In this document: positions 1 to 64,000 of the stretch, one piece after another
Position numbering within the stretch: the stretch's first letter is position 1
Layout: each line of letters starts with the position of its first letter
Assembly: GCA_963555825.3 (NCBI GenBank)
Contig: CAUVXB020000002.1
Coordinates: 3,200,001 to 3,264,000, forward strand
Direction: 5' to 3'
Source of the DNA: Alphaproteobacteria bacterium
GTDB lineage: Bacteria > Pseudomonadota > Alphaproteobacteria > JAAXGF01
DNA length: 64,000 nt
Translations under genes and position numbers: made by a program
Notes under the pieces: generated by a model
What the model was told of the DNA's origin: nothing
Seen by the model: the letters and a program-made list of their open reading frames with translations, nothing else
Database searches by the model: none

Positions 1-460
1 AAACGTGGCGCGTCGCCCAGTCCATGATCGCTACCAGGTACAGAAAGCCACGCTGGACGGGGATATAGGTGATGTCGGCGCACCAGACCCGATTGGGCTG
101 GTCGATAGCCATCCCTTTGAGAAGATAAGGATAAATCCGGTGCATGGGATGCGGCACGCTGGTTCTCGGCGCCTGATAGATCGCCTCCAGGCCTATCAAT
201 CGCATCAACCTGCGAACCCGGTGACGGCCGACGCAAACGCCGTCCCGCCGCAACTGGCGGACCATCTGGCGGCTGCCGTAGAACGGGTACTTCATGAACA
301 ACTCGTCGATCCGACGCATCAGCGCCAGACTCGAAGGGCTCTCCCCCCTGGGCGCATAATAGAACGAGGACCGGCCGATCGAAAGCAGGCGGCATTGACG
401 GCTCAAGCTCAGCTCGGGGGCGTCGCGTGTGATCATCGCCTTGCGCTCCCCCCGGCTCAT
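1..460 (-). CDS. IS3 transposase OrfB (rve/DDE), partial
   Basis: Manual translation MSRGERKAMI...YPFYGSRQM...VWCADITYIPVQRGFLYLVAIMDW; ATG overlaps the orfA stop. Confidence 0.88.
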   Translation of the reverse strand, partial: MSRGERKAMITRDAPELSLSRQCRLLSIGRSSFYYAPRGESPSSLALMRRIDELFMKYPFYGSRQMVRQLRRDGVCVGRHRVRRLMRLIGLEAIYQAPRTSVPHPMHRIYPYLLKGMAIDQPNRVWCADITYIPVQRGFLYLVAIMDWATRHV

Positions 461-738
461 CGCTTGAGCCCTCTGGCTAAAAAATCCCGTTCCACCGTCA
501 GCTCGCCGATCTTGGCGTGAAGGTCGCGGACCTCGGATTCATGATCCCGGCAAGCGCGGTTGGCGCCGTTCGAAAACACTTCGCCCAGACCGTCCACCGC
601 CTGGCGCTTCCAGGCGCTCACCTGGTTCGGATGCACCTTGTGCTTGGCCGCGATCTGCTGGATCGTCTTGTCGCCCCGCAGCGCTTCCAGCGCCACCCGG
701 GCCTTGAATTCCGCCGTAAACCGGCGTCGATTCGTCAT
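457..738 (-). CDS. IS3 transposase OrfA (HTH)
   Basis: MTNRRRFTAEFKARVALEAL...VHPNQVSAWK...ERDFL is typical IS3 OrfA. Confidence 0.9.
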   Translation of the reverse strand: MTNRRRFTAEFKARVALEALRGDKTIQQIAAKHKVHPNQVSAWKRQAVDGLGEVFSNGANRACRDHESEVRDLHAKIGELTVERDFLARGLKR

Positions 739-805
739 CTCGTATTCCTCCGTTATCCGGTGGAATACACCTTAGCTCCCTGTCCGATTTTCTGGGACCA
801 CCTCA

Positions 806-2198
806 AGGTGAGCACGTATCCGCGCCCGTAATGGGCGAGCGCGGCATTGGGATTGAGCGCCACCGCCACATCCTGCGCGTCGATCGCCGCGTCGTGTTCG
901 CCCAGCATCGTGTATACGCGGCCGAGTACGAAATGGCTGAACGAATCCTTGTCGTCGAGCGTCACCGCCGTCTTCGCCGCCTCGTGCGCCTGGGTCAGCG
1001 TGTCGCCCGGATCCGAGACGAATCCCATCAGCAGCTCGACAAAGAGCGAATAGGCGAGCGCGGCATGGGGTTGCGCGAAGCCCGAGTCGAGCTCGATCGA
1101 GCGGTGGAACATCTCCTGGGCAGTGGCATTCTCTTCCGAGGCGTAATGGTACAGGTGCCAGAGACCGCGCTGGCACCACTCCCAGGCATCCATGTTGTTG
1201 GGCGGCTTGCGCCGCGCGCGCTCGCGCTCGGCGCTCACCAGTTCGGGCTCGATCGCCGTGACGATCGCATGCGTCACCTCGTCCTGGACGGCGAAGATAT
1301 CCTCCAGCTCGCGATCGTAGCGCTCGGCCCAGAGATGCGTGTCATGGGCCGCGTCGATCAGCTGCGCGGTGATGCGCACCCGATTGCCGGCGCGCCGCAC
1401 GCTGCCTTCGACGAGGTAGCGGACACCGAGCCGGCGGGCGATTTCCTTGGCCTCGATCGTCTGCCCCTTGAACGAGAACGACGAGTTGCGCGCGATGACG
1501 AACAGCGAGCGGAAACGCGCCAGCTCGGTGATGATGTCCTCGGTGATGCCGTCGGAGAAGTACTCCTGCTCGGGGTCGCCCGACATGTTGTCGAACGGCA
1601 GCACCGCGATCGACGGCTTGTCGGGCAGCGGCGGCGGCGGCTGACCGATCGGCGTTCCAGCCTCGCCGTCGTTCACGCCGTAGACGCGGACGGGCTTGGC
1701 GATGTTCTTGACGGTCTGCTCGCCGCGGTCGTCGAAGGCGACGTCGAGCTTGCCTTCGACCTGCTCGTAGATGTTCGCCGAGACGCAGACGCCGCCCGGA
1801 TCGGCCAATTCCTGCAAGCGCGCCGCGACATTGACGCCATCGCCGTAGATATCGTCGCCATCGATGATCACGTCGCCCAGGTTGATGCCGATGCGAAACG
1901 CGATGCGCCGGTCCTCGGGCACCTCGGCGTTGCGTTCCGCCATGCCGCGCTGAACCGCGACCGCGCATTCGACCGCGGCGACGGCGCTCGGAAACTCGAC
2001 CAGCGCGCCGTCACCCATGAGCTTGACGATGCGCCCCTGATAGGCGGCGATCTCGGGGTCGACGCACTCGGCGCGGTGGGCCTTCAGCACGGCGAGCGTG
2101 CCGGCCTCGTCGTCGCCCATCAGGCGACTATAGCCGACGACATCCGCGCTCAGGACCGCCGCAAGCCGGCGTTCGACACCCTGCCTTGCCACCCGCAT
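806..2198 (-). pseudogene. Class III adenylate/guanylate cyclase with TolB-like and TPR domains, 3' end interrupted by IS3
   Basis: RRLAAVLSADVVGYSRLM, GDGVNVAARL, PSIAVLPFDNMSGDPEQEYFSDG and TPRs; the frame runs into the IS end at 805. Confidence 0.85.
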
Positions 2199-2291
2199 AC
2201 CCCGTGTTCGTTGTTGGGTGCAGTCTACGGAAGCCGTCCAACCGAGTCTAACGACGTGGCGCCGATGCCGGTTGCCGGTTGCCGGTCTGGC

Positions 2292-3215
2292 TCAGTCGTC
2301 GGATACGAGCGGGCCAGGGGCGTCGATCTCCTCGGATCGGTAACCCTGAATGTACAGCAGCGCGGTCAGGTCGCCGTGGTCGATGCGGGCGTCGGCGCTA
2401 GCCGCGACGACCGGCTTGGCGCGGTAGGCGACGCCGATGCCGGCGGCGGCCAGCATGTCGAGGTCGTTGGCGCCGTCGCCGACCGCGATCGTCTCGCTCG
2501 CGTCGATGCCGAGTTCGCTCGCCAGCGCCTCGAGCCGGGTCCGCTTGGCCTGACGGTCGACGATCGGCGCGATCAGGCGGCCGGCGAGCCGCCCGTCGAT
2601 GATTTCGAGTTGGTTGGCGACGACGCTGTCGAAACCGAGCTCGGTGCGCACCCGGTCGGCGAAAAAGCCGAAGCCGCCCGAGACCAGCGCGGCGTGGGCG
2701 CCACCGGCGACCATGGTCGCAACCAGGGCGCGCGCGCCGGGCTCGACGTCGAGCGCCTGGTAGGCGCGCTCCAGCTCGGCGGTCGTCAGCCCGGCGAGCA
2801 TGGCGACGCGTTCGGCCAACGCGGCGGCGAACTCCAGCTCGCCACGCACCGCGCGGTCGGTGATCGTCACGACCGCCGCGCCGACGCCGGCCATCTCGGC
2901 CAGCTCGTCGACGAACTCGTTGGCGATGACGGTCGATTCCATGTCGGCGACCAGGAGCCTCTTGCGTCGGCCGCGAGAGGGCTGGGCGACGACGTCGACC
3001 GGCGCGCCGGCCAAGCGCTTACCGACCGCGGATTGGGCCTGGGCCGGTTCGCCGCCCTCGAAGGCGATGTCGCAGGCGACGCCGGGCGCCAGCCAGTCGA
3101 CGCGGGCCGCGGGCGCCGCGCCGCACTCGCTCAGCACGGCCTGGGCGGCGGCGATCGTGCTATAGTCGATGGCGCGACCCGAAGGCGCGGCGATCAGCGT
3201 GAGGACGTTCGACAT
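2292..3215 (-). CDS. serB: Phosphoserine phosphatase
   Basis: HAD motifs VADMESTVI, LVSGGF, VGDGANDLDM; start MSNVLTLIA at 3215. Confidence 0.9.
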   Translation of the reverse strand: MSNVLTLIAAPSGRAIDYSTIAAAQAVLSECGAAPAARVDWLAPGVACDIAFEGGEPAQAQSAVGKRLAGAPVDVVAQPSRGRRKRLLVADMESTVIANEFVDELAEMAGVGAAVVTITDRAVRGELEFAAALAERVAMLAGLTTAELERAYQALDVEPGARALVATMVAGGAHAALVSGGFGFFADRVRTELGFDSVVANQLEIIDGRLAGRLIAPIVDRQAKRTRLEALASELGIDASETIAVGDGANDLDMLAAAGIGVAYRAKPVVAASADARIDHGDLTALLYIQGYRSEEIDAPGPLVSDD

Positions 3216-3266
3216 GGCGGCAAGGTATGGAGCCGACGCCGGCTTGGCAAGCCGCCACGGCGCGCC

Positions 3267-4220
3267 GTGAGCGATAGCATCGTCATCCTCGCCGGGCCGA
3301 CCGCGAGCGGCAAGTCGCGCCTCGCCCTCGACATCGCGCGGGCGCACGGCGTCGTCGTCATCAACGCCGACAGCATGCAACTCTACCGCGAGCTGAACAT
3401 CCTGACCGCGCGTCCAGGGCCCGACGAGACCGCCGTCGTCCCGCACCGACTCTACGGCGTGGTGCCGGCTGCCGAAGCATGTTCGGCGGCGCGCTGGCGC
3501 GACATGGCGCTGGCCGAGATCGTCGCCGCGCGCGATGCCGGCAAGCTGCCCATCGTGGTCGGCGGCACCGGGCTCTATCTGCGTGCCTTGACCGACGGAC
3601 TCGCACCGGTGCCCGATATCCCGCCCGATGTGCGCGCCGCGGCGCGCGCTCTGCACGCCCGTCTCGGCGGCGCCGCATTCCACGCCCGCCTCGCCGCGTG
3701 CGACGCGGAAGCGGCGGCACGGCTCGCGCCGGGCGACACCCATCGGCTGATCCGCGCCTGGGAGGTGATCGAGGCGACCGGCGCGTCGCTCGCCGAATGG
3801 CAGCGCCGGCAGACCGGCGACGGCGGGCTCGCCGGCCGGCTCGTGCGTCTCGTGCTGATGCCGCCGCGCGCGGCGCTTTACGAACGCTGTGACACGCGTT
3901 TCGCGGCGATGGTCGAGCGTGGCGTGCTCGACGAGGTGGCGGCGCTCTTGGGCCTCGGGTTGGCGGCCGATCTGCCGGCCATGAAAGCGGTCGGCGTGCC
4001 CGAAATCGCCCGCCACCTCGCCGGCGAGGCCACTCTCGAGACAGCGATTGCTGCGGCGCAACAAGCGACGCGCCGTTACGCCAAGCGCCAGCTTACCTGG
4101 TTTCGCCATCAGATGGTCGCCGACTGGGCCCTGGAGGCGCTCTATCCGGGCGATTCCGACACCGACACCGTGGCGGAGATTGGCCGGTTTCTGGTTGACC
4201 GCCTACCGGCGAGCGACTAG
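3267..4220 (+). CDS. miaA: tRNA dimethylallyltransferase
   Basis: GPTASGKS, INADSMQLY, VGGTGLY, TRRYAKRQLTWFR; divergent from serB. Confidence 0.95.
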   Translation: MSDSIVILAGPTASGKSRLALDIARAHGVVVINADSMQLYRELNILTARPGPDETAVVPHRLYGVVPAAEACSAARWRDMALAEIVAARDAGKLPIVVGGTGLYLRALTDGLAPVPDIPPDVRAAARALHARLGGAAFHARLAACDAEAAARLAPGDTHRLIRAWEVIEATGASLAEWQRRQTGDGGLAGRLVRLVLMPPRAALYERCDTRFAAMVERGVLDEVAALLGLGLAADLPAMKAVGVPEIARHLAGEATLETAIAAAQQATRRYAKRQLTWFRHQMVADWALEALYPGDSDTDTVAEIGRFLVDRLPASD

Positions 4221-4345
4221 GTTTCTTGCCTTCTGGCGACGCCTTGGCGGGCGTCGATGGGGGTGCATGCCCTTAATTTTGTATGTGCGTGCGAGCACGA
4301 TTTTTGTGTGCGGCGCAACATGCGGCGCGAGCGGAGGATGAAACG

Positions 4346-6106
4346 GTGGCCAACGGCGAAATGACCGGCGCGGAAATGGTGATCAAGGCTCTGGTGGACC
4401 AGGGCGTTGACGTCGTATTCGGGTATCCCGGCGGCGCCGTGCTGCCGATCTACGACGCGCTGTTCCAGCAGAACAGCCTGCGTCACATCCTGGTGCGTCA
4501 CGAGCCGGCGGCCGTGCACGCCGCCGAGGGCTACGCGCGCTCGACCGGCAAGGTCGGCGTCGTGCTGGTCACCTCGGGCCCGGGCGCGACCAACTGCGTC
4601 ACCGGGCTGACCGACGCGCTGATGGACAGCATCCCCGTGGTCTGCCTGACCGGCCAGGTGCCGACCCATCTGATCGGCAACGACGCCTTTCAGGAGGCCG
4701 ACACGGTCGGCATCACGCGGCCCTGTACCAAGCACAACTATTTGGTCAAGCGTACCGAAGATCTGTCGCGCATCATCCACGAGGCGTTCTACGTCGCCAA
4801 GACCGGCCGCCCCGGCCCCGTGGTCGTCGACATCCCTAAGGACATCGTCATCAACGAAGGAACCTACAAGAACCACGCCGGCGCGGTGCACCGGTCGTAC
4901 CAGCCGACGGTCAAGGGCGACCCGACGCATATCCAACAGGCGGTCGAGCTGCTGGCGAGCGCCAAGAGGCCGATCATCTATGCCGGTGGTGGGGTCATCA
5001 ACTCGGGGCCCGCGGCGTCGCAGTTGTTGATCAACTTCGCGAAGATGACCGGCTATCCGGTGACCCTGACGGTCATGGGCCTGGGCGCCTATCCGGCGTC
5101 CGATCCGCAGTTCCTCGGCATGCTCGGCATGCACGGCACCTACGAGGCCAACATGGCGATGTCCGAGTGCGACGTCATGCTCGCCATCGGCTCGCGCTTC
5201 GACGACCGCATCACCGGACGCCTCGACGCCTTCTCGCAGGGCTCGAAGAAGATCCACGTCGACATCGACCCGTCGTCGATCAACAAGAACGTCCACGTCG
5301 ACGTGCCGATCGTCGGCGATGTCGGTTATGTGCTCGAGGACATGACCAAGTTCTGGAAGAGCAAGCTGCGCCGGCCCGACGCCAGCGCGATCGAGGCGTG
5401 GTGGGTGCAGATCGAAAAGTGGCGCAAGAAGAAGAGCCTTGCCTACAAGAACTCGAAGAAGCTGATCAAGCCGCAATACGCGCTCGAGAGGCTCTACGAG
5501 CACATCAAGGAGCGCGACGTCTACATCACCACCGAGGTCGGCCAGCACCAGATGTGGGCGGCGCAGTTTCTCAAGTTCGAAAAGCCCAACCACTGGATGA
5601 CCTCGGGCGGGCTGGGCACCATGGGGTACGGCCTGCCCGCCGCGATGGGCGTGCAGATCGCCCACCCCGACGCGCTGGTCATCGACGTCGCCGGCGAGGC
5701 ATCGATCCTGATGAACATCCAGGAGATGTCGACCCTGGCCCAGTACCGGTTGCCGGTGAAGGTGTTCATCATGAACAACCAGTACATGGGCATGGTGCGC
5801 CAGTGGCAGGAGTTCTTCCACGGTGGCCGCTATTCGGAAACCTACATGGATTCGCTGCCCGATTTCGTGAAGCTCGCCGAATCGTTCGGCGCCAAGGGCC
5901 TGCGCGCGACCAAGCCGGAAGAAGTCGACGACGTCATCGCAGAAATGATCGAGACCGACTCGGCGGTCATCGTCGATATGGTCGTCGACCCCGACGAGAA
6001 CGTCTATCCGATGATCCCGGCGGGCGCCGCGCATTACGAAATGAAGCTGGGAGCAGGCGACGCCGTCGACGGCCAGCCCACGGAAGACGGCATGGTGCTG
6101 GTTTAG
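4346..6106 (+). CDS. ilvI: Acetolactate synthase large subunit (biosynthetic)
   Basis: FGYPGGAVLPIYD, RHE, TSGPGATN, GQHQMWAAQ, SGGLGTMGYG; start approximate (GTG 4346 or ATG 4361). Confidence 0.95.
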   Translation: MANGEMTGAEMVIKALVDQGVDVVFGYPGGAVLPIYDALFQQNSLRHILVRHEPAAVHAAEGYARSTGKVGVVLVTSGPGATNCVTGLTDALMDSIPVVCLTGQVPTHLIGNDAFQEADTVGITRPCTKHNYLVKRTEDLSRIIHEAFYVAKTGRPGPVVVDIPKDIVINEGTYKNHAGAVHRSYQPTVKGDPTHIQQAVELLASAKRPIIYAGGGVINSGPAASQLLINFAKMTGYPVTLTVMGLGAYPASDPQFLGMLGMHGTYEANMAMSECDVMLAIGSRFDDRITGRLDAFSQGSKKIHVDIDPSSINKNVHVDVPIVGDVGYVLEDMTKFWKSKLRRPDASAIEAWWVQIEKWRKKKSLAYKNSKKLIKPQYALERLYEHIKERDVYITTEVGQHQMWAAQFLKFEKPNHWMTSGGLGTMGYGLPAAMGVQIAHPDALVIDVAGEASILMNIQEMSTLAQYRLPVKVFIMNNQYMGMVRQWQEFFHGGRYSETYMDSLPDFVKLAESFGAKGLRATKPEEVDDVIAEMIETDSAVIVDMVVDPDENVYPMIPAGAAHYEMKLGAGDAVDGQPTEDGMVLV

Positions 6107-6120
6107 CCGCGGAGTTCGTC

Positions 6121-6687
6121 ATGGTGCAAGCAAAGGTCGGTGCCCGGCGCACGAATGGCGTGCGGCCGGCACAGGGGGACGTCGTGGAACTTGAAGTCGA
6201 AAGCCACACGATCGCGGTTGTCGTCGACAACGAGGCGGGTGTTCTCGCCCGCGTCATCGGCCTGTTCTCGGGCCGCGGCTACAACATCGACAGCCTGACT
6301 GTCGCCGAAGTCGATGTCGCCAGTCATCTGTCGCGGATCACCGTCGTCACCTCGGGCACGCCGATGATCATCGAGCAGATCAAGGCGCAGCTCGCCCGCT
6401 TGGTGCCGGTGCACAAGGTGAGCGATCTCACGGTCGAGGGACCCCATGTCGAGCGCGAGCTGGCGCTGATCAAGGTCACCGGCAGCGGCGAGAAGCGCGT
6501 CGAATCGCTGCGTATCGCCGACATATTTCGCGCCCGCGTCGTCGATTCGACGAACGACTCCTTCGTCTTCGAGATGACCGGCGCGCCGTCGAAGATATAC
6601 GCCTTCATCAATCTGATGGTTCCCTTGGGCCTGGTCGACGTCTCGCGTACCGGCGTCGTTGCCATCTCACGCGGCGCCGAGCCGTTC

Positions 6688-6690
<3 letters not shown>
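6121..6690 (+). CDS. ilvH: Acetolactate synthase small (regulatory) subunit
   Basis: ACT domain VDNEAGVLARVIGLFSGRGYNIDSL; directly downstream of ilvI. Confidence 0.95.
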
Positions 6691-8026
<1,336 letters not shown>

Positions 8027-8057
8027 GCTCTCGGAGCCCGGGCCGGCGGCCCCGCCG

Positions 8058-8552
8058 GTGCGTTATCAGCGGGGCTTCGTCCCCGACGACTTCATGGTGC
8101 CGGCGGTGCTCGAGACGGCGCGCGTCCGCTTGCGGCAACTGACCATCGCCGACCTCGACATCGACTTCGAGGCGGTGACGTCGAGCACAGATTACCTGCG
8201 CGCCAAGCTGGGTCCCGAGAACCAGTGGCCCGTCGGCCTGACCCGCGAACGCGACCTCGCCGACCTCGGCTGGCACGAGACCGAGTTCAACAAACGCGCG
8301 TCGTTCTGCTACACCGTCGTCAGCCTCGACGAAAGCGTCTGTCTTGGCTGCGTCTACATCTATCCCAGCCTGGCCGCCGGCTACGACGCGATGTGCTTCC
8401 TCTGGGTACGCGCGAGCGCCGTCGACGAAGGGCTCGACGGACATCTGTTCGACGCCGTACGCGACTGGCTCGCCGAAACCTGGCCATTCCGCAACGTCGC
8501 CTTCCCCGGCCGCACGATCGCTTGGGCCGACTTCAAGTCGGCGATCGAGTAG
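8058..8552 (+). CDS. GNAT/RimJ-like N-acetyltransferase
   Basis: FVPDDF.VP..LET.R.RLR.L, LGCVYIYP, WPF.NVAFPGR. Confidence 0.7.
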   Translation: MRYQRGFVPDDFMVPAVLETARVRLRQLTIADLDIDFEAVTSSTDYLRAKLGPENQWPVGLTRERDLADLGWHETEFNKRASFCYTVVSLDESVCLGCVYIYPSLAAGYDAMCFLWVRASAVDEGLDGHLFDAVRDWLAETWPFRNVAFPGRTIAWADFKSAIE

Positions 8553-8625
8553 GCGAGAGGGCAAGAAGAACCACGCGGCCACATCGAGGTTTGGCGCGGG
8601 GCTCGATTGCCATACAATTCCTACT

Positions 8626-10599
8626 ATGATTGTGCGACGTGTCATGCTCCAGGCCGCGTTCCTGGTCGGTTGCGCCATTCTCGGCGTGTTCGCCGTCCAG
8701 AATGCCGCGGATAATCTCGCGGCGCAGGGCGTGACGATGGGCTTCGGATTTTTCGGTAATGCGGTCGGATTCGACGTCGATTGGACAATCCTCGGATTTG
8801 GCCCTTCGGCGAGCTTCCTGCGCGCATTGGCGGTAGGCTTTACGAACACACTCGTCGTCGCGCTCCTCGGCGGCACGGTCGCGACCGTGCTGGGTGCGGC
8901 AATCGGATTTGGTCAGGCGAGCCGATGGCGGATCGTATCGACAGTCTCGAGCGCCTACACCGAATTCGTCACGAAGGTTCCAGTTTTGGTGCAAATACTG
9001 TTCTTCTATTTCGCTGTGTTTTCGAAATTCCCTAGAGCTAAAGAAAGTGTAAAATTCTTAGATTTTATTACGATAAACAATCGAGGCTTGTATTTTCCGC
9101 GTCCCGCGTTGAGCGTGCAAGAATTGTGGGTGCTGGCCGCGCTGCTCGGGTTCGCCGCCGCGTTGTTGGTGATGCTTGCCCTGCGCCGCGCGCGACGTCG
9201 TCGCCTCGCATCGTCGGTCCAGGCGTCCACGACCGGCGGCCGTTTTGTCGGATCGCTCTTGTTGGCCGGGGCTGTATTCATCATACTCGGCGTGCTGGTC
9301 TGGCTCGGCCTCGCAAATTGGGAATACCCGGTGCTGCGGGGCTTCAACGTCGTCGGCGGCTTCGACATACCGCCTACCATGGCCGCGCTGGTGGTCGGTC
9401 TCTCTACCTACAGCGCGGGCTTCATTGCCACGATAGTGCGGGACGGTAGACGCACAAGGGTCGGCGAAGACCATCCAATCGGCCTTGGACGTGAAGGCAA
9501 GCGCGATTCCGCAACCCCGGCGCTGACGGTGGAATACTTGCGTCTCCTCCGCAATTCATCCCTCGCCGCCGCTCTCGGATATGTCGAATTATTCACGATG
9601 AGTATGGCCATCATCGACAAGACGGGCCAGATGATCGAAATGCTGACCATCGCGGCTGCCATCTATCTGGTGATCGACTCGGTTGGGTCGGGATTTGCGC
9701 GCGCCATCGGCGCCTACCTCGGGGCCACCGAGGCGGTCCCGACGCTGCCGCACCAGGGCCGCGTCGGCGCGAAAACCTGGAAGCCGATGGTAGCTGCCCG
9801 GGTCGTGCTCTGGTCGGCCGTGGGGGCGTACGCCGTCTACGCGCTCGTCGTCCCCTTTATGCAGTGGTCGTTCGTTGAGGCCAATTTTTCGGGGACCGGC
9901 CCCGAAGACTGCTCAGGCGAGGGTGCATGTTGGGTTGTGGTGGCGGCGAACGCCGAACGATTCCTCAGCGGGCTCTGGCAGAATTTGTTCATGGCGTTGG
10001 TGTCGACAGCGGTGGCGGTTCCCGTCGGCATCGAGCTCGCGAGGGCGCGGCGCAGCGGCCTACCGACCTTCGTCTGGGCCGACCGAATTTTCCGCTGGTT
10101 GGTGCTCCGGTTACCACTCGTCTTGGTGATCTTTGCCGTCGTACAGCTTCTGCCGCTGTTGACCAGCGCCGATACATTTGGCCGCAAAACCATGAGCATC
10201 GTCGGCTTGACGCTGTTCGCCGCTGCCTTGATCGCGTATGCCTTCGACACGCGTCCCGCGCGCGACAGTGACGGCGTTTCTCCGGCTCAAGGCCCTGTCT
10301 CTCGCGGTTGGCGCGCGATCGACTGGCGTAATTCGGTTGCCGACGTGCTGGATGTCTTTGTCCGCGTCTTCAAGGCGACGACCCTGGTATCGATCATCGG
10401 CGGCCGCGATCTTTTGCTCGTCATGCTTGGCACGGTAACGAGACCGCAGTGGCGGGGCACGGAGGCGGAGGGGTTCTTCTTCGCCGTGTTGGTGTTCTGG
10501 ATCGTCTGTTTCGGCGTGGGCCGGGTAAGCAATGTTCTGCGCCATTCTGCGGCGGCGCCCCCTAGCGCCGGAACTTCACGTCCCCACCGACGATGGTGA
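8626..10599 (+). CDS. Amino-acid ABC transporter permease, apparent AapQ/AapM-like two-permease fusion, divergent
   Basis: AapQ-like N half (GFGFF, ALAVGFTNTL, NNRGLYFP, NSSLAAALGY.EL); AapM-like C half (CSGEGACW, FKATTLVSIIG, FWIVCFG); start approximate. Confidence 0.65.
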   Translation: MIVRRVMLQAAFLVGCAILGVFAVQNAADNLAAQGVTMGFGFFGNAVGFDVDWTILGFGPSASFLRALAVGFTNTLVVALLGGTVATVLGAAIGFGQASRWRIVSTVSSAYTEFVTKVPVLVQILFFYFAVFSKFPRAKESVKFLDFITINNRGLYFPRPALSVQELWVLAALLGFAAALLVMLALRRARRRRLASSVQASTTGGRFVGSLLLAGAVFIILGVLVWLGLANWEYPVLRGFNVVGGFDIPPTMAALVVGLSTYSAGFIATIVRDGRRTRVGEDHPIGLGREGKRDSATPALTVEYLRLLRNSSLAAALGYVELFTMSMAIIDKTGQMIEMLTIAAAIYLVIDSVGSGFARAIGAYLGATEAVPTLPHQGRVGAKTWKPMVAARVVLWSAVGAYAVYALVVPFMQWSFVEANFSGTGPEDCSGEGACWVVVAANAERFLSGLWQNLFMALVSTAVAVPVGIELARARRSGLPTFVWADRIFRWLVLRLPLVLVIFAVVQLLPLLTSADTFGRKTMSIVGLTLFAAALIAYAFDTRPARDSDGVSPAQGPVSRGWRAIDWRNSVADVLDVFVRVFKATTLVSIIGGRDLLLVMLGTVTRPQWRGTEAEGFFFAVLVFWIVCFGVGRVSNVLRHSAAAPPSAGTSRPHRRW

Positions 10600-12193
10600 G
10601 GTCGGTCTGGGTCTCGCGCAGCTCGTCGGCCGGGATGGTGAAGACGTCGCGGTCGAGTACGGCGATGTCGGCGAGCTTGCCGGCTTCCAGCGAGCCTTTG
10701 AGGTCCTCCTCGCCCCCGACATAGGCGCCGAGCGTGGTGTAGGCGTGCAGCGCCTCGCTGACCGTGATCGCCTGCGAGGGCCCGATCGGGCGCCCCGTGT
10801 CGGTCTTGCGATTGACCATCGACCAGATGGCGCGCCACGGGTTGTGGCTGCACACCGGCGCGTCGGAATGGCCCGGCGACGCCACGCCCTCGTCGATCAG
10901 CGTGCGGTGCGGCCACATGTGCTCCATCGCCGCGGCGCCGCGGTTGTCGATGTAGGCGTCGCCCAGGTCGTGCATGAAGCCGGTCGCCGAGGAATCGATG
11001 ACGCCGAGCTTCTTGAGGCGGGCGCGGATCTCGGGCGTGACGTAGCAGCAGTGCTCGACGCGCATGCGGTGGTCGGCGACCGGGTGCGCGGCGAGCGCCG
11101 CCTCGTAGGCGTCGAGCACGACGTCGATGCCGTGGTCGCCGACGCCGTCCATGCAAACCCGCAAACCGGCCGTGTGCGCCTTGATGGCGAGCGCCTTGAG
11201 CTCGTCGGGGTCGTGCAGCAGCATGCCGTGGTTGGGCACAGGCTCGCCTGGGATCGGCGTGCCGACATAGGGATCGTAGTAGTACGCCGTGCGCCCCGAG
11301 GTCGAGCAGTCAGGGCACCACTCGACGCCGACGACGCGCAGCCACTCGTCGCCGAAGCCGGTGCGGATACCGGCGGCGATGAACGAATCGATCAGGCCGG
11401 GCTCGAATCCGTTGGCTATGATGCCAACGCGGAGATGAAGCTTCCCCGTTTCCCTCATGATCTGATAGGCGCGGATCGACTTCGACGCGGTCAGCGAGTT
11501 GTGCAGCGAGGTGACGCCGTAGGCCAAGTAGGTCTCGAACAGCGGCGGCAAGCCCAGTACGTAGTCCTCGACCGTGTTCTCGGCGCCGATCAGGCCGCGG
11601 AAGCGGTGCGCCGCGGTCTCGCGCATCAGCCCGGTCAGCTCACCGGTGTCGGGGTGCTTGTCGATGCGGCCGAACGGCGGGTCGGGCGTGTCCTTGTCAT
11701 AGCCGACCAGCGCGCAGGCGCGGCTGTTGGCGTAGCCGACGTGGCCGTCGGTGCGCTGGATATAGGTCGGGCGCCCATTGCTCGCCGCATCGAGCGCCGC
11801 GATCGTCGGCACGCCGCCGAGCTTGTTGTCGTCGTAGCGGTAACCGACGAACCACGCGTCCGGGTCGCTCTCGGACGTGTGCGCATCGATCGTCGCCAGC
11901 ACGTCGTCGAGCGATTGCATGCCGGGCCAGCCGAGATCGTGCTGCTTCAACAGCATGATCGCGTGGCTGTCCGGGTGGCAGTGTGAATCGATGATGCCGG
12001 GGATCGCGGTGCGCCCGGCGAGGTCGATGACCTCGGTGTCGGCGCCGGCGAGCGCCGCGATCTCGGCGCTGGTGCCGAGCGCCAGCACGCGGCTGTCGCG
12101 CACCGCGATCGCCTCGGCGAAACGCGCTTGCGCGTTCATCGTCGCCACCTTGCCGTTGACCAGGATGAGGTCGGCGGTAATGCGTTCAGTCAT
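10562..12193 (-). CDS. Amidohydrolase_3 family (YtcJ-like) metal-dependent hydrolase
   Basis: PGIIDSHCH, RMRVEHC, HSDAPV, GSLEAGKLADIAVL. Confidence 0.88.
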   Translation of the reverse strand: MTERITADLILVNGKVATMNAQARFAEAIAVRDSRVLALGTSAEIAALAGADTEVIDLAGRTAIPGIIDSHCHPDSHAIMLLKQHDLGWPGMQSLDDVLATIDAHTSESDPDAWFVGYRYDDNKLGGVPTIAALDAASNGRPTYIQRTDGHVGYANSRACALVGYDKDTPDPPFGRIDKHPDTGELTGLMRETAAHRFRGLIGAENTVEDYVLGLPPLFETYLAYGVTSLHNSLTASKSIRAYQIMRETGKLHLRVGIIANGFEPGLIDSFIAAGIRTGFGDEWLRVVGVEWCPDCSTSGRTAYYYDPYVGTPIPGEPVPNHGMLLHDPDELKALAIKAHTAGLRVCMDGVGDHGIDVVLDAYEAALAAHPVADHRMRVEHCCYVTPEIRARLKKLGVIDSSATGFMHDLGDAYIDNRGAAAMEHMWPHRTLIDEGVASPGHSDAPVCSHNPWRAIWSMVNRKTDTGRPIGPSQAITVSEALHAYTTLGAYVGGEEDLKGSLEAGKLADIAVLDRDVFTIPADELRETQTDLTIVGGDVKFRR

Positions 12194-12236
12194 GATGCTG
12201 CCTTATACCAGGGGTCTTTATCACTGATCCTTGGTA

Positions 12237-12842
12237 TTAAGTATGCGACCAGTCGTCGGGATTGTCGGCGTCGCTCGGCGACAAGCCGAGCACGTCGCCC
12301 TCGGTCGTCGAGCCGAGGCCGAGGATGGTGCGGTTGGCGTAGGCGAAATAGGCCGTGACCTGATTGATCTCGAGGATTTCGCCATCGTCGAAACCGGCGC
12401 CGCGCATGTCGTCGATCATCGCTTCGGTGACGGAAGTCGGCCGGCGCGTCAGCGCCTCGGCGTAGCGCAGCGCGCTCGCCTCGCGCGCGTCGAAGACGTC
12501 GCCGAGATCGTCGCCGTCGAGCGCGGCGCGTATGGCGGTGGCGCGCGCGTCGTCGCCGAGGATCCGGCGCATGCCCTCGAAATGATGCTCGACGCAATAA
12601 TCGCAGCCGTTGAGCCGGCTGACGTAGGTGCCGATCGCCTCGAGGAACCACTTGGGCACGGTGTTAGCGGAATGGTGGAGGACGTATTTGTACAGCGTCA
12701 TATGGCCTTCCATGGTGTGCGGCCTGAGGCTGTGCGACATCATGATGTTGTCGACGTTGTCGTCGGGGCCCTTGACGCGATCGTAGAGCTGCTTGAGCCG
12801 GCCGCTGGCCTCCTCGTAGGGGACGGTTTTTATCCAGCTCAT
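12237..12842 (-). CDS. AhpD/carboxymuconolactone decarboxylase-like peroxidase-related protein
   Basis: VSRLNGCDYCVEHH (CxxC), AYFAYANR. Confidence 0.85.
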   Translation of the reverse strand: MSWIKTVPYEEASGRLKQLYDRVKGPDDNVDNIMMSHSLRPHTMEGHMTLYKYVLHHSANTVPKWFLEAIGTYVSRLNGCDYCVEHHFEGMRRILGDDARATAIRAALDGDDLGDVFDAREASALRYAEALTRRPTSVTEAMIDDMRGAGFDDGEILEINQVTAYFAYANRTILGLGSTTEGDVLGLSPSDADNPDDWSHT

Positions 12843-12846
12843 GTCG

Positions 12847-14949
12847 TCATCCTTCCGTCGGGTTCGGCCGTGCGACGACCAGGGCATCGACCGCCATGCA
12901 GCCGCTCGCGCCGGCGATCAGCGGGTTGACGTCGACCTCGGCGAGCCGGTCGCCGAGCGTGGCGGCGAGCACCGAGAATCGCGCGACCGTCTCGGCCACG
13001 GCATCGACATCGGCCGGCGGCGCGCCGCGCACGCCATCGAGCAAGCGGCGTACGCGCAGGCCCTCGATCAGGCGGCGCGCCTCGTCGGCGTCGAACGGCG
13101 GCAGGGCGAAGCGGGCGTCATCCATCAGCTCGACCAACACACCGCCGGCGCCGACCATGACCAGCGGGCCGAACTGCGGATCGTGCGTGACGCCGAGCGC
13201 CAGCTCGACACCGCCGGTGGCCATCGGCGCGATCAGCACGCGGGGGCCAAGCCGCGCCGCGAGATCGTCGTAGGCGGCGCCGAGCGCCTCGGCGTCGTCG
13301 AGTCCCAGCTTGACGCCGCCGACATCGGACTTGTGCAGGACGCCTTGCATCGCTGATTTCTCAACGACCGGATAGCCGAATGCCTGCGCTGCGCCGAGCG
13401 CGCCGTCGCGGCTCTCGACGATCCGGTTGGCGAGCGCCGGCACGCCGAAATCGGCGAGCATCGCCAGTCCCTCGGCCTCGTCGAGCGGCGCGCTATCGTC
13501 GAGTCGGTCGCGCCATCGCATAATGACCGCCGGGTCGGGCGGCGCGGGCGGCTTAGCCGCGGGCCGCGCCTGCCGGTCGCGGCGGTCGAAGGCGTGACGC
13601 ACGGCGCCCAGCGCCGCGCCGGTGCCGTCGAGCACCGGGATGCCGTTCCGGACCATTTTGGCGGCCATTTGGTCGTGCGGCACCCAGGTGTTGTTGCTGA
13701 CCACCGCCACCGGCTTGGGCGATGCCGCGGCGGCCGACTGGATGGCGCGCGAATAGACGTCGTGCAGCCAGCTGCCGTTGCGCAAATCGGTGAAGAACAG
13801 GCCGATCGCCGTGTCGGGGTCGTCGACCAGCGCGCCGAAGCACTCGGCGAAGGTCGCCTCGAAATCGTCGAGCGTGCTCCAGGCGTCGCAAGGATTGACC
13901 GGCTCGAGGCCGTATTCGAGCCGCGCGGCGAGCCGACCGCGGGTCGTCTCGTTGATCGCGGCGAAGGGCACGCCGATGTCGTCGGCGAGATCGACGAGAT
14001 GCTCGCGCGTGCCGCCCGAATCGAGGATCGCCGCCAGCCCGCCGGGCCCGGGCCGCTTGGGCTGGGCGAACAGCGCGGCGGTCGCGAACAGCTCTTCCAT
14101 CGATTGGACGCGGTGCGCGCCATGGCGTTCGCAGACCGCCTGGAAGGCGGCGTCGCTGCCGGCGATGGCGCCCGAATGGGTCACCGCCATCGCCGCGCTC
14201 GCCTCGGTGCGCGCGACCTTGAGCACGACGACAGGAATGTTGCGCGAGGCGGCCTTGTCGAGCGCGGCGACGAAGCCCGCCGGATCGCGCACCGTCTCGA
14301 GGAACAGCATGACGACGCGAGTGCTCGGCAGCTCGAGCGCATAGTCGATATAGTCGGCCGCCGAGGTGGCGAATTCCTGACCGGCCGAGACCGCCAGGTT
14401 GAGGCCGAGCTGTTCGGTGCAGTTGAGGGTCGAGCCGAACACCGTGCCCGAATGCGAAATGAAGGCGACCGCGCCGGGCGTGCCGTCGTCGGGTCCGATG
14501 GCATAGCCCGAGACGCGGACCTTGCTCTCGAAGTTCAGGAAGCCCATGCAGTTGCCGCCGCAGATCTGGATGCCGGCCTCGCGCGCGCGGCGCCTGAGAC
14601 GATCCAACAGCGGTGGATGGCCATCATCCGCCATGTAGCAGTTGGCCAAGATGGTCGCCGCGCGGGCGCCGTGCTCGATGGCCAGCGCGAGCTGCGCCTC
14701 GATGCGCGGGCTTCCGACGCCGAGCACGGCGTGATCGATCGGCCCGGGAAGATCGGCGAGCGAGGGCAGGCAGGCGAGGCCCTCGATCTCGTCGTATTTC
14801 GGGTTGATCGGGTAGATATCGCCGTCGAAACCGCCGCGGCGCAGCTGGACGATCAACTGGTTGCCGACGCTGGTCGACGTCGGCGAGGCGCCGACGACGG
14901 CGATCGAGCGCGGCGCCAGCAAGGGCGCGAGGCGATGATTATTGACCAC
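12847..14949 (-). CDS. Acetate--CoA ligase (NDP-forming acyl-CoA synthetase) family protein
   Basis: PRSIAVVGAS, GGNCMG, THSGAIAG, HKSDVGGV, DPQFGP, DVNPL; start approximate. Confidence 0.88.
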   Translation of the reverse strand: MVNNHRLAPLLAPRSIAVVGASPTSTSVGNQLIVQLRRGGFDGDIYPINPKYDEIEGLACLPSLADLPGPIDHAVLGVGSPRIEAQLALAIEHGARAATILANCYMADDGHPPLLDRLRRRAREAGIQICGGNCMGFLNFESKVRVSGYAIGPDDGTPGAVAFISHSGTVFGSTLNCTEQLGLNLAVSAGQEFATSAADYIDYALELPSTRVVMLFLETVRDPAGFVAALDKAASRNIPVVVLKVARTEASAAMAVTHSGAIAGSDAAFQAVCERHGAHRVQSMEELFATAALFAQPKRPGPGGLAAILDSGGTREHLVDLADDIGVPFAAINETTRGRLAARLEYGLEPVNPCDAWSTLDDFEATFAECFGALVDDPDTAIGLFFTDLRNGSWLHDVYSRAIQSAAAASPKPVAVVSNNTWVPHDQMAAKMVRNGIPVLDGTGAALGAVRHAFDRRDRQARPAAKPPAPPDPAVIMRWRDRLDDSAPLDEAEGLAMLADFGVPALANRIVESRDGALGAAQAFGYPVVEKSAMQGVLHKSDVGGVKLGLDDAEALGAAYDDLAARLGPRVLIAPMATGGVELALGVTHDPQFGPLVMVGAGGVLVELMDDARFALPPFDADEARRLIEGLRVRRLLDGVRGAPPADVDAVAETVARFSVLAATLGDRLAEVDVNPLIAGASGCMAVDALVVARPNPTEG

Positions 14950-15139
14950 GGCGGACCGGTCTCCCCGACGGATGGCTGCCGCGAACGGCGGCGGATGATA
15001 CACGATGCCGCGACCGGCGGGCCAGCCGATCTTCGCCGGGTCAGCCATGCGCCTGCCGCAGGTCGGCCATCGCTTGCCGGAAACCGGGCTGGGCGGTAGG
15101 TTGGGGCCGACACCGGCCAACCAGATTCAGGGGACCACC

Positions 15140-16540
15140 GTGGAACGCAACTTTCCGTACGATACAGAAGACCTGTGGAACAAGGACCGCGAGCATGTCG
15201 TGCATCCGTGGCAGGCGCTCAAGGACCAGCACGAGGAAGGTTCGCTGATCCTCGCCGAATCGGACAACATCTACATCTATGATTCCGACGGCGAGAAGTT
15301 CATCGACGGCCCCGGCGGAATGTGGTGCGTCAACATCGGCTATGGCCGCGACGAGATGGCCGACGCGGTCGCCGACCAGATCCGCCGCATGCCGTACTAC
15401 TCGCCGTTCGGCGCGCTCGGCACGCCGCCCGCCGCCGAGCTCGGCGCCAAGATCGCCGAACTCGCGCCCGGCGACCTCGACAAGGTGTTCTTCACGACCG
15501 GTGGCTCGACGGCGGTCGACTCGGCGATCCGCTTCGTCCAGTTCTACTTCAACATGAAGGGCAAGCCCGAAAAGAAACACATCATAAGCCGCGAGGACGC
15601 CTACCACGGCTCGACCTATCTCGCGGCGTCGCTATGCGGCAAGCCGGCCGACAAGGGCCGCTTCGACTTCATCACCGACACCATCCACCATCTGCCGTCG
15701 CCCAACCCTTACCGCCGGGCCGACGGCCAGAGCATCGAGGACTTCTGCGAAGAGAAGGTCGCCGATCTGGAGAACAAGATCGTCGAGCTCGGGCCCGACA
15801 AGGTCGGCTGCTTCATCGCCGAGCCGATCCTCGCCTCGGGCGGCGTCGTCGTGCCGCCGCCGGGCTACCATGCGCGCACGCTCGAGGTCTGCCGCAAATA
15901 CGACGTGATCTATATTTCCGACGAGGTCGTCACCGGCTTCGGCCGCCTGGGTCACTTCTTCGCCTCGGAGGACGTCTTCGACATCGTCCCCGACATCATC
16001 ACCTGCGCCAAGGGTTTGACGTCGGGCTATCTGCCGCTCGGTGCGACGATCATCTCGCGGCGGCTCTACGACGACGTCGCCGGCGAGAATTCCGAGGGCG
16101 AGTACTTCTCGAACGGCTTCACCTATTCGGCCCATCCGGTGTCTTGCGCCGCGGCGCTCAAGAACATCGAGATCATCGAGCGCGAGGAGATCTGCGCTCA
16201 CGTCCGCGAGGTCGGGCCTTACATGCAGCAGCGCCTCGAGGAACTCTACGAACTGCCGCTGGTCGGCAATGTGCGCGGCAGCCACCTGATGGGCTGCATC
16301 GAATGCGTCGCCGACAAGGAGACCAAGGCCAAGTTCGGCGAAGGCGTCGACGTCGGCAAGCGGGTCGACCAGCACTGCCAGGCGCGTGGCCTGATCCTGC
16401 GGCCGCTGGGCGGCCTGTGCGTCTTCTCGCCGCCGCTGACGATCAACCGCGAGCAGATCGACCGCATGGTCGACATCATGGCCGAGAGCGTCGAAGCGAC
16501 GATGGCCGACCTGAGGTCCGAGGGCGTGTGGAACGGCTGA
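15140..16540 (+). CDS. Class III PLP aminotransferase (omega-amine/polyamine type)
   Basis: GGMWCVNIGYGR, YHGST, FIAEPI, DEVVTGFGRLG, CAKGLTSGY. Confidence 0.9.
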   Translation: MERNFPYDTEDLWNKDREHVVHPWQALKDQHEEGSLILAESDNIYIYDSDGEKFIDGPGGMWCVNIGYGRDEMADAVADQIRRMPYYSPFGALGTPPAAELGAKIAELAPGDLDKVFFTTGGSTAVDSAIRFVQFYFNMKGKPEKKHIISREDAYHGSTYLAASLCGKPADKGRFDFITDTIHHLPSPNPYRRADGQSIEDFCEEKVADLENKIVELGPDKVGCFIAEPILASGGVVVPPPGYHARTLEVCRKYDVIYISDEVVTGFGRLGHFFASEDVFDIVPDIITCAKGLTSGYLPLGATIISRRLYDDVAGENSEGEYFSNGFTYSAHPVSCAAALKNIEIIEREEICAHVREVGPYMQQRLEELYELPLVGNVRGSHLMGCIECVADKETKAKFGEGVDVGKRVDQHCQARGLILRPLGGLCVFSPPLTINREQIDRMVDIMAESVEATMADLRSEGVWNG

Positions 16541-16586
16541 GGCGCGGCCGGCTTTTCCAACAACGGCCACATTATTGGGCGACCGC

Positions 16587-17468
16587 ATGGACAAGCGAGC
16601 GCTCGGCGACCTCACGCTCGGCCGTATCGTCGAGAGCGATCGGCCCGAGTTCCCGCTCGAGGAACTGGTTCCGCAAGCGACGGCGGCGGCGATCGCGCCA
16701 CATCGCCACTGGCTCGAGGCGACGGGCGCGATCGACCCGGCGTCGGGCTATGCCATCCTGCCGGTGCAGAGCTACATCATCCGCACGCGTCACCACACCA
16801 TCTTGATCGACAGCTGCATCGGCGACCACAAGACCAACGAGTGGCATAAACCGTGGCACATGCGCACGGGCGGCAGCTATCTTGCCGACCTCGCGGCCGC
16901 CGGCGTCGCGCCCGAGGCGGTCGACTTCGTCATGTGCACGCATATGCATTCCGACCACATCGGCTGGAACACCCGGCTCGTCGACGGCCGTTGGGCGCCG
17001 AGCTTCGCCAACGCCAAATACGTCTTCGCGCGTACCGAGATCGACCACTGGAGGGCCGAACATGAGGCATGGGCGCGGGCGAGCTATGTCGAAAGCGTGC
17101 TGCCGGTGATCGCGGCGGGGCAGGCGGTCATGGTCGAGACCGATTACGCGATCGACGACCAGGTTTGGCTCGAACCGCTGCCGGGCCACACGCCGGGCCA
17201 CGTTGGCATCCACCTGGCGTCGAATGGCGCCGAGGCGGTGATGTGCGGCGACGCGATGCACAGCCCTGTCCAGTGCGCGCACCCGGAATGGAGCTCGTCG
17301 GCCTGCGTCGACCCGGTCGCGACGGCGGCGACCCGGCGCGCCTTCCTCGAGCGTTATTGCGAGACCAATGTGCTGGTGCTGACGGCGCATTTCCCGTCGC
17401 CCTCGATCGGCTTCATCGTGCCCGAGGCGGATGCCTTCCGCTTCGCCTATCAGGCGTGGGACGATTAG
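16587..17468 (+). CDS. MBL-fold metallo-hydrolase
   Basis: THMHSDHIGWN, PGHTPGH, GDAMH, AHF. Confidence 0.88.
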   Translation: MDKRALGDLTLGRIVESDRPEFPLEELVPQATAAAIAPHRHWLEATGAIDPASGYAILPVQSYIIRTRHHTILIDSCIGDHKTNEWHKPWHMRTGGSYLADLAAAGVAPEAVDFVMCTHMHSDHIGWNTRLVDGRWAPSFANAKYVFARTEIDHWRAEHEAWARASYVESVLPVIAAGQAVMVETDYAIDDQVWLEPLPGHTPGHVGIHLASNGAEAVMCGDAMHSPVQCAHPEWSSSACVDPVATAATRRAFLERYCETNVLVLTAHFPSPSIGFIVPEADAFRFAYQAWDD

Positions 17469-17551
17469 CGCGGACGTCCTGCGACATGGGTCGGGTGGAG
17501 CCGGGATGGGGCGCAACGGTTGGGGCGCAGTGATGGCGGTTTCGCAATTCA

Positions 17552-17579
17552 TTGACATTTCCACGGTATGAATTACTTT
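17552..17579 (+). promoter_or_regulatory. Putative sigma70 promoter of cspA, implying a long 5' UTR
   Basis: TTGACA-16 bp-TACTTT about 150 nt upstream of the cspA start. Confidence 0.45.
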
Positions 17580-17730
17580 TCCGGCATACGTGTTGCATTC
17601 GTTATGGTGCTACCTGAATGACCGGTACGCCGAATCGCTTAGTTACCCCCTGACAATGTGGACGTTAAACGAAGCGCGCCGTCACGTGGTGTGAGGCGCG
17701 AACTTAATATCCCTGTTAGAGGAAACGACT

Positions 17731-17940
17731 ATGCCTACAGGCACTGTGAAATGGTTCAACCCCGCCAAGGGTTATGGCTTCATCGAGCCGGAAGATGGCT
17801 CGAAGGACGCTTTTGTGCACATTTCGGCCGTCGAGCGCGCCGGTCTGACTTCGCTTAACGAAGGGCAGAAGGTCTCCTACGAGCTTCAGCCCGGACAGAA
17901 CGGCAAATCTTCCGCCGAGAACCTGTCCATCGTCGACTAA
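17731..17940 (+). CDS. cspA: Cold-shock protein
   Basis: [21 protein letters not shown]. Confidence 0.95.
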
Positions 17941-17951
17941 CGACACTAGGC

Positions 17952-17979
17952 GCCGCCTCCGACTCCGGTTGGGGGCGGC
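17952..17979 (+). terminator. GC stem-loop after cspA
   Basis: GCCGCCTCCGAC...GTTGGGGGCGGC hairpin; no clear U tract. Confidence 0.45.
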
Positions 17980-18215
17980 TGCCGAGCACCGTCGGCGACA
18001 CGAATTGCAACGATCGCCCGGCGGACCGAAGGAATTGGGTCGTCCGACCCGTAGTTATTCCTTCGACGATACTATATTCGAAGATTGATTGAATACGGCG
18101 CGACGCGACCGGCCGTATCCGATTTCGCGCACCAGCCCGCGGGGGGCCCCTACTGCGCTGCGGGATGAACGTAGCCGCCCGTGACGGCGTCGAACCGAAG
18201 CAGAGGATTGTCTCA

Positions 18216-18461
18216 ATGCGGAGATCAGCAAAATCGAGGGCCGAAGAGCAATTCGCGGCAACCCAGAAGAAGGCAAAGCAGGCCCTGAAGGAAAAAGAAA
18301 AAGCGCGGCAAGAGGTCGCCGAACACGTGGCGATGCTGCGGGGCCTGCGACTGGCCAAAGAAGCGGCCGACAAGGAAGCCGCCGAGGCAGCCGCCACCGC
18401 GAAATCGGTTGCCAAGACCAAGAAGCCGGCGAAACGAATGCCCCAGGTTCACCGCTACTAA
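18216..18461 (+). CDS. Small basic coiled-coil hypothetical protein
   Basis: RAEEQFAA...LRGLRLAKEAADKEAA; GAGGA RBS upstream. Confidence 0.65.
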   Translation: MRRSAKSRAEEQFAATQKKAKQALKEKEKARQEVAEHVAMLRGLRLAKEAADKEAAEAAATAKSVAKTKKPAKRMPQVHRY

Positions 18462-18675
18462 TCGTGGCGGCCACGAGGGCCACGGCGAAACCCGACATCG
18501 ACGAACCGAAATCCGCGTCAACGAACCGAAATCCGCGTCCGCCTCACAGCCGTGCGAAACCTGACAAGCCGATCGGTATCCGCCACGGACCGTTAGGCGA
18601 CGTCGAGCGAACGCGTCTCCGATATCGACGTCGGAGCGGTCGACAGACGTGGCACCAGGTAATTCCGAAGTTCAG

Positions 18676-19800
18676 CTAGTGTCCCGATTCCGAAGTTCGC
18701 ATGATTTTCGCCTGCTGTTCAGCGATTTCGATTGTTCGGAGGCAGAAGCGCTGGATGGCGCCGAGGATGTCATCGGCGGATTTGGTCCATTTGAAGGGTT
18801 TGGGGTTCTGGTTTGTCGTGTCGATGTAGTCGAGGATGGTGCGCTCCAACTCCTTGGTGGAGCGATGGACGCCGCGCCTGATCTGCTTGTCGGTCAGCAG
18901 CCCGAACCAGCGCTCGACCTGGTTCAGCCAGGAGGCGCTGGTGGGTGTGAAATGGGCCTGCCAGCGCGGCCGTTTGGCGAACCAGTCGCGGATCGCCTTG
19001 GTCTTGTGGGTCCCGTAGTTGTCCATGACGATGTGGATGTCGAGATCAGCAGGGACGTTCGCCTCGACGAGGTCGAGGAATTTGCGGAACTCTCGGGCCC
19101 GATGGCGCGGGAAACATTTGCCGATGATCTCTCCCGTGGCGATGTCGAGGGCCGCGAAGAGAGAGGTCGTGCCGTGGCGCTTGTAGTCGTGGCTGCGCCG
19201 CTCCGCCTGCCCGGGGCGCATCGGCAAGAGGGGCTGGGAACGGTCCAGGGCCTGGATCTGGCTCTTTTCGTCGACACAGAGAACCAGGGCACGATCCGGC
19301 GGCGCCAAATACAGACCGACGATGTCGCGGACCTTCTCCACGAAGAAGGGATCGCTCGACAGCTTGAAGGTCTCCGAGCGATGCGGCTGCAAGCCGAAGG
19401 CCCGCCAGATGCGATGAATGGTCGAGGGCGCGTGGCCGCTCGCCCGCGCCATCGAGCGAAGGCTCCAATGGGTCGCGTCCGGCGGCGTCTCTTCCAGCGT
19501 CAGCCGGACCGCTTCCGCGATGGCGTCATCGCCGATTTGACGCGGCGCGCCGGGGCGGGGTTCGTCGTACAGACCGTCGAGGCCCTCCGCCGCATAGCGG
19601 CGACGCCACTTGCCCACGGTGTCCGCGCTCGCCTCGAGACGAACGGCGATCTCCTTGTTCTCCAACCCTTCCGCCGCCGCCAAGACGATCCGAGCCCGCC
19701 GCGCAAGCCCCTGCGACGTCTTGCGACGACGAGACAGCGCCTCCAATTCGGCGCGCTCGTCATCGCTCAAAGAGATCGTCACCGCCACTCTCGCCATCAA
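18676..19800 (-). CDS. IS630 transposase
   Basis: [33 protein letters not shown]. Confidence 0.95.
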
Positions 19801-19859
19801 TCGCGCCTCCTAAAAACAAATAGAGACATAATCATATCAATTTATCGATCAGGACACTA
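18677..19859 (-). mobile_element. IS630-family insertion sequence
   Basis: Ends TAGTGTCCCGAT / ATCAGGACACTA; TA duplication within CTAG; transposase inside. Confidence 0.92.
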
Positions 19860-19902
19860 GCCTGAGTCTGCTTCCGCACCGTCAGGAGCGGTCATTCAAA
19901 CC

Positions 19903-21120
19903 CTATTGCGCCGCAGTCGTGGTAGAGCCAGTCGTGGTTTGGCCCGTAGCATTGTTGATAATGAACACACTGTTGGCCGCGCTACTGCTACTGGCTAGCA
20001 AGACGTTGAAATCAAGATCACAATCAGGATCAGCACCGAGGAATTGAAATGCCGGGACGGCTGATGGGTCGAAATCTTGGTTGAAATTGAAATTAGGACT
20101 GGTTGCGGGCGAGCCGCCGCCAAGAGTGGGTGTATTCTGGACCTGAAAGGCGCCTGATATGTTTGGGTTTATTGGGTCGAAGGTGACGTTAAAATTGAAG
20201 TTGTAGGTGCCGCCGTCAGTCAACGGGACACCAGAGTCCGAAAACGAGGCGTTCCCAATAGAGGGCAACGGAGGTGGCACCTGCCCGCAGAAGGAACACA
20301 CGATTTCGGAGGGATTGATCGGATCTTCGAGATCGTCCAGCTGCTCATTGGCGTCTCCCGTCGAGCCGGACGTCTCCTTGGCCGCGGCAATGTCCTGTTT
20401 AGCGGTGCGCACCGCCGTTTGGACCGAGGGCGCCAGCTCAGGCGGCAGCGTCGGCAGCGGCGCCACCAACGCCTCCAGGATCGACGCCACTTGCTCGTCG
20501 CTAACCTCGAACGCGGGCATCGGTGGTTGGCCGGCCGCGATGATCGTGCCGAAGCCCGGCCGCGTGAGCGACACCGTCTTGCCCTGGGCGGTGACGTCGA
20601 GGGCGCCTGAAGGTTCGTCCGCGTTGTTTTTCGACCCGGGGCCCAACAGGACGATCAACGAGCCCGCCGCGTCGTTGCGCACCGCGCCGATCGTGCCGCG
20701 CACGCCGATCACGCCGAACGGCACCTTCAACGTCATGGCCTTGTCCGAGCCTTGCGAGGTCTTGCCGGTGACGAAGCGGAACACCCCCGTGGCGAGCGAT
20801 GCCGTGACCTCGCCGATGCCGGTCGCCGGGTCGTAGACGAACTCGTCGACCGTGAGGTCGGCGTTTGGCCCGAGCGTGATGCTGGTCTCGTCGAGCAGCA
20901 TGAGCTGCATGCCCGATTGCTCGTGGCTCTTCAACCCGTCGCCCAGGAAGACGTCCTCGCCGCTGCCGATCGGCCGCACCACCTGTTCGACGACCGGGGT
21001 CACGTCGACTTTGCCGCGCACCGCCGCGGAGACGCCCGCCTGGACCGCGGCCTCCGCCGCGTCGGCGAACAGCAACGCCGCGAGCGCCACGGATGCGGTG
21101 CTCAAATTAATGGCTTTCAT
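19903..21120 (-). CDS. Secreted FecR-domain protein
   Basis: Signal peptide ending AEAA; FecR-like MLLDETSITLGPNADLTVDEFVYDP...GVFRFVTG...IGVRGT. Confidence 0.8.
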   Translation of the reverse strand: MKAINLSTASVALAALLFADAAEAAVQAGVSAAVRGKVDVTPVVEQVVRPIGSGEDVFLGDGLKSHEQSGMQLMLLDETSITLGPNADLTVDEFVYDPATGIGEVTASLATGVFRFVTGKTSQGSDKAMTLKVPFGVIGVRGTIGAVRNDAAGSLIVLLGPGSKNNADEPSGALDVTAQGKTVSLTRPGFGTIIAAGQPPMPAFEVSDEQVASILEALVAPLPTLPPELAPSVQTAVRTAKQDIAAAKETSGSTGDANEQLDDLEDPINPSEIVCSFCGQVPPPLPSIGNASFSDSGVPLTDGGTYNFNFNVTFDPINPNISGAFQVQNTPTLGGGSPATSPNFNFNQDFDPSAVPAFQFLGADPDCDLDFNVLLASSSSAANSVFIINNATGQTTTGSTTTAAQ

Positions 21121-21177
21121 GTTCCGTCGTCTCCCATTCGTCGTTGCCATGCGTTCGCCACGGTGTCGGCCAAATGC

Positions 21178-22671
21178 TCAGAACCGCCACGTCTTGGTGA
21201 ACAACGCCTGGACACCCAAGTTTTTGTAGTCGAAGTTCAGGATGTTGGAACTGGATTTCAGATACTCGATCGACCCGCTCAAGGTTACGTCCTCGAGCTC
21301 GCGCCAAATCTTGCCGGGACCGAACAGGAAGCCCTACGGCGCGCCGTAGGTCGCGCGCACGCGGTAAATATCGTCGTGACGCGTAAGCCCGCTGACGAAC
21401 GTGAACGCCTCGTCGTAACGGTCGCGCTGGTAGGTGACGTTGGTCAACAGAAACTGGCCGCCGCCCAATAGCCAAGTATGCGATAGCCGGACCTGATCGC
21501 GGTCGTAGCCGAGAAAGTCGAGATCGGCGTTCTTGTCGAAGCGGAGATAGTCGCCGGTAATGCGCATCGTCGGCGACATCACATAGCTCGCGCCGACCCT
21601 GCCCTCGATTTGACGGCCATCGCGTGCCGTCGCCCCGGGGTTTTCGGAAATTCCCGTGAAGTCCTGATCCGAGATACGCGCGCTGGCGAACACGGTCAGC
21701 CGGGGCCCGAAGCTCCGCTCGAACCTCAGGTCGAGGCCGTAGTCCTGGTAGAAGTTCGCGTGCGACAGCCGCTGATGCGTGAAGAACACGGTGGGAATGA
21801 TGCTCACGCCCCATGGCCCGCTGCGATAGACGCCGCCGGCCTCGACAGTGAAGCTCTCCAGGTCGAAGGTGTCCTGCTCGACCTGTTCGTCATGGTAGTA
21901 GGTCAGGACGCCGAACAGCTCGTGGCGCTCCTGATACCCGAGATCGTGGTCGACGCGGATGCTGCCGATGCCGAGCAAGGCGAAGTCGTCCTCTTCGACC
22001 TTGTCGACGAGAAGGAACTCATTGCCGCCGATCAGCACCGAACGGGAATCCGGCGTGGCGTCGACGTTGCGGTCGTATTGCCCGCCCAGGCTAAGCGACG
22101 CGGTGTAGCGCGTCCTCTGCCGGAGGTAGCGGATGCGCGCGAGATAGCCCTCCACGTCGGCGCGCACGTCGGCCGGGATGTCGAGCGCGGCGACGGCCGC
22201 GAACTCGCGCTGGGACTCGTTCAGGTTCTCGAGGCGGAACAGCACGATGGCGTAGAACAGCCGAATTTGCACGAGGCCCGGGTCGACCAAGAGGATGCGC
22301 TCCAGCGTGGTGACCGCGCCATGAAGGTTGCCCGCCCGCACCTGGGTCCGCGCATATCGGAAACCCAGTTCGACGTTGTCGGGATCCTTGAGCACCTCGG
22401 CGTAGGTCACCGGCTCGAACGCGCCGGTGTCCTGGAGGTCGCGCGCCAGCTCGGCGGCGCGCCGCGCCTGCTCGGCGGCGGTCGTCTCGCGCTCGGGCTG
22501 ATCGGTGATTTCGGTCTGCGCCAAAGCCGCGGTCGCGGCAATCACGAACGCCGCGGCCAGCGCCGTCAAGGCCAAGAGTGTTTGGTGGCAAGGGCGCGCC
22601 CATTGGCCGGCCCTACGAACGCGGGCGACACCCCGCCGAACGAAAAGATCGTCAATCCTGTTGGTGTCCAC
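21178..22671 (-). pseudogene. TPR + outer-membrane beta-barrel (DUF560/Slam-like) gene with in-frame TAG at 21334-21336
   Basis: TPRs followed by beta strands; the frame stays open for 51 codons past the TAG and ends ...LFTKTWRF-TGA. Confidence 0.75.
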
Positions 22672-23062
22672 GATTCCCCCAACCGTAAACGTAACATACA
22701 CACTGAACCGCGACCGCCGTGGCAACCCCGCAAACGGTCAGCGGAACAGGCACAACCTTACACCACATCATATTGATGGGCAATTCGCAGTTGCGGCCAG
22801 GGTTGGTCATCGTCGCGCGCCGCCTCGCCGCCACATGAGAACCGCCGTCCGAGACGACGGACGCAAGCTCCGCTTAATATTTGACCGGGATCAGGCGAGA
22901 CTACCGTCACCGATCCGGGCGAACCGATCCACCCATTTGGTCCGCGAAAACGTCGGCCGCGAGATCGCCGCATCTCGCTTGGCGGCGCGATTGGTGCCCG
23001 ATCGCGCTCAAATCGCATAACATCAACGTCGCCAATGGCCCGTCGTCGATTGGGGGGAGCCC

Positions 23063-23356
23063 ATGACTGTCCAGCTACGTCTTTACACGATCAACAGTGG
23101 CTGCCTTCGGCAGTTTGCCGAGGAGTGGAAGGCGAACGTCTTGCCGCTGCGATTGGAACACGGCTTTCGGGTGTACGACGCGTGGATCATCGAGGAGACC
23201 AATCAATTTGCCTGGCTGATCGGCTATGACGGTTCCGAGAGTTGGGCGGCCAAGGAAAGCGCCTACTACGCATCCCAAAAGCGCAAGGCCATGGCGCCGA
23301 ACCCGGCCCGGCTGATCGCCAGGCCGGAACAGTATTTCGTCGAGAGCATTCTTTGA
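23063..23356 (+). CDS. NIPSNAP-family protein
   Basis: QLRLYTIN.G...F...W...VLPLR...GF...AW, AYYAS..RKA. Confidence 0.7.
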   Translation: MTVQLRLYTINSGCLRQFAEEWKANVLPLRLEHGFRVYDAWIIEETNQFAWLIGYDGSESWAAKESAYYASQKRKAMAPNPARLIARPEQYFVESIL

Positions 23357-23416
23357 AACGACGCCATCCGGACGAACCGGGAGGCCATTCTCCGGCACGG
23401 TGCATCCCGGCAGTCG

Positions 23417-24547
23417 CTAAAGCCCGCCGAACCGCTTCAGGTGGTGGTCGGCGTCGCCGAACTGGCGGTCGATCATGCTGAGGCGCTTGAAGTAGTGGCC
23501 GACGTAGTACTCGTCGGTCATCGCGATGCCGCCGTGGATCTGCACCGCCTCCTGGCCGATCAGGCGACCCGCCTCGCCGACCTGCACCTTGGCCGCCGAG
23601 ACCGCCTTGGCGCGCTCGACCGGGTCCGCGTCGTCGGCCTTGATCGCCGCCAGATAGACCAGCGACTTGGTCTCCTCATAGGCGATGAACATGTCGACCA
23701 TGCGGTGCTGCAGCGCCTGGAACTTGCCGATCGGCTGCTCGAACTGGACGCGCGTCTTGGAGTACTCGAGGGTCGCCTCGTTGAGCACCGCCATGATGCC
23801 GAGCGCCTCGGCGCATATCGCCGCGGTGGCCTTATCGACGACGCGCTCGATCAGCGGCAGGCCGGCGTCCCATTCGCCGATCAGCGCGTCGGCCGGCACG
23901 CGCAAGTTCTCGAAGCCGAACTCGGCGGCGCGCAGCCCGTCGACGGTCGGGTAATCGCGCACCGACAATCCCTCGGCGCCGCGCTCGACCACGAATAGCG
24001 AGATACCATCGGTGTCGCGCCGCTCGCCGGCTGAGCGCGCCGAGACGATGACCTTGTCGGCGCTGCCGCCGGCCATGACGACGCATTTCGCGCCGTCGAT
24101 GACGACCCCGTCGCCGTCGCGCCGGGCGCTCACCGTGACATCGTGGAGATCGTAGCGCGACGTCGGCTCGGCATAGGCGAAGGCGAGCAGCAGGCGTCCC
24201 TCGGCGAGCAAAGGCAGGAGTTCCGCTTTATGATCCGCGGTGCCGCCGAGCGCGATCAGCCCGCCGCCGAGCAGGATCGAGGGGACGAACGGCTCGACCG
24301 CGAGGCCGCGCCCCAACCCCTCCATCAGCACCATCGTCTCGGCCGCGCCGCCGCCAAGGCCGCCGAACTCCTCGGGCAGGGTCGCCGCGAGCCAGCCGAG
24401 CTCGGCGAAGCGCGCCCAGGTCGCGCGGTCGAAGCCCTCGTCCGCTGCCGACGCCGCGCGGCGTGTCGCGAAGTCGTAGTCCTCGCGCACGAAACGCTCG
24501 AGGCTGTCCTTGAGAAGCCGCTGATCGAATGACAGCGAAAAATCCAT
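23417..24547 (-). CDS. Acyl-CoA dehydrogenase (PimD-like small subunit)
   Basis: MDFSLS.DQRLL, RVQFEQPIGKFQALQHR, QIHGGIAMTDE. Confidence 0.9.
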   Translation of the reverse strand: MDFSLSFDQRLLKDSLERFVREDYDFATRRAASAADEGFDRATWARFAELGWLAATLPEEFGGLGGGAAETMVLMEGLGRGLAVEPFVPSILLGGGLIALGGTADHKAELLPLLAEGRLLLAFAYAEPTSRYDLHDVTVSARRDGDGVVIDGAKCVVMAGGSADKVIVSARSAGERRDTDGISLFVVERGAEGLSVRDYPTVDGLRAAEFGFENLRVPADALIGEWDAGLPLIERVVDKATAAICAEALGIMAVLNEATLEYSKTRVQFEQPIGKFQALQHRMVDMFIAYEETKSLVYLAAIKADDADPVERAKAVSAAKVQVGEAGRLIGQEAVQIHGGIAMTDEYYVGHYFKRLSMIDRQFGDADHHLKRFGGL

Positions 24548-24587
24548 GATGTGCGCCTACCGATGCCACCGGCGCCCGGCCACCCTC

Positions 24588-24612
24588 GTAGCGGTGGGTT
24601 TGAAACCCGCCC

Positions 24613-24616
<4 letters not shown>
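24588..24616. repeat. GTAG-type REP-like palindrome
   Basis: GTAGCGGTGGGTTTGAAACCCGCCCCTAC, overlapping the stop of the upstream acyl-CoA dehydrogenase. Confidence 0.5.
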
Positions 24617-25809
<1,193 letters not shown>

Positions 25810-25910
25810 GATCGTGCCGTGGTTCTAATTCCCAGTCTTCCGATGCTATACAGCAGCCAGGCGATGTTCAATCGCTGTCGGGCGAAACATGCGGCGTGAC
25901 GGAGGTGACG

Positions 25911-26666
25911 ATGTTCGATCTGACGGGCAAGGTGGCGCTGGTGACCGGCGCGACCAAGGGCATCGGCCGCGCCATCGTCGAGGCGCTGGCCACGGCCGGC
26001 GCCAAGGTCGTCGTCTCGAGCCGCAAGCAGGATCGCTGCGACGCGGTCGCCCAAGCCATCATCGACGCCGGCGGCGAGGCGTTGGGCGTCGCCTGCAACG
26101 TCTCGCATATCGACCAGCTCCAGGCGCTGGTCGATGCGACCCTCGAGGCCTATGGCCGGATCGACACGCTGGTCTGCAACGCGGCCGTGAACCCGCATTA
26201 CGGCCCGGCGCGGAGCGTGACCGAAGAGGCCTACGCCAAGATCATGGACTCGAACGTCAAGAATAACTTGTGGCTCTGCAACATGGTGCAGCCGCAGATG
26301 GCCGCACGGCGCGACGGGTCAATCATCATCGTCTCGTCGATCGGTGGCCTGAAGGGCAATGCGGCGATCGGCATCTACGGTCTCTCCAAGGCCGCCGACA
26401 TGCAGCTCGCGCGCAATCTGGCGGTCGAATGGGGGCCCGACAACATCCGCGTCAACTGCATCGCGCCCGGCCTGGTGCGGACCGACTTCGCCCGCGCCTT
26501 GTGGGAAGACCCCGAGTTGGCGGCGCGCGCCGTAGAGCGCTATCCGCTCGGTCGCCTCGGCGAGCCCGACGACATCGCCGGCGCCGCGGTCTTCCTGGCC
26601 GCCCGCTCGGGCGACTGGATCACCGGCCAGACGATCGTCGCCGACGGCGGCTTCATGGCGACGTAG
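25911..26666 (+). CDS. Short-chain dehydrogenase/reductase
   Basis: TGATKGIG, NAA, YGLSK (YxxxK), VNCIAPG. Confidence 0.92.
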   Translation: MFDLTGKVALVTGATKGIGRAIVEALATAGAKVVVSSRKQDRCDAVAQAIIDAGGEALGVACNVSHIDQLQALVDATLEAYGRIDTLVCNAAVNPHYGPARSVTEEAYAKIMDSNVKNNLWLCNMVQPQMAARRDGSIIIVSSIGGLKGNAAIGIYGLSKAADMQLARNLAVEWGPDNIRVNCIAPGLVRTDFARALWEDPELAARAVERYPLGRLGEPDDIAGAAVFLAARSGDWITGQTIVADGGFMAT

Positions 26667-26931
26667 TGGATAGAATCCAACATATGGCAGCCATACGACG
26701 GCGTCCCAAGGTCGTCCGGAAAGGCGCCCGATGTGCGGTGATGCTGGAGCATCACAAGCATCGGGCAACGCATCCGGCGGCCTTGGGACGCCGCCCTGCG
26801 GGTGCCATATCCCGGCTTCTCGGGGCGTCGAACACCCTTGCCGATGCTTCGGCATCGCCGGCGCGCGCTCTCCTGCCGAGAAACCGGGATATGGGATCGT
26901 ATGGGCACCCTATGTTGAATTCTATCCACTA
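26664..26931. mobile_element. MITE-like element, ~35-bp imperfect TIRs, TA at both ends
   Basis: Left end TAGTGGATAGAATCCAACATATGGCAGCCATACGA; reverse complement of right end TAGTGGATAGAATTCAACATAGGGTGCCCATACGA. Confidence 0.78.
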
Positions 26932-26949
26932 GCCCCGCCGAGCCAACCG

Positions 26950-29049
26950 ATGACCAACGTCCACCGCCTCGCGTCCCTGCTGGCGCCGCGCTCGGTCGCC
27001 CTGGTCGGCGCGTCGCCCAGGCCGGGCAGCATCGGCAACGACATGATCGCCGTGCTGCGCGACAACGGCTTCGCCGGCGACATCCATCTGGTCAATCCCA
27101 AGTACGATACGATCGACGGTGTGCCGTGCCACGCGTCGATCGGCGCGATCGGGTCACCGCCCGATCTCGCGGTGCTCGGCGTCGGCACGCGCCAGATCGA
27201 ACCGACCTTCGACGACGCCCTGGCCGCCGGCGCCGGCGCGATTGTCCTCTTCGACGGCCTGTTCGATAAGGCCGACGCCGGGCACGCGCTGCGCGCGCGG
27301 CTTGCGGCCAAGGCGGCGCAAGCCGGCGTGCCGGTGCTCGGCGGCAATGGCATGGGCTACTACAACTTCGACGCCAGGACCCATGTCAGCTTCCAGGCGC
27401 CGCCCGACCGCAAGCCCGGCGGCATCAGCCTGATCGCCCATTCGGGCTCGGTCTTCGTGCTGCTCGCCGCCAACGATCCGCGCTACCGCTTCAACCTGAT
27501 CGTCTCGCCGGGCCAGGAGATCAACGCGTCGGTCTCCGATTACATGGACTATGCGCTGGCGATGCCGACCACACGGGTGCTCGCGCTGTTCCTCGAGACG
27601 GTGCGCGACCCGGCGGGCTTCGTCGCGGCGTTAGAGAAGGCGCGCGAGCGCGACGTGCCGGTCGTGGTGCTCAAGGTCGGGCGCACCGAGGCGAGCGCCC
27701 GGTTCGCGGCGACGCATTCGGGCGCCATCGCCGGCGACGACGCGGCCTACGAGGCGGTCTTCGAGCGCTATGGCGTCGCCCGCGTCGCGACGCTCGATCA
27801 GCTGATGGCGACCGCGCAGCTGCTCGCCCATGCCAAGCGGCCGCGCAACGGCGGCCTCGTCGCGCTGACCGATTCAGGCGGCCTGCGCGAGTTGATGATC
27901 GATTTGGCCGACGACCTCGGCGTCGGTTTCGCAGCACTTGCGCCGGCGACCACAGCCAAGCTCGAGGCGCGCCTGCCGGGCCATCTCGCGCCGATCAATC
28001 CGGTCGACGCCGCCGGCTCGCTAACGCCCGAGTTCACCGCCATCTTCGACGACTGCCTGGGCCATCTGATGGCGGATGCGAACGCGGCGATCGGCCTGTT
28101 CGAGTTCGAGGCGCGCGACGACTTCCAGTATCTCCCCGCCTTCGTTGACGTCGCCCTGCGCAGGGCCGAAACCCACGACACGCCGCTGGTCGTGATGAGC
28201 AGCTTCTCAGGCACCCGGAACTGGGGCATCGCCGAGCGCCTCGCCGACGCCGGCGTGCCGCTGGTCAACGGCGTGCAGAGCGCGCTCGACGCGGTGCGCC
28301 ACTGTCTCGCCTACCGGGACTTCCACGCGCGCGGCGAGATGCGGCCGCCGACCGGTCCGCCGGACGGCGTCGTCGACCGCTGGCGCGGCCGGCTCGCCTG
28401 CGGCGCCGTGCTCGACGAGGCCGAGAGCCTCGGGCTGCTGCGCGACTTCGGCGTCGCAGCAGTGGAACCGCGCATCGCAGAGGACCGGGCGGCGGCGCTC
28501 GCCGCGGCCGAGGCGCTCGGTTATCCGCTGGTCATGAAGACCGCGGCGGCCGGCATCCAACACAAGACCGAGGTCGGTGGGGTTCACCTCGGCCTCGGCG
28601 ACGCCGACGCGGTGGCCCGCGCCTGGGACGACCTCGCCGGGCGCCTCGGGCCGCGCGCGAGTCTCGCGCCGATGATCGCCGGCGGCGTCGAGCTCGCCTT
28701 CGGCATGGTCAACGATGCCCAATTCGGGCCGATCGCGCTGATCGCGAGCGGCGGCCGGCTGATCGAGGTTCTGCGCGACCGCGTCTTCGCGCTCGCGCCG
28801 GTCGATGGGACGCAAGCGCGGCGTCTGATCGACCGGCTCGGCGCCCGTCCGCTGCTCGACGGCGTGCGTGGCGCGCCGGCCGCCGACATCGCGGGCCTCG
28901 CCGACGCCTTCGCCCGCTTCTCGGTGCTCGTCGCGACGCTGGGCGACACGATCGGCGCGCTCGACGTCAATCCGGTCGTCGTGACCGAGACCGACTGCAT
29001 CGCCGTCGACGCCCTGGTCATCGGCGCCGACCGGCCGGCCAATCGTTAG
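26950..29049 (+). CDS. Acetate--CoA ligase (NDP-forming) family protein, paralog of 12847-14949
   Basis: PRSVALVGAS, THSGAIAG, HKTEVGGV, DVNP. Confidence 0.88.
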   Translation: MTNVHRLASLLAPRSVALVGASPRPGSIGNDMIAVLRDNGFAGDIHLVNPKYDTIDGVPCHASIGAIGSPPDLAVLGVGTRQIEPTFDDALAAGAGAIVLFDGLFDKADAGHALRARLAAKAAQAGVPVLGGNGMGYYNFDARTHVSFQAPPDRKPGGISLIAHSGSVFVLLAANDPRYRFNLIVSPGQEINASVSDYMDYALAMPTTRVLALFLETVRDPAGFVAALEKARERDVPVVVLKVGRTEASARFAATHSGAIAGDDAAYEAVFERYGVARVATLDQLMATAQLLAHAKRPRNGGLVALTDSGGLRELMIDLADDLGVGFAALAPATTAKLEARLPGHLAPINPVDAAGSLTPEFTAIFDDCLGHLMADANAAIGLFEFEARDDFQYLPAFVDVALRRAETHDTPLVVMSSFSGTRNWGIAERLADAGVPLVNGVQSALDAVRHCLAYRDFHARGEMRPPTGPPDGVVDRWRGRLACGAVLDEAESLGLLRDFGVAAVEPRIAEDRAAALAAAEALGYPLVMKTAAAGIQHKTEVGGVHLGLGDADAVARAWDDLAGRLGPRASLAPMIAGGVELAFGMVNDAQFGPIALIASGGRLIEVLRDRVFALAPVDGTQARRLIDRLGARPLLDGVRGAPAADIAGLADAFARFSVLVATLGDTIGALDVNPVVVTETDCIAVDALVIGADRPANR

Positions 29050-29462
29050 GGCGCATAGCCAAAGACCGCGACGTCAAGCGCCCCCAATCGCGACTCCCCA
29101 TCATCCACTTGCGAGCCGGAAGCAGACGCCGCCACTCATGCCTCCCGACGTCAGCGCATAGCCATAACCTGACGGTGAGGTGTCGCCGTCAGACTCGATT
29201 GACCGCCTTCGCTACCGAGACACCGCCGCCTTCATGATCTATCTAATCGCTGCGCCACTCGGAAACCTCTCCGATTCCATTTGAAACGTCGAAGAACCGT
29301 TTATATGATCGTAAAGCATTGCAATGCACTGCGGTGGCGAACGCGCCGCGTGACTCTCCAGTGTTGCGACTTGCGGCGCGTGAATCGTTTCGATGTCGTT
29401 GAAACGTCGTGTTTCATACGTTTTCGACGGCGCCTCCGCGGACTCGCCCAAGGAAGTCAAAG

Positions 29463-29897
29463 ATGCACATTTCCGACATACTGAATGCTAAGGGAACCGA
29501 GGTGATCGCGACCGGACCCGCCGAGACGGTGGCGGCGACGGCACGCCTCTTGAACTACCAGCGCATTGGCGCGGTGCTCGTGCGCGACGCCAAGGACAAC
29601 GTCGTCGGTGTCATCTCGGAACGCGACATCATTCGCGGCATCGCCGTCAACGGCGCCCGCGCGCTCGACATGGAGGTGCGCGAGTTGATGACCAGAGAGG
29701 TCGTCTCGTGCAAGCCGACCGACACCATCTCCGAAGTCATGCGGGTCATGACGACACGCCGCTTCCGCCATCTGCCGGTGATGGAGGACGGTGCGCTCAA
29801 GGGGATGATCAGCATCGGCGACGTGGTGAAGCACCGTCTCGACGAATCCGAATTAGAGACGCGCGTCCTGCGCGACTACGTCATCGCCAGCCACTGA
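29463..29897 (+). CDS. CBS-domain protein
   Basis: IGAVLV, GVISERDI, RFRHLPV, SIGDVVK. Confidence 0.9.
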   Translation: MHISDILNAKGTEVIATGPAETVAATARLLNYQRIGAVLVRDAKDNVVGVISERDIIRGIAVNGARALDMEVRELMTREVVSCKPTDTISEVMRVMTTRRFRHLPVMEDGALKGMISIGDVVKHRLDESELETRVLRDYVIASH

Positions 29898-30375
29898 GAC
29901 CATTCGTAATAACTGCCGCGATCGCTAAGCATCCCATACCGCGAACTTGGTAGATTCGGATTAGGTCACTCGTACCACCAAGAGCCTGACATCACCGATG
30001 TCTGCAAAGAAGTCATGTGTGGACATCCGTCGATCGCGCTCCCGATGGCCGGGTTGGAGCGGTTAGCGGACGCTGATGGACCGGGATATCATCGGAAATC
30101 GACGGGACGTCTTCCTGCCCAGGCGACTTTGGGGTCTGTAGGACGGCTCGCTCTCCAATAAAATTTCACCGCCCGCGCCGGTTTACCGGAAAACCCGGTT
30201 ATCAGGAATTTTCGGCCTCGCCTAAGCGACGCCGGGCGTCCGTGCATTGACCGCCGGCTCGGACGCGCCGCCGGGTATTCCAGAAATTATGAATTTCCAT
30301 CCCGGGCCGTTTCGCTGGCGGCATGGGGCATCGCCCTGGCGTGCTTAACCAACTGCAACAAGGAGAGTCGAAACC

Positions 30376-30636
30376 ATGGCAGCGTCAAGCGCCACACGGT
30401 CCAACGACGTCTTTGTTGGCTTCGGCGCCCGAGACGGCGTATCCGGCAACCACGGCGGCACAATGGCGTCGTCCGAAGCGGACAGTCTCTACTACGGGCT
30501 ACACCGCGAATTGATGGACGCCGGCTGCTTCGAGCCCGCCCCCTGGTCCGAAATCGGCAGCATGATCTTCGTGGGTTCGGACGCCAAAAATTCCCCAGAG
30601 CCAAGACGTCCTGACACTCTTATCATAACCCGTTGA
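30376..30636 (+). pseudogene. Possible truncated 5' gene fragment (fatty-acid-desaturase-like N-terminus) cut at the island border near 30573
   Basis: AAGGAG RBS; YYGLHRELMDAGCFEPAPW followed by an abrupt shift to AT-richer sequence; family call is weak. Confidence 0.3.
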
Positions 30637-30804
30637 TAATACGACGTAATTCAATTCCTCGACGTGCAATTTATGTTGCCTCTGTTCCGGTTCGCATTTT
30701 CCCCGGTAAGCGTTCGTTCAGGCCGTGGAATGGGTCCCGTCAAGCGCATCTCCCACGTTGAGGCGAGGCCCCACAAGGTGCTGTCTTTCTGCTGGTAACG
30801 CGAT

Positions 30805-33468
30805 TTGCCATGCGCTATCGTCGTGCGCATGGTGGTTCTGGACGAGGATTTTGGCACCAACCTGACGCTGGTCGAGGGTAATGGCGGGGTCCGGTTGTCC
30901 CCCGTGTCGGTGCCGGAGCACGCGCCGCGCGACTGGCGGTCACAGTGTGAGCGGGAACGGGCGCGGGCGGACGCGGCCGAAGCGCGCGCGGAAGAGCTGC
31001 GCTGGGCGGAAGTGGCCGCCCGCAGCGATGGCGGTTCGTGGAAGTCTCGGTTCAAGGCCTGCCGGCGCAGGCTGAGTGAGGCCGTCGAAGAGACGAAGGA
31101 AGCCCGCCGCACGGCAAGGGACGTGCCGTCCTTGCAGGCGGAAGTGGCGCGCCTGGAGACGCTCCTTTCTGAAGCCGGCATCGCGTCGGCCTTCGATACG
31201 GCCGGGGCGCTGCGCAAGGAGAACGCCCGGCTGCGCAAGGCCCTGGCGGCATCGAAGGCCCGTGAGGGCGCGACCGGGCCGTGGCCCGCTCCGCCCCGGC
31301 GGCGCACCGTCCTGGAGCCTTCCCCGGACCAGAAGGAGACCGTCAGGTCGCTTCGCACGGAACTCCGCCGGCTCGACAAGGAGGTGGTCCGGCGGGACAA
31401 GGAGAACGCCCGGCTGAACACGCGCCTCGACCAGGAGAAGGAGAGGACGGAGCGCATCAGGGAGACCGCGAAGAAGCTGTCCAGCGAGTCCCTTCGGCTC
31501 CACCGGGAGGTGAGGATACTGGGCGACGCCGAGGCCCGCGCCCGGTCGCTGTCCGACGAGGTTTTCTGGCTGCGCCATGCCCTGGAGGTGTCCAAAGCCG
31601 GTAAGGAGAAGTTGAAGGCCCGGCTCGCCAAGCTTCGGGCGGCCGGGGCGACGCTGTCGAAGCTGCCGTCCGACGAGGCTGCTCAACTGCGCGCGGCGTT
31701 GAGGCGATCGCGGCGCCAGAAGACGACGATCGAGGCGCTGCGCAAGGGCAACGCCCGTCTGCGCAGGACCATGCGGAAGTTGGAGACCCGGAAAGCGGCG
31801 CTGGCGGTTCAGCCTGCCAAGCTTCGCGCGATCAGGAAGGCACTCGAGTCCGAGCTTGCCGGGCTTCGGGCGGTCAGGAAGACGTTGTCGAAGTCGCTGT
31901 CCGTTGCAGACGCCGATCTCCGCAGGGCTCTGCGAAGGTCGCGGCGCCAGAAGGCTACGATCAAGTCGCTGTCCCGGGAGAACGCCCGCCTGCGCAAGGG
32001 CGCGAAGACGTCGCGGAACCGGATCGAGACGCTGGAAGTCCAGCTTGAGAGGCTTCGTGCGACCGGGGCGGTGCTGTCGAGGGCGCTCTACGGCCGCAAG
32101 AGCGAGCAGCAGGACAAGCCGGGCTCGGAACACAAGCGCGGCCAGCAGCGCGGCGCGCCCGGCCACGGCCGCACCCAGCGGCCCGGGCTCGATGAGCGCA
32201 CCGAAGAGCACAACCCGCCGCCGGATGCGTGCGTCTGCGGCCGGTGCGGGCAGCCCTATGCGCCGAACGGCGCCGAGGAATCCACCCTCGTCGAGATCGA
32301 GGTCAAGGCCTACAAGCGCGTGATCCGCCGTCCGCGCTGGCGCCGGACCTGCGAGTGCGCGTCGTCGCCCATGGAAGTGTCGGCGCCCCCGGTGCCGCGG
32401 CTGTTCCCCAGGACGCTCTACGGGACCAGCTTCTGGGCACGCTTCCTGTTCGAGCACTGTGCCTGCTTCCGCCCCGTGCACCGCGTTGCCGCGTGGATGT
32501 CCGCCCAAGGGCTGACGGTCTCGCCGGGGACGCTGGCCGACAGCCTGAAGCGGTTCGTGCCGCTGCTCGAGCCGCTGGCCGAGGCGATCCTTGCGCACCA
32601 GAACAAGGCGGCGCTGCGCCATGCCGACGAGACCAGCTGGCGCGTCCAGGAACTTCGCGGGGAAGACCGCTCGAGCCGCGCCTGGCTGTGGGTCTCGGTC
32701 AGCAATGACGCGGTCTCTTTCCATATCGACCCCTCGCGCAGCGCCGAGGCGGCGCAGAAGCTGTTCGGCGACGCTCTCCTCGACACGGTCATCGTCTGCG
32801 ATCGCTATAGCGCCTACAAGCGACTCGCTCGCCTTCGCGAGGGCAAAGTGACCCTTGCATTCTGTTGGTCCCATATGCGCCGCGATTTTGTCGAGTGCGC
32901 GGCCGGCCAGGTGAGACTGACGGACTGGTGCCAGGGATGGATCGAGCGGATCGCGTCGGTCTACCGCCTGAACGAGGCGAGGTTGGCTCATTACGACCCC
33001 GTGATCAAGCGCCAGACGCCGGCGTTCGACGCGGCGCAGGGCGCGTTGAAGGCGGCGCTCGACGGCCTGTTCGCGGAGGCCGCCCGGGAGTTGGTCGGCC
33101 TGCCGGACCAGGCGCGCCAGGGCAGGGCGCTGCGCTCGCTGCTGAACCATCGCGAAGGGCTGAGCGTGTTCGTCGACCGCCCGCAGGTGCCTCTGGATAA
33201 CAATCGCGCCGAAAGATTGTTACGAGGTCCGGCCATAGGGCGACGGCTGTCGTTCGGTTCCGACAGCGAGGACGGCGCCAGGTTCACGGCGATCATGTAC
33301 TCGGTGGTGGGCACGCTCTCGATGAATGGCATCGACATCCTGAGCTGGCTGGACACGTGGCTCGCAGCGTGCGCGGAGAACGATCGCAAACCACCGGACG
33401 ACCTGTCGCCGTGGCTGCCATGGTCGATGAGCGAGGAGCGCAGGCGCGAACTCATGGCGCCGGCGTGA
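30805..33468 (+). CDS. IS66-family transposase (TnpC-like) with ~430-aa repetitive coiled-coil N-terminal extension
   Basis: LYGRKSE, CVCGRCG, HADETSW, CDRYSAY, CWSHMRR, DNNRAERLLR; start uncertain. Confidence 0.88.
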   Translation: MPCAIVVRMVVLDEDFGTNLTLVEGNGGVRLSPVSVPEHAPRDWRSQCERERARADAAEARAEELRWAEVAARSDGGSWKSRFKACRRRLSEAVEETKEARRTARDVPSLQAEVARLETLLSEAGIASAFDTAGALRKENARLRKALAASKAREGATGPWPAPPRRRTVLEPSPDQKETVRSLRTELRRLDKEVVRRDKENARLNTRLDQEKERTERIRETAKKLSSESLRLHREVRILGDAEARARSLSDEVFWLRHALEVSKAGKEKLKARLAKLRAAGATLSKLPSDEAAQLRAALRRSRRQKTTIEALRKGNARLRRTMRKLETRKAALAVQPAKLRAIRKALESELAGLRAVRKTLSKSLSVADADLRRALRRSRRQKATIKSLSRENARLRKGAKTSRNRIETLEVQLERLRATGAVLSRALYGRKSEQQDKPGSEHKRGQQRGAPGHGRTQRPGLDERTEEHNPPPDACVCGRCGQPYAPNGAEESTLVEIEVKAYKRVIRRPRWRRTCECASSPMEVSAPPVPRLFPRTLYGTSFWARFLFEHCACFRPVHRVAAWMSAQGLTVSPGTLADSLKRFVPLLEPLAEAILAHQNKAALRHADETSWRVQELRGEDRSSRAWLWVSVSNDAVSFHIDPSRSAEAAQKLFGDALLDTVIVCDRYSAYKRLARLREGKVTLAFCWSHMRRDFVECAAGQVRLTDWCQGWIERIASVYRLNEARLAHYDPVIKRQTPAFDAAQGALKAALDGLFAEAARELVGLPDQARQGRALRSLLNHREGLSVFVDRPQVPLDNNRAERLLRGPAIGRRLSFGSDSEDGARFTAIMYSVVGTLSMNGIDILSWLDTWLAACAENDRKPPDDLSPWLPWSMSEERRRELMAPA

Positions 33469-34346
33469 CCGGCGCGATCGAGTGCCGTTATTACGGCCGC
33501 GACTTCACCGCCGGGGAAATGGCGCTGCTGCGCGCGCTGATCGCCGGGCCGCCGCCGTTGAACCGCCATATGCTGTCGAAGGAGTTCTGCCGGCGCATCG
33601 GCTGGTTCAAGCCCGACGGCGGCCTCAAGGACATGATGGCCAGGGTCGCCATGCTGGCCATGCACAGGGACGGCCTGATCGCCCTGCCGGCGCCGCAGGG
33701 ACGGCAGAACCGGCCCGGGCCGATCGTCTTCGGGCCGGACACCGAAGCGCCGCTGTTCCCGGCCCCGACGACCCTCGACAAGGTCCGTCCGCTCGACCTG
33801 CGCCCCGTCGTGCGCGGCACCCGGGAGAGCAAGCTCTGGAACGAGTTCGTCGCCCGCTACCACTATCTCGGATACAAGACCCTGGTCGGCGCCCAGATGC
33901 GCTACGCCGTCCACGACCGCGACGGCTGGCCGCTCGCCATGCTCGGCTTCTCCACCGCCGCGTGGAAGCTCGCCCCGCGCGACAACTTCATCGGATGGAC
34001 ACGGCAACTGCGCGAGAAGAACCTTCCCTTCGTGGTCGACAACCCGAGATTCCTGATCCTGCCCTGGATCAATATCCCCAACCTGGGTTCGCACATCCTG
34101 GCCATCATCCGCCGGCGCCTGCCCGATGACTGGACCGAGCGCTACAACACCACGCCCGTGCTCATCGAGACCTTCGTCGAGACCCCGCGCTACACCGGCG
34201 CCGTTTACAGGGCCTCCGGCTGGACCCGCGTCGGGACCACCCAGGGGCGCGGGCGCTACGACCGGGACAGGCAGTCCGACAAGCCTAAAAAGGATGTCTG
34301 GCTCCGGCCCCTGCGACGGGATTGGAAACGCACCCTCAATCGCTAA
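33465..34346 (+). CDS. DUF4338 / Druantia DruA-like protein
   Basis: RYYGRDFT, WNEFVARYHYLGY, AAWKLAPRDNFIGW, RFLILPW, LIETFVE, YRASGW; GTGA overlap with the transposase stop. Confidence 0.82.
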   Translation: MTGAIECRYYGRDFTAGEMALLRALIAGPPPLNRHMLSKEFCRRIGWFKPDGGLKDMMARVAMLAMHRDGLIALPAPQGRQNRPGPIVFGPDTEAPLFPAPTTLDKVRPLDLRPVVRGTRESKLWNEFVARYHYLGYKTLVGAQMRYAVHDRDGWPLAMLGFSTAAWKLAPRDNFIGWTRQLREKNLPFVVDNPRFLILPWINIPNLGSHILAIIRRRLPDDWTERYNTTPVLIETFVETPRYTGAVYRASGWTRVGTTQGRGRYDRDRQSDKPKKDVWLRPLRRDWKRTLNR

Positions 34347-34412
34347 AATCGGCCGGGGCGAATGGAAACGCCCGCGCTGATTCCACGGCCTGAACGAACG
34401 CTTACTCGAACG

Positions 34413-34760
34413 GTAAGCGTTCGTTCAGGCCGTGGAATGGGTCCCGTCAAGCGCATCTCCCACGTTGAGGCGAGGCCCCACAAGGTGCTGTCTTTCTGCT
34501 GGTAACGCGATTTGCCATGCGCTATCGTCGTGCGCATGGTGGTTCTGGACGAGGATTTTGGCACCAACCTGACGCTGGTCGAGGGTAATGGCGGGGTCCG
34601 GTTGTCCCCCGTGTCGGTGCCGGAGCACGCGCCGCGCGACTGGCGGTCACAGTGTGAGCGGGAACGGGCGCGGGCGGACGCGGCCGAAGCGCGCGCGGAA
34701 GAGCTGCGCTGGGCGGAAGTGGCCGCCCGCAGCGATGGCGGTTCGTGGAAGTCTCGGTTC
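34413..34760 (+). mobile_element. Truncated second copy (left ~350 bp) of the IS66-like element
   Basis: Matches 30706-31053; starts 7 bp after the right TIR and ends at CGGTTC, fused to a CRISPR repeat. Confidence 0.9.
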
Positions 34761-36266
34761 CCCGCGCGTGCGGGGAACAGATCGGTCGGTTGGTGAAAAG
34801 TCGTCTAAACAACGGTTCATCCCCGCGCGTGCGGGGAACAGGCTCAGTGTCGCTCACGCCATGAGTTGCCCACCGGTTCATCCCCGCGCGTGCGGGGAAC
34901 AGCAGCACCAGGGCGATTACGGCAACTTCATCGGCGGTTCATCCCCGCGCGTGCGGGGAACAGACCTCAACGATTGTTGCAACCTGAATGAGATACGGTT
35001 CATCGCCGCGCTAAGAACGGTTCATCCCCGCGCGTGCGGGGAACAGACGATCCGCCGTCACAACGATACGGTTGACTACGGTTCATCCCCGCGCGTGCGG
35101 GGAACAGCTGATGCGGGAACTGGTCGTCGCGCGTCAGGACGGTTCATCCCCGCGCGTGCGGGGAACAGCTCACCCGTCATGGTGTCGCCAGACACGTTTA
35201 CGGTTCATCCCCGCGCGTGCGGGGAACAGGGATGAAGCGGCCGGCGGACTTGGTCATGCGGCGGTTCATCCCCGCGCGTGCGGGGAACAGATCGAGGTGG
35301 CCGCCGTGGATCGCGGCGAACGCGGTTCATCCCCGCGCGTGCGGGGAACAGCTTGGCGATGAAACGCCAGAACTGGTTGGCGCCGGTTCATCCCCGCGCG
35401 TGCGGGGAACAGCGACTTGCCCATTTCTACATCCCCCCGCCAGCCGGTTCATCCCCGCGCGTGCGGGGAACAGTCGACCGGATCGGGCGGTTCTGGAGCC
35501 GACGACGGTTCATCCCCGCGCGTGCGGGGAACAGATCTCAGCTGTATCTTCGGGGTTCTCCTCCACCGGTTCATCCCCGCGCGTGCGGGGAACAGCTTAG
35601 ATCCCGCAATTTGATATATCCTACAATCGGTTCATCCCCGCGCGTGCGGGGAACAGTCAAGTACTTAAACACCGGGTCCGAACAAGACCGGTTCATCCCC
35701 GCGCGTGCGGGGAACAGATTGACCTTCGGGTGCAGGACAGGGTCGACGCCGGTTCATCCCCGCGCGTGCGGGGAACAGGCAAGCCCGTATCGCTCCGGCA
35801 CGCTGGTCTACGGTTCATCCCCGCGCGTGCGGGGAACAGGCAACGTGGGACGATATCGCCAACACATACGACGGTTCATCCCCGCGCGTGCGGGGAACAG
35901 ATCGTCACCGTAACGTCAGTCGTCAAGTCGGTCGGTTCATCCCCGCGCGTGCGGGGAACAGGTGTCGGCCAGCGCCTCGCCGGGAAGCGGCACCGGTTCA
36001 TCCCCGCGCGTGCGGGGAACAGTAATCGATGATGTCGCCCAGCCCGCTATCGTCCGGTTCATCCCCGCGCGTGCGGGGAACAGCGCTCCGTTGACCAGCC
36101 CGAAGACCGGGCAGGCGGTTCATCCCCGCGCGTGCGGGGAACAGACTATGGCGATTTCATCGGCTACGATGATTACCGGTTCATCCCCGCGCGTGCGGGG
36201 AACAGGCGGCGACCGCCGTTTTCCCGGATCCGGTGGGCGGTTCATCCCCGCGCGTGCGGGGAACAG
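34755..36266 (-). CRISPR. Type I-E-like CRISPR array: 24 intact 29-bp repeats + 2 damaged; 24 spacers of 32 nt + 1 truncated
   Basis: Repeat CGGTTCATCCCCGCGCGTGCGGGGAACAG with 61-bp period; reverse complement CTGTTCCCCGCACGCGCGGGGATGAACCG resembles E. coli I-E; no cas genes in window. Confidence 0.98.
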
Positions 36267-37770
36267 TCTGCGCCGCCTCGCCAAACGCCGGGGCATCCTG
36301 CTCGGCCAGTGGGGCGCGGGCCGCAACGCCAAGCTGATCGGCTGGTCCCTGGAAGGCTCCGCCATCACCGTGGCCCCGCCCCGCGTCGGCAAGGGCGCTC
36401 TCATCGCCCTTAACCTGCTGTCGCCCGGCGACCGGGGGTTCCAGGGATCGACGGTCACTATTGACCCGCGCGGCGAGCTCTGGTGTATCGCCGCCCGGCG
36501 CAGGCGCGAGCTGGGCCGCCGGGTTCTGCTGATCGATCCCTTCAGGGTGGTGGCCGAGCACAAGAAGTTCAAGGAAACCCATTTGCCTGACGTTGAAAGC
36601 GCGTCCTACAACCCGCTCGACTTTATTCGAGACGATGAAAGCCTCGCCGTGCGCGACATCAACGTGCTGCTCGATGCCCTGCTCACGCCGCCGCGCCCGG
36701 ACGCGCATAACAGCGGCCGGCATTTCTACGAATCCGCCCGCGCGATCATCGCCGGTTACATGGCATGGGTTCGTTTCCAGGAACCGGCCGAGAGGCAAAA
36801 CCTGTCCACTCTTTACGAGTTGCTCTCGATGCCACCGAAGGAAAGGGATGATTTTGCCGAGGGGGTGGCCTCAATGGACCGCTTTGCCGGCGGGCTCACC
36901 CATATCGCGGTTGAGCGCCAGGCCCAGGTCGGCGATGAGGAAGGCGGCAGCAATTTCATGACCATCGCCAACCAGCTCGCCTTCCTGAACTACCCTGAAT
37001 TGCTCGCCCATACGCAAACCTCCAGCTTCGATCCCTTGGATCTGGCGGAGGGCGATACCGACCTCTTCGTCGTTGCGCCGGAAGAGACCATCGAGCACGT
37101 CAAGGGCTGGCTGCGCCTGTGGGTCGCCATCCCCAACGCCGTCGCCGGTATCAAACCGCTTGAGCGTGATCTTCTTATCGTCATCGACGAGATGCCGCGG
37201 CTTGGTTACCTCAAGCCGGTCATGGACGGCTACACCATGGCCGCCGGCAAGGGCGTCCACTTCTGGTGCTTCGCCCAGTCGATCTCGGCGCTCGATTCGA
37301 CCTGGGGCAAGGAGCACCGCAAAACGCTCCTGCATCTGGCCGAACTGGTCCAGATCCTGGGCTTCCCGCGCACCGACGCCGAGGGCGCGGAGGAACTCTC
37401 CAGGGCCATCGGCACCGCCACTTTCGAGGCCAGGACCGAGAACCGCTCCGGCACCATCGCCGAGAACCGCATCGTCACCGCCAACACGCAATGGCAGGCC
37501 GGCGAATCCCGCGCCCTGGTGCGCGAGCGCCTGATCACCCCCGATGAACTCATGACGCTTGGCCCCGACCACCAATACGTCATCGCCTCGCCCAAGGACA
37601 TGCCGCGCGATGCGCTGCATCTCCATCACGCCCACTACTGGCGCCGTTGGGATTCCCGCGATCTTGCCGATCCCAACCCGTTCGTCATCCGCAAAGAACG
37701 CGCGGAAAAGGCCAACACAAAGCGGGTGTGGCCGCAATTCAAACTGCCCTTTGGAGGAAAAGCGTTATGA
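36267..37770 (+). pseudogene. virD4: VirD4/TraG type IV coupling protein lacking its N-terminus, in frame with the CRISPR array
   Basis: GILLG, Walker A APPRVGKG, IDPRGEL, YNPLDF, Walker B VIDEMPRLG, FAQSISAL, RLITPDE. Confidence 0.8.
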
Positions 37771-38549
37771 CGGAGAAACTTGAACAATTGGCAGGCAATC
37801 GCGATCCTGGGGCCAATGAAGCATTAAGGCCCGCCGGATGGACACGCGCTTCGGCAATTGGCGCTCCGAGAAGCGCGGCGCCCGCCGGGGAAGTCCCGGG
37901 TGAGGATCGCGGGGAGACAGCATCGGAGAGCCTCGTGGCGAACACGGGCGATCCATCTCAGCCAGCCGGAAGTGATGGCGCGAAGGATCTGCCGGGCGGC
38001 GGTACTGGGGGCGACCCCGATCCGGAACGCGTCCCGGCCGATGAAATCGCAACACTTGCAAACGTCCTTGATCTGACGCGCCGCATTTGCGCGCGCCTCG
38101 GCAAGGAACCGGGCGTTAATTTGGTCGAGCTAAGTGGGAAAGTCGACGAGCTTACCCTTGCCATGGAGAAGTTCGCGTCCGGGGCGGAGAAAACCGGAGC
38201 CGCGCTCGATAAGGTGCTGGCTGCGCGGGAAGCCGCAACAGGCGAAACCGCGAAATGTGTCGAGGACAATAATCGGAAAGTCACGGCCGACTTCCACCGC
38301 TGGGCAGACACGCAGCGCCGGTATCGCTTTCGATTGTCGGCGCTCGCGCTGGCCGTCGCCGTACCCGCCTTCTTTATGCTCGGTGTGCTGCTTGAGCAAC
38401 AATTCCAGATCGTGCCGCTCCACGATCCGACCAGCGGCTGGAGCGCCCACATCTGGCAGAACTACGGCCGCACGATCGTCGATTGCGCGGAGGATGCGAG
38501 ACGGACGAACAAGGCGATCGAGTGCAGGTTTCCCGTTCACGCGCCTTGA
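37767..38549 (+). CDS. Hypothetical coiled-coil protein with one C-terminal TM segment, coupled to virD4
   Basis: GGAGG RBS, ATGA overlap, hydrophobic LSALALAVAVPAFFMLGVLL. Confidence 0.6.
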   Translation: MTEKLEQLAGNRDPGANEALRPAGWTRASAIGAPRSAAPAGEVPGEDRGETASESLVANTGDPSQPAGSDGAKDLPGGGTGGDPDPERVPADEIATLANVLDLTRRICARLGKEPGVNLVELSGKVDELTLAMEKFASGAEKTGAALDKVLAAREAATGETAKCVEDNNRKVTADFHRWADTQRRYRFRLSALALAVAVPAFFMLGVLLEQQFQIVPLHDPTSGWSAHIWQNYGRTIVDCAEDARRTNKAIECRFPVHAP

Positions 38550-38654
38550 CGGCCAAGCATAACCGGCCTTTAGCCGGTCCCCTGAACGGCCTCTTTTTCC
38601 CCGTTCACGTTACAAACGCGTTGCCCTGGCAGAGCGGCACGAGTGGTCGCCGAT

Positions 38655-39104
38655 TTACCGGACGGCCGCGGTTTGGGCAACGGTCTCGGGTCCCTCGCCA
38701 CCGAACCGTGTGGCGGCGAAGCCGATGACGAGCCCGGCGATGGCGCCCTCGGCGACAAACCAGAACGGGGAAGACAAGATGCCCTCCGGACCGAACACGG
38801 ACGCAATGGCGTCGGCCAGCGTGTCATAGGCAAAGAACGTCAGCACGAAGTTCATCCATGCCCCCAAAAGGGGTGCCAGAAACTACCACGGCATCGGCAC
38901 TTTCAACATTGGGGGCCGCGTGTAGCCGCCGATCACGCCGATGATCGCGCCCAGCGTCGTGTACCAGAGCAATATTCCCCAGCGCAGCAGGCTGTCATCG
39001 CCGACCGGATAGACAGTGAGGTAGATAAATCCCGCAAGGCCGAGCAGGGCGCCGAGCGTTTTGCCGACGGCGATGCGGGTGTTCAACGAGGGATTGCCGA
39101 ACAT
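38655..39104 (-). pseudogene. Membrane protein split by an in-frame TAG (38883-38885)
   Basis: ORFs 38883-39104 and 38655-38867 are in the same frame: ...PMPW*FLAPLLGAWMNF... Confidence 0.7.
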
Positions 39105-39149
39105 TTGAACCTCCAGGGTTATTGGCGTTGCCGGTCAGGCCGGAAGTAT

Positions 39150-39178
39150 CCGCAATCGGCCGCAATCGGCCGCAATCG
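39150..39178. repeat. 3 x 10-bp tandem repeat CCGCAATCGG
   Basis: Seen directly, upstream of the membrane-protein gene. Confidence 0.8.
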
Positions 39179-39283
39179 ATTGTCCGAAATCGTATTGATG
39201 TTGCGTTCGGTGCAAGAGCCGATGGCTGGCGGTGTGGGCTACGGGAGGCAATAGCCCGCACCTGGAGGGCCGGCGCATGCCGC

Positions 39284-39768
39284 CTAATTGGCGTTGTTAC
39301 GCTTTTGCGGCCCCCGGCGGTGGCGCCACCGGTCACTCATCGACAGCCTGCCGTCGTCGTTGCGGTCCAGCCGCTCGACGATGTTGGCCAACGGCCTGTC
39401 GTACTCCGCGCGCGAGATGACAGCGTTGCCGTCCGTATCCAGCATCTGGAAGGCGCGCACGGTGAGCGGGCGCGTGGTTTCATGCCAGACGCCGGCGAAT
39501 TCATCGAGGCTGAGGTTGCCGTCGCTGTCGCCATCGTGGGCCGCATGACGGTCATCGCGCACCTTGTCGATCTCCGCCTGGCTGAGCTTGCCGTCACCGT
39601 CGGTGTCGATGGAATCGATTATTTCCATCGCCATGAGTGCGAACTGTCCTTTGGCGAAAAAACCCATGCCGCCATGACCGCGTTCCGCGTAGCTCGCGCC
39701 CGCGAGTGCGATGCCGCCGATAGCCGCGGCGATGCCTATTCCGATCAGCCCTTCGTTCTCGTTCTCAT
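39284..39768 (-). pseudogene. Secreted EF-hand calcium-binding protein with a frameshift in the signal peptide
   Basis: DTDGDGKLS, DGDSDGNLSLDEF, DTDGNAVISRAEY, DRNDDGRLS; the AGGAG-linked ATG (39768) reads MRTRTKG* out of frame. Confidence 0.7.
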
Positions 39769-39810
39769 GGATATGCTCCTGCGTCGAATGTCTATGACCC
39801 AAATATAGGC

Positions 39811-41259
39811 GATCGTGTCCCGGCAGGTGGTGTAAGAGCGTTGCGCTCTACGCGGCTCCCGGCGGGTAGGGCCGGGACGTTCAGGCTGCCACGGTGGGCA
39901 GCGTGATGGGGACACCATCGCCCAGCGGAGCGATGGATTCCAGCGTCATGTATCTCCTTGAGACGGCCCACTCGTCGTTCTGCTCGAGAAGGATGGCGCC
40001 GACGAGCCGTGTGATGGCGTCTTCGTTGGGAAAGATGCCGACGACGTTGGTGCGGCGCTTGACCTCGGCATGGAGCCGTTCGATCGGGTTGGTCGAATGC
40101 AACTTCTGGCGGTGCTCCTTGGGGAAGCTCATGTAGGCGAGGACGTCGTGCTCGGCTTCGTCCATCAGGGCGGCGAGCTTGGGGACCTTGGGCCTGAGCT
40201 GGTCGGCGACCTGACGCCACTGGACCTTCGCGCTGTCGGCGTCCTCCTGGGCGAAGGCGGTGGCGACGAAGGCGGAGACGACGCGCCGACCCTGGCGGCC
40301 GGCATGGGCCAGCAGGTTGCGGGCGAAGTGCACGCGGCATCTTTGCCAGGTGGCGCCGAGGATCCGGGTCGCGGCGGCCTTCAGGCCCTTGTGGTCGTCG
40401 GAGATCACCAGCTTCACGCCGCGCAGCCCGCGCCGGGCCAGCGAGCGCAGGAACTCAGTCCAGAAGGTCTCGGCCTCCGACGCGCCGATCGCCATGCCCA
40501 GGACCTCGCGGCGGCCTTGGTCGTTGACGGCCACAGCCACGGTCACCGCGACCGAGACGATGCGTCCGGTCTGGCGCACCTTCACATAAGTCGCATCCAG
40601 CCACAGATAGGGCCAGTCGCCCTCCAGCGGTCGATCAAGGAAGCCGTTGACCTTATCGTCGATCTCGCCGCACAGCCTGGAGACCTGGCTCTTGGAGACG
40701 CCCGACATCCCCATCGCCTGAACCAGATCGTCGACCGAGCGGGTCGACACGCCCTGGATGTAGGCCTCCTGGATCACCGCAGCCAGCGCCTTCTCGGCCA
40801 TCCGCCGCGGCTCCAGGAAGCCGGGGAAGTAGCTCCCCTTCCTCAGCTTCGGGATCTTCAACTCGACCGTGCCGGCCCGGGTCTCCCAGGACCGGTCGCG
40901 GTAGCCGTTGCGGTGGGTGATACGATCCGCCGAGCGCTCGCCGTGAGCGGCGCCGGTCAGGCCCTCGACCTCCAGTGCCATCAGCCGCTCGGCCGTGAAG
41001 CCGATCATCTCGCGAAGCAGATCGGCATCGGAGCTCTTCTCCAAAAGCGCGCGTAGGGTCATCATGTCCTGGGTCATCGTGGTTCTCCTTCGGGTCAGGT
41101 TGGTTCGCACTAGCCCAACCCTAAACCGGAACCGCGATGGCCTCCGCTGTGGATAGCCGGCTTGCCTACGCCAGACTCTCGGCGGTCGCTACGGCAAGCC
41201 GCCTACCCACAGCTACCAGAGGCTCCAACAACTCCTACACCACGTCCTGGGACACGACC
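39811..41259 (-). mobile_element. IS256-family insertion sequence
   Basis: IRs GATCGTGTCCC.../...GGGACACGACC; 8-bp TSD ATATAGGC (39803-39810 and 41260-41267). Confidence 0.95.
39881..41077 (-). CDS. IS256 transposase
   Basis: [36 protein letters not shown]. Confidence 0.95.
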
Positions 41260-41589
41260 ATATAGGCAGGGTTTGCCGCAAAACCATGTGTATCCGCGCT
41301 CTTTGTGCCGCGAGAGTTGGACGATCGGGAGACCGGCAGACTTTGTTACGTTCTTTGCCTGCGTTTGAGCGAGGCGCTCGTTAGCCGTTGGCTATTGAAG
41401 CGTCACCGTACGTTCTCGTGGCCGATGGCCGATGATCACCGGGATATCCGCGAGCCCCTGCGTTCTACCTGAAGAAGCATGATGAGCTGCGCGTCACCAT
41501 GGCGGACAGCAGCGCGTTCGCGCGGCGGATAGGTACAGCGCGACGATGGGTTTCTGCCCGCCGCAGTTTCAATCCCGGAACGGTTCCCC

Positions 41590-42097
41590 TCATAGTGCCG
41601 GAATGCCGGATTTAGCGGCTTCGGCGTGCGGCGTGACCGGTCCAGTATTCGCCGCCGCCAAGTCCCGCCAGTGGGTGGTGTAGCGCGGGGACAGGCGCTC
41701 CTGGCGCATCCGCCACTCCGCAGTTCTGGCCGCGAGACCGAGGCCGATCGAGCCCCGCCCGAACCGCCCGTTGATCCGATCCACCGCCTGCATCAAGCGG
41801 CCGTTCTCCAACGGACCGTCCTCAAACAGCGATCCAACCAGCTCGCCGGCCGGCGACAGGTCAAGCAGCATCACGCCGGCCTTGCGGTAGGCAAAGCCCT
41901 CGCGCCAGAGGCGCTCGAATATTCGCAACGCTGCCACGACGATAACGCGGCTGTCGGCGGTTGGCGTCAGGAACGCTGCCGATGCGGCGGTCGTATATTG
42001 CGGGGCGGCGGTATCGAAACTGTTGGTCGCGATGGATACCTGCAGATTGCCGCAGACCTGATCGGAACGGCGGATTTTCTCCGCCGTCCTTTCCGCG
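41590..42097 (-). pseudogene. umuC: C-terminal remnant of a UmuC-like Y-family DNA polymerase, cut by IS21
   Basis: YRKAGVMLLDL, LMQAVDRINGRFGRG, WRMRQERLSPRYTT.W. Confidence 0.85.
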
Positions 42098-42288
42098 TGT
42101 CAATGGCGGAGCAAAAAGGGACCACCTCGGCGGTGTAAGAAGGGACCGCTTGGCGGCTGCGGGCTTGTCCCCGTAGTCCACGGGAGGGCCCCGCGCGCGA
42201 CGCGGCGTGCCCTCAACAGGCTGACGCGGCGGCGCGCGCGGGAGGGACCTGTGGGCCCACGGGGTCAAGCGTGGGCTGGGTGGTCGGT

Positions 42289-43053
42289 TCAGTTAGCAGT
42301 CGGGGTTTGACGCCTGCGGCTCTGGTTGAGCCTGTAGCTGTCACCGTTCATCTCGAGGATGTTGACGTGGTGGGTGAGGCGATCGAGGAGCGCGCCGGTG
42401 AGGCGCTCGGAGCCGAACACCTCGGTCCATTCGTCGAAGGGCAGATTGGTGGTGACCAGGGTCGAGCCCCGCTCGTAGCGTTGGCTGAACACCTCGAACA
42501 ACAGCTCGGCGCCGGTCTTCGACAGCGGCACGAAGCCGAGTTCGTCGACGATCAGAAGCTTGTAGGTGGCGAGCTTCTTCTGGAACCTCAGCAGCTGCTT
42601 GTCATCGCGGGCCTCGATGAGTTCGTGGACCAGCGCGGCGGCGGTGATGAAGCCGACCGAGAGGCCCTTCTGGCAGGCCGCCAGGCCGAGACCGAGGGCG
42701 ATGTGGGTCTTGCCGGTCCCACTGTTGCCGAGCGCGATGAGGTTCTCGCGGCGCTCGATGTACTCGCAGCGGGCCAGCTCCAGGACCAGCGCCTTGTTGA
42801 GCGAGGGGATGACCTTGAAGTCGAAGCTGTCGAGGCTCTTGACCACGGGGAAGCGCGCCGCCTTGATGCGCCGCTCGACCATGCGGCGCTCGCGGTCGAT
42901 CAGCTCGAGCTCGGCGAGTCTCAACAGGTAGCGGACGTGATCGACGCCTTCCGAGGCGCACTGCCGGGCGATCTTGTCGTACTCGCGCAGGAAGGTCGGC
43001 AGCTTCAGCGTCTTGAGGTGGTGGGCGAGCAGCACTTGCGGTGTGTCGGTCAT
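42289..43053 (-). CDS. istB: IS21 helper ATPase
   Basis: GNSGTGKTH, LIVDELG, LLDRLTHH; start MTDTPQ. Confidence 0.95.
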   Translation of the reverse strand: MTDTPQVLLAHHLKTLKLPTFLREYDKIARQCASEGVDHVRYLLRLAELELIDRERRMVERRIKAARFPVVKSLDSFDFKVIPSLNKALVLELARCEYIERRENLIALGNSGTGKTHIALGLGLAACQKGLSVGFITAAALVHELIEARDDKQLLRFQKKLATYKLLIVDELGFVPLSKTGAELLFEVFSQRYERGSTLVTTNLPFDEWTEVFGSERLTGALLDRLTHHVNILEMNGDSYRLNQSRRRQTPTAN

Positions 43054-44549
43054 GCGCCGAGCCCCGACAGCAGGCTCATGTACGACTTGGCGGACGTCAT
43101 CGCGACCCGGGCGCGCGGCAGATACGGATAGACGTCGAGGTTGAGCCTGGGCGGCCGCCGCTCGATGCGGCACAGTACCAGGTGCTTCACCGCATCAAAG
43201 CCGATTGCGCCGAGCCGCAGGGCGTCGCCGACCGCACCCTCGACCTCCTCGAGCCGGAAGGTCTCCAGTAGACGGAGCACCTGGACGTACTCGCGCTTGC
43301 CTGCCTTGCCCATACGAGCTTCGAGGAGCCGCCGCAGAGTGATGAAGGCCTCGGGCAGGTCCCAGCCCGCCAATGGCGCGGCCTGGTCGAGGGCGCCGAT
43401 CTTCTGCTCGATCAAGGGCAGGTAATGCAGCGGGTCGAAGATCAGGTCCTCGCTGTCGTAGGACCGGCGGTGCCGGGCGATCACCTCGGCCCCGCAGCTG
43501 ATCACCACCTCATCGACGTAGCCCCGGATGAGCACCTCACGGTGGCCGTAGGCCACGGGCACGGAATAGTCGTTGCTGCGGTAACGCACCAGCGACAGCG
43601 AACTCGCCCGTCCAGGGCGCTTATCGCAGGCATCATAGGGAGCAGGCGGCAATGGCAAGAGAACTTGACGATCCCGCTCGAGACGCTCGCCGATGGTCTC
43701 CTTGTGGCCCCGCAGCCGCGCCGCCTGGCGCCGGCGGCACTGTTCGGCGAGAGCATCGTTGAGGGCCGCGAAGCTCTCGGCACGCGGGACGGGGACCAGG
43801 AAGTTCCGCCGGATGAAGCCGACCAGTCCCTCGACCTTGCCCTTGTCGTTGCCCTTGCCCGGCCGGCCGAACCTGTCCTCGAACAGATAGTGGGACTGAA
43901 GCTCCGTGAAGACGCGCGTTCGCTGCCGCTTCCCATCGCCCAGGATCCGGGCAACCGCCAGCTTGGTGTTGTCGTACAGGATGGATCGGGGGACGCCGCC
44001 GAAGAAGGCAAACGCCGCGTTGTGGCCATCGCAGAATGCTTCGGTCGTCTCCGCCGGATAGGCCGCAACAAAGCAACCATCACTGTGGGGAAGGTCGAAG
44101 GCAAGGAAGTGGATCTTCCGTAACGCGCCGCCGATCACCGCCATCGCTTCGCCGAAGTCCGCCTGGGCGTGACCGGGGGAATGGGAGAGTGGCACGAACA
44201 CCTCACGCGACCGAAGCCCCTGCTCACGAACGTAGTCCTTCACGATGGTGTAGCCGCCCGTGAAACCGTACTCGTCCCGGAGGCGGTCGAAGATGCGCTT
44301 CGCAGTGTGCCGTTGCTTGCGGTGGCTGGTCCGATCGTCTTCCAAGATCCGATCGATGATTCCCGTGAACGGACCCAGCTTTGGCCGCCTCGGCGGCGCG
44401 CTTCGGCGATACCCTGGCGGCACCGAGAACGACAGCATCTTACGGACCGTCTTGCGGTCTACACCAAACACCCGCGAGGCCTCGCGGGTGCTCATCCCCT
44501 CGACATGACACGCCCGCCGAACCCGTGCGTACAACTCCACCCGATACAT
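43050..44549 (-). CDS. istA: IS21 transposase
   Basis: MYRVELYARVR, AQADFGE, LYDNTK, KGKVEG. Confidence 0.95.
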   Translation of the reverse strand: MYRVELYARVRRACHVEGMSTREASRVFGVDRKTVRKMLSFSVPPGYRRSAPPRRPKLGPFTGIIDRILEDDRTSHRKQRHTAKRIFDRLRDEYGFTGGYTIVKDYVREQGLRSREVFVPLSHSPGHAQADFGEAMAVIGGALRKIHFLAFDLPHSDGCFVAAYPAETTEAFCDGHNAAFAFFGGVPRSILYDNTKLAVARILGDGKRQRTRVFTELQSHYLFEDRFGRPGKGNDKGKVEGLVGFIRRNFLVPVPRAESFAALNDALAEQCRRRQAARLRGHKETIGERLERDRQVLLPLPPAPYDACDKRPGRASSLSLVRYRSNDYSVPVAYGHREVLIRGYVDEVVISCGAEVIARHRRSYDSEDLIFDPLHYLPLIEQKIGALDQAAPLAGWDLPEAFITLRRLLEARMGKAGKREYVQVLRLLETFRLEEVEGAVGDALRLGAIGFDAVKHLVLCRIERRPPRLNLDVYPYLPRARVAMTSAKSYMSLLSGLGA

Positions 44550-44667
44550 CCCCCCCGCCTTCCAGTCAGAGCAACCCTGACAGAAGGCTATACGCGGTCC
44601 CATTTTGGTCCGCCGCAGCCGGATCGACCGGCCGCTTCAGTGGGGGATTATTGCTCTGCCGTTCTCA

Positions 44668-44769
44668 CCCATGGTGTCGTTCTCCCTCTTGGGTTTGCAG
44701 CACCCGGAGCCTAACGGCTCCAGGAGAGCGACACCTACCTCAACTTTTCAACATCGACCGGGACATCTC
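44668..44769 (-). mobile_element. Left-end remnant of an IS (IS256-like end), cut by IS21 just after its start codon
   Basis: Minus strand GAGATGTCCCGGTCGATGTTGAAAAG...GAGGGAGAACGACACCATGGG, then the IS21 end; family call from end motif only. Confidence 0.55.
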
Positions 44770-44770
44770 C

Positions 44771-44858
44771 CACACTCGTAGTGCCGCTGATACACTGGAA
44801 CTACCCAATGTTGCTTCTGTCCAAGGACAAAATTCAGATCATGTGCCTTTGCATCCAT
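44771..44858 (-). pseudogene. N-terminal remnant of a DUF262 (GmrSD-type) gene
   Basis: GAGGA RBS + MDAKAHDLNFVLGQKQHWVVPVYQRHYE (P-x-YQR-x-Y motif); not in the ORF track. Confidence 0.65.
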
Positions 44859-44972
44859 ATTACTTTTCCTCAATGCTTAATCAGGGTTCAACTCCCTACG
44901 AAGCTTCGGGTTCTCCGATGATGTCTCGGCACAACAGCCTGTTTTCCAAGTAAAGCTCATCGAACGTAGCGG

Positions 44973-47660
44973 CTACCCCATACGGTGTGCGGCCATCAGG
45001 CCTGCAAGCGTTGAACTCTCCTTTATTTCGTCATGTGGCACGAGGGCGTAGACCCAAGGCTTGCCACTATTCTCGGCCGCATGGGCATTTGCGTGACCGA
45101 CCCACTCACCGGCGGCTCGCGCTTTGGCGAGAACGATCTCATTCGTCATCTCATTGCGGGCTTTTACCTCGACGATGAGCTTTTCGGCCTCGGTCTCGAC
45201 AACGAAATCCGGTTCGTACCCCCTGCCCGCCAGATACTCGATCTGGAACTGCTTGGCTCCTGGCTTCATCCATCGCATCACGCTCATTTCGTGGTCAGCA
45301 TCAACGAGGACTGCAAAACGCCGTTCATCATCGGAATCAAATTTCTGGAACGGATAGCAACATTTCTGAAAGCCCATGAAGACGTGCTTCTTCGTATCCC
45401 CAAGAGGCATGATGGGGCGATTGAAATCTTTCACCCTCGTAGGATCGGAGACATTGAAGGCCTGTGGCCGCAGAACCTGAAACCCACGTGAGATGGTGGC
45501 ACGATAATCTGTAGGCGTTTCCCAATAATGCTCCTTCATCTGCTCAAAAATGAACCGGGCCAGTTCCTTTCCATGGACAAGGCACACATTCTCCACATCC
45601 TCCGGCTCTGTAAGGTAAGACCGAATGCGTTCAACCATCTGCCCTGCCAGTTTGTACAGAAAATCCGCCTGGCTATCGTAATCTACCTGATCAAATTCGA
45701 TGAGGTGGCGAACAATATAGTTTTCCACGACTTCCTCGCCTGCTCCCTTGAAGGAACGCGCGAGGAATGTTCGGGCCTCCGTCCGCATATTTGTAATCAT
45801 AATTTCATCGGAAATCGGCTGCTTCGAAATTGCCTCAAGCCCGTCAAGGTCAAATTCCTTGTAGCCGAACGTCACCTCACGGGTCGGGATGACAACGATT
45901 TCCGGAATTTCAATCGTCAGCTCGACAATTTTCGACGTCACGACCTCAACAATCTTGTCGTAATCTGGCTCTTTGGCGACGCCTTCAAGTTCGCCCTGGG
46001 CAGGCTTCAAAGCCTCCTTTACCGCTGCTGCAATTTCCTTGCGGACTTCTGGCTCATTTAACTGCCTAACGCCGCGTTTTAGCTTACGCTCATACTGGTG
46101 CTGGATAAGTTCAATGGTGGTTTGGGCGGCCCGCTGCTCCTGCGGTGTCTCGAACACATACGGCGCTTGCTCGGGGCTGGATAGCCCAGGCATACCGGCA
46201 TCGGCCCCCGTCAATATGCTGTCCAGCACCGTCGGCGATTCTAGTACATTCGCCCCTGCGCCTGATACGTCTGCCTCATCACCAATGGATATTTTCTTGA
46301 TAGCAAAAGGTGAATCATCCTCCTGCGCGCGCCTGATAACTTCATCAAAACGGTCATGGGCAATAACGGTCAGCGTGTCCACGGTTTCAACGCCTGTTCG
46401 CTTTCCGTAAGGTAACCGCAAGCCGCGCCCAAGGGTCTGCTCGGTTAGAATATCGGAGGTCGAAGCGCGAAGTGGTACAATTGTATAAAGGTTGTTGACG
46501 TCCCAACCTTCCTTCAGCTTGTTCACATGAATGACGACATCGGTCTGAGCATCATGTTCCAACGCGACAAGGCGCTGCATGGCTTCATCATTTTCCTCGC
46601 CTTTAAGCGCTGAATGAATTTCGATTACCTTGCCCCTATAGCGACCGCCAAAAAAATCATCGCTTTCTATCTGCTCACGGAGTGCTTTCGCGTGCGTTGT
46701 TTCCTGCGCGACGACGAGCATGAACGGATGGACTTTCGGCTTTCCGCTGTCGCGTGCGTATATATCCAACTCCACCTTCACATGTTCATGATAGTGAATT
46801 CCGTCTTCCAGCTTGATTTGCTCAAGCTGCTCCGGCGTGACCGAAGTTGGATCAAAATTCGCGCGCGTCGCCACTGCCGGTTCTTTGACAAATCCATCCG
46901 CCATGGCATTGCCCAGGCCATAGTCAATGATCACGTTTTTGAATGAAGTGGATTTTGCGCCCACCGTCTTAGGTGTGGCGGTCAATTCTAGCCCTAGTAC
47001 TGGCTTCAGCTCTGCAACCGCCTTCATGCCAGCCTTGGCGCGATATCGGTGCGCCTCATCCATCATCAGGACAAGATCAGGAAGTCCCGCGAGATAATCG
47101 AAATAGGATTCACCGATATATTCGTGCAGCTTTTTGATCCGACCCTTGTCCTTGTTGATCTTATCCACATTGAAAATATTGATTATCGGTGTATTTCCAA
47201 ATAGGTCGCTGCCCTGAACCCCGCGCCCATTGTGCCAATTGTCACCCGTCACCAGAAGCGGTGGGTTCTGGGCAAACTCAGAAATGCCCTTGAACACATA
47301 TTTGGGCGTGCCAGGCGTGAAATCCTGAATCAGCTTGTCATAGATCGTTGTGTTTGGCGCGAGCACAAAGAAATGGCGTGAGCGCTCCGTCAGGAATAAG
47401 AAGGCTGCGAAGGCCCCCATCAAGCGAGTCTTACCGACGCCGGTTGCCAACGCAAAACAGAGTGACGGAAAGTCCCGCTCGAAATCAGTTACGCTTGGGT
47501 AGCTCGCCTGAATGGTCTCTAATGCTGCGGCAAGGTCTGTGTCTTTTGAGAGTTCAATCTTCGAAACGACATCCGCCAATATGGCGAGCGATTGCTCCTG
47601 CGGCGAACGCAGGGAAAGGCGCTGGGTGATCTGGCGCTGTATCCGTTCATCACTCACCAT
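44973..47660 (-). CDS. res: Type III restriction enzyme Res subunit (SF2 helicase + PD-(D/E)xK nuclease)
   Basis: LATGVGKT, DEAH, TAT, KEGWD, QTLGRGLR, YEPDFVVE...VEVK. Confidence 0.9.
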   Translation of the reverse strand: MVSDERIQRQITQRLSLRSPQEQSLAILADVVSKIELSKDTDLAAALETIQASYPSVTDFERDFPSLCFALATGVGKTRLMGAFAAFLFLTERSRHFFVLAPNTTIYDKLIQDFTPGTPKYVFKGISEFAQNPPLLVTGDNWHNGRGVQGSDLFGNTPIINIFNVDKINKDKGRIKKLHEYIGESYFDYLAGLPDLVLMMDEAHRYRAKAGMKAVAELKPVLGLELTATPKTVGAKSTSFKNVIIDYGLGNAMADGFVKEPAVATRANFDPTSVTPEQLEQIKLEDGIHYHEHVKVELDIYARDSGKPKVHPFMLVVAQETTHAKALREQIESDDFFGGRYRGKVIEIHSALKGEENDEAMQRLVALEHDAQTDVVIHVNKLKEGWDVNNLYTIVPLRASTSDILTEQTLGRGLRLPYGKRTGVETVDTLTVIAHDRFDEVIRRAQEDDSPFAIKKISIGDEADVSGAGANVLESPTVLDSILTGADAGMPGLSSPEQAPYVFETPQEQRAAQTTIELIQHQYERKLKRGVRQLNEPEVRKEIAAAVKEALKPAQGELEGVAKEPDYDKIVEVVTSKIVELTIEIPEIVVIPTREVTFGYKEFDLDGLEAISKQPISDEIMITNMRTEARTFLARSFKGAGEEVVENYIVRHLIEFDQVDYDSQADFLYKLAGQMVERIRSYLTEPEDVENVCLVHGKELARFIFEQMKEHYWETPTDYRATISRGFQVLRPQAFNVSDPTRVKDFNRPIMPLGDTKKHVFMGFQKCCYPFQKFDSDDERRFAVLVDADHEMSVMRWMKPGAKQFQIEYLAGRGYEPDFVVETEAEKLIVEVKARNEMTNEIVLAKARAAGEWVGHANAHAAENSGKPWVYALVPHDEIKESSTLAGLMAAHRMG

Positions 47661-47663
47661 GGC

Positions 47664-49328
47664 TCAGCCCTCCTTCTTTCCGAAGAGGGGTAACTCTTCT
47701 GCCATTTTCTCCCGCTCGATTGCCTCATCACTTTTCGCCATAGGCAAGTTGGCGACATTCAGACTGTAATCATCCTTCCCCCATTCGCACTTGGACAGCA
47801 CGGCATGAGGAATTTTCTTAATGGTCAAATTATCAAAAGCATCCGCCTCCGCGTTAAAGGCTTTGCAGCAAACAAGCAGGCTGCGATCCGGTCCCACATT
47901 TTCCGAAAGTTTCTTCAGTGCCGCATGAGTCATGGACGCCGTGGTCACAAAGATGAAGTCGGTCTCCGTGGAATGCCCATGCCGCCAGTATTCGTTTTTA
48001 TCCTGCGAGGGGTCATAGACGAAACCCATATTCTTGCAGAGCGCTTCGGCCAGCATCGCTGAATTATATTCTTTTGAGATGACCCAGTTGCCGTATTTAT
48101 CTTTTTCGAGAAGTGATGGAGCGAGACGGTAATAGCGGAAACCACCGCCGCCCCTCCAATTGGAAACGTCGGTAACCCCTCCAGGATCATCGTCTTCGAC
48201 GACCTTTTGTAACCGTGGAGCGACGTGGGTAATACAATGGTCACCTAGTTCAACCATTATCCAGCGGCGCCCCATCTTTTGGGCGACAGCTCCCGTTGTG
48301 CCGGAACCTGCGAAGGAATCCAAAACTAGATCACCTTGGTTCGTAGCAATTTGGAGAACTCTGTTTAAGAGACGCTCTGGTTTTGGAGTGTCAAAAACCT
48401 TCGAAGCCCCAAATAGAGCAATGCTTTCTTTTTTTGCCTCGTCTGTGTGCCCAACCTCTGAATGTGGCCACCAATTATGTGGCGTCATGCCGTCTCTAAC
48501 CTCTGACAAGAACCTCTTTAGGGCAGGAACACTGTTTTCGCCTTTTAATCCCCACCAAAGTCGATCCTCGTCCACATGTTTTTGATGAGTACCTCTGTCG
48601 TATTTCCAGGCCTTGACTTTGTTCTTGACGATTGCGCGCGTGAATGGGTTCACAATGTCGTAAACCAAATTACGGCGTTTCTCCATGGTAGCTTGATTCA
48701 AATAGTCTACGGACTTCCACGGCCCTCTTGGGTCGTCATCAGGGTTCGAGTATCGAGATACCGCCTCGCTAGATCGCGGGAGCAGGTTATTCTGAAACGC
48801 CTCTGATTTTCGGTAAATCAAAATAATATCGCAAATTGACGCGATACCTTTGTAGTTGTTACTGACACTATACTTTTTCTGCCATGTAACTTGTCTGACG
48901 AAATTAATTCGCCCAAAGATTTCGTCGCAAAGCACCTTTAGATAATGGCCTTCAATCTCATCAATATTAATCCAAATCGAACCGTCATCAGAAAGCAGAT
49001 TTCGTAATATTTCCAATCGGTCTTTAATTAACGAGAGCCAAATTGAGTGTTCCAAACCATCTTCATAATGCTCGAAAGCGTTACCCGTATTGTAAGGGGG
49101 ATCGATATAGATACACTTCACCTTAGCAGTGTACTCTGCTTCTAAGGCCTTTAGCGCCAGCAAGTTGTCGCCGTGAATGAGAATATTATCGAAGATGTCG
49201 TCTTCAGACTGTCGCTCTTTAGCGTGGCAAGACAGCTCAGGGTCTTCGATAAGGATGCGTGGTTCCAATTTCGGACGCTCATCCTTTCCAATCCAGGTCA
49301 GCTCCAACTTCTGCTTTTTTCTGCTCAC
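47664..49328 (-). CDS. mod: Type III Mod subunit, N6-adenine DNA methyltransferase (beta class)
   Basis: LIHGDNL, YIDPPYNTG, TPKPERLL, LDSFAGSGTT. Confidence 0.93.
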   Translation of the reverse strand: MSRKKQKLELTWIGKDERPKLEPRILIEDPELSCHAKERQSEDDIFDNILIHGDNLLALKALEAEYTAKVKCIYIDPPYNTGNAFEHYEDGLEHSIWLSLIKDRLEILRNLLSDDGSIWINIDEIEGHYLKVLCDEIFGRINFVRQVTWQKKYSVSNNYKGIASICDIILIYRKSEAFQNNLLPRSSEAVSRYSNPDDDPRGPWKSVDYLNQATMEKRRNLVYDIVNPFTRAIVKNKVKAWKYDRGTHQKHVDEDRLWWGLKGENSVPALKRFLSEVRDGMTPHNWWPHSEVGHTDEAKKESIALFGASKVFDTPKPERLLNRVLQIATNQGDLVLDSFAGSGTTGAVAQKMGRRWIMVELGDHCITHVAPRLQKVVEDDDPGGVTDVSNWRGGGGFRYYRLAPSLLEKDKYGNWVISKEYNSAMLAEALCKNMGFVYDPSQDKNEYWRHGHSTETDFIFVTTASMTHAALKKLSENVGPDRSLLVCCKAFNAEADAFDNLTIKKIPHAVLSKCEWGKDDYSLNVANLPMAKSDEAIEREKMAEELPLFGKKEG

Positions 49329-50700
49329 GCCACGACCTCCCAACGGATTGAGAATAATGGTTCCAGAACAGGTGCCGTATCCATACTTTGCGCGATGTCA
49401 TCCAGCATCTGATTGACTTCATCACGAATATTTTTACGCCGCTCAAAGGTCTTGAGCTTCATTTCATCGCGTTTGCCTTCCAGCCGCTGAATGCGCCTTT
49501 TTTCGTTCAACTTGTCAGCCATTGCCATCGCTATGTTGGTCCGCAGCGCTTTTCTGGCTGCTTTGATCTCCTCATCCATTTCCTTGATCTCAACCTCCGC
49601 CGCTTTTTCAAGATCATCGGCATAGGCATCGAGCTTATCCGTTTCCGCATCCAGCCATTCGGCATTTTGCTGCTGGGCCTCCTCGATAATTGCCTGCTGT
49701 TGCGCTGCTTCGACACCCAACAACGTGCTGTCTGGAATAGATGTTGTCGGAGAACCATTGTCGGTCGCTGGGACCAAGAAAAGGCGGTCCACGGTTTCAG
49801 GGTGAACTTCTTCCCCCTGATCTGTGATACACGCTGCAACGATATGCTCACGGACAGATTGAGGGGTTTTGATAGTGAGTTTTGACAGCTTCAACCAACC
49901 AGCTTTGCCGCCCAAATTTCTCACGTCGGCTATTACATTCGGATAGGCTGAATGGTCAAATCGCAAGCACTCAAGGCCAATCTCCCGTTCCTTAGCCTGA
50001 TTGACCAAAGTTTCTGCCAAATTCCCATCAGCCAGCCGAAAGAATTGCCAGCCTTCCTCATCGGCAAGCGGCCATTCCGTTGTGTAGGTATTTCCTTGAT
50101 AGTCAAAGCGTGGGCTCTGATCGCCGTGGAAATTCGCATCAGGCAACTCGGCGCGGGCAACGGTGATCAGTCGCCGGGTGAACTCATCCAACGACCCATC
50201 GATGATGCCCTTGCGGGCTTTCAGGCGACTGACAACATCCTGATCCATATGCTCCATCAGCTTTTTGCGAGCATCCAGCATATCGGCGTCGATCTTTTCC
50301 TCCATCTCTTCCTGAAGCATGTCGAAGGAAAGCTGCACTTCCTCGTCGCTGCGGGCCTCTTGCACGATCTCCAGTACCTTGCGCTCGAAATCAATGCCGC
50401 GCTCAATTGCGCCTAATACCTCATCACTTACGCCGAAGACCCCTTCAAACAGTTTGAATTTCTTCGCCAGCAATTCATAGACACGCGCTTCGGCTTTGTT
50501 CTTACGATTGAGAAGATTGACCACCGTTACGTCGAGCTTTTGGCCATATCGATGACAACGACCGATCCGCTGCTCTATCCTTTGCGGATTCCATGGCAAA
50601 TCGAAGTTCACGACAAGGGAACAGAATTGCAGGTTGATGCCCTCGGCACCTGACTCCGTTGAGACCAATATGCTTTTGTCTTGGGAATTATCCCTACTAC

Positions 50701-50729
50701 TTGACATCTTTACCCTGACTCCCTATATT
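50701..50729 (+). promoter_or_regulatory. Sigma70-like promoter of the IS1595 transposase
   Basis: TTGACA-17 bp-TATATT; the -35 overlaps the left TIR. Confidence 0.7.
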
Positions 50730-50748
50730 CAAAGTGTCGCAAGGGAGA

Positions 50749-51735
50749 ATGGAAATGGCGAAAAAGGGACCGGGCGAAGCGCACCGCGAAGGGCTCACCA
50801 TTGTCCAGTTGATGGACATGTTCCCGACCGAAGAAGCCGCAACGGCATGGCTCGAGTCGGCGATCTGGTCTGACGGTGAGCGGCATTGCGGCAAGTGCGG
50901 ATCGACCCGAACCAGCGAGGTTCCGAACGCCAAGCCGATGCCTTACTGGTGCACGGATTGCCGCTCCTACTTCTCCGTTCGAACGGGCACGCCTCTCGCG
51001 CGCTCCAACGTGCCGTTGCGCAAGTGGGCTATCGCGATCTATCTTTGCTTGACGAGCCTCAAGTCGGTTTCTTCGATGAAGCTGTCCCGAGATATTGGCG
51101 TCAAGCAATCGACCGCTTGGTTCATGCTGCACCGTATCCGGGAAGCGTGGGCGGGCGAGTACGGCGGGCCTTTCGACGGGCCGGTCGAAGTTGATGAGAC
51201 TTACTTTGGCGGCAAGCGCAAGAACATGAGTAAGGCTAAGCGCAAAGAGTTGGCTGGCACCGGACGTGGCGCGGTTGGAAAGACTGCCGTGGTTGGAATG
51301 AAAGACCGCGACAGCAACAAAGTGACGGCCCGTGTCGTTGACGACACAGATGCCAAGACATTGCAGGGGTTCGTCACCGATCATGCCGCCCCCGATGCCA
51401 CGGTCTACACCGACGATCACGGCGGTTATCACGGAATGCCGTTCGAGCACGAGAGCGTCCGGCACAGCGTCGGCGAATACGTTGACGGGATGGCGCACAC
51501 CAACGGCATCGAGTCGTTCTGGTCGATGCTGAAACGCGCTCACAAGGGAACGTTCCACAAGATGAGCCCGAAGCATCTTGATCGTTACGTCCAGGAGTTC
51601 GCTGGTAAGCACAACATCCGCGAGTCAGGGACGCTTGCGCAGATGCGGGATACTGTTGCGCGGCTTGTCGGCCGCAACCTTCTCTACCGCGACCTCATCG
51701 CTGGCAACGGGCTTTCGAACGCGGGCCGGTCGTAA
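50749..51735 (+). CDS. IS1595 transposase
   Basis: Zn ribbon CGKC...CTDC, VEVDETY.GG, YTDD, HTNGIESFWS. Confidence 0.93.
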   Translation: MEMAKKGPGEAHREGLTIVQLMDMFPTEEAATAWLESAIWSDGERHCGKCGSTRTSEVPNAKPMPYWCTDCRSYFSVRTGTPLARSNVPLRKWAIAIYLCLTSLKSVSSMKLSRDIGVKQSTAWFMLHRIREAWAGEYGGPFDGPVEVDETYFGGKRKNMSKAKRKELAGTGRGAVGKTAVVGMKDRDSNKVTARVVDDTDAKTLQGFVTDHAAPDATVYTDDHGGYHGMPFEHESVRHSVGEYVDGMAHTNGIESFWSMLKRAHKGTFHKMSPKHLDRYVQEFAGKHNIRESGTLAQMRDTVARLVGRNLLYRDLIAGNGLSNAGRS

Positions 51736-51828
51736 CGGTTCGACACGGCGGAACAGCGCGCGCGCCAGCGTCTCGGGCGTCGCGCCAACCAAATCCACCT
51801 TCGGATCAAGCTTCGGCATGTATTTCAT
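51625..51828 (-). CDS. Small hypothetical passenger ORF, convergent and overlapping the transposase end
   Basis: GGAGG RBS; MKYMPKLDPKVDLVGATPETLARALFRR. Confidence 0.45.
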   Translation of the reverse strand: MKYMPKLDPKVDLVGATPETLARALFRRVEPLRPARVRKPVASDEVAVEKVAADKPRNSIPHLRKRP

Positions 51829-51933
51829 GTTGCAGCCCTCCATTCGGCCATTGTGCGCCCGCCCTTGCTGCGATTACAGCCAGAGCAGAGCAGTTGCAGG
51901 TTGTCGCCGGTCCAGACCGTCCCGCTGGCGAAG

Positions 51934-52545
51934 TTAGCGGGCATCGGCTTGAGCGAGACGCTTGGCAAGAAATTCAATCCATTCTGTATGGTTCGTCACG
52001 GTCAGCCCCTTTTCGATCTTGGGATGGGACTCGCCTTGTTTGTCGAGAACGTGGCAGGCCCGCTCTAGGTGAAACAAGAGAGCGTTCGACTGCCCTTTTT
52101 CCCGAGCCGTAACTTTGGCAGGGAATTCCTGACCGCTGTATCGGATCAGCTCATCCAAGCACCGTTGAAGATCCGGGACGTTTTGCAGCCGCTTGTTGAC
52201 CAGCCGCGAGCCCCACCGTCGTCTCCATACAGATCGCATCCGAAGGATCGGCCTGCTCCAAGGTGGCGGCCTGACGCTCACGGTCGCTGTCGATGTCATG
52301 AGATGGAACGAAGCAGGTCTCGCATCAGCCGCGAAGCGCTCCTTCCCACCAAAAAGCTTTAACCCCTTTATGGCCGAACCAATATTTCGTCTGTGAGCTA
52401 TGGCAGCCGGCACAAAGGCTGCTACCGCCACGATTGCCCACCGCCAATCCCCCAGCGGAAGCCACGGTTCCATCATGAGCGCCACGGCGGCCGTCGCGAC
52501 GGCCACGCCGAAACCAAAAGTAATGGTTTTGAGCCACTGTCCCAT
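51934..52545 (-). CDS. Hypothetical passenger protein with two N-terminal TM segments
   Basis: Starts just inside the right TIR; hydrophobic N-terminus. Confidence 0.5.
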   Translation of the reverse strand: MGQWLKTITFGFGVAVATAAVALMMEPWLPLGDWRWAIVAVAAFVPAAIAHRRNIGSAIKGLKLFGGKERFAADARPASFHLMTSTATVSVRPPPWSRPILRMRSVWRRRWGSRLVNKRLQNVPDLQRCLDELIRYSGQEFPAKVTAREKGQSNALLFHLERACHVLDKQGESHPKIEKGLTVTNHTEWIEFLAKRLAQADAR

Positions 52546-54101
52546 GCCCCGACGCTAGCCGACCGGGCCGGGAGCGTCAAGTAGTAGGGATAATTCCCTT
52601 TGTCTTCACCCTTGAACGCTTCGACAATTGCAGCCTTCATGTCCGCACTCTTAGAACCTGAGACCGCATCAGTACCTTGATGACGCTCTAACCAATCTGC
52701 ATATATGGCCTTGCTTCCGGCGTCATTGTTTGAGCCATTCATTAGTACGATCCGACCGTCAAAGCCGTTCGCAGCGAGCACCTCGCTCAAATATTTTTGG
52801 GTGCGAACCGATTCCGTAAATATGACTGCTTTTTCTTGGCCATCGCGCTTAACGATCTCAGCTAAAATTTCGGGGAGCTTTTCCACCAATTTCTCGCCCT
52901 TGGCATTTGAGCCAATAGAAAGCGCAAGATCCCGGTAAATTTTCAGTTCGGCAATCTCCGCTTCCCACAATTCGGGATCAATTGCCGGGCCTGTCGTCCC
53001 TGTTCCCTCTTCTTCCCCCCATTCTTCGGCCAGTTCATCGACGGTATCGATGTCATCAAGCACGCTCTCATCAATTCGCTTCTTCTCTTCAAGGCGCGTG
53101 ATGATGCCTTGCAGAAATTGCGAAATCGCAAAGGTGGAGGAGCCAAGAATTTTTCGGGCAACCAGCAACACAAGGTGATTAGTCCGGTCGCCGAACGCGA
53201 TGGTATCCTTTCGCTGTAGAAAGGCAGAGACCTGTTCATAAAGAAGCACTTCTTCGTTGCCAGATTCGAAGTCGAAGGTGCGAACAATACGCTTGGTGAA
53301 ATTAATGTGCCCGGCCTCGACCACCTGTCGTCGTAATGTCCGCAGGCAAACCTGAGCAAGCCTGCTCTTGAGAACAGAAAGAGTTGCCGGGCTGGCCCTC
53401 GCGTCGGTGTACATGGTACGGAACGAGTATTGATCGCCAAAATGATGATCGTCGATCATGGAGACGAGCCCGAAAAGTTCCATCAAAGAATTCTGCAAGG
53501 GCGTCGCGGTAAGAAGCATCTTGAATGGGCGTTGCAGAGCTTCCTTCAATTTTTTCGCACGTTTCGACCCGCTTTTCTTATAAACATTGCGGAGGCGATG
53601 CGCTTCATCGTAGATCACCAAATCCCAGTCTATGACGGCAACGTCATCGGCTTTTCCTGCTGCAAATTCGTAGGAAACGATAACCACTGCATTTTCTGCC
53701 TCGAAGGGGCGACGAACGTCTGATCTCAAGCGTTCTCGGTAGGTTTTGGCATCTAGAATGACGCTATCGAACGAAAATTTTTCACGCAGCTCCTGAGCCC
53801 ATTGCTTACGGAGCGAAGCTGGAACGATAAGCAGAACCTTGCGTTTCCGCTCGGCCCATTTCTGAGCAATGACCAGACATGCCTCAATGGTTTTTCCAAG
53901 ACCAACTTCGTCGCCAAGTATCACACCTTTCGATAGCGGGGATTGCAGAGCAAACAGCGCCGCATCCACCTGATGCGGGTTCATATCAACACGTGCGGTC
54001 GAGAGCGACTTTGCAAATGCCTCGTCGCCACTCCCTTCCAAGGTTATGCGGTGCGCCAAATACTGGCTATGGAACGGCGGGTAAGAACTCATAGAGTTGG
54101 T

Positions 54102-54290
54102 CTACCCTTTCCCTTTTCTGTGCCGAGATCGCTCATCAATCCACCGTTCTATTTCACTTCGCCTGAACCGCCATGATCCACCAACCTTAAAACCCGGTAT
54201 CTTCCCTTCGGCGGTTAAACGGTATGCGGTCTTCTCCGTCAGCTTCAGATACGCAGCAACTTCTTTGATGGTCATGATATCGGTATTCAT
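54102..54290 (-). CDS. Excisionase-like HTH (HTH_17) regulator heading the defence operon
   Basis: MTIKEVAAYLKLTEKTAYRL..EGKIPGFKVGGSWRF. Confidence 0.88.
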   Translation of the reverse strand: MNTDIMTIKEVAAYLKLTEKTAYRLTAEGKIPGFKVGGSWRFRRSEIERWIDERSRHRKGKG

Positions 54291-54500
54291 GGCATGCCCA
54301 CGGAAACGACTCCCTATGAGAAAATACGGGAAAATTCGGCAAATCGCAACGAGGTATAGTAAGCGCTCCATTCTTTCTCGCCTCGATGGAGGATAAGCTG
54401 CGCGGCTGTACCAGAGCCCGGTCCACTTCGAGATGGCGGGCCGAGAGTGAGCAATCAGCTCTCCACTAAACCGAAGCAAGACCAGTCCGACCTGTGCTGC

Positions 54501-54600
54501 TCATTTAGCGGAGATCAACCTGAGCCGGGACGGATCGGCGTTGGGCAGGACCTCGACCCGCTTGACCACGAGGCCGGTGCCGTCCCACAGAACCGCCGCC
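54501..54600 (-). pseudogene. Remnant of an S24 peptidase (CI/LexA-like repressor) C-terminus
   Basis: Manual translation AVLWDGTGLVVKRVEVLPNADPSRLRLISAK*. Confidence 0.55.
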
Positions 54601-54860
54601 GTTGCATGGGAGACGAAGCCATGAAGAGTCGGGCCACAGTTGATAAGCCTCGGGGTTCGTGCGAGCCGGTTCGTCACCTACTTCGCGCCTCACGGCCTGC
54701 TGAATCTCCGGCAACACCGAAATCGTGCTCAAGTGGGGACTTCGGGCTGCGCCCAACAAGTTCGAATACGTGCAAAATCGAAAATCCTGCCCGTTGAATC
54801 TCAAGCATCATGCAGCGTGCCCGGCATACCGTGTTGCGGCATTTTAGGGATTGATTCCAC

Positions 54861-56114
54861 CTATGGCGGGTTTGACGGAGCCGCCGCGGCGGTTGCGTTC
54901 ATCAACGCATCTATCCGGTCAGCGATGCCCTGCGCGGGTTCGCGCAGTTGCCCGATGGTCCAGTCGGCCGCGTACCCCTCGGTGATGTCGTTGGGCCGGA
55001 CGTGGTTGACCAGCCGCTTGGTCAAAGTGCGCGGCAGCAGCAGGTCGCGCTCTGCCACCGTGATGAAACAATTCCGCAAAGCGTGGTACCAGAACTTCGT
55101 GCCGCCCGTCTCGCCGATCAGCCGGTAGAAATGAGCCAGGTCGACGACATGGCCCGAGGCGCTGGCGGAGGACGGGAACACCCAGTCCCGAAGCCCACCC
55201 GGGAGGGTCGCGATCACTGCCCGGCGGCGTTCGAGGATGGCGGCCAGTTGCCGGGTAATGGGCAGTTCCAGGGGCGCGCCGGTCTTGGTCTCGTCAACGC
55301 GGAAGACAAGCTCCGCCATGTCCACCCGCTCCCACCGGAGCGGCAACACCTCGTTCAGGCGCATGCCGGTATACAGCCCGAACCGGAACGCGTCCCGGGC
55401 AACCGGCGCGATGGCCCCCGCCTCGATGCCTTTCTTCCAGCGCGGCAGCACCTCCGCCGGAGCGGAGATCTTGCGCCGCTTCGGGGGATGATACTTGCCG
55501 CCGCCGGCGCGCCACAGCTCGACCGGGTTGCGCAGGCCCTCGAGATCGACGCAGGGCCGGCGATAGATCGAACCCAGGAGCGATATCGACATGTTGGCCG
55601 GCGCCCAACCGTTATTCCGGGTGAGGCTGTTGAAACGGTCCTCTACATCCCGGCGGCCGATGGCGTCGAGCGGACGCATGCGCCAGTCGGCGAGATAGCC
55701 GAATATGTTGCGATAGTGTTTATTGGTGCGCGCGGTCCGTTTGGGATTGACCGCCATGTAGTCATCGAAGGCTTGCTCGAGCAGGGGCATGCCGCCCGCC
55801 TCGGCGCGCCCGCCCACCGGACGGTCGCCGGCTTTGCGCAACACCCGCCGCGCCATATGCCGGGCTTGCTCGGCCGTTATCCCGCCGTGGCGGCCAAGAA
55901 CGACGCGCTTGTTGGGCGCCTTTCGTCCACCGTCGCCAGCGCGGTAGTTGACGATGTAGGATTTGAGGCCGGTGGGCTGCACCCGGATACCGAACCCGGT
56001 CAAGGTGTCATCCCAGGCGACCCAGGACTTGGCGGCGGGCTTCAGCGCCTCGACAGTGCGTTTGGTCAAGGACAGCTTGTTCAACGCGATACGTTTTCCG
56101 GAGGGTTTCGTCAT
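54861..56114 (-). CDS. Tyrosine integrase with arm-binding domain (A2)
   Basis: WDDTLTGFGIRV, TGMRLNE, HALRNCF, VNH, TEGY; ATGA-coupled to A1. Confidence 0.9.
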   Translation of the reverse strand: MTKPSGKRIALNKLSLTKRTVEALKPAAKSWVAWDDTLTGFGIRVQPTGLKSYIVNYRAGDGGRKAPNKRVVLGRHGGITAEQARHMARRVLRKAGDRPVGGRAEAGGMPLLEQAFDDYMAVNPKRTARTNKHYRNIFGYLADWRMRPLDAIGRRDVEDRFNSLTRNNGWAPANMSISLLGSIYRRPCVDLEGLRNPVELWRAGGGKYHPPKRRKISAPAEVLPRWKKGIEAGAIAPVARDAFRFGLYTGMRLNEVLPLRWERVDMAELVFRVDETKTGAPLELPITRQLAAILERRRAVIATLPGGLRDWVFPSSASASGHVVDLAHFYRLIGETGGTKFWYHALRNCFITVAERDLLLPRTLTKRLVNHVRPNDITEGYAADWTIGQLREPAQGIADRIDALMNATAAAAPSNPP

Positions 56115-57409
56115 TCCGGACTGATCCAGTGCGGCACGCGGGGCCTGCCGATGGAGCTTGCCGTGGCCGTTTTGGCCGGGCAATCGTTCATCAGCGCCTC
56201 GATCCGATCCGCGATGCGCTGAGCCGGTTCCCGCAGTTGCCCGATGGTCCAGTCGGCAGCGTAGCCCTCGGTGACGTCGTTGGGCCGGGCGTGGTTGACA
56301 AGCCGTTTGGTCAAGGACAGCGGCAGCAGCAGGTCGCGCTCGGCGACGGTAATGAAACAATTCCGCAGTGCGTGGTACCAGAACTTCGTGCCGCCCGCCG
56401 TTCCGATTCGCGCATAGAATTGACTGAGGTCAGAGATGTGGCCTGCTCTGGCTGAGGACGGGAACACCCAGCCGCGAAGATCGCCCGGTAGCGTTTCGCT
56501 CTCCCGGTTGCGGCGTTCGAGGATGGCCGCCAGTTGCCGGGTGATGGGCAGTTCCAGGGGCTCACCGGTCTTGGTCTCCTCGACCCGGAAGACAAGCCCC
56601 GCCATGTCCACTCGTTCCCACTGCAGGGACAGCACCTCGTTGAGGCGCATTCCCGTATAGAGCCCAAACCAGAATGCATCCCGGACCTTCGGCGTCGCCA
56701 CCACCGCTTCGATGCCCGCCCGCCAGCGCGGCAGCACCTCAGCGGGTGCGGAGATCTTGCGCCGCTTCGGGCGATGATACTTGCCGCCTCCGGCGCGCCA
56801 CAGGTCGACCGGGTTGCGCAGGCCCTCGAAATCGACGCAGGGCCGGCGGTATATCGAACCCAGGAGCGATATTCCCCGGTTGGCGCAGGCCCAGCCGTGA
56901 TCTTCCGTGAGGCGGCTGAAACGATCCTCCACGTCCCGCCGGGTGATGCTGTCAAGGGGACGCAGTTGCCAGCCGCCGAGATAGCGGGCGAACTGTTCAA
57001 GGTACAGTTTTTCGGTGCCCGCCGCCCGGTTGGGATTACCCGCCATGTAATCGGTGAAGGCCTGCTTGAGAAGAGGCATGCCGCGCACCTCGGCACGCTC
57101 GCCTGCCGGGTCGGCGCCACCAGCGACCTTGCCCAGTGCCTGATGGGCGAGACGCCTCGCCTGCTCGGGAGACATCCTGCCAAAGCGGCCAAGAACGACA
57201 CGCTTGTTGGATGCCTTTCTGCCACCGTTGCCGGTGCGGTAGTTGACGAAGAAGGATTTGATGCCGGAGGGATGCACCTGGATGCCGAAGCCGGTCAATT
57301 TGTCATCCCAGGCGATCCAGGGTTTATCCGCGGGCTCCATCGCCTCGACAGCGCGTTTGGTCAAGGTCAGCTTGTTCAGCGCGACACGTTTACCGGTATG
57401 TTTTGGCAT
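56111..57409 (-). CDS. Tyrosine integrase with arm-binding domain (A1), close paralog of A2
   Basis: WDDKLTGFGIQV, TGMRLNE, KT, HALR, VNH, TEGY. Confidence 0.9.
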   Translation of the reverse strand: MPKHTGKRVALNKLTLTKRAVEAMEPADKPWIAWDDKLTGFGIQVHPSGIKSFFVNYRTGNGGRKASNKRVVLGRFGRMSPEQARRLAHQALGKVAGGADPAGERAEVRGMPLLKQAFTDYMAGNPNRAAGTEKLYLEQFARYLGGWQLRPLDSITRRDVEDRFSRLTEDHGWACANRGISLLGSIYRRPCVDFEGLRNPVDLWRAGGGKYHRPKRRKISAPAEVLPRWRAGIEAVVATPKVRDAFWFGLYTGMRLNEVLSLQWERVDMAGLVFRVEETKTGEPLELPITRQLAAILERRNRESETLPGDLRGWVFPSSARAGHISDLSQFYARIGTAGGTKFWYHALRNCFITVAERDLLLPLSLTKRLVNHARPNDVTEGYAADWTIGQLREPAQRIADRIEALMNDCPAKTATASSIGRPRVPHWISPE

Positions 57410-57440
57410 CCTCCGATTATGGCTAGCGCGGGTATATTGT

Positions 57441-57590
57441 CAACACTCAAACCAACACAAGAAAGTAAACTACAGGCGCTTCCTGACATCCCATGACGGT
57501 TAAAGAGGCTATATGCTATTCCATAACACATTGAAAAGTACCTATAATGTCATGTTCTGATAACCCCTGACATCTCCTGTCAACGTTTGC
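57441..57590. promoter_or_regulatory. att-arm-like region upstream of integrase A1
   Basis: CAACAC direct repeats (57441, 57453), CCTGACATC twice, IHF-like TAACACATTGAAA. Confidence 0.4.
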
Positions 57591-57672
57591 AGGTGAAACG
57601 AATAACATGATCGACAAGGCACGCAAGATCGGAATCCCCGTCCTTCTCGCCGCCGCATAACGGCACCCTTCA

Positions 57673-57716
57673 GGGTCGGCCCCCGCCATCACACAGCGGA
57701 GGTCGGCCCCTTTTTT
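57673..57716 (+). terminator. Intrinsic terminator after a short gene remnant (57607-57660)
   Basis: Imperfect GC stem followed by T6. Confidence 0.5.
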
Positions 57717-58002
57717 ATGCCGGGTGCATAAAGTCACGGCCCATGGCGGGGCGCTTCGCGCCACCGCCAATTGTGCGAGCTTACGCTCGCTGTCGGCTCC
57801 TCGTTCTTCGAACGATGCATCGCCGCCTCACGGCACGGCGCTTCGCGCCATCGCCGTACGCGGGCGCTGACGCGCCACGCCATCGCCCGGCCATCCCCCA
57901 CTGAAACTTCATTGTTCGCACCCCTCAAACCACGATGACGGACCCGCCGTTCTCCGAACGTCGTATCGCCGCTTCGCGGATCCATATGCGCCTTCATTCC
58001 AG

Positions 58003-58305
58003 TTAGAACGGATCGCTGCCTTCTTCCGACACCATGGCCCTGGCGGCCTCGGCAACCTTCCTTCCCGGCAACACGCCCTTGTCCAGAAACGTCCGCAGAC
58101 TGCGCTCCGTGATATCGATGCCGCCCGATTTCAACACTTCATGCATCTGAGCCACCGTAACCCCCTTGGCCTGTTGCTCGACCAATCGCTTCCGCAAACG
58201 GTCCAGCACATCCGTCAGGCTCAGCTTGGGCGGCACAAGTTTCGCCAATTCGCCATCCATGGCATCGAAGTCGATATCCGCTTCGTTGAAGCGTTTCGCC
58301 GGCAT
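58003..58305 (-). CDS. Small HTH-like protein, possibly a mobilization accessory factor
   Basis: LDRLRKRLVEQQAKGVTVAQMHEVLKSGGIDITERSLRTFL; function is inference. Confidence 0.55.
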   Translation of the reverse strand: MPAKRFNEADIDFDAMDGELAKLVPPKLSLTDVLDRLRKRLVEQQAKGVTVAQMHEVLKSGGIDITERSLRTFLDKGVLPGRKVAEAARAMVSEEGSDPF

Positions 58306-58636
58306 CGTCCATCTCCCCGCTGTTTCCAGAATTCGCAATCAGGCCCGGATTCTGCCATTGGCCCGACAGCCGGTCAATTCCACCCTTCGACCGGTCAATT
58401 ACAAATGTGCCGCCCCGTTCCAAGGCAGGGCCAAATTCCCCTTGATCTCCGATTATGCAGTCTATATCCTCTCGCGAAACGTAACGAGTAATAATAACCT
58501 TCTCACACCTCTGCACAGAATGTGCACAGTAAAATCCAAGCAAAACTAACCATTAAACACCGCTTTTTCTCTAGTTCTTCTCGGGGCATGGACCGAAAAC
58601 CTGCCCCGGGTGCAACTCGAAACCGGAGAAAAAGCC

Positions 58637-59761
58637 ATGCGCAATCTTCCCCTAAACCAGCATCGTGTCGACCATCTAAAGCCACGGAACTCTACCTACG
58701 ATATCCGCGATATCGACCTTAAAGGCTTCGGGGTCAGGATCCTGCCTTCGGGCAAGAAAAGCTACTTCCTGCAAACGCAATACGAAGGCCGGCGCCGCTG
58801 GACGAAGATCGGCGATGCCGACGCAATGCCCGAAGCCGAGGCCCGGTCGCAAGCGCGATCAATGTTGGCGGGTGTCGGGAAAGGGCGGGAGAGTGTCTCC
58901 GCACAGCCGGCAGAGATCGCTTTCGAGGCGGTCGCCGAGGAGGTGTTCGCGTATTACCGGAGGCACTGGAAGCCGCGCACGCTCGCCGTCAACCTGAACT
59001 ACTACGAGAACAATATCCAGCCATGGTTCAAGGGGCGGCCGGTCGCCGGCATTACGCGGCGGGATGTGCTGGAATGGTTCGAGTCCCTTCACGCGAAACC
59101 GGCCTCGGCTAACCGTTCGCTGCCGGTGCTATCGGTCATTCTGCGGCAGGCCGAGGTATACGGATACCGACCGGAGGACAGTAACCCTTGCAAAGGTATC
59201 AAGCGTTACCGCCGCCGCGCGCGGGAACGCTTCCTGTCGCCGGAGGAGATCCGCCGCGTCGTCGAGGTTCTGAACCGGTATGACGAAGCGCGTCCGTTCC
59301 AGGCGGCCGTTATCCGGCTGCTGTTACTGACGGGGTGCCGCAAGGGCGAACTTCTGACCCTTAAATGGCGGGATTACCGGGAAGGCAAGCTCTTCCTTCG
59401 GGATAGCAAGAGCGGGCCACGCACGGTCTGGCTGTCGTCTGCCGCGCGGGAGGTCCTGGACCGGCTGCCGAGGAAAAGCGCATGGGTCTTTCCCTCGCAT
59501 TGGCGGAACTTGGACCATCTCTCGGGAATCACCGATTTCTGGCAGGACGTGCGGACGGAAGCCGGCCTTCGGGATGTCCGGCCGCACGATCTGCGGCACA
59601 CCTACGCCAGCATTGCCCTCATGCATGGCGAAACTGTGCTGACCATAGGCCGGTTGCTGGGGCACGACCATCCGGGAACCACGCTCAAATACACCAACTT
59701 CGCCGATGCGGCGGCCCGTGAGGCGGTCGATGCCGTCTCGTCGGTCCTGCGGAGGGCATGA
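58637..59761 (+). CDS. Tyrosine integrase with arm-binding domain (B1)
   Basis: GFGVRILPSGKKSY, TGCRKGE, DSKSG, HDLRH, LGH, TLKY. Confidence 0.92.
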   Translation: MRNLPLNQHRVDHLKPRNSTYDIRDIDLKGFGVRILPSGKKSYFLQTQYEGRRRWTKIGDADAMPEAEARSQARSMLAGVGKGRESVSAQPAEIAFEAVAEEVFAYYRRHWKPRTLAVNLNYYENNIQPWFKGRPVAGITRRDVLEWFESLHAKPASANRSLPVLSVILRQAEVYGYRPEDSNPCKGIKRYRRRARERFLSPEEIRRVVEVLNRYDEARPFQAAVIRLLLLTGCRKGELLTLKWRDYREGKLFLRDSKSGPRTVWLSSAAREVLDRLPRKSAWVFPSHWRNLDHLSGITDFWQDVRTEAGLRDVRPHDLRHTYASIALMHGETVLTIGRLLGHDHPGTTLKYTNFADAAAREAVDAVSSVLRRA

Positions 59762-59764
59762 GCC

Positions 59765-60940
59765 ATGGCAAGGAGGATCAAGCTGACCGATGCGAGGATC
59801 GGCAAGCTCAGAGCCGGGGATGTCGAATACACGGTTTGGGACACCCGTATCTTGGGGTTCGGGGTCCGGATCAGGCCGACGGGGCACAAGAGCTACGTGT
59901 ATCATCGTTATGCCGAAGGCCAATCCCGGAGGTTCACGCTTGGGCAGGTAGCGCTCGGGAGCGTCGACGAGGCCCGGCGCGACTGCATGGAGGTCTGGGG
60001 AATAATGCAGTCGGGTGGGCGGGCGGAAGGCGCCGACGACGCGCAGGCTCCACTGTTCCGGGACTTTGTCGCGGGGTCGTGGAGAGCGGCGTGTTATGAG
60101 CCCTGTAAACCATCGACAAAGACGTCAAAAGACTGGGCCTTGAACAATCAGCTGCTGCCCGTTTTCGGCGCCATGCCGCTCGACGGGATCGACAGGACAG
60201 GTGTTATCCGATGGTTCGAGGGGTACAGTGCAACAGCACCCGGCGGCGCGAACTCGGCGTTGCTCGTGTTCCGGCAGATCATGAACCATGCAATTTCCCG
60301 GGGACACATCGAGACCAACCCGACCCGGGGCGTAAAGAAGAATCCGCGCCCCAAGCTCACCCGCTTCCTGTCGCGCGAGGAAATCGGCCGTCTCCATGAA
60401 GTGTTGGACGGATACGAACCCAGACGGCCTTCATGCAAGGCACAGGCGGACATCATTCGCCTGCTGTTGCTGACCGGTTGCCGCTCGGGCGAGATGTTGA
60501 AGCTGCGGTGGCGGGAAGTTGAGGACGACACCCTTGAGCTCGAGGACAGCAAGACCGGCCCGAGACAAGTGTTGCTGAGCCCGGAGGCGCGCGCCATTAT
60601 CGAGCAGCAGCCAAGGTCGGGAAGCCCCTGGGTGTTTCCCTCACCGGTGAATCCGGCGCGGGCGCGCGTCGATCTCAGCCTGTGGAAGAGGGTGCGGAAG
60701 CTGGCCGGTATCGAGGATGTGCGCCTTCACGATCTCAGACATACATTTGCCAGTCAGGCGGCGATGCAAGGTATTCCGCTGCCGGTGGTGGCGCGTCTGC
60801 TCGGCCACGCCCAGGTGCAAATGACGCTGCGCTACGCGCACGTCAGCGACCGGGACGTCGAGGCCGCTGCCGAGCGCATCGGCGGGGTGATGGCTGGTAT
60901 CATGGACCGATCGCCAGTTCGGCCGGAGCCCACGCCATGA
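59765..60940 (+). CDS. Tyrosine integrase with arm-binding domain (B2)
   Basis: WDTRILGFGVRIRPTG, TGCRSGE, DSKTG, HDLRH, LGH, TLRY. Confidence 0.92.
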   Translation: MARRIKLTDARIGKLRAGDVEYTVWDTRILGFGVRIRPTGHKSYVYHRYAEGQSRRFTLGQVALGSVDEARRDCMEVWGIMQSGGRAEGADDAQAPLFRDFVAGSWRAACYEPCKPSTKTSKDWALNNQLLPVFGAMPLDGIDRTGVIRWFEGYSATAPGGANSALLVFRQIMNHAISRGHIETNPTRGVKKNPRPKLTRFLSREEIGRLHEVLDGYEPRRPSCKAQADIIRLLLLTGCRSGEMLKLRWREVEDDTLELEDSKTGPRQVLLSPEARAIIEQQPRSGSPWVFPSPVNPARARVDLSLWKRVRKLAGIEDVRLHDLRHTFASQAAMQGIPLPVVARLLGHAQVQMTLRYAHVSDRDVEAAAERIGGVMAGIMDRSPVRPEPTP

Positions 60941-61215
60941 AATTTTCCGTCTGCAATCGACGGCATGGTGTGCGTCTCTGAACCTGGAAGGGATTGGCCG
61001 GCCTGTTTGCATACGGCTGCACGGGTGTCAATGGCGGAGCAAAAAGGGACCACCTCGGCGGTGTAAGAAGGGACCACTTGGCGGCTGCGGGCTTGTCCCC
61101 TAGTCCATGGGAGGGCCCCGCGTGCGACGCGGCGTGCCCTCAACAGGCCGACGCGGCGGCGCGCGCGGGAGGGACCTGTGGGCCCACGGGGTCAAGCGTG
61201 GGTTGGGTGGTCGGT

Positions 61216-61980
61216 TCAGTTCGCCGTCGGGGTTTGACGCCTGCGGCTCTGGTTGAGCCTGTAGCTGTCACCGTTCATCTCGAGGATGTTGACGTGGTGG
61301 GTGAGGCGGTCGAGGAGCGCGCCGGTGAGGCGCTCGGAGCCGAACACCTCGGTCCATTCGTCGAAGGGCAGATTGGTGGTGACCAGGGTCGAGCCCCGCT
61401 CGTAGCGTTGGCTGAACACCTCGAACAACAGCTCGGCGCCGGTCTTCGACAGCGGCACGAAGCCGAGTTCGTCGACGATCAGAAGCTTGTAGGTGGCGAG
61501 CTTCTTCTGGAACCTCAGCAGCTGCTTGTCATCGCGGGCCTCGATGAGTTCGTGGACCAGCGCGGCGGCGGTGATGAAGCCGACCGAGAGGCCCTTCTGG
61601 CAGGCCGCCAGGCCGAGACCGAGGGCGATGTGGGTCTTGCCGGTCCCACTGTTGCCGAGCGCGATGAGGTTCTCGCGGCGCTCGATGTACTCGCAGCGGG
61701 CCAGCTCCAGGACCAGCGCCTTGTTGAGCGAGGGGATGACCTTGAAGTCGAAGCTGTCGAGGCTCTTGACCACGGGGAAGCGCGCCGCCTTGATGCGCCG
61801 CTCGACCATGCGGCGCTCGCGGTCGATCAGCTCGAGCTCGGCGAGTCTCAACAGGTAGCGGACGTGATCGACGCCTTCCGAGGCGCACTGCCGGGCGATC
61901 TTGTCGTACTCGCGCAGGAAGGTCGGCAGCTTCAGCGTCTTGAGGTGGTGGGCGAGCAGCACTTGCGGTGTGTCGGTCAT
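61216..61980 (-). CDS. istB: IS21 helper ATPase
   Basis: Protein identical to copy 1. Confidence 0.95.
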   Translation of the reverse strand: MTDTPQVLLAHHLKTLKLPTFLREYDKIARQCASEGVDHVRYLLRLAELELIDRERRMVERRIKAARFPVVKSLDSFDFKVIPSLNKALVLELARCEYIERRENLIALGNSGTGKTHIALGLGLAACQKGLSVGFITAAALVHELIEARDDKQLLRFQKKLATYKLLIVDELGFVPLSKTGAELLFEVFSQRYERGSTLVTTNLPFDEWTEVFGSERLTGALLDRLTHHVNILEMNGDSYRLNQSRRRQTPTAN

Positions 61981-63476
61981 GCGCCGAGCCCCGACAGCAG
62001 GCTCATGTACGACTTGGCGGACGTCATCGCGACCCGGGCGCGCGGCAGATACGGATAGACGTCGAGGTTGAGCCTGGGCGGCCGCCGCTCGATGCGGCAC
62101 AGTACCAGGTGCTTCACCGCATCAAAGCCGATTGCGCCGAGCCGCAGGGCGTCGCCGACCGCACCCTCGACCTCCTCGAGCCGGAAGGTCTCCAGTAGAC
62201 GGAGCACCTGGACGTACTCGCGCTTGCCTGCCTTGCCCATACGAGCTTCGAGGAGCCGCCGCAGAGTGATGAAGGCCTCGGGCAGGTCCCAGCCCGCCAA
62301 TGGCGCGGCCTGGTCGAGGGCGCCGATCTTCTGCTCGATCAAGGGCAGGTAATGCAGCGGGTCGAAGATCAGGTCCTCGCTGTCGTAGGACCGGCGGTGC
62401 CGGGCGATCACCTCGGCCCCGCAGCTGATCACCACCTCATCGACGTAGCCCCGGATGAGCACCTCACGGTGGCCGTAGGCCACGGGCACGGAATAGTCGT
62501 TGCTGCGGTAACGCACCAGCGACAGCGAACTCGCCCGTCCAGGGCGCTTATCGCAGGCATCATAGGGAGCAGGCGGCAATGGCAAGAGAACTTGACGATC
62601 CCGCTCGAGACGCTCGCCGATGGTCTCCTTGTGGCCCCGCAGCCGCGCCGCCTGGCGCCGGCGGCACTGTTCGGCGAGAGCATCGTTGAGGGCCGCGAAG
62701 CTCTCGGCACGCGGGACGGGGACCAGGAAGTTCCGCCGGATGAAGCCGACCAGTCCCTCGACCTTGCCCTTGTCGTTGCCCTTGCCCGGCCGGCCGAACC
62801 TGTCCTCGAACAGATAGTGGGACTGAAGCTCCGTGAAGACGCGCGTTCGCTGCCGCTTCCCATCGCCCAGGATGCGGGCAACCGCCAGCTTGGTGTTGTC
62901 GTACAGGATGGATCGGGGGACGCCGCCGAAGAAGGCAAACGCCGCGTTGTGGCCATCGCAGAATGCTTCGGTCGTCTCCGCCGGATAGGCCGCAACAAAG
63001 CAACCATCACTGTGGGGAAGGTCGAAGGCAAGGAAGTGGATCTTCCGTAACGCGCCGCCGATCACCGCCATCGCTTCGCCGAAGTCCGCCTGGGCGTGAC
63101 CGGGGGAATGGGAGAGTGGCACGAACACCTCACGCGACCGAAGCCCCTGCTCACGAACGTAGTCCTTCACGATGGTGTAGCCGCCCGTGAAACCGTACTC
63201 GTCCCGGAGGCGGTCGAAGATGCGCTTCGCAGTGTGCCGTTGCTTGCGGTGGCTGGTCCGATCGTCTTCCAAGATCCGATCGATGATTCCCGTGAACGGA
63301 CCCAGCTTTGGCCGCCTCGGCGGCGCGCTTCGGCGATACCCTGGCGGCACCGAGAACGACAGCATCTTACGGACCGTCTTGCGGTCTACACCAAACACCC
63401 GCGAGGCCTCGCGGGTGCTCATCCCCTCGACATGACACGCCCGCCGAACCCGTGCGTACAACTCCACCCGATACAT
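61977..63476 (-). CDS. istA: IS21 transposase
   Basis: Protein identical to copy 1. Confidence 0.95.
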   Translation of the reverse strand: MYRVELYARVRRACHVEGMSTREASRVFGVDRKTVRKMLSFSVPPGYRRSAPPRRPKLGPFTGIIDRILEDDRTSHRKQRHTAKRIFDRLRDEYGFTGGYTIVKDYVREQGLRSREVFVPLSHSPGHAQADFGEAMAVIGGALRKIHFLAFDLPHSDGCFVAAYPAETTEAFCDGHNAAFAFFGGVPRSILYDNTKLAVARILGDGKRQRTRVFTELQSHYLFEDRFGRPGKGNDKGKVEGLVGFIRRNFLVPVPRAESFAALNDALAEQCRRRQAARLRGHKETIGERLERDRQVLLPLPPAPYDACDKRPGRASSLSLVRYRSNDYSVPVAYGHREVLIRGYVDEVVISCGAEVIARHRRSYDSEDLIFDPLHYLPLIEQKIGALDQAAPLAGWDLPEAFITLRRLLEARMGKAGKREYVQVLRLLETFRLEEVEGAVGDALRLGAIGFDAVKHLVLCRIERRPPRLNLDVYPYLPRARVAMTSAKSYMSLLSGLGA

Positions 63477-63594
63477 CCCCCCCGCCTTCCAGTCAGAGCA
63501 ACCCTGACAGAAGGCTATACGCGGTCCCATTTTGGTCCGCCGCAGCCGGATCGACCGGCCGCTTCAGTGGGGGATTATTGCTCTGCCGTTCTCA

Positions 63595-63690
63595 CGAATT
63601 CGTGTCGTTCCACCTTGCCCGGTCGCATGGGCAGGTCGGGGGACACCCTCTCAAGCGTCTGGATGCCGGTCATTTCGTCAATCGATACCC
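63595..63690 (-). pseudogene. IS630-like transposase fragment abutting IS21 copy 2
   Basis: Manual translation VSIDEMTGIQTLERVSPDLPMRPGKVERHEF. Confidence 0.65.
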
Positions 63691-64000
63691 ACATCCCCAC
63701 AGGCTCAACAACAACAGCAGCAGGATGTGATAAACACGATTTTGGCAGCATGATCAGGAACCGGAATACACCTTAACTGCGCTGCCAAGCTGTCCAACAA
63801 TGTGGGACCAGATCAGGTCAGCACTCTCTACATCGCCGAAACGCACAAGCCTGCGTCAGGCCAAAACGGTACGGCACGCGCGTTCAGAGTCTATGTCGGA
63901 TCGCCTTCGCCAAATTCCCAATAGTCGTCAATCGACGGGATTTGCGTTTCCGTATCATCGTGAAATCCGACATCGGCGAAGAGATCATCGAACGAAATAG

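Follow-up and report, generated by a model that had tools for sequence, protein, structure and literature searches.

The CRISPR array in the window, the whole 64,000-nucleotide stretch of DNA analysed here, is probably a dead remnant of a type I-E CRISPR-Cas locus that was trimmed at both ends by illegitimate recombination. Its left end is joined to a fragment of an IS66-like insertion sequence and its right end to the coding sequence of a truncated coupling-protein gene, virD4; the leader, the cas genes and the reciprocal recombination products are absent from the genome. The features concerned, with their positions in the window and their strand, are the following.

30705–34405, plus strand: full 3.7-kb IS66-family element with an 887-aa transposase and a DruA/DUF4338-like ORF
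34411–34760, plus strand: partial second IS66-like copy, first 350 bp only, with its inner broken end joined to the array
34755–34780, minus strand: left breakpoint, a 26-nt repeat remnant that shares its first 6 nt (CGGTTC) with the IS
34781–36266, minus strand: CRISPR array body, 24 exact 29-nt repeats with 23 spacers of 32 nt and one 54-nt unit
34996–35017, minus strand: internal damaged unit, a 16-nt partial repeat (34996–35011) with one mismatch, then TAAGAA
36266–36267, no strand: right breakpoint, final base of the leader-proximal repeat joined to virD4 nucleotide 487
36268–37770, plus strand: truncated VirD4/TraG-type coupling-protein gene, first 162 codons missing and the remaining 500 codons intact
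37771–42097, plus strand: rest of the conjugative-element remnant, split by an IS256-like element and ended by a 2.57-kb IS at 42097

The array and its spacers

The 29-nt unit CGGTTCATCCCCGCGCGTGCGGGGAACAG occurs in 24 exact copies between 34813 and 36266 with a 61-nt period, which bears out the number of perfect repeats originally claimed. The array is of type I-E: its repeat, about 29 nt long, folds internally into a stem-loop (7-bp stem, 4-nt loop, −14.3 kcal/mol, z −2.78) and carries the 3′ handle ...GAACCG, and its spacers are 32 nt long. The repeat presumably resembles that of the E. coli type I-E system. The crRNA sense of the array is the minus strand. No Rfam family reached its gathering score in a scan of positions 34000–38000. 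In a genome-wide search for the 28-nt repeat core with at most 3 mismatches, all 24 matches fell within this single array; the further arrays with the same repeat and a leader, for which the original prediction had proposed to search, were not found in the genome, nor was any other CRISPR-like repeat cluster. The candidates for such a cluster proved to be tandem repeats, two of them coding-like by eye, and a 66-bp satellite. Two units of the array are damaged (34755–34780 and 34996–35017), and both lie in its left part, as had been claimed; the terminal one, however, is not a decayed repeat but a second breakpoint with an IS fragment. The internal unit would fit the loss of 39 nt from within the older portion of the array, far from the leader.

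When the 24 spacers were compared with their own genome and its conjugative elements, no match exceeded chance, the best self-matches being 20–25 nt long at 88–91% identity, which is chance level. The whole array matched 114 plasmid records, and the 40 of these that were listed all look like other arrays, most with 70–98% query coverage and 65–69% identity; no convincing spacer match to a plasmid was seen among these 40 of the 114. Phages gave 4 weak records, and the best, a 31-nt match (E 9e-4), overlaps repeat bases and was taken as chance rather than as a protospacer. The junction pattern and the newest spacer had 0 matches in genome and metagenome contig collections.

Leader and cas genes

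The position of the leader was deduced from other genomes. In 14 of the 23 foreign loci with an identical repeat, CTGTTCCCC...GATGAACCG is preceded on its 5′ side by a conserved leader, which takes the form ...GGTAGGTTCTTTGACAT...AG followed by A, T or C before the first repeat, and many of these leaders are preceded by the 3′ end of cas2. This orientation agrees with the minus-strand transcription proposed earlier and places the expected leader of the window to the right of 36266. There, as the original prediction had it, no leader with promoter and integration signals is present, its place being taken by antisense virD4, and a scan of the minus strand from 34300 to 37000 detected no sigma-70-like promoter, either to the right of the array or elsewhere. 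A genome search for the leader core returned only two identical look-alike sites, neither beside a repeat. These two sites, one on each strand of contig C2, lie beside what appears by eye to be the start of a 23S rRNA gene.

The lack of cas genes, first noted for the 64 kb of the window, extends to the whole genome (6.04 Mb, 2 contigs, 99.32% complete), in which the Pfam Cas1 and Cas7e profiles had 0 matches. Furthermore, tblastn with all ORFs of at least 80 aa that lie upstream of the arrays in 10 relatives yielded no Cas match in the genome. These queries included the Pfam-confirmed Cas3, Cse1, Cas7e, Cas5e, Cas6e, Cas1 and Cas2e of locus L021, where they adjoin the identical 29-mer; apart from a sulfatase, an NAD(P)HX dehydratase/epimerase and, from locus L025, two unnamed ORFs that overlap, nothing matched. 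The repeat family is elsewhere served by I-E cas genes, in L021 and on the Roseomonas marmotae plasmid NZ_CP061096.1 (L036). The plasmid array, whose related repeat of 29 nt likewise recurs every 61 nt, lies in the same orientation to its annotated cas2e-cas1e-cas6e-cas5e-cas7e-casB-casA-cas3 genes as that of the window; in contrast to the plasmid, virD4 in the window replaces everything from the leader to cas3. As there is no leader promoter, Cas6e, Cascade or Cas3, the array would yield no working crRNA. One of three options offered earlier, capture of the array by a mobile element for use in trans with Cascade, is left without a partner, since no gene for Cascade, Cas6e or Cas3 was found in the 6.04 Mb, and the flanking element is itself a 5.8-kb remnant.

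The two breakpoints

To the left of the array stands a full IS66-family element with perfect terminal inverted repeats that start GTAAGCG. Its transposase has a long coiled coil as N-terminus and matches Pfam DDE_Tnp_IS66 (E 5.1e-58) and the NCBIfam IS66 transposase (E 1.3e-81), and its second ORF matches DruA (E 3.7e-39). The genome holds 8 full-length copies of this element. The partial copy begins 5 bp past the full one and is identical to its positions 30704–31053 at 350 of 350 bases; beyond 34760 the intact IS reads AAGGCC and the window CCCGCG. The left junction therefore joins the interior of the IS, at its position 350, to the interior of a repeat, and since CGGTTC is common to both and the ATC of the repeat is missing, the microhomology amounts to 2–6 nt.

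On the right, the first base after the last repeat (36267) is VirD4/TraG coding sequence without any gap. That the adjoining VirD4 is headless was confirmed by comparison with three full-length paralogs in the genome, A, B and C (88–94% nucleotide identity), all of which have the 162 missing codons. Like other VirD4/TraG coupling proteins, the 500-aa product matches T4SS-DNA_transf (PF02534, E 1.1e-38), TraG-D_C (PF12696, E 6.2e-21) and TrwB_AAD_bind (PF10412, E 1.4e-11), all above their gathering scores, and has the cytoplasmic NTPase/all-alpha domains of the T4CP family. Unlike the full-length paralogs, it lacks the 162-residue N-terminal hydrophobic region and with it the membrane anchor, the hydrophobic stretches having been identified by visual inspection of the translated paralog A. 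It scored below the curated cut-off of every named NCBIfam TraG/VirD4 family. Across the junction, TCTGCGCC is preceded by ...GAAGGTT in the three intact paralogs and by ...GGAACAG in the window. A genome search for the lost 485-nt 5′ piece of virD4 found only the three intact genes (3 of 3 matches) and no orphan piece, thus no reciprocal product survives.

The truncated gene belongs to a 5.8-kb conjugative-element remnant that is cut by an IS256-like element with a Mutator-family transposase (39811–41259; Pfam Transposase_mut, E 3.4e-123). Positions 36267–39809 are 96.0% identical to C2:617014–613495, and positions 41260–42097 match the sequence that follows in the same paralog locus at 88–93% identity. 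The 2.57-kb IS that ends the remnant has 55 full and 49 partial copies in the genome. To the right of the array the window is crowded with the debris of mobile DNA: besides the conjugative remnant and the IS256-like element, it contains four tyrosine integrases and a low-GC island that is type III R-M-like.

We considered whether either joint could be an assembly chimera. Among the reads and contigs listed from three public runs (X15, X16 and X19), none bridges 36266 with at least 31 bases on each side, and public contigs that start at 36267 carry the 5′ sequence of an intact paralog ahead of it. However, these pieces are short contigs from assembly graphs and end wherever a repeat occurs, which makes bridging impossible in any case. 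One X19 contig crosses the left joint (34744–34839), with only 17 bases on the IS side against the threshold of 31, and the spacers of the array recur with 0–1 differences in runs of three studies. The raw Hi-C run X21, which with these three makes up the four runs compared out of 21 listed, placed 0 reads on the stretch and gives no test of the joints. In addition, the 55 full copies of the 2.57-kb IS are resolved in 2 contigs, implying long reads that should be able to span the 1.5-kb array. An artefact at the array-virD4 or the IS-array joint is very unlikely.

An in-frame fusion of array and virD4, opening at a GTG at 35962, was part of the original prediction. The frame exists (35962–37770) but is no more than expected by chance: across its 1484 codons the plus strand of the array has only 19 stops, and its open runs reach 225, 162, 150, 143 and 117 codons, against 118 codons for the run into virD4. 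As the plus strand is open in all frames with longer runs, the in-frame joint carries no information, and the open frame across the array simply follows from a repeat that is rich in G+C and free of stops. This bears on the suggestion that the fusion is functional, the array being kept for a plasmid-delivered Cascade, or a soluble truncated VirD4 being made from a start within the array and interfering with the three resident conjugative elements. The 500 codons contain no stop or frameshift, and synonymous and non-synonymous changes specific to the truncated gene stand at 20:7, the same ratio as in the intact paralogs A (24:8) and C (17:4). In-frame starts occur within the array, such as the ATG at 36148 after the GGGGAA of a repeat, and a plus-strand promoter-like site at 34322–34349, a consensus match only, points into the array. 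Against a function stand the genome without cas genes and the fact that such open frames arise anywhere on the plus strand of the array, and a recent truncation explains the 20:7 ratio equally well; we therefore regard a functional fusion as most improbable. It speaks against the relic reading that no part looks old: the perfect repeats, the 100% identical IS fragment and the undecayed virD4 indicate that the event was recent or that the fragment is still under selection.

Origin of the junctions and loss of the locus

Deletion, the third of the earlier options, fits best, because the lost 5′ piece of this virD4, the leader and the cas genes occur at no other place in the genome and the left end is an illegitimate junction too. 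According to this model the lineage would once have had an array with leader and cas operon, probably acquired horizontally, and the locus would have had an integrated conjugative element as its neighbour, on the margin of an island of mobile elements; against this stands that no relative preserving such an ancestral arrangement was found. The array may then have been cut on both sides by two illegitimate recombinations with few bases of microhomology. The left event would have put the interior of an IS66-family copy, at its position 350, onto the inside of a repeat with loss of the old array end. The right event would have put the leader-proximal edge of the newest repeat onto virD4 nucleotide 487, deleting the leader, the cas operon of about 9 kb, the intervening DNA and the 5′ part of the conjugative element, and the headless virD4 would be a by-product of this deletion.

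The exact position of the right break invites other explanations. Homology on the repeat side is nil. Read in the sense of transcription, the virD4 side is ...GCGCAGA, and the leaders of relatives end in AGA (8 of 14) or CAGA (L017 and L023), so that the true crossover can lie 0–4 nt into the leader; a lost leader with such an end could have shared 3–4 nt (TCT or TCTG) at the junction. The breakpoint is thus at most 4 nt (0–4) from the old leader-repeat boundary, the site of action of Cas1-Cas2. A random break in the 61-nt unit would fall at the repeat edge with a probability of about 2–8%, which makes chance possible but not comfortable.

Cas1-Cas2 is known to attack the leader-repeat junction, to form half-site products and to catalyse disintegration. 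The adaptation machinery itself might therefore have made the break by nicking this junction: a stalled half-site intermediate, or a replication fork meeting the nick, would give an end at the repeat edge, which the 3–4 nt of microhomology could then join to the virD4 of a broken or invading copy of the conjugative element. The outcome would be the same dead relic, with the junction as a scar of CRISPR adaptation. The junction at the leader-side edge of the newest repeat and the crossover 0–4 nt into a leader of the AGA type agree with this route; against it, ordinary illegitimate recombination hit the array anyway at its left end, and one junction does not separate mechanism from chance. We consider such a break unlikely.

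The second way to a junction exactly at the repeat edge is an exchange between a virD4-derived spacer and its target, by which the element would have integrated into the array; a later deletion, perhaps under selection against self-targeting, would have removed the 5′ virD4 along with the leader, the cas genes and what else there was of the array. The 32 nt at 36267–36298 match the three resident paralogs with 0–1 mismatch, so that an active system with such a spacer would have been autoimmune. This option of the original prediction failed two tests. Positions 36299–36301 read TGC instead of CTT (CTG or GCT after one-base shifts), the type I-E PAM being of the AAG type, which may not be the PAM of this repeat family; and the reciprocal junction, a further repeat and an orphan 5′ virD4 are all absent from the genome. 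Moreover, two events are needed where a deletion needs one, and 0 of the 24 real spacers match the genome or its conjugative elements. Spacer-target recombination is documented for phages (Varble et al. 2019, as cited in PMC8616872) and would set target DNA against a repeat edge as at 36266/36267; in the window there is no PAM at the expected place and no reciprocal junction, and the partner is a conjugative element, not a phage. An exchange of this kind is decidedly unlikely. More broadly, it is rather doubtful that the right junction is a CRISPR scar at all, be it an aberrant Cas1-Cas2 event or nick repaired onto the invading conjugative element or a recombined virD4-derived spacer. Conflict between the array and the resident conjugative elements would then have cost the leader and all cas genes, and the intact truncated VirD4 might be expressed from a start within the array.

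Foreign origin of the array was weighed as well. The identical repeat occurs at 23 loci in unrelated Alphaproteobacteria and other phyla, and 0 of 12 genomes of the family carry it. A 1.5-kb piece of a foreign I-E array, for example from a plasmid, might have been captured as filler during repair of an IS-virD4 break, or have arrived already fused on mobile DNA; the illegitimate junctions at both ends, the matches of the array on 114 plasmid records and the public runs in which the array occurs together with the same repeat joined to other spacers all fit such a history. It requires, however, that a long fragment was captured of which one end coincides exactly with the edge of a repeat, while two independent deletions are undemanding in a genome with more than 100 IS copies, and no donor array was found with the newest spacer, the sole spacer tried. 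An array that was never native is therefore quite unlikely, and the trimmed relic remains the preferred reading.

Orphan arrays are widely interpreted as remnants of decaying systems (PMC9071438 and PMC8616872), and known examples named in PMC8616872 and PMC3784566 are the I-F CRISPR4 of E. coli (Almendros 2016) and the array of Lactobacillus brevis ATCC 367. Like these, the array of the window has a recognisable subtype with no cognate cas genes in the genome; unlike these, it is also without a leader and both its ends are rearrangement breakpoints. Anti-cas spacers were likewise not seen: among the matches listed in the comparison with 24 foreign loci (L013–L036), several of which carry I-E cas genes, none was longer than about 20 nt except for the embedded partial repeat. 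Whole CRISPR-cas loci are lost through large deletions at measurable rates, and of the 16 deletions of Jiang et al. 2013 (PMC3784566), 13 were transposon-mediated and 2 arose by homologous genes. As in those deletions, the entire cas region was lost from an IS-rich genome, but the junctions in the window lie neither at an IS terminus nor in long homology and share 0–6 nt.

The array is probably a case of ordinary genome decay with one curiously exact breakpoint. It offers one closely dissected instance of the death of a CRISPR-Cas locus where IS copies saturate the genome, and the position of either breakpoint is known to the base. The case also urges caution, as a degenerate terminal repeat and an in-frame fusion may be artefacts when an array is read without its paralogs. 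Although a CRISPR-driven cause of CRISPR loss is not demonstrable from a single case, exact breaks at the leader-side repeat edge, if common in orphan arrays, would implicate the adaptation machinery or spacer-target recombination in the loss of CRISPR loci.

Type and orientation of the array

As originally observed, the array comprises 24 exact copies of the 29-nt repeat CGGTTCATCCCCGCGCGTGCGGGGAACAG with a 61-nt period at 34813-36266. The repeats are separated by 23 spacers of 32 nt and a single 54-nt unit, in which a 16-nt partial repeat (34996-35011, 1 mismatch) is followed by TAAGAA. In the genome searched (6,042,393-base assembly, 2 contigs, completeness estimate 99.32%), of which the window covers C2:3200001-3264000, all 24 matches to the 28-nt repeat core with up to 3 mismatches fell inside this array; the suggested search for other arrays with this repeat and a leader thus yielded none. 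No second CRISPR-like array came up in a crude genome-wide scan for 21-mers at regular spacing, and three other 21-mer clusters proved to be tandem repeats (two coding-like by eye) and a 66-bp satellite. As RNA, the minus-strand repeat is predicted to form a stem of 7 bp closed by a 4-nt loop (-14.3 kcal/mol, z -2.78).

The exact 29-mer recurs at 23 loci outside this genome, for the most part in Alphaproteobacteria. A conserved leader (...GGTAGGTTCTTTGACAT...AG[A/T/C]) immediately precedes the first repeat, oriented as CTGTTCCCCGCACGCGCGGGGATGAACCG, in 14 of these loci, ending in AGA (8), AGT (5) or AGC (1); the other nine loci begin inside an array (6), have a degenerate first repeat (1) or carry solo repeats (2). 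Upstream of the leader many loci show an apparent cas2 3' end (judged by eye). In locus L021, Pfam identified the ORFs upstream of the array as Cas3 (C-terminal part), Cse1, Cas7e, Cas5e, Cas6e, Cas1 and Cas2e, and in L036, a Roseomonas marmotae plasmid, read in the window's orientation, minus-strand genes annotated as cas2e through cas3 follow to the right of the array. These leaders and cas genes identify the array as type I-E with crRNA sense on the minus strand and place its expected leader and cas operon right of 36266, in agreement with the original prediction.

The Amaricoccus locus L023 resembles an empty array, its only repeat (2205-2233) being preceded by a leader-like sequence. L014 (4781-4809) and L030, possibly other relics, each carry a lone exact repeat that lacks a leader-like flank. 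In addition, contigs of the public sequencing runs X15, X16 and X19 join the window's repeat to spacers absent from the window (region 34959-36267), hence other identical-repeat arrays co-occur with the organism in those samples.

Search for the leader and cas genes

Leader-like sequence adjoining a repeat was found nowhere in the genome, and no minus-strand promoter was predicted for the array. The Pfam Cas1 and Cas7e models gave no genome match, the latter being a narrow probe (positive in 1 of 14 control genomes). When all ORFs of at least 80 aa upstream of arrays in 10 relatives (the Cas set of L021 among them) were compared with the genome by tblastn, four matched and none was identified as Cas: a sulfatase and an NAD(P)HX dehydratase/epimerase (Pfam), a third without Pfam match, and a fourth of 133 aa overlapping the third, the Pfam scan having covered the first three. 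The lack of cas genes noted for 64 kb therefore extends genome-wide in these searches. Since no leader promoter was predicted and neither Cas6e nor Cascade was found, the array is expected to be inert, and the proposed use in trans would lack a Cascade partner. The leader core of this CRISPR family, GGTNNGTTCTTTGACAT, closely resembles a motif at C2:1711 and around C2:162877 of the same genome, beside an apparent 23S rRNA gene start (by eye), which is probably a coincidence.

Junctions and genomic surroundings

Moving right from ordinary metabolic genes, an IS66-like copy comes first, then a fragment of this element, then the array and a truncated virD4. The surrounding features are:

Left of 29.9 kb: metabolic genes (acyl-CoA dehydrogenase, SDR, ADP-forming acyl-CoA synthetase-like protein, CBS protein)
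30705-34405: IS66-family element, 3.7 kb, 8 full genome copies
39811-41259: IS256-like element, followed by a further 0.8 kb of conjugative element
42097-44667 and 61022-63610: 2.57-kb IS with rve integrase core and Mu-transposase C-terminal domain
44973-54092, minus strand: low-GC island (47-55% GC vs about 65% elsewhere)
54861-60940: four tyrosine-recombinase ORFs (Arm-DNA-binding and Phage_integrase) within 6 kb, two overlapping on the minus strand

The 6.04-Mb genome carries the 2.57-kb IS 55 times in full length and 49 times in part, a very heavy IS load. The island encodes an 895-aa ResIII helicase-nuclease-like protein, an N6/N4 DNA methyltransferase, and helicase C-terminal and SNF2 proteins; it has the look of a defence cluster, type III R-M or related. 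No tRNA genes were found in the 64-kb window. Given the IS copies, conjugative remnant, island and integrases, the array lies at the edge of a mobile-element graveyard.

The plus strand from 36267 encodes a coupling protein of the VirD4/TraG type (PF02534, E 1.1e-38; PF12696, E 6.2e-21; PF10412, E 1.4e-11). Comparison with three full-length paralogs of the genome, 88-94% identical over the common 500 codons, confirmed that the gene is headless and abuts the last repeat: each intact gene has 162 extra upstream codons coding for several hydrophobic stretches, and a 485-nt 5' piece matched the three intact genes only (3/3). The paralogs read ...GAAGGTT|TCTGCGCC and the window ...GGAACAG|TCTGCGCC; identity thus begins at the first base past the repeat, and the repeat side is without homology. 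The following 2 kb are 96% identical to paralog locus A apart from one 23-nt insertion (38564-38586). Identity of 36267-39809 to locus A (C2:613495-617014) is mosaic: 36517-36766 has 33 differences, whereas 37767-38516 and 39017-39809 have 0-1 per 250 nt. This pattern points to gene conversion or recombination among copies of the conjugative element.

The array had also been described as welded in frame to virD4, a feature that lost its significance, as the virD4-frame open run upstream of 36268 (118 codons) is unremarkable. The repeat has no stop in any plus-strand frame, and the array's plus strand carries 19 stops in 1484 codons with open runs of 225, 162, 150, 143, 117 and 115 codons; read from the minus strand, the repeat contains a TGA and open runs reach at most 60 codons.

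The right breakpoint lies 0-4 nt from the repeat edge, roughly a 2-8% outcome for a random cut in a 61-nt unit. A Cas1-Cas2 break at its integration site would be an attractive, if less likely, explanation. Recombination between a virD4-derived spacer and its protospacer would likewise explain the exact edge, and with such a spacer the former system would have been autoimmune, three resident elements being its targets. The type I-E PAM is AAG. However, 36299-36301 reads TGC, not CTT, the reciprocal junction does not survive in the genome and none of the 24 array spacers matches it, which argues against this proposal.

At the left junction, 34411-34760 is identical (350/350) to 30704-31053, the first 350 bp of the IS66-family element, and past CGGTTC the intact element continues AAGGCC and the window CCCGCGCGTGCGGGGAACAG. 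The supposed damaged first repeat at 34755 is therefore IS interior fused to repeat interior; of the damage reported at the left end, where two units (34755 and 34996-35011) were indeed seen, this one is a junction. The repeat's ATC is absent, 2-6 nt are common to both sides, and the array's true old end is lost. The element encodes an 887-aa transposase with a coiled-coil N-terminus of about 450 aa and a DruA/DUF4338-like ORF (Pfam E 3.7e-39). Its second, truncated copy lies head-to-tail with the full one, 5 bp (TCGAA) apart, within 30705-34760, an end-to-start arrangement similar to one near C1:1317492.

Misassembly is a further, unlikely candidate. Contigs of X15, X16 and X19 break at every repeat, none of those listed bridges 36266 (31-base minimum), and public contigs starting at 36267 carry intact-paralog sequence before that base. 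Nevertheless, the two-contig assembly resolves 55 full copies of the 2.57-kb IS, implying reads long enough to span the 1.5-kb array.

Probable origin by two deletions

Both array ends are illegitimate junctions. The original observation is borne out, and its interpretation in part. Of the earlier alternative of deletion or misassembly, the deletion part is favoured: with leader and cas absent, two deletions by illegitimate recombination are the most economical account. With the right one, the leader would have gone together with the cas operon, which spans about 9 kb in L036, and everything up to nt 486 of the virD4 gene in an integrated element nearby. The crossover would share TCT or TCTG with virD4 for a lost leader ending in AGA or CAGA; AGA is the end in 8 of 14 relatives, with CAGA in L017 and L023. 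Less probably, a piece of a foreign array was taken up as filler DNA, in line with the two illegitimate ends and with the wide occurrence of the repeat on plasmids, where 114 records matched the array.

Two points sit less easily with this account. One is the breakpoint so close to the repeat edge; the other is that signs of age are missing: the repeats are perfect, the IS fragment matches the adjacent copy at every base, and the virD4 fragment has no stops or indels across 500 codons. Its lineage-specific synonymous to non-synonymous changes (20:7) stand beside 24:8, 3:0 and 17:4 in the intact paralogs. This intactness fits a recent event and leaves room for selection on the virD4 fragment.

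Published work is in line with this reading: orphan arrays are commonly taken as remnants (PMC9071438, PMC8616872), and CRISPR-cas loci are lost through large deletions at appreciable rates (PMC3784566), there mostly via transposons or long homology, in contrast to the illegitimate recombination at the array's junctions. The array is best read as an orphan array left by decay. Its one curious feature is the right breakpoint at the leader-repeat boundary, which would be of interest only if it recurs in other genomes.
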